The notes under the pieces: generated by a model
The model's database searches: none
The model's input: only the letters and a program-made list of their open reading frames with translations
Told to the model about the DNA's origin: nothing
Program-made: the position numbers and the translations under genes
Shown here: piece by piece, positions 1 through 64,000 of the stretch
Position numbering within the stretch: position 1 is the first letter of the stretch
Layout: every line of letters begins with the position of its first letter
Assembly (NCBI RefSeq): GCF_048403405.1
Contig: NZ_CP183129.1
DNA from: Escherichia coli
Lineage (GTDB): Bacteria; Pseudomonadota; Gammaproteobacteria; Enterobacterales; Enterobacteriaceae
Length of the DNA: 64,000 nt
Direction: 5' to 3' (one strand)

Positions 1-292
1 TTTCTTCATCGAGTTTTTTTAGCTTGTATCGCATAGCCCTTACTGAATAAATTGAGCGGCAGGTTGCAATTGCTATTTCTTCTGCGGAGAACTTACCGAA
101 AAGTGATACTTCGGCTCTTGTCCATCGTCTTCCACGAAGTCGGCTAACAATGTCAGCGCCAATCCTTGTTGCTTTCGCCATAACTGCTTTTTCAGTCCTT
201 TCCAGTTTTTCAGCGATAACTTCAACTGGCATTGTCGCCGCCACTTCGCGCAAGAAATCGACTTCCCATTTCTCCCATGGAGTCTTTTTCAT
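1..292 (-). CDS. Hypothetical phage early-left protein, partial (ATG at 292..290, runs off the left edge)
   Basis: Open frame on the minus strand from ATG 292 to position 1 with no stop (97 codons, MKKTPWEKWEVDFLREV...); directly downstream of the 304..792 gene. No clear SD, so possibly translationally coupled. Confidence 0.4.
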   Translation of the reverse strand, partial: MKKTPWEKWEVDFLREVAATMPVEVIAEKLERTEKAVMAKATRIGADIVSRLRGRRWTRAEVSLFGKFSAEEIAIATCRSIYSVRAMRYKLKKLDEE

Positions 293-303
293 AGGCGATA
301 CCG

Positions 304-792
304 TTATTTGATAAGAAGTGAAGGTTTCCCAACTTTGAGTTGAGCACCGGGGATATTTATTCCTGCTTTTAGTTGGTGTTTGATTGCCAGTTTGTCGGCT
401 TTAATTGTCGTTTCGAACTCAACGTATTCAGGAGGAAGGGCGCTTGAGTCGATGATTTCTACAGTTTCTGACGGTTTGCGGATTGTTACCTGGTGAATAC
501 CTGCTCGAATCTTTTTCTTGCCAACCATTTCAAGCGATGACGCTATATACGCCATAATGCTGTCAATCTTATTTTGAATTACTGCGGCTCGCTCATTTAG
601 TGACTTTGCCTCTTCCTTGAGGCGTTCAGCATAACCAGATTCATTTTTAATAATGGCGAGAAGTTGCTCTATTTTATCGGTAAATTCTCCTTCCATGCCT
701 TCTATTGTGTCAGCAATCATCTCTGGCTCTAAATCTGAATCCATCAATTTTGCGTATTCATTGGCTATTTCATACAGTTTGCTCACTGGCAA
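304..792 (-). CDS. Hypothetical protein of the recombination module (162 aa)
   Basis: ORF track; overlaps the recT stop by 23 nt in operon-like fashion; no motif recognised. Confidence 0.5.
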   Translation of the reverse strand: MPVSKLYEIANEYAKLMDSDLEPEMIADTIEGMEGEFTDKIEQLLAIIKNESGYAERLKEEAKSLNERAAVIQNKIDSIMAYIASSLEMVGKKKIRAGIHQVTIRKPSETVEIIDSSALPPEYVEFETTIKADKLAIKHQLKAGINIPGAQLKVGKPSLLIK

Positions 793-1681
793 CCTCCAGT
801 TTCGCTTTGCATTCTATGTAAATGGCTTGTACGTTCTGCTGCAATTTCATTCCAGATGTCAGGCGATATGCTTCTGCAAAATATCGCTTCAAATCATCCA
901 TGTTTTCTGCCTGAGCCATTTCATCGCAAAGAAGTTGTGCTTTATCCATTATTTCCTGCCGGCGTTTCCGTTCATCTTCGCGGATATCTTCCTCTGATTT
1001 GTGCGGCATAACTGGTTCAGTCCATACACCTTCTTCTTCGTTTAGTACGTGAATAGCACTATCAAGACGTGATGCCTTAGGCCAATACTTGCTTGCACGC
1101 TTCACGACCGTCTTTCGCGCCATCTCATTCCAGTGATTTACCCATGGTCCTTTATCGCTGAATGCCGCCTTGCTTGTTTTCCTTACAGCCTCAATTTCAG
1201 CAAGACTCATCTCTTCCGTTAGATAATCACCTGCCGGCGTCTTAACTGTGCAGTAAACGCCAACGATATCACCACGATCACCGAAGGCGTTGTATTTATG
1301 GGTTGGTGCTTTATCAAGCCCGTTTGACTCATAGGTATCGTTAGCATGAACAAGTTTTGCCTGACCCCATGAGATAACACCAGACTCCATTGCAATATGG
1401 AGCAATCCCATATAGCTGATATCAAGGCAAACCATGCCGTCGCGCGGAACCAGATAAGCCAGTTTGCTGGCCGGGTTTAAGGTGATGCCGATCGCCGCAA
1501 CATTGATGATGGCGTTCTGTGCGCTGGTTGGATTTGCCAGTGCTGTTTTAGCCAGGTAATCATTTTTCTGGAAATACTGAATTGCAAACTGGCTTTCCTT
1601 AGCCCATGTCACCGTCTGTTCAGTCAATGCTCCGCAGAATAACTGCTCCTGCTGTTTAACGAATTCAACGATATTGCTCAT
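770..1681 (-). CDS. recT: RecT-family single-strand annealing protein (303 aa)
   Basis: Segment GPWVNHWNEMARKTVVKRASKYWPK resembles the conserved RecT block (Rac RecT GPWVTHWEEMAKKTAIRRLFKYLP, from memory); sits at the position of lambda bet. Confidence 0.75.
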   Translation of the reverse strand: MSNIVEFVKQQEQLFCGALTEQTVTWAKESQFAIQYFQKNDYLAKTALANPTSAQNAIINVAAIGITLNPASKLAYLVPRDGMVCLDISYMGLLHIAMESGVISWGQAKLVHANDTYESNGLDKAPTHKYNAFGDRGDIVGVYCTVKTPAGDYLTEEMSLAEIEAVRKTSKAAFSDKGPWVNHWNEMARKTVVKRASKYWPKASRLDSAIHVLNEEEGVWTEPVMPHKSEEDIREDERKRRQEIMDKAQLLCDEMAQAENMDDLKRYFAEAYRLTSGMKLQQNVQAIYIECKAKLEVASEQTV

Positions 1682-1989
1682 GCAGCTTCTCCATAAATAT
1701 GTCTGCGTTTGAATATTGCGAAGGCATATTCAGCCTTAACTCTTTCGGTTATTGCATCCCAGAACCATTCAGCGGCTTTTTCCTGATAGTTACAGTCATC
1801 ATCTTCCAGCCAGTCGATAGCGTCCTTAGTGTGTTCATCTGGTTTATATGAGCGAAGCATTTCGCTTATTGGGTCGCAACGTTTGCAGAGGCGATCAACT
1901 TCACTGTTGATTCGTTCGTAATCTTCATCAGTAAAACTTGCGATTATTTGCGATATTTCACGCTTATCATTCAGAGTCAGAATCATCAT
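1678..1989 (-). CDS. Hypothetical protein (103 aa) at the position of lambda gam/kil
   Basis: ORF track; 4-nt overlap with recT start; function unknown. Confidence 0.5.
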   Translation of the reverse strand: MMILTLNDKREISQIIASFTDEDYERINSEVDRLCKRCDPISEMLRSYKPDEHTKDAIDWLEDDDCNYQEKAAEWFWDAITERVKAEYAFAIFKRRHIYGEAA

Positions 1990-2070
1990 CTTTCTCCTGT
2001 TCTTTGTGCTGATTGAGCATTTTGTTCATCTGACGAATGAATTCTTCGTCTGACCAGTTATCTGTAAAAC

Positions 2071-2241
2071 TCATGGACGGCCTTGTTGTTTCAAAATATC
2101 CCAAAGCTTTTCGAGCAAACTTTTCATTCTTGGTTGTTTAAAGTCTGCTCCGGTTAAAATGTTTTTTCGTGAATGCTGCACCGATAAAATTGGGTTGAAA
2201 GGGCGAACCGATGCCGCCCCTGCAATAGCGAACTGTTGCAT
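2071..2241 (-). CDS. cIII: cIII-like small protein (56 aa; not in ORF track because under 60 aa)
   Basis: Minus-strand ORF MQQFAIAGAASVRPF...SLLEKLWDILKQQGRP with GGAG SD 8 nt upstream; resembles lambda cIII (MQYAIAG...LIDILNQPGVP, from memory); correct position downstream of N. Confidence 0.5.
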   Translation of the reverse strand: MQQFAIAGAASVRPFNPILSVQHSRKNILTGADFKQPRMKSLLEKLWDILKQQGRP

Positions 2242-2316
2242 AGGATGCTCCTTCTGTTTGATTGCATAACGAAAACGCCTCGAGTGAAGCGTTATTGGTA
2301 TGCGGTAAAGCCGCGC

Positions 2317-2685
2317 TCAGGCGGCTTTGATAGTCATATCATCTGAATCAAATATTCCTGATGTATCGATATCGGTAATTCTTATTCCTTCACTACCATC
2401 CATTGGAGGCCATCCTTCCTGACCATTTCCATCATTCCAGTCGAACTCACACACAACACCATATGCATTTAAGTCGCTTGAAATTGCTATAAGCAGAGCA
2501 TGTTGCGCCAGCATGATTAATACAGCATTTAATACAGAGCCGTGTTTATTGAGTCGGTATTCAGAGTCTGACCAGAAATTATTAATCTGGTGAAGTTTTT
2601 CCTCTGTCATTACGTCATGGTCGATTTCAATTTCTATTGATGCTTTCCAGTCGTAATCAATGATGTATTTTTTGATGTTTGACAT
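2317..2685 (-). CDS. Hypothetical early-left protein (122 aa)
   Basis: ORF track; preceded on the minus strand by a hairpin plus T-run (about 2706..2740) consistent with an N-antiterminated terminator. Confidence 0.5.
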   Translation of the reverse strand: MSNIKKYIIDYDWKASIEIEIDHDVMTEEKLHQINNFWSDSEYRLNKHGSVLNAVLIMLAQHALLIAISSDLNAYGVVCEFDWNDGNGQEGWPPMDGSEGIRITDIDTSGIFDSDDMTIKAA

Positions 2686-2867
2686 CTATTCATATCCTCA
2701 TAGATAAAAAATTGCCCTCACATTGGAGGGCAAAGAAGATTTCCAATAATCAGAACAAGTCGGATCCTGTTTAGTTACGAGCGACATTGCTCCGTGTATT
2801 CACTCGTTGGAATGAATACACAGTGCAGTGTTTATTCTGTTGTTTATGCCAAAAATAAAGGCCACCA

Positions 2868-3068
2868 TCAGGCAGCCTTGTTGTTCAGTTTACCAAGTTC
2901 TCTGGCAATCATTGCCGTCGTTCGTATTGCCCATTTATCGACATATTTCCCATCTTCCATTACAGGAAACATTTCTTCAGGCTTAACCATGCATTCCGAT
3001 TGCAGCTTGCATCCATTGCATCGCTTGAATTGTCCACACCATTGATTTTTATCAATAGTCGTAGTCAT
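2868..3068 (-). CDS. Small Cys-rich (CxxC...CxxC) putative zinc-binding protein (66 aa)
   Basis: ORF track; motif CGQFKRCNGCKLQSEC; typical small early-left phage protein. Confidence 0.45.
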   Translation of the reverse strand: MTTTIDKNQWCGQFKRCNGCKLQSECMVKPEEMFPVMEDGKYVDKWAIRTTAMIARELGKLNNKAA

Positions 3069-3146
3069 ACGGATAGTCCTGGTATTGTTCCATCACATCC
3101 TGCGGATGCTCTTCGAACTCTTCAAATTCTTCTTCCATATATCACC

Positions 3147-3473
3147 TCAAATAAGTGGTTTGCTGCCTAATTTCATTTTCTGGCTACCAACACAAGTCAC
3201 ACCCATTTCACTACGTGGCTTGCTGTACCATGTGCGCTGATTCTTGCGATCAATACGTTGCAGGTTGCTTTCAATCTGTTCGTGGTATTCAGCCAGCACT
3301 GTAAGGTCTATAGGATTCAGTGCGCTTTCTACTCGTGATTTCGGTTTGCGATTCAGCGAGAGAATAGGGCGGTTAACTGGTTTTGCGCTTACCCCAACCA
3401 ACAGGGGATTTGCTGCTTTCCATTTAGCCTGTTTCTCTGCGCGACGTTCGCGGCGGCGTGTTTGTGCATCCAT
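3147..3473 (-). CDS. N: Antitermination protein N (lambda-type, 108 aa)
   Basis: MDAQTRRRERRAEKQA.WKAANPLLVGVSAKPVNRPILSLNRKPKSRVESALNPIDLTVLAEY... matches lambda N almost residue for residue (from memory); nutL lies upstream. Confidence 0.9.
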   Translation of the reverse strand: MDAQTRRRERRAEKQAKWKAANPLLVGVSAKPVNRPILSLNRKPKSRVESALNPIDLTVLAEYHEQIESNLQRIDRKNQRTWYSKPRSEMGVTCVGSQKMKLGSKPLI

Positions 3474-3671
3474 CTGGATTCTCCTGTCAGTTAGCTTTGG
3501 TGATTGGATGGCCGGCGCTGAACCCCGGCTTACTGGTTAGAGCGCCCGCACTACCAGTGACGCTGTCTTGAGGCGCAGATTGGTTACTGCTTGCCATGAG
3601 CGCTGTTTATACATTGGTCGAGCATCAGCCTGCTCATTCATCCAATCCCAAAGCCTTCTGCTTTGAATGCT

Positions 3672-3702
3672 GCCCTTCTTCAGGGCTTAATTTTTAAGAG
3701 CC
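3672..3702 (-). promoter_or_regulatory. nutL (boxA GCTCTTAA plus boxB GCCCTGAAGAAGGGC hairpin)
   Basis: Minus-strand reading gives GCTCTTAAAAATTAAGCCCTGAAGAAGGGC, the lambda nutL arrangement, between pL and N. Confidence 0.75.
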
Positions 3703-3743
3703 TCACCTTCATGGTGGTCAGTGCGTCCTGCTGATGTGCTTAG

Positions 3744-3804
3744 TATCACCGCCAGTGGTATTTATGTCAACACCGCCAGAGATAATTTATCACCGTAGAT
3801 GGTT
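3744..3804 (-). promoter_or_regulatory. oL1-oL2-oL3 operators with leftward promoter pL
   Basis: Three 17-bp cI operator sites TATCACCGCCAGTGGTA, CAACACCGCCAGAGATA, TATCACCGTAGATGGTT with lambda spacing. Confidence 0.8.
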
Positions 3805-3960
3805 ATTTGTATGTTTTTTATATAGATTTATTTTTTGCAGGGTTGTGTGGATTGGGAAGGTGATCGAGAGATCTGAATTGCGATGTTTAGTGAGTTGTAT
3901 CTATTAATTTTGAAATAAATACAATTGGTTATGCGTTTTTTGGGGGGGCGTTAGGCAAAG

Positions 3961-3986
3961 AAAACCCGGCGCTGAGGCCGGGTTAT
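3961..3986 (-). terminator. timm-like rho-independent terminator ending the cI operon
   Basis: Hairpin AACCCGGCctcaGCGCCGGGTT followed on the minus strand by TTTTCTTTG; same sequence as the lambda terminator after rexB (from memory). Confidence 0.7.
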
Positions 3987-3993
3987 GTAGGCA

Positions 3994-4095
3994 TTATGCG
4001 GCTTTTTTGGTGTGTGCTGACGAGCGAGCCAGAATCTCGTTGATGAGAGATCTCAGGGTCATTGCATCTTTGTGCAGAGTGGACATGGTTTTCAT
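3994..4095 (-). CDS. 33-aa basic peptide ORF (MKTMSTLHKDAMTLRSLINEILARSSAHTKKAA), second gene of the cI-downstream cassette
   Basis: ATG with GAGG SD 7 nt upstream; stop 7 nt before the timm hairpin; under the ORF-track size cutoff; not a known lambda gene. Confidence 0.4.
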   Translation of the reverse strand: MKTMSTLHKDAMTLRSLINEILARSSAHTKKAA

Positions 4096-4164
4096 TGCGT
4101 TTCCTCGGTTTATTTTATGGTACTAGCCTAGTTCAAATAGACTATATGAAATCTTGATTTACTA

Positions 4165-4545
4165 TTAAGGCCATTGGGTTGGTGGAAGATCGTGGGTTTT
4201 TATCTGCGTATTTGCTTCCACACATTTATCATAGTCTAATTTCTCTACAGCAAGCAATAGTGATTCAGCATACATCAATCCTTGTTTGATGTTCATAACA
4301 TTTATGCTTGCACTTGCGGCATCCATATCCTTTGCTGTCTCTACCATGTGCTCAAAGCTTTGAGCAATAGAGTCAACACCGTTTTTCATCCTTGTAAACA
4401 CTAATTTTAGCTCATCAAGGCTTGGATTCGTTAGATCATACATCCCATGCATTCCATGGGCTTCGAATAACTCTGACAACGATCTAAGGGCGAAGTTCAC
4501 AGAATCAATAACTTGGTCGTACTTTTTCTTATCAAGATCATTCAT
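4165..4545 (-). CDS. 126-aa acidic protein of unknown function occupying the rexA/rexB position
   Basis: ORF track; starts 66 nt downstream of the cI stop on the same strand, AAGG SD about 11 nt upstream; no TM segment or motif recognised; visibly AT-richer than cI. Confidence 0.6.
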   Translation of the reverse strand: MNDLDKKKYDQVIDSVNFALRSLSELFEAHGMHGMYDLTNPSLDELKLVFTRMKNGVDSIAQSFEHMVETAKDMDAASASINVMNIKQGLMYAESLLLAVEKLDYDKCVEANTQIKTHDLPPTQWP

Positions 4546-4611
4546 TAAAAATATAACCTTTTAACTAATTGATATTGCTGCATTTATATCAATATATGCA
4601 TTTCACATATA

Positions 4612-5328
<717 letters not shown>

Positions 5329-5335
5329 TTAAATC

Positions 5336-5401
5336 TATCACCGCGAGGGATAAATATCTAACACCGTGCGTGTTGACTATTTTACCTCTAGCGGTGATAA
5401 T
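5336..5401. promoter_or_regulatory. OR3-OR2-OR1 operators with divergent promoters pRM and pR
   Basis: TATCACCGCGAGGGATA (5336..5352), TAACACCGTGCGTGTTG (5359..5375), TACCTCTAGCGGTGATA (5383..5399); pR -35 TTGACT and -10 GATAAT overlap OR2/OR1. Confidence 0.85.
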
Positions 5402-5416
5402 AGTTGCATGTACTAA

Positions 5417-5626
<210 letters not shown>

Positions 5627-5633
5627 ATAACCC

Positions 5634-5665
5634 CGCTCTTACACATTCCAGCCCTGAAAAAGGGC
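5634..5665 (+). promoter_or_regulatory. nutR (boxA CGCTCTTAC plus boxB GCCCTGAAAAAGGGC)
   Basis: Canonical lambda nutR immediately after cro. Confidence 0.8.
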
Positions 5666-5741
5666 ATTACCAGAAACAAATCTCTATGGTTTTGCGTTTC
5701 TTTGCGAAGCCAACTCTATCTAATCATTAAGGAAATTATCT

Positions 5742-6023
5742 ATGGGTACTATTGCAACTAAAAGCAAGAAAGCGGCTCGCATCGAGTCAGCCTTGCTGAA
5801 CAAACTGGCACTGATGGGGCAGAAGACATTCGCTCGAGCAATGGGGGTTCCTGAATATCAGGTAAGCAGATGGAAGAATGGTTTCTTCTCGCAGGTAAGC
5901 ATGATGCTGGCTGTTCTGGAATATGGAATCGAAGACGATGAAATGGCTGAATTGACTAAGCGGCTTGCCAATTACCTGACAAAAGAAAAAGCCCCGAAGA
6001 ACGGCGAATTCTTCGAGGCCTGA
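5742..6023 (+). CDS. cII: CII-like transcriptional activator (93 aa)
   Basis: [25 protein letters not shown]...QVSRWK...MLAVLEYG resembles lambda CII ([24 protein letters not shown]...QISRWK...LLAVLEWG) but is clearly divergent. Confidence 0.7.
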
Positions 6024-6057
6024 TGTAGAAAGACTGGATCAATCCACAGGAGTAATT

Positions 6058-6204
6058 ATGACAAAACAACTCAGTCCTTACCAGGACAAAATTCACAAAC
6101 ACATACTACGTGATCGCTTCCTGTCCAGCTTCAAGCAGCCTGGTCGATTCCTGGCTGAGTTGGAAAAAGTGAAGCTGATGCAGAAGGAGAAAGGTCATGA
6201 GTAA
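6058..6204 (+). CDS. Small ORF (48 aa) between cII and O
   Basis: ATG with AGGAG SD 6 nt upstream; stop overlaps the O start; under the ORF-track size cutoff. Confidence 0.35.
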
Positions 6205-7057
6205 TCTTGCAACCGTAACACATTTAAGGCCTTCACAACGGCCTGTGGAGCGTCGTGTGGCAGAAGTTGAAGATGGTTATACCCGTCTTGCAAATGCCCT
6301 GTATGAAGAGCTTATCGGCGCAGATTTAACGAAAAATCAGAGCAAGGTTGCCCACGCCATATGCCGTAAAACATACGGCTACGGTAAAAAGATGGATCGC
6401 ATTTCTGATAGTCAGTTAGCTCAAATTACCAGGCTGCCAAGACAGAAGGTAAACAAGGCCAAGAATGAGCTTATCGCGATGAAGGTTATCCTTCGCGAAG
6501 GCCAGCAAATCGGGCCTAACAAGAACATCGAAGAATGGCAAATCGAAGGGTGTCACTACTCTGGTGATAATGTCACTGCATTGGTGACAAAAAGTGTCAC
6601 CAAAACGGTGACAGCGCTGTCACCAAAACAGGGACACACAAAAGAAACTATTACAAAAGAAAAAAGAAATAATAAAAACACTATGTCCGAAAGTGTTCGG
6701 ACGGAGTGTGAAAAATCATCTGACCGTCACGAAGAAACCGACAAGGCATTCGAGGAAATATTCTGGTGTGCAGGCATGCGGAAAGCCGGGAAGAAAAACG
6801 CGGCTTCGGCATTCAGAACACAGTTCAGGGAATGGCGTAAAACTACCAGGGGTACGGCAAGCGAGTTTGCCACGATGCTGGCAGAAGACATCGCATGCAG
6901 GAATGGTAAGCAGTTCGGATTCGACAGGTTGTTACCATCGAGCTACCTGAACGGTCAACGCTGGAACGACGAGAAGCCAGAAACTATTCAACCACAATCC
7001 AAACCATCATCCGCAATCACCGTATCGAAAACTGGCTACGTGTTTTTCGACAGGTGA
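6197..7057 (+). CDS. O: Replication initiator, lambda O-like (286 aa)
   Basis: N-terminal half matches lambda O (DGYxRLxNxLxE...GADLTKxQxKV...KTYGxxKxMDRIxDSQLxxITxLP); contains the ori iterons internally. Confidence 0.8.
6551..6680. repeat. Origin iterons (repeated TGTCAC/GTGACA inverted-repeat units) plus adjacent A/T-rich tract inside the O gene
   Basis: GTGTCACTACTCTGGTGATAATGTCACTGCATTGGTGACAAAAAGTGTCACCAAAACGGTGACAGCGCTGTCACCAAAACAGGGACAC followed by AAAAGAAAAAAGAAATAATAAAAAC. Confidence 0.5.
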
Positions 7058-7164
7058 ACCATGAAATCAAAAATCAAATCGCTACTGGTCGCTGGTTATA
7101 ACCACGGCTGGTTAAGTATTTCGTTTGTCGATTTCTGGTTTAAAAATCTCAATCTGAGGGAATC

Positions 7165-9045
7165 ATGACACCAAGTGAACTTAGCGACCTGCTTTGGGCG
7201 CAGGTTGACAGGGTGGCTCCGCACCTGTTGCCAAACGGCAAGAAAGAGGGGCATGAGTGGGTTGCCGGTAACGTCAACGGTGACAAGGGAAACAGCCTTA
7301 AGGTCAACCTTAGCGGCAAGAAAAAATGGGCTGATTTCGCTGAGGGAGACGGCGGTGACATGCTTGATTTGTGGATGGCATGTCGTGGAATTAACCTGCA
7401 TCAGGCTATGCAGGAAGCGAAAGCCTTTCTCGGAATCAAGGATGACGATCACCATTTCGATGCCAAACGTGAGAAGAAATTCTCCAGACCTGATCGCAAG
7501 AAAATCGCCCGCTACGTTACCAGAACAGAATCCCATCTTGAGTACCTGCAATCGCGTGGCATATCGCCAGAAATCGTAAAGCGCTACGAGGTTGTCAGCG
7601 GCAAGGTGTGGAATGGAGAGCTGGAACTGGATGCTCTGGTGATTCCGTACAAACGCGATGGTGAGTTGTTGCAGGTCAAGCGAATCAGCACTGAGCGCCC
7701 GGACGGGAAGAAAGTCATTATGGCAGAAGGTGATTGCGAACCTTGTCTGTTCGGATGGCAGGCTCTGGACGCTGGCGTGAGGGCGGTTGTACTTTGCGAA
7801 GGCGAAATTGATTGTATGAGCTATGCGCAATACGGCATCTCGGCGTTATCCGTGCCGTTTGGTGGCGGGAAAGGCGCTAAACAGCAGTGGATTGAGTTTG
7901 AGTATCACAACCTCGACAGGTTTGAGGAAATATTCATCTCGATGGACGTTGATGATGTTGGTCGTGAAGCCGCAAGGGAAATCGCAAGCCGACTCGGTGA
8001 ACATCGTTGCCGTCTTGTTACTCTGCCGTACAAAGACATCAACGAATGCCTGATGAACGGTGTTACCGAGGATGAAATCTGGCAGTACATCGGCACGGCA
8101 TCCTACTTCGACCCTGAAGAACTCTACAGCGCGCGAGAGTTTTACCAGGACACTATCAACGCTTTCTACGGCAAGCAGCAGTATCTGTTTAATCCACCGT
8201 GGGAATCTCTGGTAGATAAATTCCAGTTCCGTGAGGCCGAGTTGACGCTGGTCAATGGTGTGAACGGTCACGGAAAAACGGAGGTTGTCGGGCATATGGC
8301 TCTTGAGGCAATGCGTCAGGGTGTGAAGACGTGCATCGCGTCACTTGAGCTGAAGCCTGGTATTCTCCTTAAGCGCCTTACCCGTCAGGCGACGTGCTGC
8401 AAGATGCCGCCAGTGCTGGAAATTGACTCTGCATTTAAATTTTATGACGAAAGACTTTGGGTGTTTGGCCTGACCGGAACGGCGAAAGCCGACAGGCTGA
8501 TCGAAATATTCGACTACGCTCGCCGCCGATACGGGATCCAGTTATTCATCATCGACAGCCTGATGAAATGTGGCATAGGCGACGATGACTATAACGGGCA
8601 GAAGGCGTTTGTTGACTCGATTTGCGACTTCAAAAACAAAACAAACTCCCACGTCATTCTCGTTACTCACTCGCGAAAAGGAGACAGCGAAGAAAAACCA
8701 ACCGGGAAAATGGACGTAAAAGGCTCTGGAGCGATAACAGACCTGACAGACAACCTTTTCATCATCTGGCGTAACAAGGCTCGCGAGAGAGCGTTACAGA
8801 GAGTTCAGAGTGGTGAAAAGATGTCAGAGAAGGACGAACAGCTACTGGCATCTCCGGCATCTGTTTTGATGCTTGAAAAACAACGTAACGGCGAAGGTTG
8901 GGAAGGTGGTGTCCCGTTGTTCCTTGACGAGCAATCGCACCAGTTCCTGCAACTTGAATCAGGATCGCCATATAGCTACATCGCCAATATGCCGAAATCG
9001 GAATATGACGAGGCGTGGAGACAGGAAAACGTGACGGAGTATTAA
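7165..9045 (+). CDS. Bifunctional DNA primase/helicase (T7 gp4-like; 626 aa) in place of lambda P
   Basis: Central acidic TOPRIM-like block (VVLCEGEIDCMSYAQ...ISMDVDDVGREAA) followed by Walker A GVNGHGKT and a RecA/DnaB-like C-terminal half; follows the O-like gene. Confidence 0.7.
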   Translation: MTPSELSDLLWAQVDRVAPHLLPNGKKEGHEWVAGNVNGDKGNSLKVNLSGKKKWADFAEGDGGDMLDLWMACRGINLHQAMQEAKAFLGIKDDDHHFDAKREKKFSRPDRKKIARYVTRTESHLEYLQSRGISPEIVKRYEVVSGKVWNGELELDALVIPYKRDGELLQVKRISTERPDGKKVIMAEGDCEPCLFGWQALDAGVRAVVLCEGEIDCMSYAQYGISALSVPFGGGKGAKQQWIEFEYHNLDRFEEIFISMDVDDVGREAAREIASRLGEHRCRLVTLPYKDINECLMNGVTEDEIWQYIGTASYFDPEELYSAREFYQDTINAFYGKQQYLFNPPWESLVDKFQFREAELTLVNGVNGHGKTEVVGHMALEAMRQGVKTCIASLELKPGILLKRLTRQATCCKMPPVLEIDSAFKFYDERLWVFGLTGTAKADRLIEIFDYARRRYGIQLFIIDSLMKCGIGDDDYNGQKAFVDSICDFKNKTNSHVILVTHSRKGDSEEKPTGKMDVKGSGAITDLTDNLFIIWRNKARERALQRVQSGEKMSEKDEQLLASPASVLMLEKQRNGEGWEGGVPLFLDEQSHQFLQLESGSPYSYIANMPKSEYDEAWRQENVTEY

Positions 9046-9074
9046 ATGACCATCTACATCACTGAGCTGATAGC

Positions 9075-9106
9075 AGGCCTGCTGGTAATCGCAGGCCTTT
9101 TTATTT
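9075..9106 (+). terminator. Rho-independent terminator after the primase-helicase gene
   Basis: AGGCCTGCtggtaatcGCAGGCCT followed by TTTTTATTT. Confidence 0.55.
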
Positions 9107-9121
9107 GGGGGAGGGTAAATC

Positions 9122-9328
9122 GTGGCTGAGTTTATGCTCGTCGCACTCAAATGCGTTGGCGTTGGATGGATTCTTCTGACGTTTTTTATTGTTCTGCATA
9201 GCTACATTCGCCTTGTGAATGACGGTAAAGATCCATGGTATACGTTGTTTGGCGCTGCATTTGTCTGGGTGATTATCGGTGTTATGCCTGTCGCTGTAGC
9301 AAAAATGGCGTGGCGTTTTGTGAGTTGA
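9122..9328 (+). CDS. Small predicted membrane protein (68 aa, two hydrophobic helices), GTG start
   Basis: GGGAGGG SD 6 nt upstream of GTG; hydrophobic segments WILLTFFIVL and FGAAFVWVIIGVMPVAVA. Confidence 0.45.
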   Translation: MAEFMLVALKCVGVGWILLTFFIVLHSYIRLVNDGKDPWYTLFGAAFVWVIIGVMPVAVAKMAWRFVS

Positions 9329-9345
9329 ACTGAGGGTAATTATCG

Positions 9346-9666
9346 ATGGACGAATCAAGAAAGCAGTTTGAAGAAAGTTGGTTGCGACGTGGAGGCGAAT
9401 CTTCAGACCTTATCCGTTACCCTGAAAATCACCATGAAATTGGCAGTGGTGATATTGGTGGTCAATACGTGATGGACGATGTTCAAGGCCACTGGCAAAC
9501 GTGGCAGGCATCGCGAGCAGCTATTGAAATAACCGCGCCAAAGTTTATCGACAGCAGAGAAGCATTAGCCAAAGGGTTTACTGTTGATTATTCCAATGGC
9601 TTCGGTGATGCAATGGATGCTTATGAGGAAAACATCCGCGCTGCTGGAATCAAAGTGAAGGAGTGA
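9346..9666 (+). CDS. Hypothetical soluble protein (106 aa)
   Basis: ORF track; GAGGG SD; no motif recognised. Confidence 0.45.
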   Translation: MDESRKQFEESWLRRGGESSDLIRYPENHHEIGSGDIGGQYVMDDVQGHWQTWQASRAAIEITAPKFIDSREALAKGFTVDYSNGFGDAMDAYEENIRAAGIKVKE

Positions 9667-9854
9667 GCATGAGTCGACGAAGTAGCTTTTTGGGGTTTGT
9701 AATATTCCTGTCCTGCACTGGTTACATCGTAATCTGGTCAATTTCGAACATTGACCGTGGCTGGGAATATCTCATTGTAATGTTCTTTCCTTTGTTTCTT
9801 GGGTGGTACGCCGCAAGGTTGCTGGAAGAATGGGGTTACAGGCATAAAAAATAA
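9663..9854 (+). CDS. Small predicted membrane protein (63 aa, two hydrophobic helices)
   Basis: AAGGAG SD; hydrophobic segments FLGFVIFLSCTGYIVIW and YLIVMFFPLFLGWYAA; start overlaps the previous stop. Confidence 0.45.
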   Translation: MSMSRRSSFLGFVIFLSCTGYIVIWSISNIDRGWEYLIVMFFPLFLGWYAARLLEEWGYRHKK

Positions 9855-9865
9855 AGGAGTATTCA

Positions 9866-10276
9866 GTGAAGCAAACAATCTTCCTCCGAACTAAGCAACA
9901 ACAGCAAGCCGCAATAAATGCCATCCTCGCAACACCACTCGATAAAGACAAGCCAGTCACCATCCGCATTACTGACTACAAGCGCAACCTTGACCAGAAC
10001 GCAAAATTTCACGTGATGCTGGCGGATATCGCTCGTCAGGTTCAATGGTGCGGCAAATGGTTAAAACCGGAACAATGGAAGGTTTTGTTGATTAGCGGTC
10101 ATGCAGTGGCAACAAACCTGGAAGCTGATGTTTTGCCCGGGCTTGAAGGCGAATACGTCAACATTCGCGAAAGCAGCGCGCAGATGAGTGTGAAGCGCAT
10201 GGCAAGTCTGATCGAGTACACAACAGCCTGGGCTATTGGTCAGGGTGTCAGATTTACCGACAGGAGGTACGAATGA
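9866..10276 (+). CDS. ninB: NinB (Orf-family recombination mediator, 136 aa)
   Basis: Similar to lambda NinB (…RSLDQNRKLWACLGDVSRQVEWHGRWLDAESWK… versus …[33 protein letters not shown]…). Confidence 0.8.
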
Positions 10277-10449
10277 GACGACAGCGACGAAGTTTCACCG
10301 ACATCATCTGCGAAAACTGCAAATACCTTCCAACGAAACGCTCCAGAAATAAACGCAAGCCAATCCCAAAAGAATCTGACGTAAAAACCTTCAACTACAC
10401 GGCTCACCTGTGGGATATCCGGTGGCTAAGACATCGTGCGAGGAAATGA
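10273..10449 (+). CDS. ninE: NinE (58 aa)
   Basis: [58 protein letters not shown] is near-identical to lambda NinE (from memory); under the ORF-track cutoff. Confidence 0.7.
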
Positions 10450-10451
10450 CA

Positions 10452-10811
10452 ATGGATTATTCACAGTTAAGTGATTTTGAAATTAACAAGCGAGTGGCAA
10501 TTTGCTGTGGATTTGCTCCCGAAGATTGCGAAATAGCAAAGTTGGGAACATCAATCGTTGGTGTTGAGTGGGATGACGAAACTGGTTATGCAATAAAAAC
10601 GGTTGATTACTGTAAAAGCCCATCAGACGCAGAGCCGATTATCGTAGAGAACAGAATTGGCATTATTCCAGCGCCAGAAAATGGATTATGGAAGGCAGCG
10701 CATAGAAAAGTTGGCAGTGATAGTACCCCATATCATATGACTCAAGATGAAAACCCACTCCGCGCTGCCATGATTGTCTTTCTCATGATGCAGGACGCCA
10801 ATAATGCTTAG
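10452..10811 (+). CDS. Hypothetical nin-region protein (119 aa from the ATG at 10452; ORF track lists 10410)
   Basis: ATG at 10452 has a GAGG SD at good spacing and avoids overlap with ninE; function unknown. Confidence 0.5.
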   Translation: MDYSQLSDFEINKRVAICCGFAPEDCEIAKLGTSIVGVEWDDETGYAIKTVDYCKSPSDAEPIIVENRIGIIPAPENGLWKAAHRKVGSDSTPYHMTQDENPLRAAMIVFLMMQDANNA

Positions 10812-10980
10812 CCCATCCCAATCCCTCCAATACCAGAAAGAAAGCGTCGAGCGGGCTTTAACGTGCGCTAACTGCGGTCAGAAGCTACATGTGCTGGAAG
10901 TTCACGTGTGTGAGCACTGCTGCGCAGAACTGATGAGCGATCCGAATAGCTCAATGTACGAGGAAGAAGACGATGAGTGA
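10804..10980 (+). CDS. ninF: NinF (58 aa)
   Basis: MLSPSQSLQYQKESVERALTCANCGQKLHVLEVHVCEHCCAELMSDPNSSMYEEEDDE matches lambda NinF (from memory). Confidence 0.65.
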   Translation: MLSPSQSLQYQKESVERALTCANCGQKLHVLEVHVCEHCCAELMSDPNSSMYEEEDDE

Positions 10981-11242
10981 TTTCTCTGAGCTTATTTCCT
11001 TCAAAAAAGACAGAGAAGAAATGCGGACTGAATCTGTCTATTACGTTCAACACCGGAATAAACGCTCGGTGCTTGATCAGGAGCTGATTATTACCGGAGA
11101 CCTGGCATTCAGAACATATAAGGCCAGCATGGAAATGAAGGATTTCCCTAAATGTGGTTCTGAAAGAGAAGCCGCGTTAAAGCTGGCTGAGTGGATGCAG
11201 AGAATGGCTGCTGCAATTGAGAATTACTGGAGTGAACCATAA
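10973..11242 (+). CDS. Hypothetical nin-region protein (89 aa)
   Basis: ORF track; operon-style overlaps with neighbours. Confidence 0.5.
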   Translation: MSDFSELISFKKDREEMRTESVYYVQHRNKRSVLDQELIITGDLAFRTYKASMEMKDFPKCGSEREAALKLAEWMQRMAAAIENYWSEP

Positions 11243-11532
11243 TGGCTAACCTACGCAAAGAAGCGCGCGGCAGAGAATGCCAGGTACGTATTTACGGCAT
11301 ATGCAATGGCAATCCTGAAACTACAGTTCTGGCACATTACCGGATGGCTGGAATTTGCGGAGCGGGAATGAAGCCTGACGACCTGATCGGTGCATGGGCT
11401 TGTAGTGCGTGTCACGATGAAATCGACCGACGCACCCATAATCTCGACAACAAAGACGCCAGACTTTACCACCTCGAAGGCGTGATCAGAACGCAGGCGA
11501 TACTGCTGAGGGAGGGGAAGATTAAGTCATGA
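11242..11532 (+). CDS. Cys/His-rich nin-region protein (96 aa; DUF1364-like)
   Basis: Motifs CQVRIYGICNG and CSACHDEID; common partner of rusA in lambdoid nin regions. Confidence 0.5.
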   Translation: MANLRKEARGRECQVRIYGICNGNPETTVLAHYRMAGICGAGMKPDDLIGAWACSACHDEIDRRTHNLDNKDARLYHLEGVIRTQAILLREGKIKS

Positions 11533-11891
11533 ACGAATATCAGTTTGTGCTTCCATACCCGCCATCGGTGAATACCTACTGGCGAAGACGGGGAAGCCAA
11601 TACTACATCAGCGATAAAGGCCAGAAATACCGAAAAGACGTTCAGCAAATAATCAGCCAACTCAAGTTAGACATTTTCACCAAATCACGACTACGCATCA
11701 AAGTCATCGCAGACGTTCCAGACTCCCGCCGCCGAGACCTCGATAACATCCTGAAAGGTTTACTCGACTCCCTTATCCACGCCGGATTTGCGGAAGACGA
11801 CGAGCAATTCGATGACATTCGCGTAATTCGTGGCGTGAAAGTACCAGGCGGAAGGCTTGGAATAAAAATCACCGAACTGGAGAGCGTATGA
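11529..11891 (+). CDS. rusA: RusA Holliday-junction resolvase (120 aa)
   Basis: PPSVNTYWRRRG...DVPDSRRRDLDNILKGLLDSL matches the RusA catalytic core (...PDRRRRDLDN...). Confidence 0.85.
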   Translation: MNEYQFVLPYPPSVNTYWRRRGSQYYISDKGQKYRKDVQQIISQLKLDIFTKSRLRIKVIADVPDSRRRDLDNILKGLLDSLIHAGFAEDDEQFDDIRVIRGVKVPGGRLGIKITELESV

Positions 11892-12076
11892 ACGCCACAA
11901 TTCAAACGATACCAGAGCTTCTTATCCAGACACGAGGCAATCAGACCGAAGTGGCAAGGATGCTTTCCTGCGCAAGAGGAACAGTGCTCAAGTACAACCG
12001 AGACAGCAAAGGCGAGCGTCACGTAATAGTTAACGGCGTCCTGATGGTCAAACAGGGCAAAAGGGGAAGGCCATGA
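11888..12076 (+). CDS. ninH: NinH-like protein (62 aa)
   Basis: GNQTEVARMLSCARGTVLKY...VNGVLMV resembles lambda NinH (GNQTEVARRLKCSRGTVRKY...VNDVLMV). Confidence 0.55.
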   Translation: MNATIQTIPELLIQTRGNQTEVARMLSCARGTVLKYNRDSKGERHVIVNGVLMVKQGKRGRP

Positions 12077-12696
12077 GACTCGAAAGCGTAGCTAAATTTC
12101 ATTCGCCAAAAAGCCCGATGATGAGCGACTCACCACGGGCTACGGCTTCTGACTCTCTTTCCGGTACTGATGTGATGGCTGCTATGGGGATGGCGCAATC
12201 ACAAGCCGGATTCGGAATGGCTGCATTCTGCGGTAAGCATGAACTCAGCCAGAACGACAAACAAAAGGCTATCAACTATCTGATGCAATTTGCACACAAG
12301 GTATCGGGGAAATACCGTGGCGTTGCAAAACTTGAAGGAAATACTAAGGCAAAGGTACTGCAAGTGCTCGCAACATTCGCTTATGCGGATTATTGCCGTA
12401 GTGCCGCGACGCCGGGCGCAAGATGCAGAGATTGCCACGGTACAGGCCGTGCGGTTGATATTGCCAAAACAGAGCAGTGGGGGAGAGTTGTCGAAAAAGA
12501 GTGCGGAAGATGCAAAGGCGTCGGCTATTCCAGGATGCCAGCAAGCGCCGCATATCGCGCTGTAACGATGCTAATCCCAAACCTTACCCAACCCACCTGG
12601 TCACGCACTGTTAAGCCGCTGTATGACGCTCTGGTGGTGCAATGCCACAAGGAAGAGTCAATCGCAGACAATATTTTGAATGCGGTCACACGTTAG
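12073..12696 (+). CDS. Q: Late antiterminator Q (lambda-type, 207 aa)
   Basis: Sequence MRLESVAKFHSPKSPMMSDSPRATASDSLSG...NILNAVTR equals lambda Q (from memory). Confidence 0.95.
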   Translation: MRLESVAKFHSPKSPMMSDSPRATASDSLSGTDVMAAMGMAQSQAGFGMAAFCGKHELSQNDKQKAINYLMQFAHKVSGKYRGVAKLEGNTKAKVLQVLATFAYADYCRSAATPGARCRDCHGTGRAVDIAKTEQWGRVVEKECGRCKGVGYSRMPASAAYRAVTMLIPNLTQPTWSRTVKPLYDALVVQCHKEESIADNILNAVTR

Positions 12697-12738
12697 CAGC
12701 ATGATTGCCACGGATGGCAACATATTAACGGCATGATA

Positions 12739-12767
12739 TTGACTTTTTGAATAAAGTTGGGTAAATT
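12739..12767 (+). promoter_or_regulatory. Late promoter pR' (-35 TTGACT, 17-bp spacer, -10 TAAATT) with qut region
   Basis: TTGACTTTTTGAATAAAGTTGGGTAAATTTGACCC, near-identical to lambda pR'. Confidence 0.65.
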
Positions 12768-12908
12768 TGACCCAACGATGGGTTAATTCGCTCGTTGTGG
12801 TAGTGAGATAAAAAGAGGCGGCGCTTACTACCGATTCCGCCTAGTTGGTCACTTCGACGTATCGTCTGGAACTCCAACCATCGCAGGCTGAGAGGTCTGC
12901 AAAATGCA

Positions 12909-12968
12909 ATCCCGAAACAGTTAGCAGGTAATAGTTAGAGCCTGCATAACGGTTTCGGGATTTTTTAT
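12909..12968 (+). terminator. tR'-like terminator (end of the short 6S-type late leader transcript)
   Basis: Long stem AATCCCGAAAC...GTTTCGGGA followed by TTTTTTATTT, as in lambda tR'. Confidence 0.6.
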
Positions 12969-12970
12969 TT

Positions 12971-13045
12971 GGGTCAGTCGTATAAAGGTCATTACGGAAG
13001 GCTGTTAACCTTCTTATCGTGGTTCGAGTCCACGCTGTCCCGCCA
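12971..13045 (+). tRNA. tRNA-like gene, anticodon GUU (Asn) by manual fold; one T:T mismatch in the acceptor stem
   Basis: Manual cloverleaf: acceptor GGGTCAG/CTGTCCC, anticodon stem GAAGG/CCTTC with loop CTGTTAA, T-arm CGTGG-TTCGAGT-CCACG, discriminator G, encoded CCA. Confidence 0.45.
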
Positions 13046-13050
13046 AATAT

Positions 13051-13126
13051 GCTGGTTTAGCTCCAATGGTAGAGCAGTCGCCTTGTAAGCGAATGGGTAG
13101 CGGTTCAAGTCCGTTAACCAGCACCA
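13051..13126 (+). tRNA. tRNA-like gene, anticodon UGU (Thr) by manual fold
   Basis: Acceptor GCTGGTT/AACCAGC (perfect), D-arm GCTC-CAATGGTA-GAGC, anticodon loop CTTGTAA, T-loop TTCAAGT, encoded CCA. Confidence 0.55.
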
Positions 13127-13369
13127 TAACTGAGCCGTAGCCACTGGCTATCCTGAATTCATCAGTGATAGTTACGCTGCGGCCTTCTACACATGACCTT
13201 CGTGAAAGCGGTGGCAGGAGGTCGCGCTAATAACCTCCTGCCGTTTTGCCCGTGCATATCGGTCACGAACAAATCTGATTACTAAACACAGTAGCCTGGA
13301 TTTGTTCTATCAGTAATCGACCTTATTCCTAATTAAATAGAGCAAATCCCCTCAATGAAGGGGTAGAGC

Positions 13370-13573
13370 ATGTACCGTATGGACAAAATCAGAGAATGGT
13401 TCAGTTACAGCTTCGGAGGACTGACTGCGATGGGTGGCATTCTCTCCCTGAATGACTGGGCTGTCATCATTGGTATTCTTTGTACTGTCGGCACATTTGG
13501 CATCAACTGGTACTACAAGCGCAAAGAGCGCGAGGACAGATTGAATGGCAATGTCACCGGCACTACGAAATAG
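13370..13573 (+). CDS. Putative holin (67 aa) with dual start (M1-Y-R-M4)
   Basis: Two hydrophobic helices ([25 protein letters not shown]), charged C-terminus; upstream hairpin CCCCTCAATGAAGGGG before the tandem ATGs; overlaps the endolysin start. Confidence 0.6.
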
Positions 13574-14048
13574 CGTAATAGCGGCGATAAGTGGCGGGGC
13601 TATTGCTATAGCATCTGTGTTAATCACTGGACCAAGTGGTAACGATGGTCTGGAAGGTGTTAGCTACATACCATACAAAGATATTGTTGGTGTATGGACT
13701 GTATGTCACGGACACACCGGAAAAGACATCATGCTCGGTAAAACGTATACCAAAGCAGAATGCAAAGCCCTCCTGAATAAAGACCTTGCCACGGTCGCCA
13801 GACAAATTAACCCGTACATCAAAGTCGATATACCGGAAACAATGCGCGGCGCTCTTTACTCATTCGTTTACAACGTGGGTGCTGGCAATTTCAGAACATC
13901 GACGCTTCTTCGCAAAATAAACCAGGGCGATATCAAAGGCGCATGTGATCAGCTACGTCGCTGGACATATGCTGGCGGTAAGCAATGGAAAGGTCTCATG
14001 ACTCGTCGTGAGATTGAGCGTGAAGTCTGTTTGTGGGGGAAACAATGA
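13545..14048 (+). CDS. SAR-type endolysin (phage-21 R-like lysozyme, 167 aa)
   Basis: N-terminal signal-anchor-release helix [17 protein letters not shown] followed by a lysozyme core ([25 protein letters not shown]...), recalled as matching phage 21 R / DLP12 RrrD. Confidence 0.85.
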
Positions 14049-14512
14049 GCAGAGTAACCGCGATTATCTCCGCTCTGGTTATCTGCATCATCGTCTGCCT
14101 GTCATGGGCTGTTAATCATTACCGTGATAACGCCATGACCTACAAAGAGCAGCGCGATAAAAAAGTCAGTGAGCTGAAGCAGGCGACCGCCACCATTACT
14201 GACATGCAGCAACGCCATCGTGCTGCTGATGCACTCGATGCTAAATACACGAAGGAGTTAGCTGATGCGAAAGCTGAAAATGATGCTCTTCGGCGCAAGC
14301 TTGATAATGGTGGCAGGGTGCTCGTCAAAGGAAAATGCCCTGTGCCATCCTCAGCCGAAACCTCCGGCGCCTCCGGCATGGGCAATGATGCCACCGTCGA
14401 ACTCTCTCCAGTTGCTGGACGAAACGTTCTCGGTGTCCGGGACGGAATTATCCGCGACCAAACAGCACTGAGAACGCTTCAGGAATACATCAGGACGCAA
14501 TGCCTTCGATGA
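14045..14512 (+). CDS. Rz: Rz i-spanin (155 aa from MSRV; ORF track lists 14033)
   Basis: [30 protein letters not shown]...[16 protein letters not shown] matches lambda Rz N-terminal two thirds. Confidence 0.85.
14265..14471 (+). CDS. Rz1: Rz1 o-spanin lipoprotein embedded in +1 frame within Rz (68 aa)
   Basis: [21 protein letters not shown]... has a lipobox (VAGC) and a proline-rich tract ([11 protein letters not shown]), like lambda Rz1. Confidence 0.75.
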
Positions 14513-14685
14513 TAGCGATAATTTTACTCATCATCCTTCACATCTGGCTCTGTAGACAGGGTGGTGCTCACTTCTGGAGTAAATCCAGATTAAACATCTC
14601 ATTGCTGATGCTTGATATTGAGCATCTGGCGCGCAGTAAGGGGCTGCGTTGAGATAAGAGCCAGTTCATTACAAATACCAGGATT

Positions 14686-14712
14686 TAGCCTCGCATTCGC
14701 GGGGCTTTTTAT
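14686..14712 (+). terminator. Hairpin plus T-run after the lysis cassette
   Basis: AGCCTCGCattcGCGGGGCT followed by TTTTAT. Confidence 0.4.
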
Positions 14713-14854
14713 ATCTGAATTTCACAGCGCATCTCACGCGCATATTAACGAGAGCCTTTCAGTAAGCGAGCCTGAGAAATGCCGTTATAGGTGGCGACCT
14801 CTCTCGGGCGGCTTTTCTGTGAGACAGGCTCACTTTCTAAAAGGTAAAGACGCT

Positions 14855-15340
14855 ATGAATAACTTTGTTGAAATTACCTCAAGAATTGGTCGCATGTACC
14901 AAGATTTTCTTATAAGTGGAAAGGGGTCTGGCGACATCATAGAGGAAATTGACAAGCTAAGTGCAGAGCTGAGAAGGAATGGGTGTGTTAATTCTATCTT
15001 TTTTGAAACTTTGCTAAAGCAAGGCTTCATGTTTGACATGATTAATTACAACAAAGTCGCACCCAGTGCTTCGCAAAAATCATATGTGTACGTTCTGCAT
15101 GCTGAAGATAGTGGGCTAACAAAAATAGGGTTTAGTCGCAGGGTTAATAAACGAATTTCAGAGATATCTCGCATGAGTGGCGGGAAGCTAAATCTAATTG
15201 CAAAGATTCCGGCCGATAGAGAGCTTGAAACCAAATTGCACCAAAAATATTACAACTATAGGTCGCACGGGGAGTGGTTTAGTCTCAATCGTTGTCATTT
15301 GAAAGAGCTAAAAGAAATGCCTGGTAACGAACTGAAATAA
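14855..15340 (+). CDS. Moron protein (161 aa) with C-terminal GIY-YIG-like (T5orf172-type) domain
   Basis: Start chosen at ATG 14855 (AAAGG SD); the ORF-track extension from 14612 looks non-coding. Motif KSYVYVLHAEDSGLTKIGFSRRVNKRISE...GEWF fits a GIY-YIG/T5orf172 core; gene is AT-richer than its surroundings. Confidence 0.55.
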   Translation: MNNFVEITSRIGRMYQDFLISGKGSGDIIEEIDKLSAELRRNGCVNSIFFETLLKQGFMFDMINYNKVAPSASQKSYVYVLHAEDSGLTKIGFSRRVNKRISEISRMSGGKLNLIAKIPADRELETKLHQKYYNYRSHGEWFSLNRCHLKELKEMPGNELK

Positions 15341-15587
15341 TCCCCGGACTCACCAATTAACGGCAGTACAGCGAAACAACCCAAGCCAGAAAGTGGGGAA
15401 ATAACACTGACAGCCACTGAAAGATGAACCTCCTGCCTTATGGCAAAAAAGATTCTTTGTGGTGGCGGACTGATGGAAAGACATCGGTTATTGCAGAGGC
15501 CATTCAATGAGTGGTCTCGACAATGGCTTATACCCTACACGGGATAACTTAACTGATATCCCTTTTAACGGATAAACGGAGCCAACA

Positions 15588-15830
15588 ATGGCAGAGATTA
15601 TTCCCATGACTGAAGAACAGAAATTCCAGTTAGAGATTTACAAGCTGGTCATGAACCAGAACGCAGCCGCAGAGGAAGCATTTCAATTTATTGGCACTGA
15701 CGAGCTGAAGCTTGAGCTATTCAAAATTCACTTCCAGTCAGGCGGCGCTAATTCAGATATCACGACCCGCACAATCGAAGCGGTACGTAAATCGAAGGAA
15801 GCGTTAGACCTGTTCACTACCGGAGCATAA
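15588..15830 (+). CDS. Hypothetical protein (80 aa) preceding the terminase genes
   Basis: ORF track; GGAG SD; function unknown. Confidence 0.45.
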   Translation: MAEIIPMTEEQKFQLEIYKLVMNQNAAAEEAFQFIGTDELKLELFKIHFQSGGANSDITTRTIEAVRKSKEALDLFTTGA

Positions 15831-15832
15831 AC

Positions 15833-16273
15833 ATGGCGCGCCCAACAAAGTATCAAGAGGCGTACGCCGAACAGGCACGCAAACTGTGCTTGCTGGGCTA
15901 CACCGATGCAGAGCTTGCTGATTTCTTCGAAGTCAGTGAGTCAACTATTAACAAGTGGAAGCTTGATTATCCTGAGTTTTCGGAGTCCATAAAAAAGGGT
16001 AAGGCCGTCGCTGATGCAGAAGTTAGTGATCGTCTTTATCAACGCGCTATGGGCTTCGTGGCTCCAGACATCGATATTCGTGTTATTGAAAACAGAATTG
16101 TCGAAACTCCGCTTGAGAAGTATTACCCGCCTGATACAACCGCCGCCATCTTCTGGCTTAAGAACCGACAGAAGGATAAATGGCGCGATAAGGTTGATCA
16201 CGAGCTAACAGGCAAAGACGGCGGCGCAATCCAGATTGAAACATCACCGATGAGCACTCTATTCGGAAAATGA
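15833..16273 (+). CDS. Terminase small subunit (Sf6 gp1-like, 146 aa)
   Basis: C-terminus GKDGGAIQIETSPMSTLFGK matches Sf6 TerS (from memory); overlaps the TerL start. Confidence 0.8.
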   Translation: MARPTKYQEAYAEQARKLCLLGYTDAELADFFEVSESTINKWKLDYPEFSESIKKGKAVADAEVSDRLYQRAMGFVAPDIDIRVIENRIVETPLEKYYPPDTTAAIFWLKNRQKDKWRDKVDHELTGKDGGAIQIETSPMSTLFGK

Positions 16274-17685
16274 CCTCGATTAATCCTATCTTTGAACCGT
16301 TCATTGAGGCGCATCGCTATAAAGTCGCCAAAGGCGGTCGAGGTAGCGGTAAGTCATGGGCAATCGCGAGGTTGCTTGTTGAGGCGGCACGTCGGCAGCC
16401 TGTGCGTATTCTTTGCGCTCGTGAACTGCAAAACAGTATCAGCGATTCGGTAATCCGACTGCTTGAAGACACCATAGAGCGGGAAGGGTATTCGGCCGAG
16501 TTTGAAATTCAGCGTTCCATGATTCGTCATCTCGGAACAAATGCTGAATTCATGTTCTATGGCATCAAAAACAACCCGACAAAGATTAAATCGCTCGAAG
16601 GCATTGATATCTGCTGGGTGGAAGAAGCGGAAGCGGTAACGAAGGAATCATGGGATATCCTGATTCCAACCATCCGTAAGCCGTTCTCTGAAATATGGGT
16701 GAGCTTTAACCCGAAGAACATCCTCGACGATACCTATCAGCGATTCGTCGTAAATCCTCCTGATGATATTTGTCTGCTGACGGTGAACTACACCGACAAC
16801 CCGCACTTTCCTGAAGTTCTCCGTCTGGAGATGGAAGAGTGCAAACGCAGAAATCCGACACTGTATCGTCACATCTGGCTGGGTGAGCCGGTAAGCGCAA
16901 GTGATATGGCAATCATCAAACGTGAATGGCTTGAAGCTGCAACCGATGCGCACAAGAAACTCGGATGGAAAGCGAAAGGCGCTGTTGTTTCTGCGCATGA
17001 CCCGTCAGATACAGGGCCAGATGCTAAAGGTTATGCATCGCGTCACGGTTCGGTAGTTAAGCGCATTGCCGAAGGTCTGCTGATGGACATCAACGAGGGT
17101 GCTGACTGGGCTACTTCGCTGGCGATTGAAGACGGCGCTGACCATTACCTGTGGGATGGCGATGGTGTCGGTGCAGGGCTACGCAGACAGACAACGGAAG
17201 CATTCTCCGGCAAGAAAATTACCGCCACGATGTTCAAGGGCAGCGAATCGCCATTCGATGAAGATGCGCCTTATCAGGCCGGAGCATGGGCTGATGAAGT
17301 CGTACAGGGCGACAACGTTCGCACTATTGGCGATGTTTTCCGCAATAAGCGAGCGCAATTCTATTACGCGCTGGCTGACAGGCTGTATCTGACATATCGG
17401 GCGGTTGTCCACGGTGAGTATGCAGACCCCGACGACATGCTGAGCTTCGACAAAGAAGCGATAGGCGAGAAGATGCTGGAGAAGCTGTTTGCAGAACTGA
17501 CGCAGATTCAGCGCAAATTCAATAACAACGGGAAGCTGGAGCTAATGACTAAGGTCGAAATGAAGCAGAAGCTCGGTATTCCATCTCCTAACCTGGCTGA
17601 TGCGCTGATGATGTGTATGCATTGCCCAGAGTCGGCTGCGCAACCCGACTATTCCAGTTACTCAATTCCTTGTGGTGTAGGTTGA
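16270..17685 (+). CDS. Terminase large subunit (471 aa)
   Basis: Walker A KGGRGSGKSW near the N-terminus; size and position typical of P22/Sf6-like TerL. Confidence 0.9.
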   Translation: MTSINPIFEPFIEAHRYKVAKGGRGSGKSWAIARLLVEAARRQPVRILCARELQNSISDSVIRLLEDTIEREGYSAEFEIQRSMIRHLGTNAEFMFYGIKNNPTKIKSLEGIDICWVEEAEAVTKESWDILIPTIRKPFSEIWVSFNPKNILDDTYQRFVVNPPDDICLLTVNYTDNPHFPEVLRLEMEECKRRNPTLYRHIWLGEPVSASDMAIIKREWLEAATDAHKKLGWKAKGAVVSAHDPSDTGPDAKGYASRHGSVVKRIAEGLLMDINEGADWATSLAIEDGADHYLWDGDGVGAGLRRQTTEAFSGKKITATMFKGSESPFDEDAPYQAGAWADEVVQGDNVRTIGDVFRNKRAQFYYALADRLYLTYRAVVHGEYADPDDMLSFDKEAIGEKMLEKLFAELTQIQRKFNNNGKLELMTKVEMKQKLGIPSPNLADALMMCMHCPESAAQPDYSSYSIPCGVG

Positions 17686-17686
17686 T

Positions 17687-19885
17687 ATGGCAGAAAAAAA
17701 GATGACTGACTGGCATCGCAAGGTGCTGTGCAACTTTGATAATGCCTGGTCAGCAACGCAGGATATGCGTGAGCAGATTATTGAGGCTCAACGTTTCGTC
17801 CGGGTGTCCGGCGCACAGTGGGAAGGCAGCACAAACGCTGGTTACTCATTTGATGAAGGCAGGTTTGAGCATTACCCGCGTTTTGAACTGAATAAGATTG
17901 CCCGTGAATGTGATCGCATCATTGGCGAGTATCGACAGAATCGCATCAGCGTTAAATTCAGGCCGAAGGACGACAAGGCATCGGAAGCGTTAGCCGAAAA
18001 GATGAACGGCAAATTCCGCGCTGACTATCAGGAAACATCCGGTGGCGAAGCGTGTGATAACGCATTTGATGATGCCGTAACGGGCGGATTCGGTTGTTTC
18101 CGCATGTGTGCCGATTACGAAGATGAAATGGATCCGAGTAACGAGCAGCGCCGCATCAGCCTTCTCCCGGTTTACGACCCAGCGACATGCGTCTTCTTCG
18201 ATCAGGACAGCAAGCAATATGACCGCTCTGATGCTATGTGGGCTATGGAAATGTTCTCCATGACGCCTAAAGCGTTCGAGGCTGAATACCCTGATTCCAT
18301 CGCGGCAAGCCTTCCTCGTGATGACACTGGCACTCAATATGACTGGTCAACGCCAGATGCCATCTATGTTGGGCGCTACTACGAAGTTCGCATAGAGAAG
18401 GTGAAGCTCACGGCATGGCGCAACCCTGTTAGCGGAGAAACGGCAATCTATGATGAAGATCAAATCAAAGATATTGTCGATGAGCTAACCGATGGTGCAT
18501 TCGAACTGATTGGCGAGCGAACGGTGAAGAAACGCCGAGTTTATTGCGGTCTTCTGTCTGGCGCTGAATGGCTGGAAGAACCGAAGCGTATTCCGGGCGA
18601 ACATATTCCTCTCATCCCGGTATATGGGCGTCGTTCATTTGTTGATAATCAGGAGCGAATCGAAGGCCACGCAGCAAAAGCGATGGATGCACAGCGTCTT
18701 GAGAACCTGATGGTTTCCATGATTGCAGATAACGCCACTCAGGCTGGCGGTGATGGCATTCCTATCGTGGATGTTGATTTCATTCCCGGCCCATTAATGA
18801 ATCACTGGGCAGAGAGGAATAAGAAAAGACCTGCAGTTCTTCCCATGACCAGCAAGAAGGACAAAAACGGAACGGTCATTTCAGAGGCTCAGGTTGCTGG
18901 CTGGACACCTCCGACACAAATGCCTCCTGCTCTTGCCGGGCTATTGCAGTACACCGGAACGGCTATTCAGCAAATTACAGGTGCGTCGCAGCTTGAGAAC
19001 ATGCCGAGCAACGTCGCTACCGATACCGTTGATAGCATCTTTAACCGGATGGACACGCAGTCCTATATCTACATGGACAACATGGCTAAATCCATGCGCC
19101 GTGCTGGCGTCGTGTGGCTTTCTATGGCGCGTGAGGTCTATGGCAGTGATACGCCGATGCGTATCGTTAATGAGGACGGCAGCGATGACGTGGCGCTGAT
19201 GACTGGTGAAGTGGTTGACCGTCAGACAGGGCAGGTTATCGCGCTTAATGACCTTTCGCAGGGTAACTATGAAGTGACTGTCGATGTTGGTCTGTCGTTC
19301 GCTACTCGCCGTGATGCAACGGTTAAGTCGTTACTTTCCATGCTGGCACTTATCCCGCCCGGAACGCCGAAACACGACCTTGTATCGTCGATGATCCTCG
19401 ATAATATGGACGGCGAAGGGATGGACGACCTTAAAGAATACAACCGCAATCAGTTGCTTCTGTCTGGAGTTATCAAGCCGAGAACGCCAGAAGAACAGCA
19501 GATGGTTGAGCAGGCGAAACAACAACAGGCCAGTCAGCCAGATCCGGCTATGGTTGCAGCGCAAGGTCAGCTTCTTGCTGGTCAGGCTGAATTGCAGAAA
19601 GCGCAGAACGAACAGGCAGCCATTCAGGTTAAAGCATTCCAGGCACAGACTGATGCTCAGGTTGCAGCGGCAAATGTTGTGAAAATCCTCGCATCTGCCG
19701 ATAGCCAGCAGAAATCTGATATCCGCGAGGCTCTGAAACTGCTCGGACAGTTCCAGCAACAGCAAGGAGACAATGCCCGTGCTGATGCAGAGCTTGTCCT
19801 GAAAAGTCAGGCACAGGGCCATGCGCAGCGCATGGACATCAGCAGCATCCTGCAAAAATCAACTCAGCAACAACCACAGCAGTAA
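17687..19885 (+). CDS. Portal protein (P22 gp1-like, 732 aa)
   Basis: Multiple blocks shared with P22 portal (GEHIPLIPVYG, PEEQQMVEQAKQQQASQPDPAMVAAQGQLLAGQAELQKAQNEQ, RMDISSILQ). Confidence 0.9.
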   Translation: MAEKKMTDWHRKVLCNFDNAWSATQDMREQIIEAQRFVRVSGAQWEGSTNAGYSFDEGRFEHYPRFELNKIARECDRIIGEYRQNRISVKFRPKDDKASEALAEKMNGKFRADYQETSGGEACDNAFDDAVTGGFGCFRMCADYEDEMDPSNEQRRISLLPVYDPATCVFFDQDSKQYDRSDAMWAMEMFSMTPKAFEAEYPDSIAASLPRDDTGTQYDWSTPDAIYVGRYYEVRIEKVKLTAWRNPVSGETAIYDEDQIKDIVDELTDGAFELIGERTVKKRRVYCGLLSGAEWLEEPKRIPGEHIPLIPVYGRRSFVDNQERIEGHAAKAMDAQRLENLMVSMIADNATQAGGDGIPIVDVDFIPGPLMNHWAERNKKRPAVLPMTSKKDKNGTVISEAQVAGWTPPTQMPPALAGLLQYTGTAIQQITGASQLENMPSNVATDTVDSIFNRMDTQSYIYMDNMAKSMRRAGVVWLSMAREVYGSDTPMRIVNEDGSDDVALMTGEVVDRQTGQVIALNDLSQGNYEVTVDVGLSFATRRDATVKSLLSMLALIPPGTPKHDLVSSMILDNMDGEGMDDLKEYNRNQLLLSGVIKPRTPEEQQMVEQAKQQQASQPDPAMVAAQGQLLAGQAELQKAQNEQAAIQVKAFQAQTDAQVAAANVVKILASADSQQKSDIREALKLLGQFQQQQGDNARADAELVLKSQAQGHAQRMDISSILQKSTQQQPQQ

Positions 19886-19975
19886 TTAACCCATAACGTG
19901 CAATGGCTGTCTTTATGAGGCCTGGCACCCTATTGCCTTCCGATGGGCTGAACATCGAGTAAACAGGGGTAACAA

Positions 19976-20869
19976 ATGGACCAGATGGCAGAAAACACAC
20001 CAGAAGTTGAAATCGAAACCGACGCGTCAGAGCAGATTCCTGATGATGTCGAACTGGCTGAAGAAGTCGAAACAGCAGATGGCAGTGAGTCCTCCGGCAA
20101 TGATGCAGAGGAAGCTACTGAAACTGATGACGACGAATCAGAACAGGAATTCTACTTTGGTGACGAAAAGCTGGATTCGCCAACCAGCGAAGATGGAGCT
20201 GAGCATGGACTGGTAAAACACTTGCGCAAGACGATTAAAGAGAAAGACCGCGAGCTGAAAGAGCTGATGCGTCAGTCTCAGAAACCCGTCGAGCAGCAGC
20301 CGGTAATCACTCAACCACCGCGAATGCCAAAACTGGACGATGAGGACATCGGTTTCGATGAAGAAATCTACCAGCAACGCATGGCTAAGTGGGCAGAGGA
20401 TAACGGCAAATACCAGGAGCAAGTACGAGAGCGGAAACGAGAGGAAGAGGCGCGTACCGCAACGCTTCAGCAGAAAGCAGCCAATTACATGCAGAGAGTA
20501 AAAGCACTGAAAGTGGCTGGCTACCAGGATGCAGAACAGGCTGTACGCGAAGATGTTCCTGTTCATATTCAGGACATGATCCTTCTTGAGTCAGAGAAGC
20601 CGGAAATCGTTGTTCTGGCGCTTGGTCGCAACGCTGAACTGCGCAAGCAACTGGCAGAAGCTACCAACCCCGTAGCAATTGGTCGTCTGCTGGAACGTAT
20701 CGAATCTAAGGCCAGAATCATGCCAAAAGCAAAAACCACGGCAGCCACAACCCCGACAGTTAAGGGGAGCAACGGCGCAGTAATCAACAACCTCGACAAA
20801 TTGAAAGCCAAGGCGCTGGAAACTGGTGACTGGACGCCGTATTTCGCCGCTAAAAAGGCAAAAAAATAA
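19976..20869 (+). CDS. Scaffolding protein (297 aa)
   Basis: Acidic, helical, between portal and coat as in P22 gp8. Confidence 0.75.
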   Translation: MDQMAENTPEVEIETDASEQIPDDVELAEEVETADGSESSGNDAEEATETDDDESEQEFYFGDEKLDSPTSEDGAEHGLVKHLRKTIKEKDRELKELMRQSQKPVEQQPVITQPPRMPKLDDEDIGFDEEIYQQRMAKWAEDNGKYQEQVRERKREEEARTATLQQKAANYMQRVKALKVAGYQDAEQAVREDVPVHIQDMILLESEKPEIVVLALGRNAELRKQLAEATNPVAIGRLLERIESKARIMPKAKTTAATTPTVKGSNGAVINNLDKLKAKALETGDWTPYFAAKKAKK

Positions 20870-20887
20870 CCTATCGGAGCATTAAGC

Positions 20888-22147
20888 ATGGCTAACCAAT
20901 TAGCAAAAGACCTTGAAATCATGTTCGAAAACTACGTTGAAGGCTTTGAGGCCGCCTGCGTAGTTTCCCGTAACGCTAAAAAATTCCGTCCCGGTGATAC
21001 AGCAATGCAGCGAGCAGGTGATGTTCTGTATCGTCCGCAGCATTACCACATGAACATTGAGGAGGGCTTGGACCTCAGCGAAAAAACACCAACAGCACTG
21101 GTTCAGCGCCTTGTTCCTTCTGTGTTCAAGGAGCCGAAAAACATTCTGTACACTCTGGATGCGCGTGAAATGCGTGACCCGGAACATAAAACTGAAGCTG
21201 GTCGAGCCGCAGGTATGCGCCTTGCTGCACAGATTGACTCTGACCTGATTTCCATGGTCACGCAGCGTGCTACTAACGTGGTCGCAATTCCTGCCTCAGA
21301 AAATGGCTCACGGGGCCTTGCCTTGTGGAATGGTGCGGCAGATATTGATGCCACCATGACGGCGATTGGTGTACCTCAGGGTATCAACCGTCGCTCTTTC
21401 TGGAACCCATTCAACTACAAAGACCTTGCTGGCGAGCTTGGTCACCGTGCCTACGCTCAGGGCGCAACCCTGACAGCATACGAAAAAGCGCAGATCCCTC
21501 CGGTTGCTTCCTTTGATAGCTACAAGACCGATATTTCCGGTCGATTACCGGCAGGAAGCACTGAAACCTTGACAGTATCAAATCAACCTGAACACAAGGT
21601 TGAAGCGAAAGATTCAAATGGCATGCCTGTTGATAACCGACAGGGGACCATTACGGTATCTGCTAAAGGCTTGCAGGTTGGCGATGCGTTTACCATCGCA
21701 GGTGTGAATTCCGTACACCAGATCACCAAAGATACCACCGGGCAGCCGCAGGTATTCCGCGTTCTGGCAGTAGACACAGCAGGAACCACCGTAACAATCT
21801 CTCCAAAGATTCTCCCTGTTGGAAATACTGATGTTGCGAGTCGTCCATATGCAAACGTCTATGCCAAACCGGCAGAATCAGCAGCAATCACCATTCTCAA
21901 CAAGAACGCAGCACCGGCTAACCTATTCTGGGCTGATGGTTCTGTTGAACTGATGTACGGAAAACTGGCATTCCCGACTGGTCAGGGGCCACAGGTAATG
22001 ACAGCAACCACCGAGCAGGGCGCTACGCTGATCATGTCTTACTCCTTCGACCACATCAAAGGCGTAACCACTGCTCGTTTCACCACTCTGTACGGTTGCT
22101 CTGTACTGGTTCCTGAATATACGGGCATCGTTATTGCCGGGCAGTAA
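20888..22147 (+). CDS. Major capsid (coat) protein (419 aa)
   Basis: Position and size as in P22/Sf6 coat; followed by a hairpin. Confidence 0.8.
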   Translation: MANQLAKDLEIMFENYVEGFEAACVVSRNAKKFRPGDTAMQRAGDVLYRPQHYHMNIEEGLDLSEKTPTALVQRLVPSVFKEPKNILYTLDAREMRDPEHKTEAGRAAGMRLAAQIDSDLISMVTQRATNVVAIPASENGSRGLALWNGAADIDATMTAIGVPQGINRRSFWNPFNYKDLAGELGHRAYAQGATLTAYEKAQIPPVASFDSYKTDISGRLPAGSTETLTVSNQPEHKVEAKDSNGMPVDNRQGTITVSAKGLQVGDAFTIAGVNSVHQITKDTTGQPQVFRVLAVDTAGTTVTISPKILPVGNTDVASRPYANVYAKPAESAAITILNKNAAPANLFWADGSVELMYGKLAFPTGQGPQVMTATTEQGATLIMSYSFDHIKGVTTARFTTLYGCSVLVPEYTGIVIAGQ

Positions 22148-22155
22148 TTTTGGTG

Positions 22156-22180
22156 GGGCTTCGGCCCCATTTTTATTGGG
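22156..22180 (+). terminator. Hairpin plus T-run after the coat gene
   Basis: GGGGCttcgGCCCC followed by ATTTTTATT. Confidence 0.4.
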
Positions 22181-22188
22181 AGAAGACA

Positions 22189-22377
22189 ATGGTACGAACA
22201 ATGCTCTATAAGCCTGGCAACATGATCACCTGTGGTCAGTTTGCTGTCGATTACATCATTGTTGATGACGAAGAAGTTAAATCTCACCTGAAAAAAGGCT
22301 GGGTGAAAACTCCTGAAGAAACCGCAACGAAGCAAAAAGTGGCTAAGGCGGAAGAAGATGGCGAAAACGAAGGGTGA
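22189..22377 (+). CDS. Small hypothetical protein (62 aa from the ATG at 22189; ORF track lists 22150)
   Basis: ATG at 22189 with GGGAGA SD 5 nt upstream, downstream of the coat hairpin. Confidence 0.4.
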   Translation: MVRTMLYKPGNMITCGQFAVDYIIVDDEEVKSHLKKGWVKTPEETATKQKVAKAEEDGENEG

Positions 22378-22819
22378 TCTCGTTCTAAAGGCTTTACGAA
22401 AAGCTGGGCTGTATTCCAATGCCACGTTGACAGATGCTGACCCTCAGGCAATTGAAGATGCCATTAATGACCTCGAAGACATGATGGCAGCATGGCAGGC
22501 GAAAGGTATCGAGCTTGGATATCAGTTTGCTGATACAGAAAACGGCATCATGCCGTTACCTGACGATGATTCAGGTATCCCTGCATGGGCAAATGATGGC
22601 GTCGCTTTGAAACTCGCTGTGCAAGTGTGCATGGATAACGTCATTCAGCCGTCAGACGCTCTCCTTACCGCTGCTGACAGTGCATATCAGACAATCTGTA
22701 TCGCTTTAACCAAAATACCACCACTTGAGCGACGAAATGACATGCCTCGCGGGGCGGGGTTAAAAAGCGCGTTTACGTGGAATCGGTTTTACATCGAGAA
22801 AGATGATCCGAGTACGTGA
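22358..22819 (+). CDS. Head completion protein (P22 gp4-like, 153 aa)
   Basis: Gene order and size. Confidence 0.6.
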   Translation: MAKTKGDLVLKALRKAGLYSNATLTDADPQAIEDAINDLEDMMAAWQAKGIELGYQFADTENGIMPLPDDDSGIPAWANDGVALKLAVQVCMDNVIQPSDALLTAADSAYQTICIALTKIPPLERRNDMPRGAGLKSAFTWNRFYIEKDDPST

Positions 22820-22828
22820 GGTGAATAA

Positions 22829-24247
22829 ATGCCGATTCAGCAACTTCCGCTTATGAAAGGTGTCGGCAAAGACTTTAGAAACGCTGACTATATCGACTAT
22901 CTGCCAGTGAATATGTTGGCTACACCCAAAGAAATCCTGAACAGCAGCGGATATCTTCGCTCATTCCCGGGCATTGCAAAACGTTCTGATGTGAACGGCG
23001 TATCGCGCGGTGTCGAGTACAACATGGCGCAGAATGCTGTTTATCGCGTTTGCGGTGGCAAGTTGTATAAGGGAGAAAGCGAGGTCGGTGATGTCGCCGG
23101 AAGTGGTCGCGTATCAATGGCGCATGGTCGAACATCTCAGGCGGTAGGCGTTAAAGGTCAACTGGTCGAGTATCGCTATGATGGCACGGTTAAAACAGTC
23201 TCAAACTGGCCTACAGACAGCGGATTCACTCAGTATGAGTTAGGTTCGGTTCGCGACATTACGCGTTTACGTGGGCGTTATGCGTGGTCAAAATACGGCA
23301 CTGATTCATGGTTTATCACTGACCTTCAAGACGAATCGCATCCTGACCGTTACAGCGCACAATATCGCGCAGAATCGCAGCCGGACGGTATCATCGGCAT
23401 CGGAACATGGCGAGACTTCATCGTCTGCTTTGGTTCATCGACGATTGAATATTTTTCCCTGACTGGGGCAACCACCGTTGGTGCCGCTTTGTATGTCGCA
23501 CAGCCATCACTGATGGTGCAGAAAGGCATTGCCGGGACTTACTGCAAAACGCCATTCGCTGATTCGTATGCGTTCATCAGCAATCCGGCAACAGGTGCGC
23601 CGTCTGTTTACATCATCGGCTCCGGTCAGGTATCACCAATCGCCAGCGCGAGCATTGAGAAAATCCTCCGCTCCTACTCTGCTGATGAACTGGCTGATGG
23701 CGTGATGGAGTCTCTACGATTTGATGCTCATGAGTTGCTGATTATCCACCTTCCGCGCCACGTCCTCGTGTACGACGCATCTTCAAGCGCCAATGGTCCG
23801 CAATGGTGTGTGTTGAAAACTGGCTTGTATGACGATGTGTACCGAGCTATCGACTTCATTTACGAAGGCAATCAGATAACGTGCGGCGATAAGCTGGAGT
23901 CCGTGACCGGGAAATTGCAGTTCGATATCAGCAGTCAGTATAGCCTTCAACAGGAACACCTGCTGTTTACTCCACTCTTCAAAGCGGATAACGCCAGAGT
24001 GTTCGACCTTGAGGTTGAATCGTCAACTGGCGTTGCGCAGTACGCCGACCGCCTTTTTCTCTCTGCAACCACTGACGGCATCAATTACGGGCGTGAGCAG
24101 ATGATTGAGCAGAATGAACCGTTCGTTTACGACAAGCGTGTTTTGTGGAAGCGAGTAGGGCGCATCAGGAAAAATGTCGGCTTCAAATTGCGCGTTATCA
24201 CGAAGTCACCTGTCACTCTGTCTGGCGCTCAGATAAGGATTGAGTAA
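22829..24247 (+). CDS. Head completion / tail hub protein (P22 gp10-like, 472 aa)
   Basis: Length equals P22 gp10 (472 aa); gene order. Confidence 0.7.
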
Positions 24248-25200
24248 TGGCTGATTCGAATCTCAATGTGCCGGTAATCATCCAAGCTACGCGGCTCGAT
24301 ACATCAGTCCTTCCACGCAATATCTTCTCGCAGTCGTATCTGCTTTACGTTATCGCACAGGGCACTGATGTTGGTAATGTGGCTAACAAAGCCAACGAGG
24401 CCGGACAGGGCGCTTATGATGCACAGGTCAGGAACGATGAGCAGGATGTCACCCTTGCAGACCATGAATCCAGAATTGAAGCTGCTGAAGCAACTCTCAT
24501 CAATCATGAACATAGAATTGCAGCAGCGGAAAGCACTCTTGCAGATCATGAAACAAGGATTACGGCTGCTGAAACAGAGCTGGCTGATCACGAGACGCGA
24601 ATTGCTGCCAATGAATCTGAGTTAGCAAACCATGATGCGCTCATAACTCAGAATACAACCGATATCGATGCACTTGATACCAGGCTCACAGCGGCAGAGG
24701 GAAGTATTTCGACGCTACAAGGCACAGTTGGTGATCACTCAACAAGAATATCTGCGCTTGAGTATGCCATCACGCGCAAGAAATCAGAGGTTGTTTACTC
24801 TGGCGTATCTGTAACCATCCCGACAGCGCCGACCAACCTTGTTAGCCTGCTGAAAACGCTCACGCCGTCATCCGGGACGTTGGCACCATTCTTCGACACT
24901 GTTAACAACAAGATGGTTGTGTTCAACGAGAACAAAACCTTGTTCTTCAAGCTGTCGATCGTCGGGACGTGGCCCAGCGGAACCGCCAACAGGTCAATGC
25001 AGCTAACCTTTTCCGGCTCTGTTCCTGACACGTTGGTCAGCAGTCGTAATGCGGCGACAACAACCGACAACATCCTGTTAGCTACGTTCTTCAGCGTGGA
25101 TAAAGACGGCTTTCTTGCCACAAATGGCAGTACGTTAACCATTCAGTCAAATGGTGCGGCGTTTACTGCCACAACCATCAAGATAATCGCGGAGCAGTAA
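24247..25200 (+). CDS. Tail needle protein (gp26-like, 317 aa) with repeated coiled-coil shaft and C-terminal extension
   Basis: Four to five tandem 14-residue repeats ([14 protein letters not shown] / [14 protein letters not shown] / [14 protein letters not shown] / [14 protein letters not shown]); gene order. Confidence 0.6.
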
Positions 25201-25655
25201 TGATTCAGTTCAAACCAACGCGAAACATCGACCTGATCGAAGCAGTCGGAAATCACCCTGACATTATTGCCGGGAGCAACAACGGTGATGGATACGACTA
25301 CAAACCTGATTGCCGTTACTTTGAGGTGAACGTGCACGGGCAGTTCGGCGGCATTGTTTACTATCAGGAGATTCAGCCGCTTACATTCGATTGCCACGCC
25401 ATGTACCTGCCAGAGATTCGCGGATTCAGCAAGGAAATCGGGCTGGCGTTCTGGCGATACATTCTGACTAACACCACCGTTCAGTGCGTCACATCGTTCG
25501 CTGCACGCAAATTCCGCCACGGGCAGATGTACTGCGCAATGATTGGCCTTAAGCGTGTAGGAACCATCAAGAAATACTTCAAAGGCGTGGATGACGTGAC
25601 GTTTTACAGCGCCACACGCGAAGAACTAATCGACTTCCTGAATCACGGGAGATAG
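25200..25655 (+). CDS. Head completion protein (P22 gp14-like, 151 aa)
   Basis: Gene order and size. Confidence 0.55.
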   Translation: MIQFKPTRNIDLIEAVGNHPDIIAGSNNGDGYDYKPDCRYFEVNVHGQFGGIVYYQEIQPLTFDCHAMYLPEIRGFSKEIGLAFWRYILTNTTVQCVTSFAARKFRHGQMYCAMIGLKRVGTIKKYFKGVDDVTFYSATREELIDFLNHGR

Positions 25656-25657
25656 CC

Positions 25658-26350
25658 ATGTTATATGCATTTAAGCTGGGCAGAAAACTGCGCGGCGAGG
25701 AACCTTATTGCCCTGAAAAAGGCGGGAAAGGTGGCAGTTCTGATAAAAGTGCAAAGTATGCCGCAGAAGCTCAGAAGTATGCCGCAGACCTGCAAAATAA
25801 GCAGTTCAACACCATCATGAACAACCTGAAGCCGTTTACTCCTCTGGCTGATAAGTATCTCGGCAGCCTCGAGAACTTATCGTCTCTGGAGGGGCAAGGT
25901 CAGGCGCTAAACCAGTATTACAACTCTCAGCAGTACAAAGATCTTGCTGGTCAGGCTCGCTATCAGAGTCTGGCTGCAGCGGAAGCAACAGGTGGATTGG
26001 GTTCCACCGCAACCAGTAATCAGTTAGCAACAATCGCACCAACGCTTGGTCAGCAATGGCTATCTGGACAAATGAACAATTACAACAACCTGGCAAATAT
26101 CGGTCTTGGCGCTCTTCAGGGGCAGGCAAACGCCGGGCAAACATATGCCAACAACATGAGTCAGATTTCACAGCAAAGCGCGGCGCTGGCGGCGGCAAAC
26201 GCCAACCGACCGTCAGCATTGCAGCAGGGTGTTAGTGGTGCTGCATCCGGTGCGCTTTTGGGTGGTGGCATAGCCAGTGCTCTCGAGCTATCAACTCCGT
26301 GGGGTGCTGGTATCGGTGCTGGTCTTGGTCTGCTTGGCTCGTTGTTTTAA
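25658..26350 (+). CDS. Ejection protein (P22 gp7-like, 230 aa)
   Basis: Size (P22 gp7 is 229 aa), Gln/Ala/Gly-rich composition, gene order. Confidence 0.6.
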   Translation: MLYAFKLGRKLRGEEPYCPEKGGKGGSSDKSAKYAAEAQKYAADLQNKQFNTIMNNLKPFTPLADKYLGSLENLSSLEGQGQALNQYYNSQQYKDLAGQARYQSLAAAEATGGLGSTATSNQLATIAPTLGQQWLSGQMNNYNNLANIGLGALQGQANAGQTYANNMSQISQQSAALAAANANRPSALQQGVSGAASGALLGGGIASALELSTPWGAGIGAGLGLLGSLF

Positions 26351-26360
26351 GGGGTAATCA

Positions 26361-27776
26361 ATGGCTACGTGGCAACAGGGTATTAATTCTGGTGGTTTTC
26401 TGGCTGGAATTGGTGCGCAAAATGAGAATGCGCCAAAGGCAAGCGACATTAACGCAACGCTTGGTCTGATTCGCGAAAACAATGAACTGGCTCGCTCAGG
26501 TGCAAATAACGTTGGTCTGACCGCGTTACGTGGTCTGGCTGGAGTTGCTGATATTTACAATCAGGAACAGCAACAGAAAGCTATTAGTGCGTTCAATAAG
26601 GTTCACGCTGATGCATGGGTTTCTGGTGATCCATCGGGACTATTTAAGTTTGCCCAGGAAAATCCAGCGTTTGTTGCACAGGCACAACAGGCGTTTTCAG
26701 GTCTTAATGATCAGCAACGCAACGATATGGGCGATTTAGCCATGAGGGCTAACGTCGCTCTTTCTCAGGGACCGGAAGCCTACAGTAAATTCATTACTGA
26801 CAACAAGGACAGGTTAAATCGCGTGGGGGCGAATGCTGACTGGATGATTCAGACAGGTATCCAGAATCCAGAGCAGCTATCACACATGCTGACTACTATG
26901 TCTCTCGGTGCGCTTGGACCAGAAAAGGCGTTTGCTGTTCAGGACAAGATGGCTGGTCGTGAAATTGACCGAGGCAGACTGGCAGAGACAATCCGCAGCA
27001 ATCAGGCTGGAGAAGCACTTCAGGCGAGAGGGCAAAACCTTTCCTATCAGTCAGCAATGACTGGGCACAATATCGCAGCACAACGCTTGGCTCTGGATCA
27101 GCAAGAGTTCGGGTTTAAGATGCAGCAAGCGCAGGAAAAGGCTCAGCAGTTGATTAGCGAAGCACCTAAGCTGTCAGTAAACATGGAAAAAGGCATCGAG
27201 ACGGCTGTAAACAATGCCACAGCATCATCAAACTCAGCCAATTCCATGAGTGCGCTTGCTCAACAGTTCAGAGCAGAAAAACCAACGACAGGTTTGTTCG
27301 GTAACGCACAGAACATGTTCGCAAAACTTACCGGAAGCGATACGACATTGCGTGATTTGCGCATTCGCCAAAATGCTCTTGTTAACAGTCAGGTTCTTAA
27401 ATTCCTACCTCCCGGCCCAGCAACGGATAAAGACGTTGAGATCGTTCGACAGGGTGCACCAACTGACATGGATAACCCTGAGACGGTCGCAAGATGGCTT
27501 GATGCGATGGCAAACCTTGAGCGACGAAACGCGCAGTTTAATGAGTTTAAAGCCGAGTGGATGAGCGCGAATGGCAATCCAGGACAATCGCGTAATGGCG
27601 GTCAGATATTGGGGTTGGATGTTAAAAAAGGTGAATCATTGGGGAGTGCCGTTAAGCGGTATATGTCAATGAATACTGACGCAGCGCCAGCACAAGATTC
27701 GACACCTTCAGGAGAACCACGGAATCAGGTTGGATCATATACCTCAAAATCAGGCATTCAATTTACGGTGGAATGA
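26361..27776 (+). CDS. Ejection protein (P22 gp20-like, 471 aa)
   Basis: Size identical to P22 gp20; gene order. Confidence 0.65.
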
Positions 27777-29614
27777 TGAAAGTAACTGCAAACGGTAAGA
27801 CATTTACCTTTCCTGATGGTACGAGCACCGAAGATATTGGCACCGCCATTGATGAGTATTTTGCTGGTCAGGCTGTTCAGCAACAAACAGTTAATCAGGC
27901 CAATAATGCACCAACACGGGAAGAACCATCATTGATGCAACAAGCTGGCGATTGGCTCACAGGTGGTCAAAGTGCAGGGCAAATTGCAGAACAGGCTGGT
28001 CGTGGTCTGGTAAACATACCATTTGACGTATTGCAGGGTGGCGCAAGTCTGATTAATGCAATCAGTCAGGGGCTTGGTGGGCCAAAAGTATTAGATGATG
28101 TCTATCGTCCAGTCGATCGACCGACAGACCCTTATGCGCAAGCTGGAGAAACAATTGGCGGGTATTTAGTTCCAGGAGTTGGAACGGCAGGAAGCATGGC
28201 TATTGGATCACTGGCAGAGGCCGCAAATCAGAAAGGCGATTTCGCACAAAATGCAGCTAAAAATGCCGGAGTTAACCTTGCCGCTCAGGGTGTTCTTTCC
28301 GCAGCAGCAAAGGGAATAGGGCGTGGAATAACGGCTATAAAAGGTGATATTGCGCCAGAAGTGGCGAAGAAAATTGCCACATCAGAATCGATGGGCGTGA
28401 CACCAATGACATCTGATGTTATCCCGCCGAAAAATGCTTTCACTCGCGGCCTTACTCAGGATGCCGAGGGGGCTTTGCTCGGGACAGGCTCAAAGCGAGC
28501 GGAGCAATATGCAACGCGTAGTAAGTTGGTAAGTAATTATTTTGACCGTTTTGGTGAGTACAACCCTGATGATGTGGTGAAATCTCTGACCACCACGTTA
28601 AGGGGGCGGAAGGATGCCGCTGGCGCTGTTATCAATGACGTCACCAATAAAATGGGTAATGCCGCAGTTGATACCACAAATACCATGAATGCTCTGAATA
28701 CAGCGATCGCAAGACAGGAACGGCTTGGGACTTCAGCCAATCAAAGCCTGCTTACATCCTTGCGTAACCTACGTGAAGAATTAGCAAACCCTGCAACTGA
28801 TTTGGATGTTACGTTTGATCTCTTGCGTCAGCACAGAACAGCATTTAGATCTAATGTTCAGGGAGATGCTATGGTCTTCCCCAACCAGGCAAAAGCAGCT
28901 ACCAATATGGTAGAGAATGCAATGTCAAAAGACCTTCGTAACGCAGTTGCTAAAAACCTCGGTGCATCAGACGCAGCAAAATACCTTAAAGCAAATTCCG
29001 ATTATGCAAACGTTTATAATAAGGTGCTTAATAAAAACATTGCTAACAAGCTCAACAAGGCAAGCAGTGAAGCCAGTCCTGAACTTATAAATACCGTTGT
29101 ATTAAGCAGAAAACCATCTGACGTAAAACGAATCTGGAGCGCATTGGATAATAAAGGGAAAGATGCTATGCGTGCAGCTTATGTCAGCAAAATAGCGGAA
29201 AAGGCCGGTGACTCTCCAGCCAAGTTCATCACTGAAGTTAATAAGCTGAAATCTCAGTCAGGCGGTGAAATTTACAACACTATTTTTTCTGGAAAGCACA
29301 TGAAAGAGCTTGATGCTCTTCATGAAGTTCTACAGCAAACAGCAAGGTCAGACACCGCAAATGTAGTAACTCAGACGGGGCAATCACAAGCCAACAGGAT
29401 AAGGACGATTGGCGCAACTGCGACTCTTGGCGTATCAATGGGGCTTGAGTCTGGCTTTGGTGCAATGATGCGTTTGTATGAGTCTAAAGCAGCAAGAAAC
29501 ATGCTTCTCCGCCTTGCAAACGTCAAGCCTGGAACTCCGGCATATGAGCGAGCGTTAAATCAGGCTGCTAACGCCGTTCGCCCTCTCCTAACTAACGAAG
29601 CTACCAGGCAGTAG
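27773..29614 (+). CDS. Ejection protein (P22 gp16-like, 613 aa)
   Basis: Size (P22 gp16 is 609 aa); gene order. Confidence 0.65.
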
Positions 29615-29633
29615 AAATGAACGCCAAGGAAGG

Positions 29634-30038
29634 CTATTTAATTCTCTTTTCAATGGCTGCAATTATTGCTTTTCCTGATGTTTCAGGAGATTTTGTAGCC
29701 ATATAAGACGAAAAAATCATGTCGGTCATTCTTTCATAACTTACTATTTCCCACTTAGCCAATGCATGGGACAGTTTGTAGTTGTCATCAGTTAGTGCCC
29801 TTATGGAATTTTTTAAGTGTTTATTCTCTTCTGTTAATCGCGCAATTTTTGTATCAATTTCATGTGAGCGATCTAATTCCTTAACCTGTTTCTTGAGGGC
29901 AGCTAACCCTGCATATAGTACGCAACAGGATATCCCAAGAGCGAGTACAACTATTTCTAACACACCAACCTCCTTAGTTTTGAGCAGGATACCAGATGAT
30001 AATGTGTAGTTGGAGTAGCGCGGTTGTAATGCAAGCAT
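29634..30038 (-). CDS. Membrane-anchored coiled-coil protein (134 aa from ATG 30038; alternative GTG start at 29963 with AAGGAGG SD gives 110 aa)
   Basis: One TM helix (LEIVVLALGISCCVLYAGLAAL) followed by heptad-rich coiled coil; divergent from the 30120 gene; AT-rich. Confidence 0.5.
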   Translation of the reverse strand: MLALQPRYSNYTLSSGILLKTKEVGVLEIVVLALGISCCVLYAGLAALKKQVKELDRSHEIDTKIARLTEENKHLKNSIRALTDDNYKLSHALAKWEIVSYERMTDMIFSSYMATKSPETSGKAIIAAIEKRIK

Positions 30039-30117
30039 TTTGTTTTAGCTTTATGCTTGCTTGTATGTGTGTACAGTGTATATAATGCAAGCATACATCA
30101 CAACAAAGGTGCTTGCA
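30030..30117. promoter_or_regulatory. Divergent promoter region with four 8-bp half-sites TGCAAGCA/TGCTTGCA in two inverted pairs around TTGCTT-N18-TATAAT
   Basis: Sites at 30030..30037, 30053..30060, 30085..30093 and 30110..30117; -10 TATAAT at 30081..30086; the last site overlaps the SD/ATG of the 30120 gene. Confidence 0.5.
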
Positions 30118-30119
30118 TT

Positions 30120-31088
30120 ATGACTGAAAAGAAAAGTGGCGAAGGGAAAGCTAAGGGCGGGATCGCTCGCGCAAAGTCGCTGACTAAAGAGCAGCGTTCT
30201 GAAATAGCAAAGAAAGCAGCTGCTGCAAGATGGAAAAGTAAGATTCTCAGGGCAACTCATCGTGGTAACTTTTTAGATGATTTTGGCATTGATGCTGAAT
30301 GTTATGTACTGGATGACGAGTCGAAAACTGTCGTTGTTACGAAAACTGGATTATCTCAGTTGCTAGGGATTGGTGAACATGCCAGGGATTTAGATCAACT
30401 GCTTGGCGCTCAGTATATGAGCAAATACCGAGATCTAGAATTGCAGCGAAAAATGGAAAATCCCTATAAATTTCAACTTACTTCGAAGTCTAAAACCGTT
30501 CATCAAGCGTTAGGTTATGACATTACAGCAATTGTTGATATTGGTAGGGCACTAATAGAAGCCAAAGATAATGACGATCTACCACAATCACGGTTAAAGG
30601 CAGCCGCCGCAGCACAGAGACTTATTAATGCCTCCGCTAAGGCGGGAATTAAGGGGGTTGCGTATGCGCTTGCTGGTTATCGTCCAGAAGTTCAGGCTGT
30701 CATTGACGAGTTCAAAGCGTTTGTTCGTGAAGAGGCTCGTCAATATGAAAAGGAATTTCCAGATGAGCTATACGAGGAGTGGTATCGACTGTACGGCCTG
30801 AATAGGCCAGAGAAAGGACGGCCTATTCGTTTTGGGCAGCTAACCAACATGCAGATATACACCCCGCTAGCAAAGAGTAAAGGTAAAATCCTTGAACAAA
30901 TTAGAGCCAGCCGAGACGAGAACGGAAAACAATCTGATAAGTTGCATCTGTTCCTTTCTGAAATTGGTGTCAAGGCTTTGCGTCAGCATATCGGTAAGCT
31001 TCTTGGTGTCGCAGCGATGAGTGAGACAAGAGAAGAATACGAAAAAGGAATAGAAAAGGTTTTCGGAAGAATGAAACCAGAAATCTAA
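30120..31088 (+). CDS. Unknown moron protein (322 aa) with basic Lys/Ala-rich N-terminus
   Basis: Start at the internal ATG 30120 of the ORF-track entry 30057..31088; N-terminus MTEKKSGEGKAKGGIARAKSLTKEQRSEIAKKAAAARW suggests nucleic-acid binding; followed by a strong terminator. Confidence 0.6.
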   Translation: MTEKKSGEGKAKGGIARAKSLTKEQRSEIAKKAAAARWKSKILRATHRGNFLDDFGIDAECYVLDDESKTVVVTKTGLSQLLGIGEHARDLDQLLGAQYMSKYRDLELQRKMENPYKFQLTSKSKTVHQALGYDITAIVDIGRALIEAKDNDDLPQSRLKAAAAAQRLINASAKAGIKGVAYALAGYRPEVQAVIDEFKAFVREEARQYEKEFPDELYEEWYRLYGLNRPEKGRPIRFGQLTNMQIYTPLAKSKGKILEQIRASRDENGKQSDKLHLFLSEIGVKALRQHIGKLLGVAAMSETREEYEKGIEKVFGRMKPEI

Positions 31089-31092
31089 TTAT

Positions 31093-31118
31093 GAAACCCA
31101 CCGTCAGGTGGGTTTTTT
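31093..31118 (+). terminator. Rho-independent terminator
   Basis: AAACCCACCgtcaGGTGGGTTTTTTGT immediately after the 30120..31088 stop. Confidence 0.55.
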
Positions 31119-31355
31119 GTACAAATCCTTCAGCGTATCAAACACCATCTTCTTAACAAGTTCAGACTGCTCATCAGCGATGCGTTCCGCATCGTCTCGA
31201 TAGCCTGAAATTTTGGATGGCTTTGATACAGCATCAGTCACTATCTGAACTAATTCTGAATTAAGAGAGCGGCCATTGGATTTGGCTCGCTGTTTTAGTT
31301 TTTCCTTTAATTCGTAAGGTAGCCGCAGATTAAATTGCGGGTCATCTCTTCCCAT
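31104..31355 (-). CDS. mnt: Mnt repressor (Arc/MetJ-family ribbon-helix-helix, 83 aa)
   Basis: MGRDDPQFNLRLPYELKEKLKQRAKSNGRSLNSELVQIVTDAVSKPS...DAERIADEQSELVKKMVFDTLKDLYKK closely matches P22 Mnt (from memory). Confidence 0.85.
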   Translation of the reverse strand: MGRDDPQFNLRLPYELKEKLKQRAKSNGRSLNSELVQIVTDAVSKPSKISGYRDDAERIADEQSELVKKMVFDTLKDLYKKPT

Positions 31356-31418
31356 TCTTGATGCCTCACTTTTGTAAGTGGATCGGCATCATATGATCTA
31401 CTGGTTATATCCACAATA

Positions 31419-31433
31419 AGACCACTGTGGTCT
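31419..31433. promoter_or_regulatory. Mnt-operator-like palindrome AGACCACtGTGGTCT
   Basis: Near-perfect 15-bp palindrome between mnt and the tailspike gene; resembles the P22 Omnt core GGTCCACGGTGGACC. Confidence 0.5.
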
Positions 31434-31490
31434 CAATGACGCATTGCCGTAGCCATGCTGCGGCGATTCCTTGTATCTGGAGCAAATTAA

Positions 31491-33569
31491 ATGACAGACA
31501 TTACAGCCAATGTTGTAGTGAGCATGCCTTCGCAACTCTTCACTATGGCGCGTTCTTTTAAAGCCGTAGCCAATGGCAAAATTTATATCGGAAAAATTGA
31601 CACTGACCCGGTAAATCCTGAAAACCAGATTCAGGTTTATGTGGAGAATGAGGATGGTTCTCACGCTCCTGTATCGCAACCAATCATCATTAACGCTGCT
31701 GGTTACCCGGTATATAACGGACAGATTGCCAAGTTCGTAACTGTGCAAGGCCATTCTATGGCTGTTTATGATGCGTATGGTGCGCAGCAGTTTTATTTTC
31801 CTAATGTGCTGAAGTATGACCCTGATCAGTTTCAGAAGAGGTTGGCATCCTTTGATGATGGTGATGGGGATGAATTAGTGTCGGTGAAACAACCATTCCC
31901 CGGAGCAGCAAATCAAACTCAACACCAAAAGAACCAACAAATCATTGATGTTCTTGACTTCGGTGCTCATCCATCGAATGCTGACAATAAAGTAGCTCTG
32001 CAATTTGCGCTAGATGCAATATATAGCATTGGAGGAGGTACACTACAGTTTTCACTACCAGGCATATATACTTTGCTTTCTGAGTTGCAAATAAAATCAA
32101 ATACTCACCTAAAGATGACTGATGGCGTAACCATTAAACGTAATTTTTCTAATGACGTCATGCTGAGAATAAGCCCTAATACTGGCACTAACATTAAAAT
32201 AACAGGCGGAATACTAGATGGAGGAGGACAAGACCACCCTACAGATCCTTTTGACATCATTGCAGCCTCCTCACCAAGAAATCTTTCTATTGTTGGAGTA
32301 ACATTTCTTGATGTAGTCGATTTTCATGCTGTAGATATTGCTGACGGGCAAGGGGTGATTATAAGAGACTGTAAGTTTCTTGGCTTCAAACCACTTTCCA
32401 ACCGAAATTATTCAGAAGCGATCCAGTTAGATCCGGGGATTGAATCTCTTGGCGATTATTACCCAAACATCAATGTTCTTGTTGATAACTGTTATTTTGG
32501 TTCAAATCCACAAAATACCACCACTGGGTTTGGGGCGTGGGGGGCGGGGGTTGGGAACCATGCTAATTCATATGGGAATCAGGACAAAAATATAAGGGTC
32601 ATAAACTGCAGGTTCGATGGAATGCTCTTTGCCGGGGTAAGGGTTTTCAACTGGTATGATTGGGTGGTTAGCGGATGCTCTTTCTATAACAGTACCGCGC
32701 GAGGAGTTCATGTAACCCCATTCCCATCATCATCAAAACCACAGGGGGCAAGGAGGGGGCGCATTGTTGGCAATTATTTTGAAGGCGTTAGATCCCCGAT
32801 TCTTCTGGCTGCACCTACATATCCATATACAGATACATCAGATGCATTTCATGAAGATATCGTAATATCCAACAATTCCATGTTTATTACAGAGTCTCAA
32901 TCATATGCAGTAGACGCAAGATGGGTTTCAGGACTAACTGTCACTGGAAACACAGCAAGAGGCGGAATCGGTTTTTTCAAAGGTGATTTTATTAACAAAT
33001 CAATCATCTCTAATAATGAATACGATTCAGGAACATCAAGTTCTTTATGGATTTCTGAAACTAATGCAGAAGAATTTATAGGGTCTGGTTTTTCGCATGA
33101 TGTTGTAATTTCTAGCAACATCTTTAGAAATATTTCCCTGCATGGGATTCATATTAATGGTAAATATTCAAATGTTACTATTCAATCAAACATTATAGTT
33201 GGGGTTTCTACCGCAGATAATAACCATAATGGCATACGAATTGACTCTGGTGCAGAAAATGTAATTGTTAGTTCAAATCAAATTCGTGATGGCGTTGCAA
33301 ATAATAAACCATTAGTTGGTATATTTGCTACATCAAGCTGTAAGAGCGTGTCATTTATAGGGAATGTTTCATTTGGAACATCAGCCACACAGAATAATCA
33401 AGCTACAGATAAAAGCTCACTTGTGATATTTGGGCAAGAAGGCAACCCAACATCTAGCGGAGTTGGAGCACCAGTTGGTTCTATTTACACTCGTTCTGAT
33501 GGAGGTGGAAATACAGTACTTTATATAAAGGAAAGCAACACAAATGCTACAGGTTGGGTTAATAAGTAA
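31491..33569 (+). CDS. Tailspike protein (692 aa): P22 gp9-like head-binding N-terminus, divergent beta-helix receptor-binding domain
   Basis: First ~110 aa match P22 gp9 ([11 protein letters not shown]...[33 protein letters not shown]...[14 protein letters not shown]...NVLKYDPDQ); remainder is unrelated, AT-rich and Gly/Asn/Ser-rich. Confidence 0.85.
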
Positions 33570-33655
33570 AACCAGCATTTAAATACAATATATATCATAA
33601 AACTTACATAATAGTTATAACTATAATTCTTGCTTAAGAATTTATAAAAACTGAA

Positions 33656-33693
33656 ACACACAAAGCTTTGCACTGGATTGCAAGGCTTTGTGT
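33656..33693. terminator. Bidirectional hairpin between the convergent tailspike and int genes
   Basis: ACACAAAGCTTTGCActggaTTGCAAGGCTTTGTGT. Confidence 0.5.
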
Positions 33694-33713
33694 TATTCGA
33701 TAGTTAATGCAGA

Positions 33714-34907
33714 TCACTCCACCTTTTCATCAAGCCAGTCCGCCCACCACTGCATCATTTCTCTGCGCTTATCGAGATACTGAGCATGGTTGTAAATTCC
33801 ACGTACAGATCCGCCGTTGGCATGTGCCAGTTGCACTTCAATGGCGTCGGCAGGCCATTCGTGCTCGTTCATAATCGTGCTGAATTCATGCCTGAATCCG
33901 TGACCGCTTTCCAGACCTTCATAGCCGATTTGTTTGATCACAAGTAGCACCGCGTTCTCGCAGATTGGCTTCTTCTTATCGTTGCGCCCGGAAAAAACAA
34001 ACTCTGATACTGGTTTAGTGATTGAGCTTAGTGTAGTGAGAAGTTCAACCACCTGGTCTGACATCGGGACAACATGAATTTTGCGTCCCTTCATCACACT
34101 GGCGTCGATGGTGATAATCCTGTTTTCAAAATCGACGTTCTTCCATAGCATGGAACGAAGCTCTTTTGTTCTTAGGGCTGTGTAGCGTAAAACTTTGGTC
34201 GCAATGAGCGATACGATACTTCCTGAAAATGTTGCAAGTGCTTTGTTGAATGCCGAGATCTGGTCGGCAGGTAAAAACGGGAAGTTCTTCTTGCGGTATC
34301 CCTTCATGGCGTCAGCAAGGTCAGGTGCCGGGTTATATTTAGCCCTACCAGTGACAATAGCGTAACGGAAAACCTCGCCGCATCTTCTGCGGGCTTTGTT
34401 GGCTCGCTCCATTGCACCGCGATCTTCAAATCTGCGGATTACTTCCAGCAGTTGCATCGGCTCAATATCCTGAATTTCAAGGCCGCCGATGATAGGTAAA
34501 ATGTCGTCATCAAACATTTTTGCAAGTTCAGTTGCATAGCCTACTGACCAGACTTGCTTCTTGTGCTCGTACCATTCCTTGTAAATCGCACTAAAGGAAT
34601 TGTTGTTAGACGAAGCCTTTTTCGCTTTTACCGGATCGATGCCAACCGAGATGTCTTTCCTCGCGGTCCATGCCTTATCCCTTGCCTCCTGCAAAGTCAT
34701 AAGCGGATATTTTCCGACGGTCAGGATTTTCTCCTTACCGTCAATCTTGTAGCGAAGCTGCCATACCTTTTTCCCTGATACAGGGACATAAAGGTACAGG
34801 CCATTACCATCGAGTAGGCGGTATGGTTTTTCTTTCGGCTTTGCTGCTTCAATCTGCTTAACGGTGAGCATGGGTAAAAATCCGGTGGGTAAAATTATTT
34901 TATCCAC
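33714..34907 (-). CDS. intS: Tyrosine integrase, P4-family (IntS-like; 397 aa, or 385 aa from MLTVKQ at 34871)
   Basis: N-terminus MLTVKQIEAAKPKEKPYRLLDGNGLYLYV typical of P4/IntS-type integrases; C-terminal HxxR...Y catalytic region; adjacent to the tRNA-Arg 3' end and transcribed away from it. Confidence 0.9.
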   Translation of the reverse strand: MDKIILPTGFLPMLTVKQIEAAKPKEKPYRLLDGNGLYLYVPVSGKKVWQLRYKIDGKEKILTVGKYPLMTLQEARDKAWTARKDISVGIDPVKAKKASSNNNSFSAIYKEWYEHKKQVWSVGYATELAKMFDDDILPIIGGLEIQDIEPMQLLEVIRRFEDRGAMERANKARRRCGEVFRYAIVTGRAKYNPAPDLADAMKGYRKKNFPFLPADQISAFNKALATFSGSIVSLIATKVLRYTALRTKELRSMLWKNVDFENRIITIDASVMKGRKIHVVPMSDQVVELLTTLSSITKPVSEFVFSGRNDKKKPICENAVLLVIKQIGYEGLESGHGFRHEFSTIMNEHEWPADAIEVQLAHANGGSVRGIYNHAQYLDKRREMMQWWADWLDEKVE

Positions 34908-35032
34908 TTTTTACCCGTCATGGAGTGCGGCTGTCAACGATCTGACGCGAACCATTACGAACTGTTAATCTACGGAAGGCTTGATATTCAGGGGATTTTG
35001 CGGACTGGTGCGGATGGGAGCGAACTGATAAA

Positions 35033-35107
35033 TGGTGTCCCCTGCAGGAATCGAACCTGCAATTAGCCCTTAGGAGGAGCTCGTTATATCCATTTAACTA
35101 AGAGGAC
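35033..35107 (-). tRNA. argW: tRNA-Arg (anticodon CCU), argW; prophage attachment site
   Basis: Reverse complement reads GTCCTCTTAGTTAAATGGATATAACGAGCTCCTCCTAAGGGCTAATTGCAGGTTCGATTCCTGCAGGGGACACCA (75 nt, CCT anticodon loop, TTCGATT T-loop, CCA end). Confidence 0.85.
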
Positions 35108-35182
35108 AATGCGGCATGAGTATACCCGCTAATGGACTGCGGGGTAAGTACGTTGCCGCTCGATTGCTTAAACCCTCGCCAT

Positions 35183-36115
35183 TTATACCGGGTTTTTATC
35201 ATTTTTCTTAATGTTTTCCGCTCGTTCTGCTTTTTGGCGTGCTTCTGCTTTGCGCTTGTTGCTCATGTCGTTACGGATCTGTGCATGACTCATTAACGCG
35301 AAGATAAAGGTGCCGCCGCAGATGTTCCCCGCTAAAGTAGGTAGTGCGAAGGGCCAGATGAAATCGCTCCAGTGCAGCGTGCCGTTAAACACCAGATAGA
35401 GGATTTCTACAGAACCGACAACGATGTGGGTGGTGTCACCCAGGGCAATAAGCCAGGTCATCAATATAATCACCACAATCTTTGCCGCACCCGCTGCAGG
35501 AAACATCCAAACCATAGTGGCGATCAGCCAGCCGGAAATGATCGCGTTGGCAAACATCTCGCTGGGGGTGTTCTTCATCACATCCATGCCGATTTTGACA
35601 AATGCATCGCGAGTTTCTTCATTGAAGATTGGCATATATTCAAATGCCCACGCCGCAATACCTGTCCCGAGAATATTACCCAGCAGCACGACGCCCCATA
35701 ACCGCATGAGTAAGCCAACGTTGCTCATTGTCGGTTTTTGCATGACGGGTAGTACCGCAGTCACGGTGTTTTCGGTAAATAATTGCTGGCGGGCCATAAT
35801 GACGATAATAAAACCAAAGGTATAACCGAGATTCTCCAGCAAGAAGCTGCCCGGCACACCTTCCAGTTCGACATGAAATATCCCTTTTGCCAGTAATGAA
35901 GCGCCCATCGACAGACCCGCCGCAATGGCTGACCACAGTAGTGCCATTGCGTCGCGTTCCAGCTCTTTTTCACCATCCTGGCGGATATGCTCATGAATTG
36001 CCATCGCCCGGGAGGGGAGTCGGTCTTCATCTATTTCTATTTTTTTGCCGCGCTCTTTTTCTTCGCTCTCAACTTCAATTTCGTCGCTGTGTTGATCAAT
36101 TTTGTCGTTGTCCAT
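35183..36115 (-). CDS. yfdC: Inner-membrane formate/nitrite-transporter-family protein YfdC (310 aa)
   Basis: Multi-TM protein with acidic N-terminal extension; conserved position next to argW. Confidence 0.8.
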   Translation of the reverse strand: MDNDKIDQHSDEIEVESEEKERGKKIEIDEDRLPSRAMAIHEHIRQDGEKELERDAMALLWSAIAAGLSMGASLLAKGIFHVELEGVPGSFLLENLGYTFGFIIVIMARQQLFTENTVTAVLPVMQKPTMSNVGLLMRLWGVVLLGNILGTGIAAWAFEYMPIFNEETRDAFVKIGMDVMKNTPSEMFANAIISGWLIATMVWMFPAAGAAKIVVIILMTWLIALGDTTHIVVGSVEILYLVFNGTLHWSDFIWPFALPTLAGNICGGTFIFALMSHAQIRNDMSNKRKAEARQKAERAENIKKNDKNPV

Positions 36116-36408
36116 GGTCTCTTCTCTTGAATTAGCACGTATAGCTAAAGCGTAGCGGCTTTTTTGCTCGCAACTGGCGGGAGTTACTCTGAAAATGTAG
36201 AAAAGGCTGCGTTTGCCTTTTTCTGTTTCTATAGAATCAAGTAGCCTACAGGGCGGCGATTACCAGGCTATGATCAAATCAGCAAATCAGGGCGTCTGGA
36301 CATCAGTTGACGTGCTGTTACAATCGCCCACACCTAAACAGGCGGATACGGTATCGTTCCGTCATGGATGGCAAACTGCATAAGCCATAAAAAAACAGGG
36401 AGACATTT

Positions 36409-37164
36409 ATGAAGCTTCGCCTGTCGGCGCTTGCTCTGGGAACTACGCTTCTGGTGGGGTGTGCGAGTTCCGGTACAGATCAGCAAGGGCGTTCTGACCC
36501 GTTAGAAGGGTTCAACCGCACCATGTACAACTTCAACTTCAATGTATTAGACCCGTATATTGTTCGACCGGTCGCTGTCGCCTGGCGTGATTATGTTCCG
36601 CAACCGGCGCGTAACGGTTTGAGCAACTTTACTGGCAACCTTGAAGAACCTGCGGTGATGGTTAACTACTTCTTGCAGGGCGACCCTTATCAGGGGATGG
36701 TCCACTTTACCCGCTTTTTCCTGAACACCATTTTGGGGATGGGCGGCTTTATTGATGTTGCAGGGATGGCGAACCCGAAACTGCAACGGACTGAACCTCA
36801 CCGCTTCGGTAGTACGCTTGGTCATTATGGTGTGGGTTATGGGCCATACGTTCAGTTACCGTTCTACGGTAGCTTCACGCTGCGTGATGACGGTGGTGAT
36901 ATGGCGGATGGTCTTTACCCGGTTCTTTCCTGGCTGACCTGGCCGATGTCTGTGGGTAAATGGACGCTTGAAGGGATAGAAACTCGTGCGCAGTTGTTGG
37001 ATTCCGATGGTCTGCTGCGTCAGTCGTCCGATCCTTATATTATGGTGCGCGAAGCGTACTTCCAGCGTCATGATTTCATCGCTAATGGCGGCGAACTCAA
37101 ACCGCAGGAAAATCCGAACGCGCAAGCGATTCAGGATGATTTAAAAGATATCGATTCTGAATAA
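36409..37164 (+). CDS. mlaA: Outer-membrane lipoprotein MlaA (VacJ), phospholipid asymmetry (251 aa)
   Basis: Lipobox LLVGCAS; recognised MlaA sequence (...GFNRTMYNFNFNVLDPY...). Confidence 0.85.
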   Translation: MKLRLSALALGTTLLVGCASSGTDQQGRSDPLEGFNRTMYNFNFNVLDPYIVRPVAVAWRDYVPQPARNGLSNFTGNLEEPAVMVNYFLQGDPYQGMVHFTRFFLNTILGMGGFIDVAGMANPKLQRTEPHRFGSTLGHYGVGYGPYVQLPFYGSFTLRDDGGDMADGLYPVLSWLTWPMSVGKWTLEGIETRAQLLDSDGLLRQSSDPYIMVREAYFQRHDFIANGGELKPQENPNAQAIQDDLKDIDSE

Positions 37165-37174
37165 GAAACAAATA

Positions 37175-37206
37175 AAAAAGGTGAGTCACAAAACTCACCT
37201 TTTTTG
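37175..37206 (+). terminator. Rho-independent terminator after mlaA
   Basis: AGGTGAGTcacaaaACTCACCT followed by TTTTTG. Confidence 0.5.
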
Positions 37207-37345
37207 TTGTTATCCCTCAATTACCCCAAGTAAAAGAAGATAAACCGACAATGACCTGGACATAATTATGTAAAAATACTGATGTTCGTCACTGACTATT
37301 TCCGATATTCAGGCGTTGAAAAATCAAAAAACTGGAAAAATAATT

Positions 37346-64000: not shown

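What the first reader, a model, noticed from the sequence alone, without database searches (positions are those of the whole stretch)
30030..30117. Four-copy TGCAAGCA/TGCTTGCA operator-like array bracketing a divergent promoter
Half-sites TGCAAGCA (30030), TGCTTGCA (30054), TGCAAGCA (30085) and TGCTTGCA (30110) form two inverted-repeat pairs that flank a TTGCTT-N18-TATAAT promoter and overlap the SD/start of the 30120 gene and the upstream start of the minus-strand membrane gene. This is the signature of a dimeric repressor-controlled switch, and it does not match the Mnt or Arc operators as I recall them, so an unidentified regulator (possibly the 322-aa protein itself) is implied.
Basis: seen in the sequence. 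Interest (0 to 1): 0.55.

Follow-up and report, generated by a model that had tools for sequence, protein, structure and literature searches.

The report
Conserved four-box operator of P63C gene
The four short repeats are real and form a promoter-overlapping control site that accompanies one uncharacterised prophage/transposon gene family (P63C) almost unchanged across many bacterial phyla, most likely so that the protein can switch off its own gene.

Summary
The array exists, with small corrections. The boxes are ATGCAAGCAT at 30029-38, ATGCTTGCtT at 30053-62 (core 7/8), ATGCAAGCAT at 30085-94 and gTGCTTGCAT at 30109-18.

They surround TTGCTT-N18-TATAAT upstream of a 322-aa P63C-domain gene in the immI region of a P22-like E. 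coli prophage.

Chance in this window alone is modest (p about 0.005). Comparison settles it. Among 113 unique loci found through the protein, 102 of 106 whose protein has the N-terminal KGG..ARW motif carry at least 3 boxes. The order is always forward-reverse-forward-reverse, with spacing about 24/32/24 bp. Hosts range from Enterobacterales to Myxococcota and Acidobacteriota. Seven loci without that motif have 0-1 box.

Only the boxes and a TAnnAT -10 hexamer that ends in box 3 are conserved. Departures from pairing are not compensated. Rearranged arrays still sit on the -35 and -10 elements. This points to a DNA operator, not an RNA structure.

The most likely mechanism is negative autoregulation by the P63C protein, probably through its KGG..ARW domain. 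That step is inferred, not shown.

It is not the Mnt operator, which lies at 31418-32. A divergent promoter is not supported. I found no description in the literature searched.

The parts
30029..30038 (.). Box 1, ATGCAAGCAT (forward), about -64..-55 relative to the predicted start of transcription
   Evidence: conserved column block 6-15 of alignment A2
30053..30062 (.). Box 2, ATGCTTGCTT (reverse; core TGCTTGCt is 7/8); contains the -35 hexamer
   Evidence: the last core base is T in 23 of 58 aligned arrays
30057..30062 (+). -35 hexamer TTGCTT (3/6 to consensus), 18-nt spacer to the -10
   Evidence: Box 2 to box 3 spacing of 31-32 bp in 72 of 81 arrays gives a 17-18 nt spacer. Not listed by the consensus scan because the hexamer is only 3/6
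30081..30086 (+). -10 hexamer TATAAT; its last T is the first base of the box 3 core
   Evidence: T/A/A/T kept in 86/86/88/95% of 58 diverse arrays
30085..30094 (.). Box 3, ATGCAAGCAT (forward), spans -9..+2; predicted transcription start near 30093
   Evidence: the start site is inferred from the -10 position and has not been mapped
30106..30111 (+). Shine-Dalgarno region AAGGTG, in the spacer between boxes 3 and 4
   Evidence: the equivalent GGAG/AAGG is present in the aligned arrays
30109..30118 (.). Box 4, GTGCTTGCAT (reverse), +17..+26, between the SD and the ATG
   Evidence: in many distant loci the box overlaps the start codon (GCTTGCATG)
30120..31088 (+). 322-aa P63C-domain protein gene, the gene the array controls
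   Evidence: Pfam PF10546 at residues 199-286, E 1.7e-13; PHROG 2384, unknown function; 1682 homologues; no PADLOC, NCBIfam or PDB match
30144..30233 (+). Codons 9-38: KGG..ARW motif (GKAKGGIARAKSLTKEQRSEIAKKAAAARW), the candidate box-binding domain
   Evidence: predicted as two helices at low confidence
31093..31115 (.). Stem-loop terminator between the convergent P63C gene and mnt; closes the transcription unit
   Evidence: read from the sequence
29634..29963 (-). Small membrane-protein gene (PHROG 8100). Likely GTG start at 29963 with SD at 29969-75. A neighbour, not a conserved part of the system
   Evidence: annotated as 134 aa from ATG 30038 in ON470589 and in E. coli MB50

Best explanation
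Proposal: the four boxes are DNA operator sites of one sigma-70-type promoter that drives the P63C-domain gene.

Geometry. Box 2 covers the -35 hexamer. Box 3 starts at the last base of the -10 hexamer and runs to the predicted start of transcription. Box 4 lies at about +20, between the ribosome-binding site and the ATG. Box 1 lies at about -60. The array is two-fold symmetric: box 1 mirrors box 4, box 2 mirrors box 3, and each pair is an inverted repeat.

Mechanism. A symmetric oligomer bound to the boxes would exclude RNA polymerase. The binder is most likely the P63C protein itself, through its N-terminal KGG..ARW two-helix motif. That gives tight negative autoregulation of a self-contained unit (promoter, operator, gene, terminator), a unit carried both as a prophage moron and as transposon cargo.

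Shown here: the anatomy, its conservation, its exclusive association with the gene family, and the lack of RNA-type covariation.

Inferred: the start of transcription, the identity of the binder, and that the effect is repression.
For: 1. Conservation. There are 81 unique arrays with the forward-reverse-forward-reverse order. Start-to-start spacings have modes of 24, 32 and 24 bp. In a 58-sequence alignment from distant hosts only the boxes are invariant, the -10 pattern TAnnAT is kept at 86-95%, and the spacers are free.

2. Phyletic range. The hosts include Enterobacterales, Pseudomonas, Burkholderiales, Gallionellaceae, Hyphomicrobiales, Myxococcota, Syntrophaceae and Bryobacterales, with protein identity of 43-76%.

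3. Specificity. Of 120 exact matches to ATGCAAGCA-N14-18-TGCTTGCA in viral contigs, 84 lie within 300 nt of a P63C homologue. At least four more are truncated copies.

4. Link to the N-terminal motif. Of 106 unique loci with the motif, 102 have at least 3 boxes. Seven loci without it have 0-1. L246 is only 28% identical overall (hhalign probability 99.5%), yet it keeps the motif and a perfect array. The L054 proteins are 54% identical overall but share residues 1-39 and a near-identical upstream region (differing at three bases).

5. DNA rather than RNA. The box cores never vary. Departures are uncompensated: TGCTTACA in 9 arrays and box 2 ending in T in 23. The RNAalifold covariation term is 0.06. 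The predicted mRNA 5' end is unstructured, z +0.58. Rearranged arrays (L087, L092, L097, L062, L088) lose box 4 but keep boxes on the -35, the spacer and the -10.

6. No other target. There is no further site cluster in the 64-kb window.
Against: - No binding, reporter or transcription-start data exist.
- The -35 hexamer is weak (3/6), and the consensus scan does not list the promoter.
- The KGG..ARW motif has no known function, no Pfam or PDB match, and is modelled with low confidence.
- The motif also occurs in more than 13,000 clusters of small proteins. Where checked, the genes for these have no boxes upstream.
- The loci without the motif are also the most divergent ones, so the correlation is confounded by phylogeny.
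- Residues 43-135, a confident beta/alpha domain, could be the DNA binder instead.
- The strict forward-reverse pairing also gives stable hairpins (-11.9 and -15.1 kcal/mol), which a plain dimer-per-box model does not require.
- One flanking pair shows a weak association (Fisher p = 0.035).
Confidence: 0.6

Rival explanations
1. The boxes are operators, but the binder is another trans-acting factor: a host regulator, Mnt, or a separate small KGG..ARW protein like the one encoded beside P63C in the transposon form.
For: In about 20 non-enteric loci a convergent protein of roughly 79 aa carries the same motif. Box-like variants (CTCAAGCAT/ATGCTTGAG) also sit at the transposase start. CytR octamers (GTTGCATT, from my own knowledge) resemble CTTGCATT in boxes 1, 3 and 4.
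Against: The window and all the enteric loci lack the small protein. Mnt has its own distinct palindrome at 31418-32. No single host factor is shared by the phyla that carry the identical array. The only gene that is constantly linked to the array is the P63C gene.
Confidence: 0.15
2. It is an RNA leader. Boxes 1:2 and 3:4 (or the alternative 2:3) form hairpins that control translation or termination, as in an attenuator.
For: The forward-reverse-forward-reverse order allows 1:2 with 3:4, or 2:3, pairings. Hairpin 3:4 has the SD in its loop and the ATG at its foot, and folds at -15.1 kcal/mol, z -5.5. 91% of cells are paired.
Against: The conserved -10 places the start of transcription at the end of box 3, so boxes 1-3 would not be transcribed. 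There are no compensatory changes in the cores, mismatches are uncompensated, and the covariation term is about 0. All four arms share one sequence across phyla, which a stem does not require. Some arrays lack box 4 or have forward-forward pairs. There is no Rfam match.
Confidence: 0.07
3. The same protein binds the boxes but activates transcription, or acts as a bistable switch, instead of simply repressing.
For: The -35 is poor and the spacer is 18 nt. Boxes at -60 and -36 are positions that class I and class II activators use.
Against: Box 3 covers -7 to +1 and box 4 lies at +20. These are classical repression positions. The -10 is a perfect TATAAT.
Confidence: 0.1
4. The boxes are inverted repeats of an invertible promoter segment or other recombination site, or a chance cluster.
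For: Boxes 1 and 4 form an 11/12 inverted repeat that flanks the promoter. In this window alone the cluster has p of about 0.005.
Against: All 58 aligned arrays, and all 81 unique ones, have the -10 on the P63C side; none is inverted. No recombinase is conserved nearby. The module boundaries lie at 29955 and 31118, not at the boxes. Cross-phylum conservation excludes chance.
Confidence: 0.02

Closest known systems
Phage P22 immI operators (Mnt and Arc ribbon-helix-helix repressors at Pant/Pmnt)
   Same: The same genomic neighbourhood (between gene 16 and the tailspike gene, next to mnt). Short symmetric operators that overlap a promoter.
   Different: A different sequence. The Mnt-type palindrome is separate, at 31418-32. 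The array consists of four 10-bp boxes spread over 90 bp. The linked protein is not a ribbon-helix-helix protein. The array also occurs far outside P22-like phages.
Lambda-type OR/OL arrays with autoregulated CI
   Same: Several pseudo-palindromic sites that overlap the -35 and -10 of the regulator's own promoter. Cooperative or looped occupancy is likely.
   Different: The boxes are 8-10 bp, not 17 bp. The spacing of 24/32/24 bp has overall dyad symmetry. One site lies between the SD and the ATG. The gene product is a 322-aa protein of unknown function, not a dedicated repressor.
MetJ met-box arrays
   Same: Repeated 8-bp near-palindromic boxes in 2-5 copies at a promoter.
   Different: Met boxes are contiguous tandem repeats bound by ribbon-helix-helix dimers. 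Here the boxes are separated by 14-24 bp and alternate in orientation.
IS1 InsA repression of its own promoter
   Same: In the transposon form, an IS1-related element carries a short protein that shares the putative DNA-binding motif with a longer protein. Repeats lie at the transposase promoter.
   Different: The boxes are internal, not the terminal inverted repeats. The motif is unrelated to the InsA zinc-finger and helix-turn-helix region. The enteric prophage form has no transposase.
Transcription attenuators (four-segment leaders)
   Same: Four segments that can pair as 1:2 with 3:4, or as 2:3.
   Different: No covariation, no leader peptide and no U-tract. Most of the segments lie upstream of the predicted start of transcription.

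Membership tests
Mnt/Arc operator of P22 immI | Sequence matches the Mnt- or Arc-type symmetric operator and lies at Pant/Pmnt | tested here: not met
   The boxes read ATGCWWGCAT. The Mnt-type palindrome AGACCACTGTGGTCT lies at 31418-32, upstream of mnt. arc and ant are absent from the window.
Promoter-overlapping operator array (negative autoregulation) | A sigma-70 promoter whose -35 and -10 elements are overlapped by repeated symmetric sites | tested here: met
   TTGCTT-N18-TATAAT, with box 2 on the -35 and box 3 abutting the -10. The -10 pattern is kept at 86-95% and the spacer is 17-18 nt in 72 of 81 arrays. The consensus scan did not list the promoter because the -35 is 3/6.
Promoter-overlapping operator array (negative autoregulation) | The sites co-occur with the gene that encodes the regulator | tested here: met
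   102 of 106 loci with the motif have at least 3 boxes; 7 without it have 0-1. 84 of 120 exact pattern hits lie next to a P63C homologue.
Promoter-overlapping operator array (negative autoregulation) | The protein binds the sites and lowers transcription | not testable with these tools
   Needs gel-shift or footprinting assays and reporter assays.
Structured RNA leader / attenuator | Base pairs are maintained by compensatory changes | tested here: not met
   7 of 20 pairs never vary. Box 4 G-to-A changes in 9 arrays and box 2 A-to-T changes in 23 arrays are uncompensated. The covariation term is 0.06.
Structured RNA leader / attenuator | All pairing segments lie inside the transcript | tested here: inconclusive
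   The predicted start at about 30093 excludes boxes 1-3, but the start has not been mapped.
Invertible promoter switch | Both orientations are found, and a site-specific recombinase is linked | tested here: not met
   None of the 81 unique arrays is inverted. No conserved recombinase lies nearby.
P63C domain family (Pfam PF10546) | A significant match to the P63C profile | tested here: met
   E 1.7e-13 over residues 199-286. RefSeq names the gene 'P63C domain-containing protein'.
Known anti-phage defence systems (PADLOC) | A match to a defence-system protein model | tested here: not met
   No PADLOC family at E up to 0.1.

The most novel reading that the evidence does not exclude
The KGG..ARW motif may be a previously unrecognised, very widespread sequence-specific DNA-binding module; its profile hits more than 13,000 protein clusters. 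With the ATGCAAGCAT boxes it would form a portable, self-repressing expression cassette. That cassette works unchanged in at least eight bacterial phyla and rides both on prophage immunity regions and on IS1-like transposons. Such an arrangement would keep a possibly harmful P63C effector, for example a defence or exclusion protein, tightly controlled.
Probability: 0.35. Interest if true: 0.7.

Novelty: new member of a known kind. Interest (0 to 1): 0.5.

Why it matters
P63C-domain proteins are common in prophages. About 6% of complete E. coli genomes match this module, and about 1% carry it nearly whole. No function is known for them.

The array offers a direct experimental handle: a defined promoter and operator, a candidate autoregulator and a candidate DNA-binding motif. 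A 10-bp operator that stays invariant from E. coli to Myxococcota and Acidobacteriota is unusual. It implies that the regulator is encoded within the cassette.

The array may also be useful as a host-independent autoregulated expression unit. The link to IS1-like transposons that carry the same cassette suggests how the family spreads.

Tried and rejected
- Rfam scan of 29000-32000: only sub-threshold noise.
- Literature searches for P63C, TGCAAGCA with 'operator', and P63C with 'prophage': nothing on function or on this motif.
- Mnt as the binder: rejected, because Mnt has its own operator elsewhere.
- Sigma-54 promoter, and CRP, LexA, Fur or CytR sites, judged from memory: only CytR octamers resemble the boxes, and CytR cannot explain conservation across phyla.
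- Invertible promoter: rejected, because no inverted copy was found.
- Boxes upstream of the small KGG..ARW genes in the transposons: none. That region holds the transposon's terminal repeat instead.
- L234, a box pair in front of a small gene next to an integrase: an isolated case, not pursued.
- A second viral scan with the family alignment returned only enteric relatives at 58% identity or more, so it added no diversity.
- I could not locate a convincing minus-strand promoter for the membrane-protein gene.

Full report
**Setting.** The window carries a P22-like (Lederbergvirus) prophage of E. coli. Around the finding lie:
- the DNA-transfer genes at 26361-27776 and 27773-29614;
- a small minus-strand membrane-protein gene;
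- a 322-aa plus-strand gene at 30120-31088;
- mnt at 31104-31355 on the minus strand;
- the tailspike gene at 31491-33569.

The integrase (33714-34907) and tRNA-Arg (35033-35107) mark the end of the prophage. E. coli MB50 matches 29900-31150 at 99.9% identity. 326 of 5426 complete E. coli genomes have a match to this stretch, and 45 carry it nearly whole.

**The observation.** The sequence shows TGCAAGCA at 30030-37, TGCTTGCt at 30054-61, TGCAAGCA at 30086-93 and TGCTTGCA at 30110-17. TTGCTT (30057-62), 18 nt and TATAAT (30081-86) lie between boxes 2 and 3, and the ATG is at 30120.

With their flanks the boxes are 10-bp pseudo-palindromes of the form ATGC-WW-GCAT. TAATGCAAGCAT is repeated 56 bp apart. 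ATAATGCAAGCA and TGCTTGCATTAT form a perfect 12-bp inverted repeat. The whole array is a 34-nt imperfect palindrome.

TGCWWGCA is not over-represented in the window: 6 copies against 8.8 expected. But three of the copies fall within 88 bp. A cluster of that kind arose in 9 of 2000 shuffles. No other cluster exists in the 64 kb.

**The gene.** The 322-aa protein has a P63C domain (Pfam PF10546, residues 199-286, E 1.7e-13). It belongs to PHROG 2384, of unknown function. It has 1682 homologues, all named only 'P63C domain-containing protein'.

There is no match in PADLOC, NCBIfam or the PDB. An AlphaFold model (pLDDT 77) has no significant structural neighbour.

The module 29955-31118 is shared at 98% with Escherichia phage vB_EcoP-611R6. 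Salmonella phages ST160 and SE1 have a different gene at that place. A stem-loop terminator at 31093-31115 closes the unit. The unit is therefore a moron-like cassette: promoter, gene and terminator.

**Comparative evidence.** Homologous loci were found through the protein, not through the motif, in viral contigs (58 loci, 52-100% identity) and in GTDB species genomes (64 loci). The hosts include:
- Enterobacterales, Pseudomonas, Burkholderiales and Gallionellaceae;
- Rhodanobacter and Hyphomicrobiales;
- Myxococcota, Syntrophaceae and Bryobacterales.

Nearly all of these loci carry the same array directly upstream of the start codon. The genomic contexts are unrelated: after terminators, after tRNA genes, beside cI-like repressors, and in other settings.

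There are 81 unique arrays with the order forward-reverse-forward-reverse. In six of them one box is the ambiguous TGCATGCA. Start-to-start spacings have these modes:
- box 1 to box 2: 24 bp (range 20-26);
- box 2 to box 3: 32 bp (mostly 31-33), except for three loci with 22-23, one helical turn less;
- box 3 to box 4: 24 bp (range 22-25).

In a 58-sequence alignment, the columns conserved at 90% or more almost all fall in GCAAGCA and TGCTTGC. The hexamer in front of box 3 keeps T, A, A and T at 86, 86, 88 and 95%. The spacers are free. Box 4 lies between the SD and the ATG, and often overlaps the ATG as GCTTGCATG.

Of these, 84 lie within 300 nt of a P63C homologue, and at least four more are truncated copies.

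**DNA or RNA.** The inverted pairs would fold well as RNA, at -11.9 and -15.1 kcal/mol. Several results argue against an RNA element:
- The box cores never vary, which says nothing for pairing.
- The departures that do occur are uncompensated: box 4 reads TGCTTACA in 9 arrays, and box 2 ends in T in 23.
- RNAalifold gives a covariation term of 0.06 and does not predict the 3:4 helix.
- One flanking pair shows CG 18, UA 18, UG 12 and CA 8 (Fisher p = 0.035). This follows the split between enteric and non-enteric clades.
- The conserved -10 puts the start of transcription at about 30093, the last base of box 3. Boxes 1-3 would then not be transcribed, and the predicted 5' end is unstructured, z +0.58.
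- Rearranged arrays keep boxes on the -35, the spacer and the -10 while losing the box at the ATG. Examples are L087, L092 and L097 (forward-reverse-forward-forward) and L062 and L088 (reverse-reverse-forward).
- All four arms use the same sequence across phyla. That is expected for a protein-recognition site, not for a stem.

**Who binds.** The only gene constantly linked to the array is the P63C gene. Its N-terminus carries a highly conserved motif, GKAKGGxARAxxLTxEQRxEIAKKAAAARW, here called KGG..ARW. It is predicted as two helices at low confidence.

- Among 113 unique loci, 106 have the motif. Of these, 102 have at least 3 boxes. The exceptions are one truncated gene (L053), one Chthoniobacter locus with diverged repeats (L103), and L105 and L109, which carry different repeated palindromes.
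- Seven loci lack the motif and have 0-1 box, which is background.
- L246 is only 28% identical to the family overall (hhalign 99.5%). It keeps the motif and a perfect array, downstream of a cI-like repressor.
- The L054 group is 54% identical overall but shares residues 1-39 and a near-identical upstream region (differing at three bases).

This is correlation, and it is confounded by phylogeny. The confident beta/alpha domain at residues 43-135 remains an alternative binder.

Mnt is excluded as the binder. Its own palindrome, AGACCACTGTGGTCT, lies at 31418-32.

**Mechanism proposed.** The model is negative autoregulation. An oligomer of the P63C protein occupies boxes 2 and 3, on the -35 and from the -10 to +1, helped by boxes 1 (-60) and 4 (+20), and blocks RNA polymerase. 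The anatomy and the conservation are shown here. The start site, the binder and the sign of regulation are inferred.

**The 'divergent promoter'.** Most arrays have no divergent gene upstream. The ATG at 30038 lies inside box 1, because every box contains ATG on both strands, and it has no SD. GTG 29963 follows AAGGAGG by 5 nt, and PHROG 8100 aligns from residue 26. Both ON470589 and RefSeq annotate the long form. I found no convincing minus-strand promoter, and the consensus scan lists none in the intergenic region.

**Wider context.** In about 23 non-enteric loci the cassette lies inside a 2.3-kb IS1-like element. The element contains:
- a divergent 291-aa DDE transposase (NF033558 IS1, 62 bits, below the cut-off);
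- the array and the P63C gene;
- a convergent 79-aa protein whose C-terminus carries the same KGG..ARW motif.

The element has terminal inverted repeats (GGTAGTGTCTCAGTTTGAA). In L073 it is flanked by an 8-bp duplication (CCACTTTG) and sits between rpsT and murJ. A profile of the motif hits 13,554 cluster representatives. Most are small basic proteins, often with tandem copies of the motif, and some are annotated 'histone H1'.

**Novelty.** An autoregulated, promoter-overlapping operator array is a known kind of system. This operator, its association with the P63C family and its invariance across phyla were not found in the literature searched. I file it as a new member of a known kind. There is a plausible, unproven extension: that KGG..ARW is a new DNA-binding module.

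Noticed in passing
L073:1472-3776 (also L061, L072, L074, L077, L085, L089, L094, L115, L117, L125 and others): A 2.3-kb IS1-like transposon carries the P63C cassette and a 79-aa KGG..ARW protein as cargo. Its terminal inverted repeats read GGTAGTGTCTCAGTTTGAA. In L073 it is flanked by the 8-bp duplication CCACTTTG and sits between rpsT and murJ.
   Followed up: partly
L073:3469-3708 (-); profile A3: The KGG..ARW motif is a widespread unit. Its profile hits 13,554 cluster representatives, mostly proteins of 60-120 aa and often with 2-4 tandem copies. It has no Pfam or PDB match, and some members are annotated 'histone H1'.
   Followed up: partly
L073:2363-2405 and equivalents: A further inverted pair with a variant box (CTCAAGCAT / ATGCTTGAG) lies at the transposase start. 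CCGCTCAAGCA recurs in the first codons of the small-protein gene. The same regulator may control both.
   Followed up: no
window 31418-31432: The Mnt-operator-like palindrome AGACCACTGTGGTCT lies between mnt and the tailspike gene, although arc and ant are absent from this prophage.
   Followed up: no
window 31093-31115: A stem-loop terminator lies between the convergent P63C gene and mnt. It accounts for the weak Rfam sroH hits on both strands.
   Followed up: no
L246:1-1444; L062:2501-4305: In lambdoid prophages the cassette sits next to the cI-like repressor gene, a rex-like position. This is consistent with expression in lysogens.
   Followed up: partly
L105 and L109 upstream regions: Two distant homologues, from Bradyrhizobium and an Acidobacteria MAG, have repeated palindromes of a different sequence in the same place: ATGCTTAGCAT, and an ACTTGCCCGAGCAAGT type. 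Their KGG..ARW motifs have also diverged.
   Followed up: no
window 38127-38166; 6582-6619; 34872-34909; 38954-39015: Other local repeat clusters: TCAATA 6.7 times in tandem, and TGGTGACA, GGGTAAAA and AGTTAAAG three times each.
   Followed up: no
window 12971-13126: tRNA-Asn and tRNA-Thr genes lie inside the prophage.
   Followed up: no
window 29634-30038: The minus-strand membrane-protein gene is annotated in public records as 134 aa, starting from an ATG that lies inside box 1. The SD and the family profile favour a 109-aa product starting at GTG 29963.
   Followed up: partly

What the first reader, a model, noticed from the sequence alone, without database searches (positions are those of the whole stretch)
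29634..30038. Membrane-anchored coiled-coil protein divergent from the 322-aa moron gene
The product has a single N-terminal TM helix followed by ~80 residues of heptad-rich coiled coil, an architecture shared by i-spanins, FtsB/DivIC-type septal proteins and some superinfection-exclusion proteins. The prophage already has Rz/Rz1, and the gene sits at the position of P22 sieA, so an exclusion or envelope-targeting role is plausible. Start-site ambiguity (ATG 30038 versus GTG 29963 with perfect AAGGAGG SD) is itself notable.
Basis: partly seen in the sequence, partly recalled or inferred. Interest (0 to 1): 0.5.

Follow-up and report, generated by a model that had tools for sequence, protein, structure and literature searches.

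The report
Small membrane gene in P22 sieA slot
This is a real but uncharacterised 109-residue inner-membrane protein gene. It sits in an E. coli P22-like prophage exactly where phage P22 keeps its superinfection-exclusion gene sieA, so it is probably an alternative anti-phage or envelope "moron", and its function is untested.

Summary
The ORF exists, but the true gene is the shorter one. It starts at GTG 29963 behind a perfect AAGGAGG and encodes 109 aa (29634-29963, minus strand). The 25-codon extension to ATG 30038 is an accident of a mosaic junction.

The protein belongs to PHROG 8100, a tiny family of unknown function found only in P22-like (pro)phages of Salmonella, E. coli and Klebsiella. 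It always lies tail-to-tail with ejection gene 16.

Its parts are an N-terminal TM helix (res 4-22), a basic juxtamembrane stretch, a four-to-five-heptad leucine zipper (~res 36-68) and a strongly conserved non-zipper C-terminal module (res 70-107). So the coiled coil is about 35-45 residues, not ~80. Charge distribution predicts N-out/C-in, the opposite of i-spanins and FtsB.

The gene shares P22 sieA's 34-bp leader (TGGTATCCTGCnCAAAACTAAGGAGGTTGGTGTG). In 121 sampled viral contigs that leader precedes at least 11 unrelated ORF families (12 counted groups), nearly all membrane or exported proteins. Only SieA has a known function.

Cassette type assorts freely with upstream DNA but is linked to the gp16 C-terminal type.

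Best reading: a prophage-expressed inner-membrane exclusion or defence factor analogous to SieA, not homologous to it. That function is inferred, not shown.

The parts
29634..29963 (-). True coding sequence: GTG start, 109 aa plus stop. Member of PHROG 8100, identical in sequence to the product of the 109-aa CDS that PGAP annotates as WP_000890120.1.
   Evidence: PHROG 8100 aligns over its full length to residues 26-134 of the long ORF, E 1.1e-69. PGAP calls the 109-aa CDS in other genomes. dN/dS is well below 1.
29964..30038 (-). Spurious 25-codon 5' extension (MLALQPRYSNYTLSSGILLKTKEVG) reaching ATG 30038. Not part of the protein.
   Evidence: It is absent where the gene has other upstream contexts, because similarity starts at 29994. 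No SD precedes the ATG. The ATG lies inside a repeated 12-mer.
29961..29994 (-). Conserved 34-bp cassette linker TGGTATCCTGCTCAAAACTAAGGAGGTTGGTGTG. It contains an extended -10-like element TGGTATCCT (29986-29994), the SD AAGGAGG (29969-29975) and the GTG start (29961-29963). On the other strand it provides ...GCAGGATACCAG-ATG for a divergent start at 29996.
   Evidence: The same leader sits in front of P22 sieA. In 103 distinct contexts, information content drops sharply outside -31..+3, and 98 of 103 keep TGnTAnnnT. Promoter function is inferred, not shown.
29898..29954 (-). Transmembrane helix, residues 4-22 (IVVLALGISCCVLYAGLAA).
   Evidence: Kyte-Doolittle 19-residue mean is 2.43. It is helical in the AF2 model. 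The N-tail has 0 K/R and the following 15 residues have 2-5 K/R in all 12 homologues.
29760..29858 (-). Leucine-zipper coiled coil, about residues 36-68. d positions: I36, L43, L50, L57, L64. a positions: I40, N47, I54, N61, L68.
   Evidence: Invariant and near-invariant columns in alignment A2. The only PDB profile matches are the GCN4, Fos and Jun zippers over residues 20-68, E about 0.02. AF2 gives one continuous helix 2-90, pLDDT 84.6.
29643..29756 (-). Conserved C-terminal module KWEIxSYExMTDMIFxSYMATKSPETSGxxIIAAIExR (residues 70-107). It is the most constrained part of the protein and the presumed effector or interaction surface.
   Evidence: Alignments A1, A2 and A4. pN is about 0.11 against pS about 0.7. 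Synonymous changes across SPETSG in the Klebsiella-type homologues show the constraint is on the protein, not on the DNA hairpin.
27773..29614 (+). P22 gene 16 homologue (ejection protein, 613 aa), convergent with the target. Its C-terminus is the P22 type (...[27 protein letters not shown]).
   Evidence: In the sampled loci each cassette family goes with one gp16 C-terminal type.
30027..30121 (.). Divergent intergenic control region of the P63C gene. It holds three exact copies of TGCTTGCATTA: 30027-30037 and 30083-30093 on the minus strand, 30110-30120 on the plus strand. Two copies form a perfect 12-nt inverted repeat around a consensus TATAAT at 30081-30086 (plus strand).
   Evidence: There are no other exact copies in 64 kb.
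30120..31088 (+). Neighbouring 322-aa P63C-domain gene (PHROG 2384, unknown function) with its own intrinsic terminator at 31093-31119. It is not a partner of the target.
   Evidence: The P63C-type upstream region occurs in about 170 E. coli records, nearly all lacking the target; at most three of the 185 matching records carry both.
31104..31355 (-). Mnt/Arc-family repressor gene (83 aa), a remnant of the immI region. No arc or ant gene is present.
   Evidence: PHROG 795 and 3178 matches.

Best explanation
The locus is a single-gene accessory cassette ("moron") occupying the sieA slot of a P22-like prophage.

Shown:
- The real product is 109 aa, starting at GTG 29963.
- It has one N-terminal TM helix, a leucine zipper of about 33 residues and a highly conserved 38-residue C-terminal module.
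- The family is confined to P22-like prophages and always lies convergent with gene 16.
- It is under purifying selection.
- It shares sieA's 34-bp leader.

Inferred:
- The protein inserts N-out/C-in in the inner membrane and dimerises through the zipper.
- It is expressed from the repressed prophage. The expression module would be carried in the linker itself: an extended -10-like TGGTATCCT, a short leader, a strong SD and the GTG.
- Its conserved cytoplasmic C-terminal module engages a conserved partner. That partner would be either the membrane or cytoplasmic end of an incoming phage's gp16/gp20 DNA conduit, or a host factor that conduit needs. Engagement would block DNA entry, which is superinfection exclusion analogous to SieA, or HK97 gp15.
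For: Start and gene reality.

Architecture.

Slot identity with sieA:
- P22 sieA has the same leader ggtatcctgcacaaaactaaggaggttggtGTG.
- Both genes lie directly after gene 16 on the opposite strand.

Slot fidelity across genera:
- Homologues in Klebsiella quasipneumoniae (53% identity) and in an unassigned Logan contig (51%), and the 34% identical P0017, all lie between gene 16 and the tailspike.
- In L132 the gene is 58 nt downstream of, and co-oriented with, an Arc/Mnt-family gene. P22 mnt is described as a maintenance-of-lysogeny gene.

The slot is a hotspot for envelope proteins:
- 121 leader-containing loci carry 12 counted ORF groups (at least 11 unrelated families, since hkcB-a and hkcB-b share a C-terminus). 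Eleven have a TM helix or a signal-peptide-like N-terminus.
- SieA is the only one with a known function.

Accessory status.

Precedents:
[quoted passage not shown] Its escape mutations map to the C-terminal regions of gp16 and gp20. Only 22 of 66 P22-like phages have sieA (PMC10883804).
- HK97 gp15 is a small inner-membrane moron protein that blocks genome entry (PMC3594210).

Linkage: each cassette family goes with one gp16 C-terminal type, and the target shares the P22 type with SieA.
Against: - There is no experimental or expression evidence for this family.
- There is no homology to SieA or to any known exclusion or defence protein. PADLOC and NCBIfam gave nothing significant.
- The slot also holds apparently secreted proteins and one soluble protein, so sharing the slot does not prove sharing a function.
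- The linkage to the gp16 C-terminus is confounded by physical adjacency.
- The topology rests on the positive-inside rule only.
- No consensus sigma-70 promoter was found by the scanner near the gene.
- The tandem-dimer AF2 model was uninformative, pLDDT 49.
Confidence: 0.45

Rival explanations
1. It is a membrane-anchored defence protein that acts after DNA entry, as an abortive-infection sensor or effector. For example, the zipper dimer could be triggered by a phage protein to disturb the membrane, rather than blocking entry.
For: It is a small bitopic membrane protein in a prophage moron region. Its conserved, probably cytoplasmic, C-terminal module could sense an intracellular phage product. 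The slot contains many unrelated cassettes, as defence hotspots do.
Against: There is no match to PADLOC models beyond a coiled-coil artefact (LmuB, E 0.0014). It is a single small gene with no enzymatic or pore-forming features. The only characterised occupant of the slot works at entry (PMC10883804).
Confidence: 0.15
2. It is a lysogenic-conversion factor that changes host physiology (envelope stress response, cell division, transport or colonisation) and has no direct anti-phage role.
For: Morons have diverse host-directed roles (PMC3594210). Weak, non-significant resemblance to DivIC, ZapB and bZIP coiled coils. Other cassettes in the slot look like secreted or periplasmic proteins.
Against: The family is strictly confined to P22-like prophages and to one slot next to the ejection genes. 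No bacterial chromosomal homologues were found among 1.84 billion representatives. The divisome-like matches are below threshold, and the predicted topology is opposite to FtsB/DivIC.
Confidence: 0.15
3. It serves the phage's own life cycle, for example by modulating late-operon read-through into the tailspike gene, lysis timing, or the phage's own DNA delivery or ejection-protein handling.
For: It is antisense to late-operon read-through toward gene 9. A terminator-like hairpin on the plus strand lies inside its 3' end at 29671-29690. The ant moron of P22 is thought to influence tailspike levels (PMC2629481). Tight linkage to the gp16 C-terminal type.
Against: The hairpin is not conserved in the Klebsiella-type homologues while the peptide is. 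The gene is absent from most P22-like phages and fragmented or partial in three phage records. Its constraint is at protein level.
Confidence: 0.1
4. It is an i-spanin-like or FtsB/DivIC-like periplasmic coiled-coil protein acting on the envelope or septum.
For: The architecture is superficially similar: N-terminal TM helix plus coiled coil. Weak matches to Rz-like spanin PHROGs (E 0.023-0.054) and Pfam DivIC (E 0.015).
Against: All matches are non-significant. A bona fide Rz (PHROG 13, E 1e-73) sits beside the endolysin at 14033-14512. There is no embedded or adjacent Rz1-type lipoprotein. The gene lies outside the lysis cassette and on the opposite strand. The charge bias predicts N-out/C-in. 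The best-conserved part is not the coiled coil.
Confidence: 0.03
5. It is a non-functional or decaying ORF left over by recombination.
For: It is unannotated in the SE1 and ST160 records. The tblastn matches in the SW-70 and ST-29 records are split into several pieces, and the ST-87 match is partial. The family is very small.
Against: pN is much lower than pS at saturating synonymous divergence. The ORF is intact with conserved length, SD and start across Salmonella, E. coli, a Klebsiella quasipneumoniae genome and more distant homologues from unassigned contigs, down to 34% identity.
Confidence: 0.02

Closest known systems
P22 SieA (superinfection exclusion protein; PHROG 7745; types A-C of Leavitt et al. 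2024, PMC10883804)
   Same: Identical genomic slot: immediately after gene 16, opposite strand, between genes 16 and 9. Identical 34-bp leader, SD and GTG start. Small membrane protein (inner-membrane localisation is shown for SieA, predicted for the target). Accessory. Linked to the same P22-type gp16 C-terminus. In both, the conserved motif is predicted to be cytoplasmic: for SieA according to the paper, for the target by charge bias.
   Different: No detectable sequence similarity; they belong to separate PHROGs. SieA is 164 aa and predicted to be multi-spanning (TMHMM in PMC10883804), with the motif FxRYPxEAxxFNK. The target is 109 aa with one TM helix, a leucine zipper and a different conserved module. 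SieA's function is demonstrated; the target's is not.
HK620 HkcB / epsilon34 gp14 / 611R6 URC09199 (PHROG 5962, unknown function)
   Same: Same slot and same leader. Same length (107-109 aa). Same layout: an N-terminal TM helix with no N-terminal K/R, followed by a helical coiled coil.
   Different: BLASTP finds no alignment. hhalign gives 34% probability, over the coiled coil only. The conserved C-terminus is different (SWLxNVGxIATSTRDKLNPSMDD). It is linked to a different gp16 C-terminal type. The two are therefore analogues, or extremely diverged alleles.
HK97 gp15 (moron-encoded inner-membrane superinfection exclusion protein; PMC3594210)
   Same: A small inner-membrane protein encoded by a moron inserted within a virion-gene operon. 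It is expressed from the prophage and blocks genome entry in a way that depends on features of the incoming phage's delivery apparatus.
   Different: A different phage type (siphovirus tail operon). It is related to the YebO family, whereas the target has no bacterial chromosomal homologues. No sequence relationship between the two was tested or is expected.
Rz-type i-spanins and FtsB/DivIC septal proteins
   Same: Bitopic membrane protein with an N-terminal TM helix followed by a coiled coil.
   Different: They have the opposite topology (N-in, periplasmic coiled coil). They have a different genomic context and partners (Rz1; FtsL/FtsQ). Profile matches are not significant. The resident Rz is elsewhere in the prophage.

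Membership tests
PHROG 8100 (unknown function) | Full-length match to the family profile | tested here: met
   E 1.1e-69, residues 26-134 of the long ORF against profile positions 1-109 of 109.
SieA (PHROG 7745; types A-C) | Sequence homology to SieA, including the motif FxRYPxEAxxFNK | tested here: not met
   No SieA PHROG hit at E <= 0.1. The motif is absent from the sequence. SieA itself hits PHROG 7745 at 1.7e-108.
SieA (PHROG 7745; types A-C) | Multi-spanning inner-membrane topology | tested here: not met
   Only one hydrophobic segment (residues 4-22), with the rest helical and polar.
SieA (functional class: exclusion gene of the gene 16 - gene 9 slot) | Position between gene 16 and gene 9 of a P22-like prophage, opposite strand, with the sieA leader | tested here: met
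SieA (functional class) | Blocks DNA injection by P22-like phages | not testable with these tools
   Needs plating, K+ efflux and lysogenisation assays as in PMC10883804.
Rz-type i-spanin | Significant match to spanin profiles | tested here: not met
   PHROG 739 and 5151 at E 0.023 and 0.054. NCBIfam gave nothing for the target.
Rz-type i-spanin | Located in the lysis cassette with an embedded or adjacent o-spanin (Rz1) lipoprotein gene | tested here: not met
   The lysis cassette is at about 13545-14512 with its own Rz. The target is 15 kb away on the opposite strand. No lipobox is conserved: the Cys residues are absent in P0007-P0011, and P0012 and P0017 have one Cys at a different position.
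Rz-type i-spanin / FtsB-DivIC | N-in/C-out topology with a periplasmic coiled coil | tested here: inconclusive
   The positive-inside count predicts the opposite: 0 K/R in the N-tail and 2-5 K/R after the TM helix in 12 of 12 homologues. No dedicated topology predictor or experiment was available.
FtsB/DivIC (Pfam PF04977) | Pfam match above threshold | tested here: not met
   i-Evalue 0.015, score 15.5.
HkcB-type (PHROG 5962) | Detectable homology | tested here: not met
   PHROG 5962 at E 0.02. BLASTP finds no alignment. hhalign probability is 34.5% over 36 coiled-coil columns.
Moron (Juhala/Hendrix sense) | Present or absent, or replaced, between conserved flanking genes in related phages | tested here: met
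   The region is described as the 'ant moron' in PMC2629481.
Moron (Juhala/Hendrix sense) | Its own promoter and terminator, and expression from the prophage | tested here: inconclusive
   There is only a conserved extended -10-like element in the linker. The scanner found no sigma-70 consensus. There is no terminator after the gene. No expression data are available.

The most novel reading that the evidence does not exclude
The gene 16 - gene 9 junction of P22-like phages is a dedicated, rapidly exchanging hotspot. A 34-bp portable expression linker (extended -10, SD and GTG) is plugged onto at least 11 unrelated small envelope-protein cassette families. Each would be a distinct superinfection-exclusion specificity, co-travelling and co-evolving with the gp16 C-terminal module that determines sensitivity. 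On this reading the target family (PHROG 8100) would be the founding member of a new class of exclusion protein: a bitopic, N-out/C-in leucine-zipper dimer that blocks the ejection-protein conduit from the cytoplasmic face of the inner membrane.
Probability: 0.25. Interest if true: 0.6.

Novelty: new variant of a known kind. Interest (0 to 1): 0.42.

Why it matters
According to Leavitt et al. 2024, only about a third of sequenced P22-like phages carry sieA. What the others carry in its place has not been studied.

If this family and the other families sharing the sieA leader are alternative exclusion proteins, they would give a panel of natural inhibitors of the poorly understood gp7/gp20/gp16 trans-envelope DNA conduit. 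They would also explain why gp16 and gp20 are among the most variable virion genes.

The test is cheap and already established: a single-copy insertion at galK followed by plating of P22-like phages.

On the practical side, the result corrects a mis-called start. The 134-aa annotation is used in E. coli MB50 and, for a different cassette, in phage 611R6. The result also shows that the gene is missing from the SE1 and ST160 annotations.

Tried and rejected
- Pfam, NCBIfam and PADLOC scans gave only sub-threshold coiled-coil noise.
- Foldseek of the AF2 monomer against the PDB gave no match with E < 1. A single long helix is uninformative for this purpose.
- A PDB profile search returned only leucine zippers, at E about 0.02. 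I used this only as support for a zipper, not as homology.
- An AF2 model of a tandem dimer (two copies joined by a 60-residue Gly/Ser linker, with a paired alignment) had pLDDT 49 and pTM 0.29, so I discarded it.
- A profile search of all window ORFs for paralogues, or for mimicry of gp7, gp20 or gp16, found nothing.
- Rfam found no RNA family in 29000-32000 above threshold.
- Lipoprotein (Cor, Ltp or o-spanin-like) was rejected. The 'GISC' sequence is not a canonical lipobox, its Cys residues are not conserved in P0007-P0011 (P0012 and P0017 have a single Cys elsewhere), and there is no positively charged n-region.
- A functional pair with the P63C gene was rejected. That upstream region occurs in about 170 E. 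coli records, nearly all without the target, and the target mostly has other upstream neighbours.
- Conservation of SPETSG caused by the plus-strand terminator-like hairpin was rejected, because the homologues carry synonymous, stem-breaking changes there.
- Literature searches for hkcB and for WP_000890120 found nothing relevant.
Full report
**Context**

The window is a P22-like (Lederbergvirus-type) prophage in E. coli. The closest complete genome is strain MB50, at 99.8% identity over the finding.

Around the finding the gene order is:
- gp20 homologue, 26361-27776 (+)
- gp16 homologue, 27773-29614 (+)
- the target ORF, 29634-30038 (-)
- a 322-aa P63C-domain gene, 30120-31088 (+)
- an Mnt/Arc-family repressor gene, 31104-31355 (-)
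- the tailspike, 31491-33569 (+)
- the integrase, 33714-34907 (-)

The prophage's own endolysin and Rz-like spanin are at 13545-14512.

**The observation**

The 134-codon ATG ORF is real as an ORF, but the gene is shorter. Five lines of evidence agree on GTG 29963.

- PHROG 8100 has 109 positions and aligns end to end with residues 26-134 only, E 1.1e-69.
- In other E. coli genomes PGAP annotates the 109-aa protein WP_000890120.1 from the GTG. There the upstream DNA is different, and the start codon of a divergent gene lies only 30 nt away.
- Similarity to 13 Salmonella P22-like phages begins at window 29994, which is 44 nt downstream of the ATG.
- Homologues of 34-53% identity, in Klebsiella and in other prophages, keep the AAGGRGG-N5-start arrangement with no upstream extension.
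- The GTG has a perfect AAGGAGG five nucleotides upstream, whereas ATG 30038 has no SD.

ATG 30038 is part of a 12-mer, ATGCTTGCATTA. The 11-nt core of this 12-mer (TGCTTGCATTA) occurs three times within 30027-30121 and nowhere else exactly in the 64 kb. It therefore belongs to the control region of the neighbouring P63C gene.

The same spurious ATG has been used to annotate a different cassette in phage vB_EcoP-611R6.

**The protein**

- Residues 4-22 form a strong hydrophobic helix, Kyte-Doolittle 2.43.
- AlphaFold2, using an 11-sequence alignment, gives one helix over residues 2-90, a loop at 91-95 and a helix at 96-108, with mean pLDDT 84.6.
- The family alignment shows a canonical zipper. 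L43, L50, L57 and L64 are invariant at d positions. I40, N47, I54 and N61 occupy a positions.
- The only PDB profile matches are the GCN4, Fos and Jun zippers over residues 20-68, at E about 0.02.

Asn at a positions favours parallel, in-register dimers. That is established coiled-coil knowledge and was not tested here.

The best-conserved part is not the coiled coil. It is residues 70-107, KWEIxSYExMTDMIFxSYMATKSPETSGxxIIAAIExR. Against the Klebsiella-type homologues this part has pN about 0.11 and pS about 0.7. The TM-plus-zipper part has pN about 0.45.

All 12 homologues have no K/R in the 0-4-residue N-tail and 2-5 K/R in the 15 residues after the TM helix. By the positive-inside rule this predicts N-out/C-in, which places the zipper and the conserved module in the cytoplasm. 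That is the opposite of i-spanins and FtsB/DivIC.

**Distribution**

The family is tiny.
- A word-indexed search of 5.8 billion proteins found 14 clusters.
- A full HMM search of 1.84 billion representatives found about five true relatives.
- The gene is in 16 of 5,426 complete E. coli genomes, with copies at least 99.4% identical to the window.
- It is in 13 phage records, all Salmonella P22-like. It is unannotated in SE1 and ST160. The tblastn matches in SW-70 and ST-29 are split into several pieces and the ST-87 match is partial.

Every homologue with readable context lies convergent with gene 16, between gene 16 and the tailspike. This includes the Klebsiella quasipneumoniae copy, an unassigned contig, and the 34%-identical P0017. 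In the P0017 locus the gene is 58 nt downstream of, and co-oriented with, an Arc/Mnt-family gene.

This refutes the "conserved virion or ejection component" alternative and shows a strictly slot-bound accessory gene.

**The slot**

P22 sieA is preceded by ggtatcctgcacaaaactaaggaggttggtGTG, the same leader as the target.

I scanned IMG/VR for the last 21 nt of this leader.
- The ORFs that start at the GTG fall into 12 counted groups, that is at least 11 unrelated families (hkcB-a and hkcB-b share a C-terminus).
- In 121 instances the counts were: SP129 21, the target 17, hkcB-a 15, MKKKF62 14, SieA 11, MYISL106 11, 2TM75 9, hkcB-b 8, sol140 7, TM149 4, SP99 3 and SP68 1.
- Eleven of the twelve have a TM helix or a signal-peptide-like N-terminus.
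- They map to separate PHROGs or to none, and only SieA has a known function.

Across 103 distinct contexts, conservation is a sharp 34-bp block from -31 to +3: TGGTATCCTGCnCAAAACTAAGGAGGTTGGTGTG. It decays to background on both sides.

Upstream sequence classes assort freely with the cassettes. The linker is therefore the 5' recombination junction.

The linker keeps TGnTAnnnT in 98 of 103 contexts. Diverged homologues keep equivalent versions at the same distance from the SD: TGGTAAAGT, TGATAGAGT and TGATATGCT. I read this as an extended -10 promoter. If that is right, the linker is a self-contained expression module. This is an inference. The 85-bp fragment that sufficed for P22 sieA function includes the block (PMC10883804).

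On the 3' side the picture is different. Among loci where the convergent gene 16 end was parsed cleanly (a few rows mis-parsed), each cassette family is found with a single gp16 C-terminal type.
- The target, SieA-A, SP129 and MKKKF62 go with ...[20 protein letters not shown]....
- The two hkcB types, TM149 and sol140 go with ...GNEEFQRLARAGIVASLSG....
- Distant target homologues are also next to P22-type gp16 C-termini, even where the rest of gp16 differs (612-781 aa, with or without an SLT domain).

Leavitt et al. mapped SieA-escape mutations to the C-terminal regions of gp16 and gp20. The linkage is therefore suggestive, but simple physical adjacency explains it equally well.

**Local transcription units**

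The P63C gene has a consensus TATAAT at 30081-30086 flanked by the 12-mer repeats. It also has a strong intrinsic terminator at 31093-31119, dG -16.2 kcal/mol, z-score -3.2. This terminator overlaps the end of mnt and folds on both strands.

Pmnt transcripts therefore probably stop before reaching the target, which needs its own promoter. No terminator follows the target.

The sigma-70 scanner found nothing convincing in the intergenic region. That is consistent with a promoter lacking a -35 element, or with low expression. [quoted passage not shown]

**Interpretation**

Shown:
- the gene, its start and its architecture
- purifying selection
- slot fidelity
- a shared leader with sieA
- accessory status

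Inferred:
- inner-membrane N-out/C-in topology
- dimerisation through the zipper
- expression from the prophage
- the function itself

The most economical function is a SieA-analogous block of incoming P22-like phage DNA at the inner membrane. HK97 gp15 is a further precedent for a small moron-encoded membrane protein that does this (PMC3594210). I put this at about 0.45.

The rivals are post-entry abortive defence at about 0.15, host-directed lysogenic conversion at about 0.15, and a role in the phage's own cycle at about 0.10. The i-spanin/FtsB-like reading and a dead ORF are each at or below 0.03.

**Comparison with known families**

The target is a member of PHROG 8100 (unknown function).

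It is not a member of the SieA family. There is no homology, it has one TM helix rather than several, and the SieA motif is absent.

It is not demonstrably related to HkcB or epsilon34 gp14. BLASTP finds nothing and hhalign gives 34% probability. It does share their slot, length and layout.

The variability of this "ant moron" region was described in 2008 (PMC2629481). The 2024 SieA paper notes that only 22 of 66 P22-like phages carry sieA. Neither paper addresses what the alternatives do. In the passages I read, neither describes the 34-bp linker or the linkage to the gp16 C-terminus.

**Verdict**

This is a genuine, mis-started, uncharacterised moron gene. It is an allelic replacement of sieA and plausibly a new kind of exclusion protein. 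The gene itself is ordinary: a database hypothetical protein. Its context gives a precise and cheap experimental test, so I rate it of moderate interest.

Noticed in passing
window 29961-29994 and loci L012-L131: A 34-bp linker (TGGTATCCTGCnCAAAACTAAGGAGGTTGGTGTG) is shared by 12 counted cassette groups (at least 11 unrelated families) in P22-like (pro)phages. Upstream DNA assorts freely, but each cassette family is tied to one gp16 C-terminal type. The second base of codon 5 is T in all 103 contexts, so residue 5 is always hydrophobic.
   Followed up: yes
window 30027-30121: There are three exact copies of TGCTTGCATTA, two of them forming a perfect 12-nt inverted repeat with a 16-nt spacer. 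They bracket a consensus TATAAT (30081-30086, + strand) and abut the P63C start codon (30120). This is probably an operator/promoter arrangement for the P63C gene. The regulator is unknown.
   Followed up: partly
window 29996-30085 (+): A 29-codon Cys-rich hydrophobic ORF (MIMCSWSSAVVMQAFCFSFMLACMCVQCI) starts at the ATG that the linker positions for divergent genes (...GCAGGATACCAG-ATG). In other contexts a real 121-aa gene starts there. Here it may be a remnant or a small protein.
   Followed up: no
L006 (P22 NC_002371) locus 2862-3230, + strand of P22; L004 2636-3001: The divergent neighbour of sieA and of the target in most contexts is a 121-aa protein with an HExxH motif (HECAH). It corresponds to SE1 gp64 and WP_000757526. 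It is not annotated as a CDS in the P22 RefSeq record.
   Followed up: no
window 31093-31119: A strong hairpin with a T-run (dG -16.2 kcal/mol, z-score -3.2) sits between the P63C stop and the mnt stop and folds on both strands. It is probably a bidirectional terminator. It gave a sub-threshold Rfam sroH hit.
   Followed up: partly
window 29671-29690 (+): A terminator-like hairpin on the late-operon strand lies inside the target's SPETSG-coding region, 57 nt after the gene 16 stop. It is not conserved in the Klebsiella-type homologues. It could attenuate late read-through toward the tailspike in this lineage.
   Followed up: partly
window 31104-31490: The Mnt homologue is present, but arc, ant and sar are absent. 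The Pmnt/Pant-equivalent region directly abuts the tailspike gene, so this is an orphan repressor in a reduced immI region.
   Followed up: no
L002 (ON470589.1) 4060-4464; L003 (MB50) 3063-3467: Two database annotations, an hkcB-type gene in phage 611R6 and the target in MB50, use the same spurious upstream ATG and report 134 aa instead of 109. The SE1 and ST160 records lack the gene altogether.
   Followed up: yes
protein P0014 (JGI, 71 aa): A predicted protein fuses a gp20 fragment ([35 protein letters not shown]) to the last 34 residues of the target. It is probably a deletion/inversion derivative or an assembly chimera.
   Followed up: no
window 27773-29614 versus P22 gp16: At the position of P22 gp16 P546, which is a SieA-escape site (P546S), the window's gp16 reads ATATLG instead of AIPTLG. 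The significance is unknown.
   Followed up: no

Follow-up and report, generated by a model that had tools for sequence, protein, structure and literature searches.

The mnt gene of a P22-like (Lederbergvirus) prophage in Escherichia coli is, taken as a whole, probably best explained as an mnt-only immI region, a self-regulating unit of Mnt, its operator and the promoter Pmnt that may be kept against incoming antirepressors. The structural and homology part of this explanation, which we read from sequence, is very likely to hold. The layout is not new; it is the known "mnt-only" form of the P22 immI region ("ant moron"), and an mnt gene diverging directly from the tailspike gene has already been published for phages ST64T, ST104 and L (PMC2629481, PMC8022706). 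Annotated cases of the adjacency include ST64T, ST104, L, SE1, ST160, SPN9CC, Gally and vB_EcoP-720R6, among others, and we found the arrangement in 111 of 5426 complete E. coli genomes. The phage L paper leaves its mnt-like gene as either a new function or a degrading remnant (PMC8022706).

An mnt gene and its putative operator beside the tailspike gene

The prophage lies within a 64-kb E. coli window, the whole stretch of DNA analysed (GCF_048403405.1, NZ_CP183129.1). From left to right, its relevant end carries the gp20 and gp16 homologues, a 134-aa gene, a P63C gene, a terminator, mnt, a 135-nt intergenic region and the tailspike gene (Table 1). Over the 114 N-terminal residues of P22 gp9, the tailspike shows 75% identity. 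The terminator hairpin folds at -16.2 kcal/mol (z = -3.76) and is followed by UUUUUU, and a homologous terminator is annotated at the equivalent place in phage epsilon34. Two tRNA genes (Asn-GTT and Thr-TGT) also lie inside the prophage, at 12971-13126.

Table 1. Features of the prophage end, with coordinates in the 64-kb window
Feature	Position	Strand	Description
gp20 and gp16 homologues	26361-29614		injection-protein homologues
134-aa ORF	29634-30038	minus	phrog_8100, unknown function
P63C-domain moron gene	30117-31088	plus	323 aa; Pfam PF10546 at residues 200-287; phrog_2384, unknown function
Intrinsic-terminator hairpin	31093-31116	plus	CCCACC-GTCA-GGTGGG and T run; after P63C gene, overlaps last mnt codons
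mnt	31104-31355	minus	83-aa ribbon-helix-helix repressor with Mnt tetramerisation tail and Gln6; ORF, Pfam and PDB matches
Decayed Pant-equivalent	31383-31411	plus	TCGGCA-17-TATATC, against TTGACA-17-TATATT in P22
Pmnt-equivalent, predicted	31388-31416	minus	TTGTGG (-35, 31416-31411), 17-nt spacer, TATGAT (-10, 31393-31388)
Putative Mnt operator	31418-31434		17-bp frame AAGACCAC-T-GTGGTCTC, centre 31426; positional homologue of P22 Omnt
Tailspike-leader hairpin	31443-31467	plus	UUGCCGUAGC-CAU-GCUGCGGCGA; fold -19.4 kcal/mol, z = -1.87
Tailspike Shine-Dalgarno	31479-31482	plus	GGAG, 8 nt before ATG; identical to P22 gene 9 leader
Tailspike gene	31491-33569	plus	ORF; P22-type N-terminal head-binding domain; PHROG tail spike families
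Integrase gene	33714-34907	minus	prophage end, adjoining tRNA-Arg(CCT)
tRNA-Arg(CCT)	35033-35107		next to integrase gene

Both domains of the repressor are present: an N-terminal Arc domain (Pfam PF03869, residues 3-50, E 4.7e-22) and a C-terminal Repressor_Mnt tetramerisation helix (PF11423, residues 53-80, E 2.6e-18), with matches to PDB entries 1mnt (E 2.8e-34) and 1qey (E 3.1e-12). The original prediction had called the protein a near-exact homologue of P22 Mnt, which overstates a likeness of 63/83 residues (76%). The protein is instead a mosaic, with residues 1-60 like those of the phage L and ST64T Mnt and a tail, residues 61-83, that hardly differs from P22 Mnt. Its DNA-reading strand has Q, L and L at residues 6, 9 and 11, where P22 has H, F and M. 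According to Knight and Sauer, P22 Mnt reportedly contacts bases through Arg2, His6, Asn8 and Arg10; Arg2, Asn8 and Arg10 are kept in the window and residue 6 is Gln, so that the contact set is incomplete. Judged by sequence, Gln6 argues for a different specificity class and not against membership in the fold family.

A perfect 15-bp palindrome, AGACCACTGTGGTCT (AGACCAC-T-GTGGTCT), lies at 31419-31433, 57 nt from the tailspike ATG at 31491, and bears out the earlier report of an Omnt-like palindrome upstream of the tailspike. It is the sole match in the 64-kb window at up to 2 mismatches, where 0.09 would be expected in shuffled sequence. We aligned the region with those of P22, epsilon34, L and Gally and read the alignment against the P22 annotation. 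The comparison with P22 immI, proposed along with the original prediction, places the palindrome exactly on Omnt and its flank on Pmnt, Pant and Oarc. P22 Omnt is AGGTCCAC-G-GTGGACCT, and the window palindrome aligns with it column for column in the same 8-1-8 geometry. In a 21-bp frame, the left half (positions 1-10) reads ATAGGTCCAC in P22 Omnt, ATAAGACCAC in the window and ATGATAGAAG in P22 Oarc. The window differs from Omnt at positions 4 and 6, and because both changes are repeated symmetrically in the right half, the dyad is preserved. By this alignment the palindrome is an Omnt homologue of a different predicted specificity class, with half-site AAGACCAC against AGGTCCAC in P22.

Some features of both repressor and operator recall Arc. 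The DNA-reading strand PQFNLR of the window Mnt is identical to residues 8-13 of P22 Arc, and the operator has the Oarc bases (A and A) at positions 4 and 6 of the 21-bp frame. By contrast, the remainder of the half-site, CCAC, is Omnt-like and not Oarc-like, and unlike Arc the window protein has the Mnt tetramerisation domain and a Mnt-like N-terminal arm, GRDDP.

The window thus shares with P22 immI (mnt, Omnt, Pmnt/Pant, Oarc, arc, sar, ant) a two-domain repressor, the operator position, the Pmnt register and the gene 9 leader, whereas it differs in the two symmetric half-site changes, in Gln6 for His6 and in lacking arc, ant, sar and, judged by sequence, a strong working Pant under the operator. 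Searches of the 64 kb by tblastn with P22 Arc, P22 Ant and two other Ant types gave nothing at E of 0.3 or below, in agreement with the earlier statement that arc and ant are absent; the sole Arc-like match in the window is mnt itself. An Rfam scan of 29500-33700 for sar RNA gave sub-threshold noise only.

As in the mnt-only phages (ST64T, ST104, L, SE1, ST160, Gally and vB_EcoP-720R6), mnt diverges from and adjoins the tailspike gene, and the operator, Pmnt register and tailspike-leader junction are common to all; their intergenic regions measure 135-148 nt, against 135 nt here. The upstream morons and the receptor-binding part of the tailspike differ, and phage L has an Mnt tail unlike the P22-like tail of the window. 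The original prediction had offered an immI remnant as one reading, and the Omnt position of the palindrome, its Pmnt/Pant/Oarc flank and the direct join to the P22 gene 9 leader favour that origin.

Promoters, transcripts and neighbouring genes

A promoter scan of 30900-31700 on both strands returned no promoter-like site, and our statements on promoters therefore rest on alignment with annotated P22 promoters. The Pmnt-equivalent shares its register with Pmnt as annotated in P22 (TTGAGA-17-TATCAT) and, like that promoter, falls below the scan threshold. All orphan haplotypes, the distant locus L194 included, retain the pattern TTG(T/A)GG-17-TA(T/A)GAT, and we infer that this site is active as a promoter. 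On the opposite strand, the Pant-equivalent has lost the conserved final T of its -10 hexamer. Across orphans the -10 reads TATATC (window), TGCATC (Gally haplotype) or TGTAAC (L194) and the -35 reads TCGGCA or ATGGCA; the commonest E. coli haplotype has TCGGCA-17-TGCATC. Some 13 nt separate the operator from sequence resembling the P22 gene 9 leader, with leader homology starting at about 31447.

These observations bear on a second reading of the original prediction, in which Mnt has been rewired. In its first form, Mnt would repress tailspike transcription, either by acting on what is left of a Pant-like promoter or by serving as a roadblock, whether in the lysogen or at a late stage of infection. 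The operator does lie 57 nt upstream of the tailspike start, in the path of any rightward transcript, and a possible effect of Mnt and Arc on tailspike read-through in P22 has been suggested by Villafane et al. (PMC2629481). Against this, the plus strand of the scanned interval has no promoter-like site, the Pant-equivalent hexamers are degraded and unconserved while Pmnt is conserved, and the P22 annotation gives the gene 9 leader no promoter of its own. We consider tailspike control very unlikely.

In its second form, Mnt would control a neighbouring moron, either the P63C gene or the 134-aa gene, for which adjacency is the one point in favour. No operator-like sequence occurs near 29600-30200 at up to 3 mismatches, the moron intergenic region has a TATAAT promoter of its own, that of the P63C gene, as well as GCAAGCAT inverted repeats, and the morons beside orphan mnt genes elsewhere are of quite other kinds: phage L has orf62 there, Gally two further genes, and Proteus phage Brookers a lipoprotein gene. 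Control of a moron is close to refuted. With Pant decayed, no promoter-like site and no second operator in the 64 kb at up to 3 mismatches, rewiring in either form finds little room.

Several further observations concern these neighbours. The 134-aa ORF sits at the position of sieA in P22; the searches run found no sieA homology, and PADLOC gave a weak coiled-coil-like match only. The P63C gene has no match in PADLOC or NCBIfam, and across Mnt and the two neighbour genes these two resources returned nothing informative. Several GCAAGCAT/ATGCTTGC inverted repeats at 30031-30120 flank the divergent promoter region of the 134-aa and P63C genes and may form an operator set for some other regulator.

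The tailspike-leader hairpin is common to P22-type leaders, with arc and ant, and to orphan-type leaders; the changes between them are mostly wobble-compatible, and two pairs show double changes. L194 has an A-U to U-A double change, P22 carries the 5' part of the hairpin motif twice upstream of gene 9, and the hairpin is half lost in some haplotypes (L012, L045 type).

Selection and decay among orphan mnt loci

Orphan lineages share the operator-to-leader junction, which indicates that arc and ant were absent before these lineages diverged, and the orphan mnt gene is under purifying selection. Comparisons of orphan with orphan mnt gave pN/pS values of 0.11-0.29 (binomial P 1e-5 to 3e-12). For the window against the ST160/SE1 types, pS was 0.34-0.35 and pN 0.036-0.047 (pN/pS 0.11-0.13, P about 1e-7); against phage L over codons 1-58, pS was 0.89 and pN 0.12 (pN/pS 0.13, P 3e-12); and comparisons involving L194 gave 0.25-0.29.

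The remaining rival holds that arc and ant were deleted and that mnt and its operator are junk that has not yet eroded, an option raised in the phage L paper (PMC8022706). Loss is tolerated in some loci: two (L052 and L062) encode a 52-aa truncated Mnt and have a mutated operator, about 11 haplotypes carry the outer-base variant GTGGTCG, and single Mnt substitutions that look damaging (G28C, R29C, P13L/S) occur in orphans. In Brookers (L206, 1722-1830), an intact orphan mnt stands beside a head-binding protein gene, and its operator keeps the left half AAGACCAC while the right half has decayed to GTGATACT. Such erosion is set against low pN/pS among junction-sharing lineages whose synonymous sites are near saturation, an mnt ORF intact in about 58 of 60 distinct orphan loci, and the architecture of L194, in which, although its Mnt is just 60% identical, the operator is perfect and both Pmnt (TTGTGG-17-TAAGAT) and the leader hairpin are still present. 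A decaying remnant is, on this balance, unlikely, although less so than either form of rewiring.

The operator varies in a restricted way. In the 37 distinct intergenic sequences of orphan loci, changes within the six inner bases of either half-site are all singletons, the outermost right base is T or G, and the centre base (the 31426 column) is T in 11, A in 9, G in 12 and C in 5. These are direct counts, since a MAFFT column table understates the variation at 31433 by gapping the GTGGTCG variants. The variable centre could be an unconstrained centre or a mutable hairpin-loop position. Conservation of the operator is not cleanly separable from recombination history, because recombination is evident: the window mnt is identical in DNA to that of Escherichia phage Gally, and yet the intergenic DNA differs from Gally at 8 of 62 positions and by an indel. 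Relative to phage L the intergenic DNA is about 95% identical (7 positions differ over the 135 nt by direct reading), and the synonymous sites of mnt are near saturation beyond codon 10. Sharp mosaic boundaries lie at the mnt start in the comparisons with Gally and phage L.

Longer spacers between mnt and the tailspike also occur, of 419-431 nt in one set of loci (L013, L033, L047-L054 and L062) and of 922 nt in L030. In some long-spacer prophages, extra DNA and then a second tailspike N-terminal domain come after a normal tailspike leader and start (ATGACAGATATTAT...); the extra start may be a truncated or duplicated head-binding-domain ORF from tailspike swapping. A further four loci (L066-L069) encode a His6-type Mnt, 90-93% identical to P22 Mnt, followed by about 800 nt of other sequence and a 57%-identical ant; they have no Omnt-like palindrome at the usual position and no Omnt or arc after mnt.

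Specificity classes and a proposed role in immunity

Repressor and operator types are associated across 80 viral-contig loci that we chose by protein similarity alone. In this set, every Mnt that starts with GRDDPQFNLRLP lies 62 nt from AAGACCAC-N-GTGGTC(T/G), followed by the tailspike leader, and every Mnt that starts with ARDDPHFNFRMP and has arc and ant after it has AGGTCCAC-N-GTGGACC. Gln6 is thus paired with AGACCAC half-sites and His6 with GGTCCAC.

The window operator class also occurs in complete modules of mnt, operator, arc and antirepressor. Among the first 120 pattern matches we identified five with AGACCAC-N-GTGGTCT half-sites (L111, L127, L128, L129 and L137), which have a consensus-like Pant (TTGACA-17-CATTAT) and Mnts that begin ARDDPQFNLRM, and a more distant sixth, L204, with a 19-bp perfect palindrome, a different antirepressor and a Mnt-like protein beginning SREDPQMKIRLP. 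The Mnts of all AGACCAC-operator modules, L204 included, have Gln6, and the operator is used by several unrelated antirepressor types. These loci were found by the operator-pattern scan itself, and the covariation covers few independent lineages. Unlike the window, the complete modules retain a strong Pant, an Arc-like gene and the antirepressor, their Mnt C-terminal parts are unrelated to that of the window, and they are metagenomic siphovirus contigs in which the module sits among siphovirus tail genes, in ES18/SPN3UB-like and Erwinia-phage-like tail regions, and not beside a tailspike.

Complete modules of this operator class seem to be rare. Two queries of the 5426 E. coli genomes found no complete AGACCAC module, and neither did two exact-pattern scans of 100,044 representative genomes; the lone exact-pattern match in the latter has no mnt or arc and is due to chance. 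The best E. coli matches (H97) are of a third class, which phage Emek represents (TAGTAC-G-GTGCTA). In this class, seen in Emek and E. coli FREC5, ARNDPQFNVRMP goes with TAGTAC-G-GT(A/G)CTA, and Gln6 occurs with G at position 4. A code in which residue 6 reads positions 4 and 6 is partly tenable given the Emek-type pairing, and the one column that agrees with residue 6 in every case is position 6, which has A where the residue is Gln and T where it is His. From published work on Arc and Mnt we infer which residue may contact which base.

By homology, Mnt would bind 31418-31434 as a tetramer. If mnt transcription starts near 31381, the operator would extend over roughly -37 to -53 relative to that start; it would also lie across the start site of an earlier ant promoter that has lost key bases of its hexamers. 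Since Pmnt is conserved, the Pant-equivalent has decayed and the window holds no second operator, the sole target in cis is the mnt promoter region. The operator would then tune mnt alone in cis, by autoregulation, and transcription of the late operon would read through into the tailspike gene, as it does in P22.

Classically, Mnt silences ant, also on superinfecting genomes. This role, together with the presence of matching antirepressor modules in other enterobacterial phages, makes repression in trans, in our view, the likeliest selective value of the gene. That orphan mnt is kept for trans-repression of incoming antirepressor genes, which would spare the prophage from forced induction, is a tentative proposal. 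Tentative too is the stronger version, in which orphan Mnt would be a stand-alone prophage defence: made constitutively from its own promoter, it would silence any antirepressor promoter with AGACCAC-N-GTGGTCT that a superinfecting phage brings in, and so keep such phages from driving the resident prophage into lytic growth.

To a known arrangement, the covariation of operator classes and the evidence for selection add modestly. For the choice that the phage L paper left between new function and degrading remnant, they add that the orphan mnt shows purifying selection, that its operator and promoter still match it, and that the promoter on the ant side is lost. At least two or three specificity classes can be told apart among the natural Mnt/operator pairs, which provide a test set for DNA recognition by ribbon-helix-helix proteins. 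The operator class is common to the complete antirepressor modules of other enteric phages, which makes trans-acting immunity directly testable; if it is true, the Gln6/AGACCAC and His6/GGTCCAC pairs would be natural specificities of a second, antirepressor-level immunity.

Follow-up and report, generated by a model that had tools for sequence, protein, structure and literature searches.

Position of an IntS-type integrase gene at the argW end of a P22-like prophage in Escherichia coli, and the probable location of its excisionase at the opposite end

Results

Integrase gene, tRNA gene, and attachment site

The window, i.e., the whole stretch of 64,000 nucleotides of E. coli DNA that was analyzed, contains part of a P22-like prophage, which adjoins host DNA at the tRNA gene argW. 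The relevant features, each with the basis for its assignment, are the following:

1–35047, no strand assigned: part of the P22-like (Lederbergvirus-type) prophage inside the window (gene content, synteny with ST131 MB1159, phage matches)
31491–33569, + strand: tailspike gene, the final late gene, which converges on intS (Pfam Head_binding, Beta_helix)
33646–33693, − strand: hairpin with a stem of ~15 bp (33658–33693), then UUUCAGUUUUU on the int strand (RNA fold)
33714–34871, − strand: intS, encoding a tyrosine integrase of 385 aa (Pfam and identity to K-12 IntS)
34872–35031, − strand: P′ arm of attL, with the intS promoter (sequence comparison with KplE1 attL of K-12)
35032–35047, − strand: crossover core of attL, CTGCAGGGGACACCAT (all 16 nt as in the core of KplE1, PMC2951348)
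35033–35107, − strand: argW, an intact gene for tRNA-Arg (anticodon CCT), with its 3′ end toward the prophage (ARAGORN)

The open reading frame of the integrase was called as 33714–34907 (− strand), but its true start is the ATG at 34871, which yields a protein of 385 aa. This protein contains the domains Arm-DNA-bind_3, Phage_int_M, and Phage_integrase, all of which scored above the Pfam cut-offs (catalytic domain, E 2e-38). It is of the same length as IntS of E. coli K-12, from which it differs by two substitutions (383/385 identical, or 99.5%), and is 98.4% and 98.2% identical to the Int proteins of Sf6 and HK620, respectively. When NCBIfam was searched, a sub-threshold match to a generic integrase domain was all that was obtained, with no match for TorI or for the tailspike. 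A second integrase was not found by tblastn in the 64-kb window. intS and argW share a strand; intS starts 161 nt away from the 3′ terminus of the tRNA gene and reads away from it, just as the original prediction had described the arrangement.

According to Panis et al (2010; PMC2951348), the core CTGCAGGGGACACCAT, 16 nt in length, is duplicated and is found at either border of the prophage KplE1 of K-12. In the identical core of the window, the 3′ terminus of argW accounts for the first 15 nt, and the remaining 1 nt is located beyond the tRNA gene. The 16-mer is present as a single copy in the window, even when two mismatches are allowed (0.02 matches expected by chance). Host-type identity, as judged from strain MS 69-1, in which argW carries no prophage, begins at 35026, and phage-type identity, as judged from Sf6 attP and from the genomes of the free phages Sf6, IME10, and N7, ends at 35047. 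The host and the phage comparison bracket the crossover at 35026–35047, so that attL and argW overlap at the 3′ terminus of the latter, as had been predicted.

Between the core (35047) and the intS ATG (176 nt), 171 positions are identical to attL of KplE1 in K-12; the five differences are located at 35010, 34978, 34966, 34956, and 34946. From the −35 box through the ATG, the sequence is identical to the experimentally mapped intS promoter of K-12, with the hexamers as published, i.e., TTGACA at 34937–34932 (−35) and TAAAAA at 34913–34908 (−10; both − strand). In K-12, primer extension has confirmed these hexamers, and the promoter is placed inside attL of KplE1 (PMC2951348). By homology, the P′ arm is also predicted to carry arm-type binding sites for IntS as well as binding sites for TorI.

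Two further observations concern the tRNA gene and its unoccupied counterpart. The prophage-free argW site of MS 69-1 (L002, 47816–47837) has 22 nt, CTGCAGGGGACACCATTTATCA, in common with the phage side (35026–35047 of the window), which extends beyond the 16-nt core; these 22 nt may have been left behind when an earlier element was integrated and excised, or they may represent a longer attB specific to the lineage. The argW gene of the window is identical to that of MS 69-1, and both contain a C-to-T exchange at ~35075 (anticodon stem), which turns a G-C pair into a G-U pair and is present neither in K-12 nor in ST131 MB1159.

On the host side, argW is flanked by yfdC (35183–36115; Form_Nir_trans), followed by mlaA, as is the case in K-12. 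The closest host relatives, e.g., MS 69-1, are 100.0% identical over 13 kb of this right flank and contain no prophage at argW; in MS 69-1, ompH/upaE adjoin the tRNA gene. Between mlaA and fadL, the window contains an open reading frame (37346–38635, − strand; 429 aa, GC ~0.35) without a Pfam match, in which (GATATT)n at 38116–38191 encodes an Asp-Ile repeat. Nothing takes its place in the mlaA–fadL interval of K-12 and ST131; in the close host relatives, a hypothetical protein, presumably the 429-aa open reading frame, is annotated in the matched flank.

Tailspike gene and spacer

The original prediction had intS convergent with the tailspike gene, and the two genes indeed face each other (31491–33569 on the + strand, 33714–34871 on the − strand), with 144 bp (33570–33713) separating their stop codons. 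The tailspike protein (692 aa) consists of a P22-type Head_binding domain (E 2.8e-66) and a Beta_helix domain (Pfam). The spacer contains no serotype-converting or O-antigen–modification gene. It does contain the hairpin listed above, for which a folding energy of −25.9 kcal/mol was calculated (z = −5.1 on the − strand and −4.6 on the + strand) and which is followed by a U-rich run on the int strand. A simple consensus terminator scan did not list it. Judged from its sequence and position, the hairpin probably is a terminator separating intS from the convergent tailspike gene.

The tailspike is rare. Among 5426 complete E. coli genomes, only two, which belong to O25b:H4-ST131, yielded a full-length match (97% identity), and the gene is annotated there as phage tailspike; in the remaining genomes with similarity, this was confined to the N-terminal head-binding part, and the exact protein had no record in a large protein collection. 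Together with the missing O-antigen–modification moron, the rare tailspike could mark a new host-range variant.

Gene content of the prophage

The morphogenesis operon (16270–29614, + strand) encodes terminase, P22-type portal and coat, gp4, gp10, a needle knob of the Sf6 type, and ejection proteins. The corresponding Pfam matches include P22_portal (E 1.3e-169), P22_CoatProtein (E 9e-73), Phage_stabilise (E 3.7e-296), P22_Tail-4, Phage_tail_NK, Inj_translocase, and Head_binding. The set by which a P22-like phage is recognized (portal, coat, gp4, gp10, needle, ejection proteins, and a tailspike with head-binding domain) is present in full. The best phage matches were Kapi1, CUS-3, vB_EcoP-720R6, and further Lederbergvirus-type phages; among the complete RefSeq E. 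coli genomes, none carried the prophage at an identity of at least 99%.

Genes for lysis and replication and nin genes are also located within this part of the prophage. The repressor gene cI (4612–5325, − strand) and the early-left operon (N, Ral, DUF2528, RecT, and Gp157; − strand) occupy the left edge, and the entire late operon intervenes, as had been noted, between this early region and intS. The left edge of the window cuts the early-left operon inside an open reading frame of 104 aa; the prophage, therefore, continues leftwards, which would place attR and torI further left.

An immI-like region (30057–31355) is located between the ejection genes and the tailspike gene. It encodes a P63C-domain protein (343 aa; 30057–31088, + strand), which occupies the position of ant in P22, and a Mnt-type Arc repressor (31104–31355, − strand) near int. 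The prophage also contains two tRNA genes of its own, tRNA-Asn(GTT) and tRNA-Thr(TGT), which are 5 nt apart (12971–13126, + strand) and lie upstream of the lysis and packaging genes, directly downstream of an open reading frame of 207 aa (12073–12696) that would, by position, encode a Q-type antiterminator.

Search for an excisionase in the window

When TorI, a lambda-type Exc, and an AlpA-like protein of 63 aa were used as queries in tblastn, the best match across the 64 kb had an E value of 0.57, and Pfam returned no family of recombination directionality factors (RDFs) among the small open reading frames near int and in the early-left region. The statement that no excisionase gene is located near int was thereby confirmed. 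The small neighbors of int encode the Mnt/Arc repressor and the P63C-domain protein; the region upstream of int consists of 161 nt of attL, followed by argW, and no RDF gene directly precedes int on the same strand, as it would in a cassette of the lambda type. Neither a direct-repeat search nor a pattern search allowing up to two mismatches revealed a second att copy in the window, and since the core occurs only once, attR would be located outside.

The 104-aa open reading frame at the left edge produced a sub-threshold match to the winged-helix family HTH_12 (20.4 bits, with a cut-off of 21.4) and was considered as a candidate RDF gene. It was rejected, as in relatives it co-occurs either with a lambda-type Exc-Int pair (L003) or with TorI (L008).

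The far prophage end in relatives

A contig from a human-gut metagenome (L008) is 100.000% identical to positions 1–2519 of the window. Leftwards, it continues with ead/DUF551-type genes, followed by a gene whose 66-aa product is identical to TorI (PDB 1Z4H, E 6.6e-43). A copy of the core, CTGCAGGGGACACCA, is located ~75 nt past the torI stop codon, after which host csc genes follow. Both items that were to be sought at the other end, a repeat of the argW 3′ segment and a small TorI-like gene, are, thus, contained in this contig. Mapped onto the window, its core copy corresponds to about −3680 to −3694, i.e., to ~3.7 kb left of position 1. If torI and attR of the prophage under study are located at this distance, as the shared sequence suggests, its size would amount to ~38.7 kb, which is comparable to the genome records of HK620 (38.3 kb) and Sf6 (39.0 kb). 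The predicted torI gene (201 nt, − strand), encoding MQHELQPDSLVDLKF…, would be found 3–6 kb from the left edge, with CTGCAGGGGACACCA at most ~80 nt away and host DNA (ompH/upaE/dsdC or the csc operon) next to it. The host flank of L008 is the csc sucrose operon, unlike in MS 69-1 (ompH/upaE), and L008 may, therefore, represent the same phage in a different host.

Other relatives end in the same way, including three complete ones (L001, L004, and L005). In ST131 MB1159 (L001), torI and a core copy are located 42 kb from argW, and the order of genes is torI–core–dsdC in L004 and torI–core–csc in L005. The IMG/VR sample comprised 19 contigs that contain the 53-mer at the left edge of the window, none of which was identical to the window; torI was found on the left side in 11 of them and was not within the stretch read in the other 8. 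A core copy ~77 nt past torI was found in all four contigs whose stored sequence contains one. The claim that the RDF gene and attR lie beyond the left edge, thus, holds in so far as the window contains neither a second core nor torI; the far end itself is seen in relatives only (L008, L001, L004, L005, and 11 of the 19 IMG/VR contigs).

A different continuation was observed in contig L009 (ENA NODE_223, 84.6 kb). It is 100% identical to positions 1–2364 of the window and, over the next 1.9 kb, 99.9% identical to L008, but then, 1.9 kb to the left of the window, departs from it and joins a terminase/Head-tail_con packaging module without torI–attR. This contig derives either from another phage that has the early-left block in common or from chimeric assembly.

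In MB1159, a second integrase gene, the product of which is 45% identical to IntS, is located directly outside the core copy of attR (L001, 1–4943). It belongs to a satellite with P4-like genes (encoding a DUF927 protein, ogr/Delta, and sce7725/sce7726), which means that argW is occupied in tandem in this strain.

Comparison with known systems

The recombination module of KplE1, which comprises IntS and TorI, was reportedly described by Panis et al in 2007, 2010, and 2012. In KplE1, transcription of int and of the RDF gene is uncoupled, and the same module is present in HK620, Sf6, and CUS-3 (PMC2951348). The intS promoter is repressed by IntS and by TorI through binding sites overlapping the promoter (PMC2951348, PMC3509656). 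TorI is experimentally required for excision (PMC3509656); excision dependent on TorI and IHF, and autorepression of intS, were established experimentally for KplE1 only (PMC2951348, PMC3509656). P18 of Sf6 and HkaC of HK620 are both 100% identical to TorI (PMC3509656), and the same identity was obtained when gene 18 of Sf6 was translated for the present study.

KplE1 (also CPS-53) resembles the prophage of the window in its argW site, the 16-nt core, the nearly identical IntS and attL including the promoter boxes, and the orientation of int. The gene order in K-12 is argW–intS … torI–pawZ–dsdC, i.e., intS and torI are located at opposite ends of the element. However, KplE1 is a remnant of 10.2 kb without repressor or morphogenesis genes and contains yfdGHI (gtr) downstream of intS, whereas the prophage of the window has a full-length P22-like gene set, with int directly abutting the tailspike gene.

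HK620 and Sf6 share with the prophage the P22-like late genes, an int gene that follows the tailspike gene on the opposite strand, and an attP core between int and the gene for a protein identical to TorI. In Sf6, the order is tailspike (+), oac (−), int (−), annotated attP core, and gene 18 (−); in HK620, it is tailspike, O-antigen–modification gene, int, attP core, and hkaC. Integration at an attP site between the torI homologue and int sends the two genes to opposite ends of the prophage. The arrangement that the original prediction had given for KplE1 and HK620, with int and the RDF gene at opposite ends, is, thus, borne out by the literature (PMC2951348), by the gene order in K-12, and by the records of Sf6 and HK620. 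The only departure from these models is a small one: both HK620 and Sf6 (oac) have an O-antigen–modification gene between tailspike and int, and KplE1 has yfdGHI at the corresponding position, but such a gene is missing here. The receptor-binding part of the tailspike and much of the early region also differ, as is usual in such mosaic phages.

The closest overall relative is the argW prophage of ST131 strains MB1159 and 4993, which has the tailspike (97%), intS, argW, and the junction with yfdC in common with the window and, at its opposite end, carries torI along with a core copy. It differs by an overall identity of ~97%, by other replication and nin modules, by insertions of IS1 and ISEc52, and by the integrase-bearing satellite beyond attR.

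The int-xis systems of lambda and P22 resemble the IntS/TorI module in that they, too, consist of a tyrosine integrase with an arm-binding domain and a small RDF and involve IHF. In lambda, xis and int are adjacent at one end of the prophage and are cotranscribed from pL. In the module of the window, by contrast, attP between the RDF gene and int would result in placement of the two genes at opposite ends and in their separate transcription.

Discussion

Everything in the window that characterizes an IntS/TorI module at argW (the site, the core, the integrase, its orientation, and the promoter) is present. The locus is, thus, very probably the argW-proximal junction (attL) of a temperate P22-like prophage that employs this module, with torI and attR a few kilobases beyond the left edge. 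What can be read in the window itself is nearly certain; the far end is the least secure part of this reading.

Regulation and activity of the module can be described by analogy with KplE1. In the circular phage genome, the early-left operon would end in torI, followed by attP, int, and the tailspike end of the late region. IntS would recombine the attP core (16 bp) with its identical counterpart at the 3′ end of argW, and this crossover would restore an intact tRNA gene and open the phage circle at a point between torI and int. The resulting prophage would have int at the argW end, adjacent to and convergent with the tailspike gene, and torI at the tip of the early-left operon at the other end, beside attR. 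Severed from pL, int would have to be transcribed from a promoter of its own, for which the predicted sigma-70 promoter inside attL is the candidate. Excision would require TorI, supplied from the distant end, together with IntS and IHF.

The far end, which lies beyond the window, might also be defective or rearranged, with torI and/or attR lost or replaced and the int–attL junction left behind as a locked-in remnant. The early-left region is highly mosaic, and L009, despite being 100% identical at the left edge, joins a module without torI; in the ST131 relative, the same region is disturbed by IS elements and the tandem satellite. However, every gene inspected in the 35 kb of prophage within the window is an intact open reading frame with full-length domain matches, IntS and attL are nearly identical to those of the functional KplE1, and torI and the core are kept in L008, L001, L004, and L005, which makes decay of the far end unlikely. 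Should the torI–attR end nevertheless have been lost or swapped, at which the mosaic join of L009 hints, an otherwise complete P22-like prophage would remain, from which particles might still be formed but which could not be excised precisely from argW. Neither this possibility nor that of a host-range variant would involve a new mechanism.

Even less probable is that the integrase gene and attL belong to a separate, older element at argW, resembling the KplE1 remnant, and that the P22-like prophage has a module of its own elsewhere. IntS is closer to its KplE1 counterpart in K-12 (99.5%) than to the Int proteins of Sf6 and HK620 (98.2–98.4%), and tandem elements are known at argW from MB1159. 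Yet, int and the tailspike gene are separated by a gap of only 144 bp with one shared hairpin, the tailspike–int junction recurs in two ST131 genomes, and int occupies the same position downstream of the tailspike gene in the free phages Sf6, HK620, IME10, N7, and Kapi1; moreover, tblastn revealed no second integrase in the window. That the RDF is an unrecognized small protein encoded inside the window, to which the several early-left open reading frames without Pfam match and the 104-aa open reading frame with its weak winged-helix similarity might lend themselves, can practically be dismissed, given that the 104-aa gene accompanies modules of either kind and that TorI, experimentally required for excision (PMC3509656), is 100% conserved beside the IntS/att module in every relative examined.

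The main reading of the locus fixes the right-hand boundary of the prophage at the 16-nt core (35032–35047) and assigns the element to the P22-like prophages that use an IntS/TorI module at argW. The arrangement as such is already known and is textbook for P22-like phages and elements such as HK620, Sf6, and KplE1; together with its regulation, it was worked out for KplE1 more than a decade ago. The value of the finding, therefore, lies mainly in correct annotation: the lack of an excisionase gene beside int is explained by TorI, which would be encoded at the far end of the prophage.
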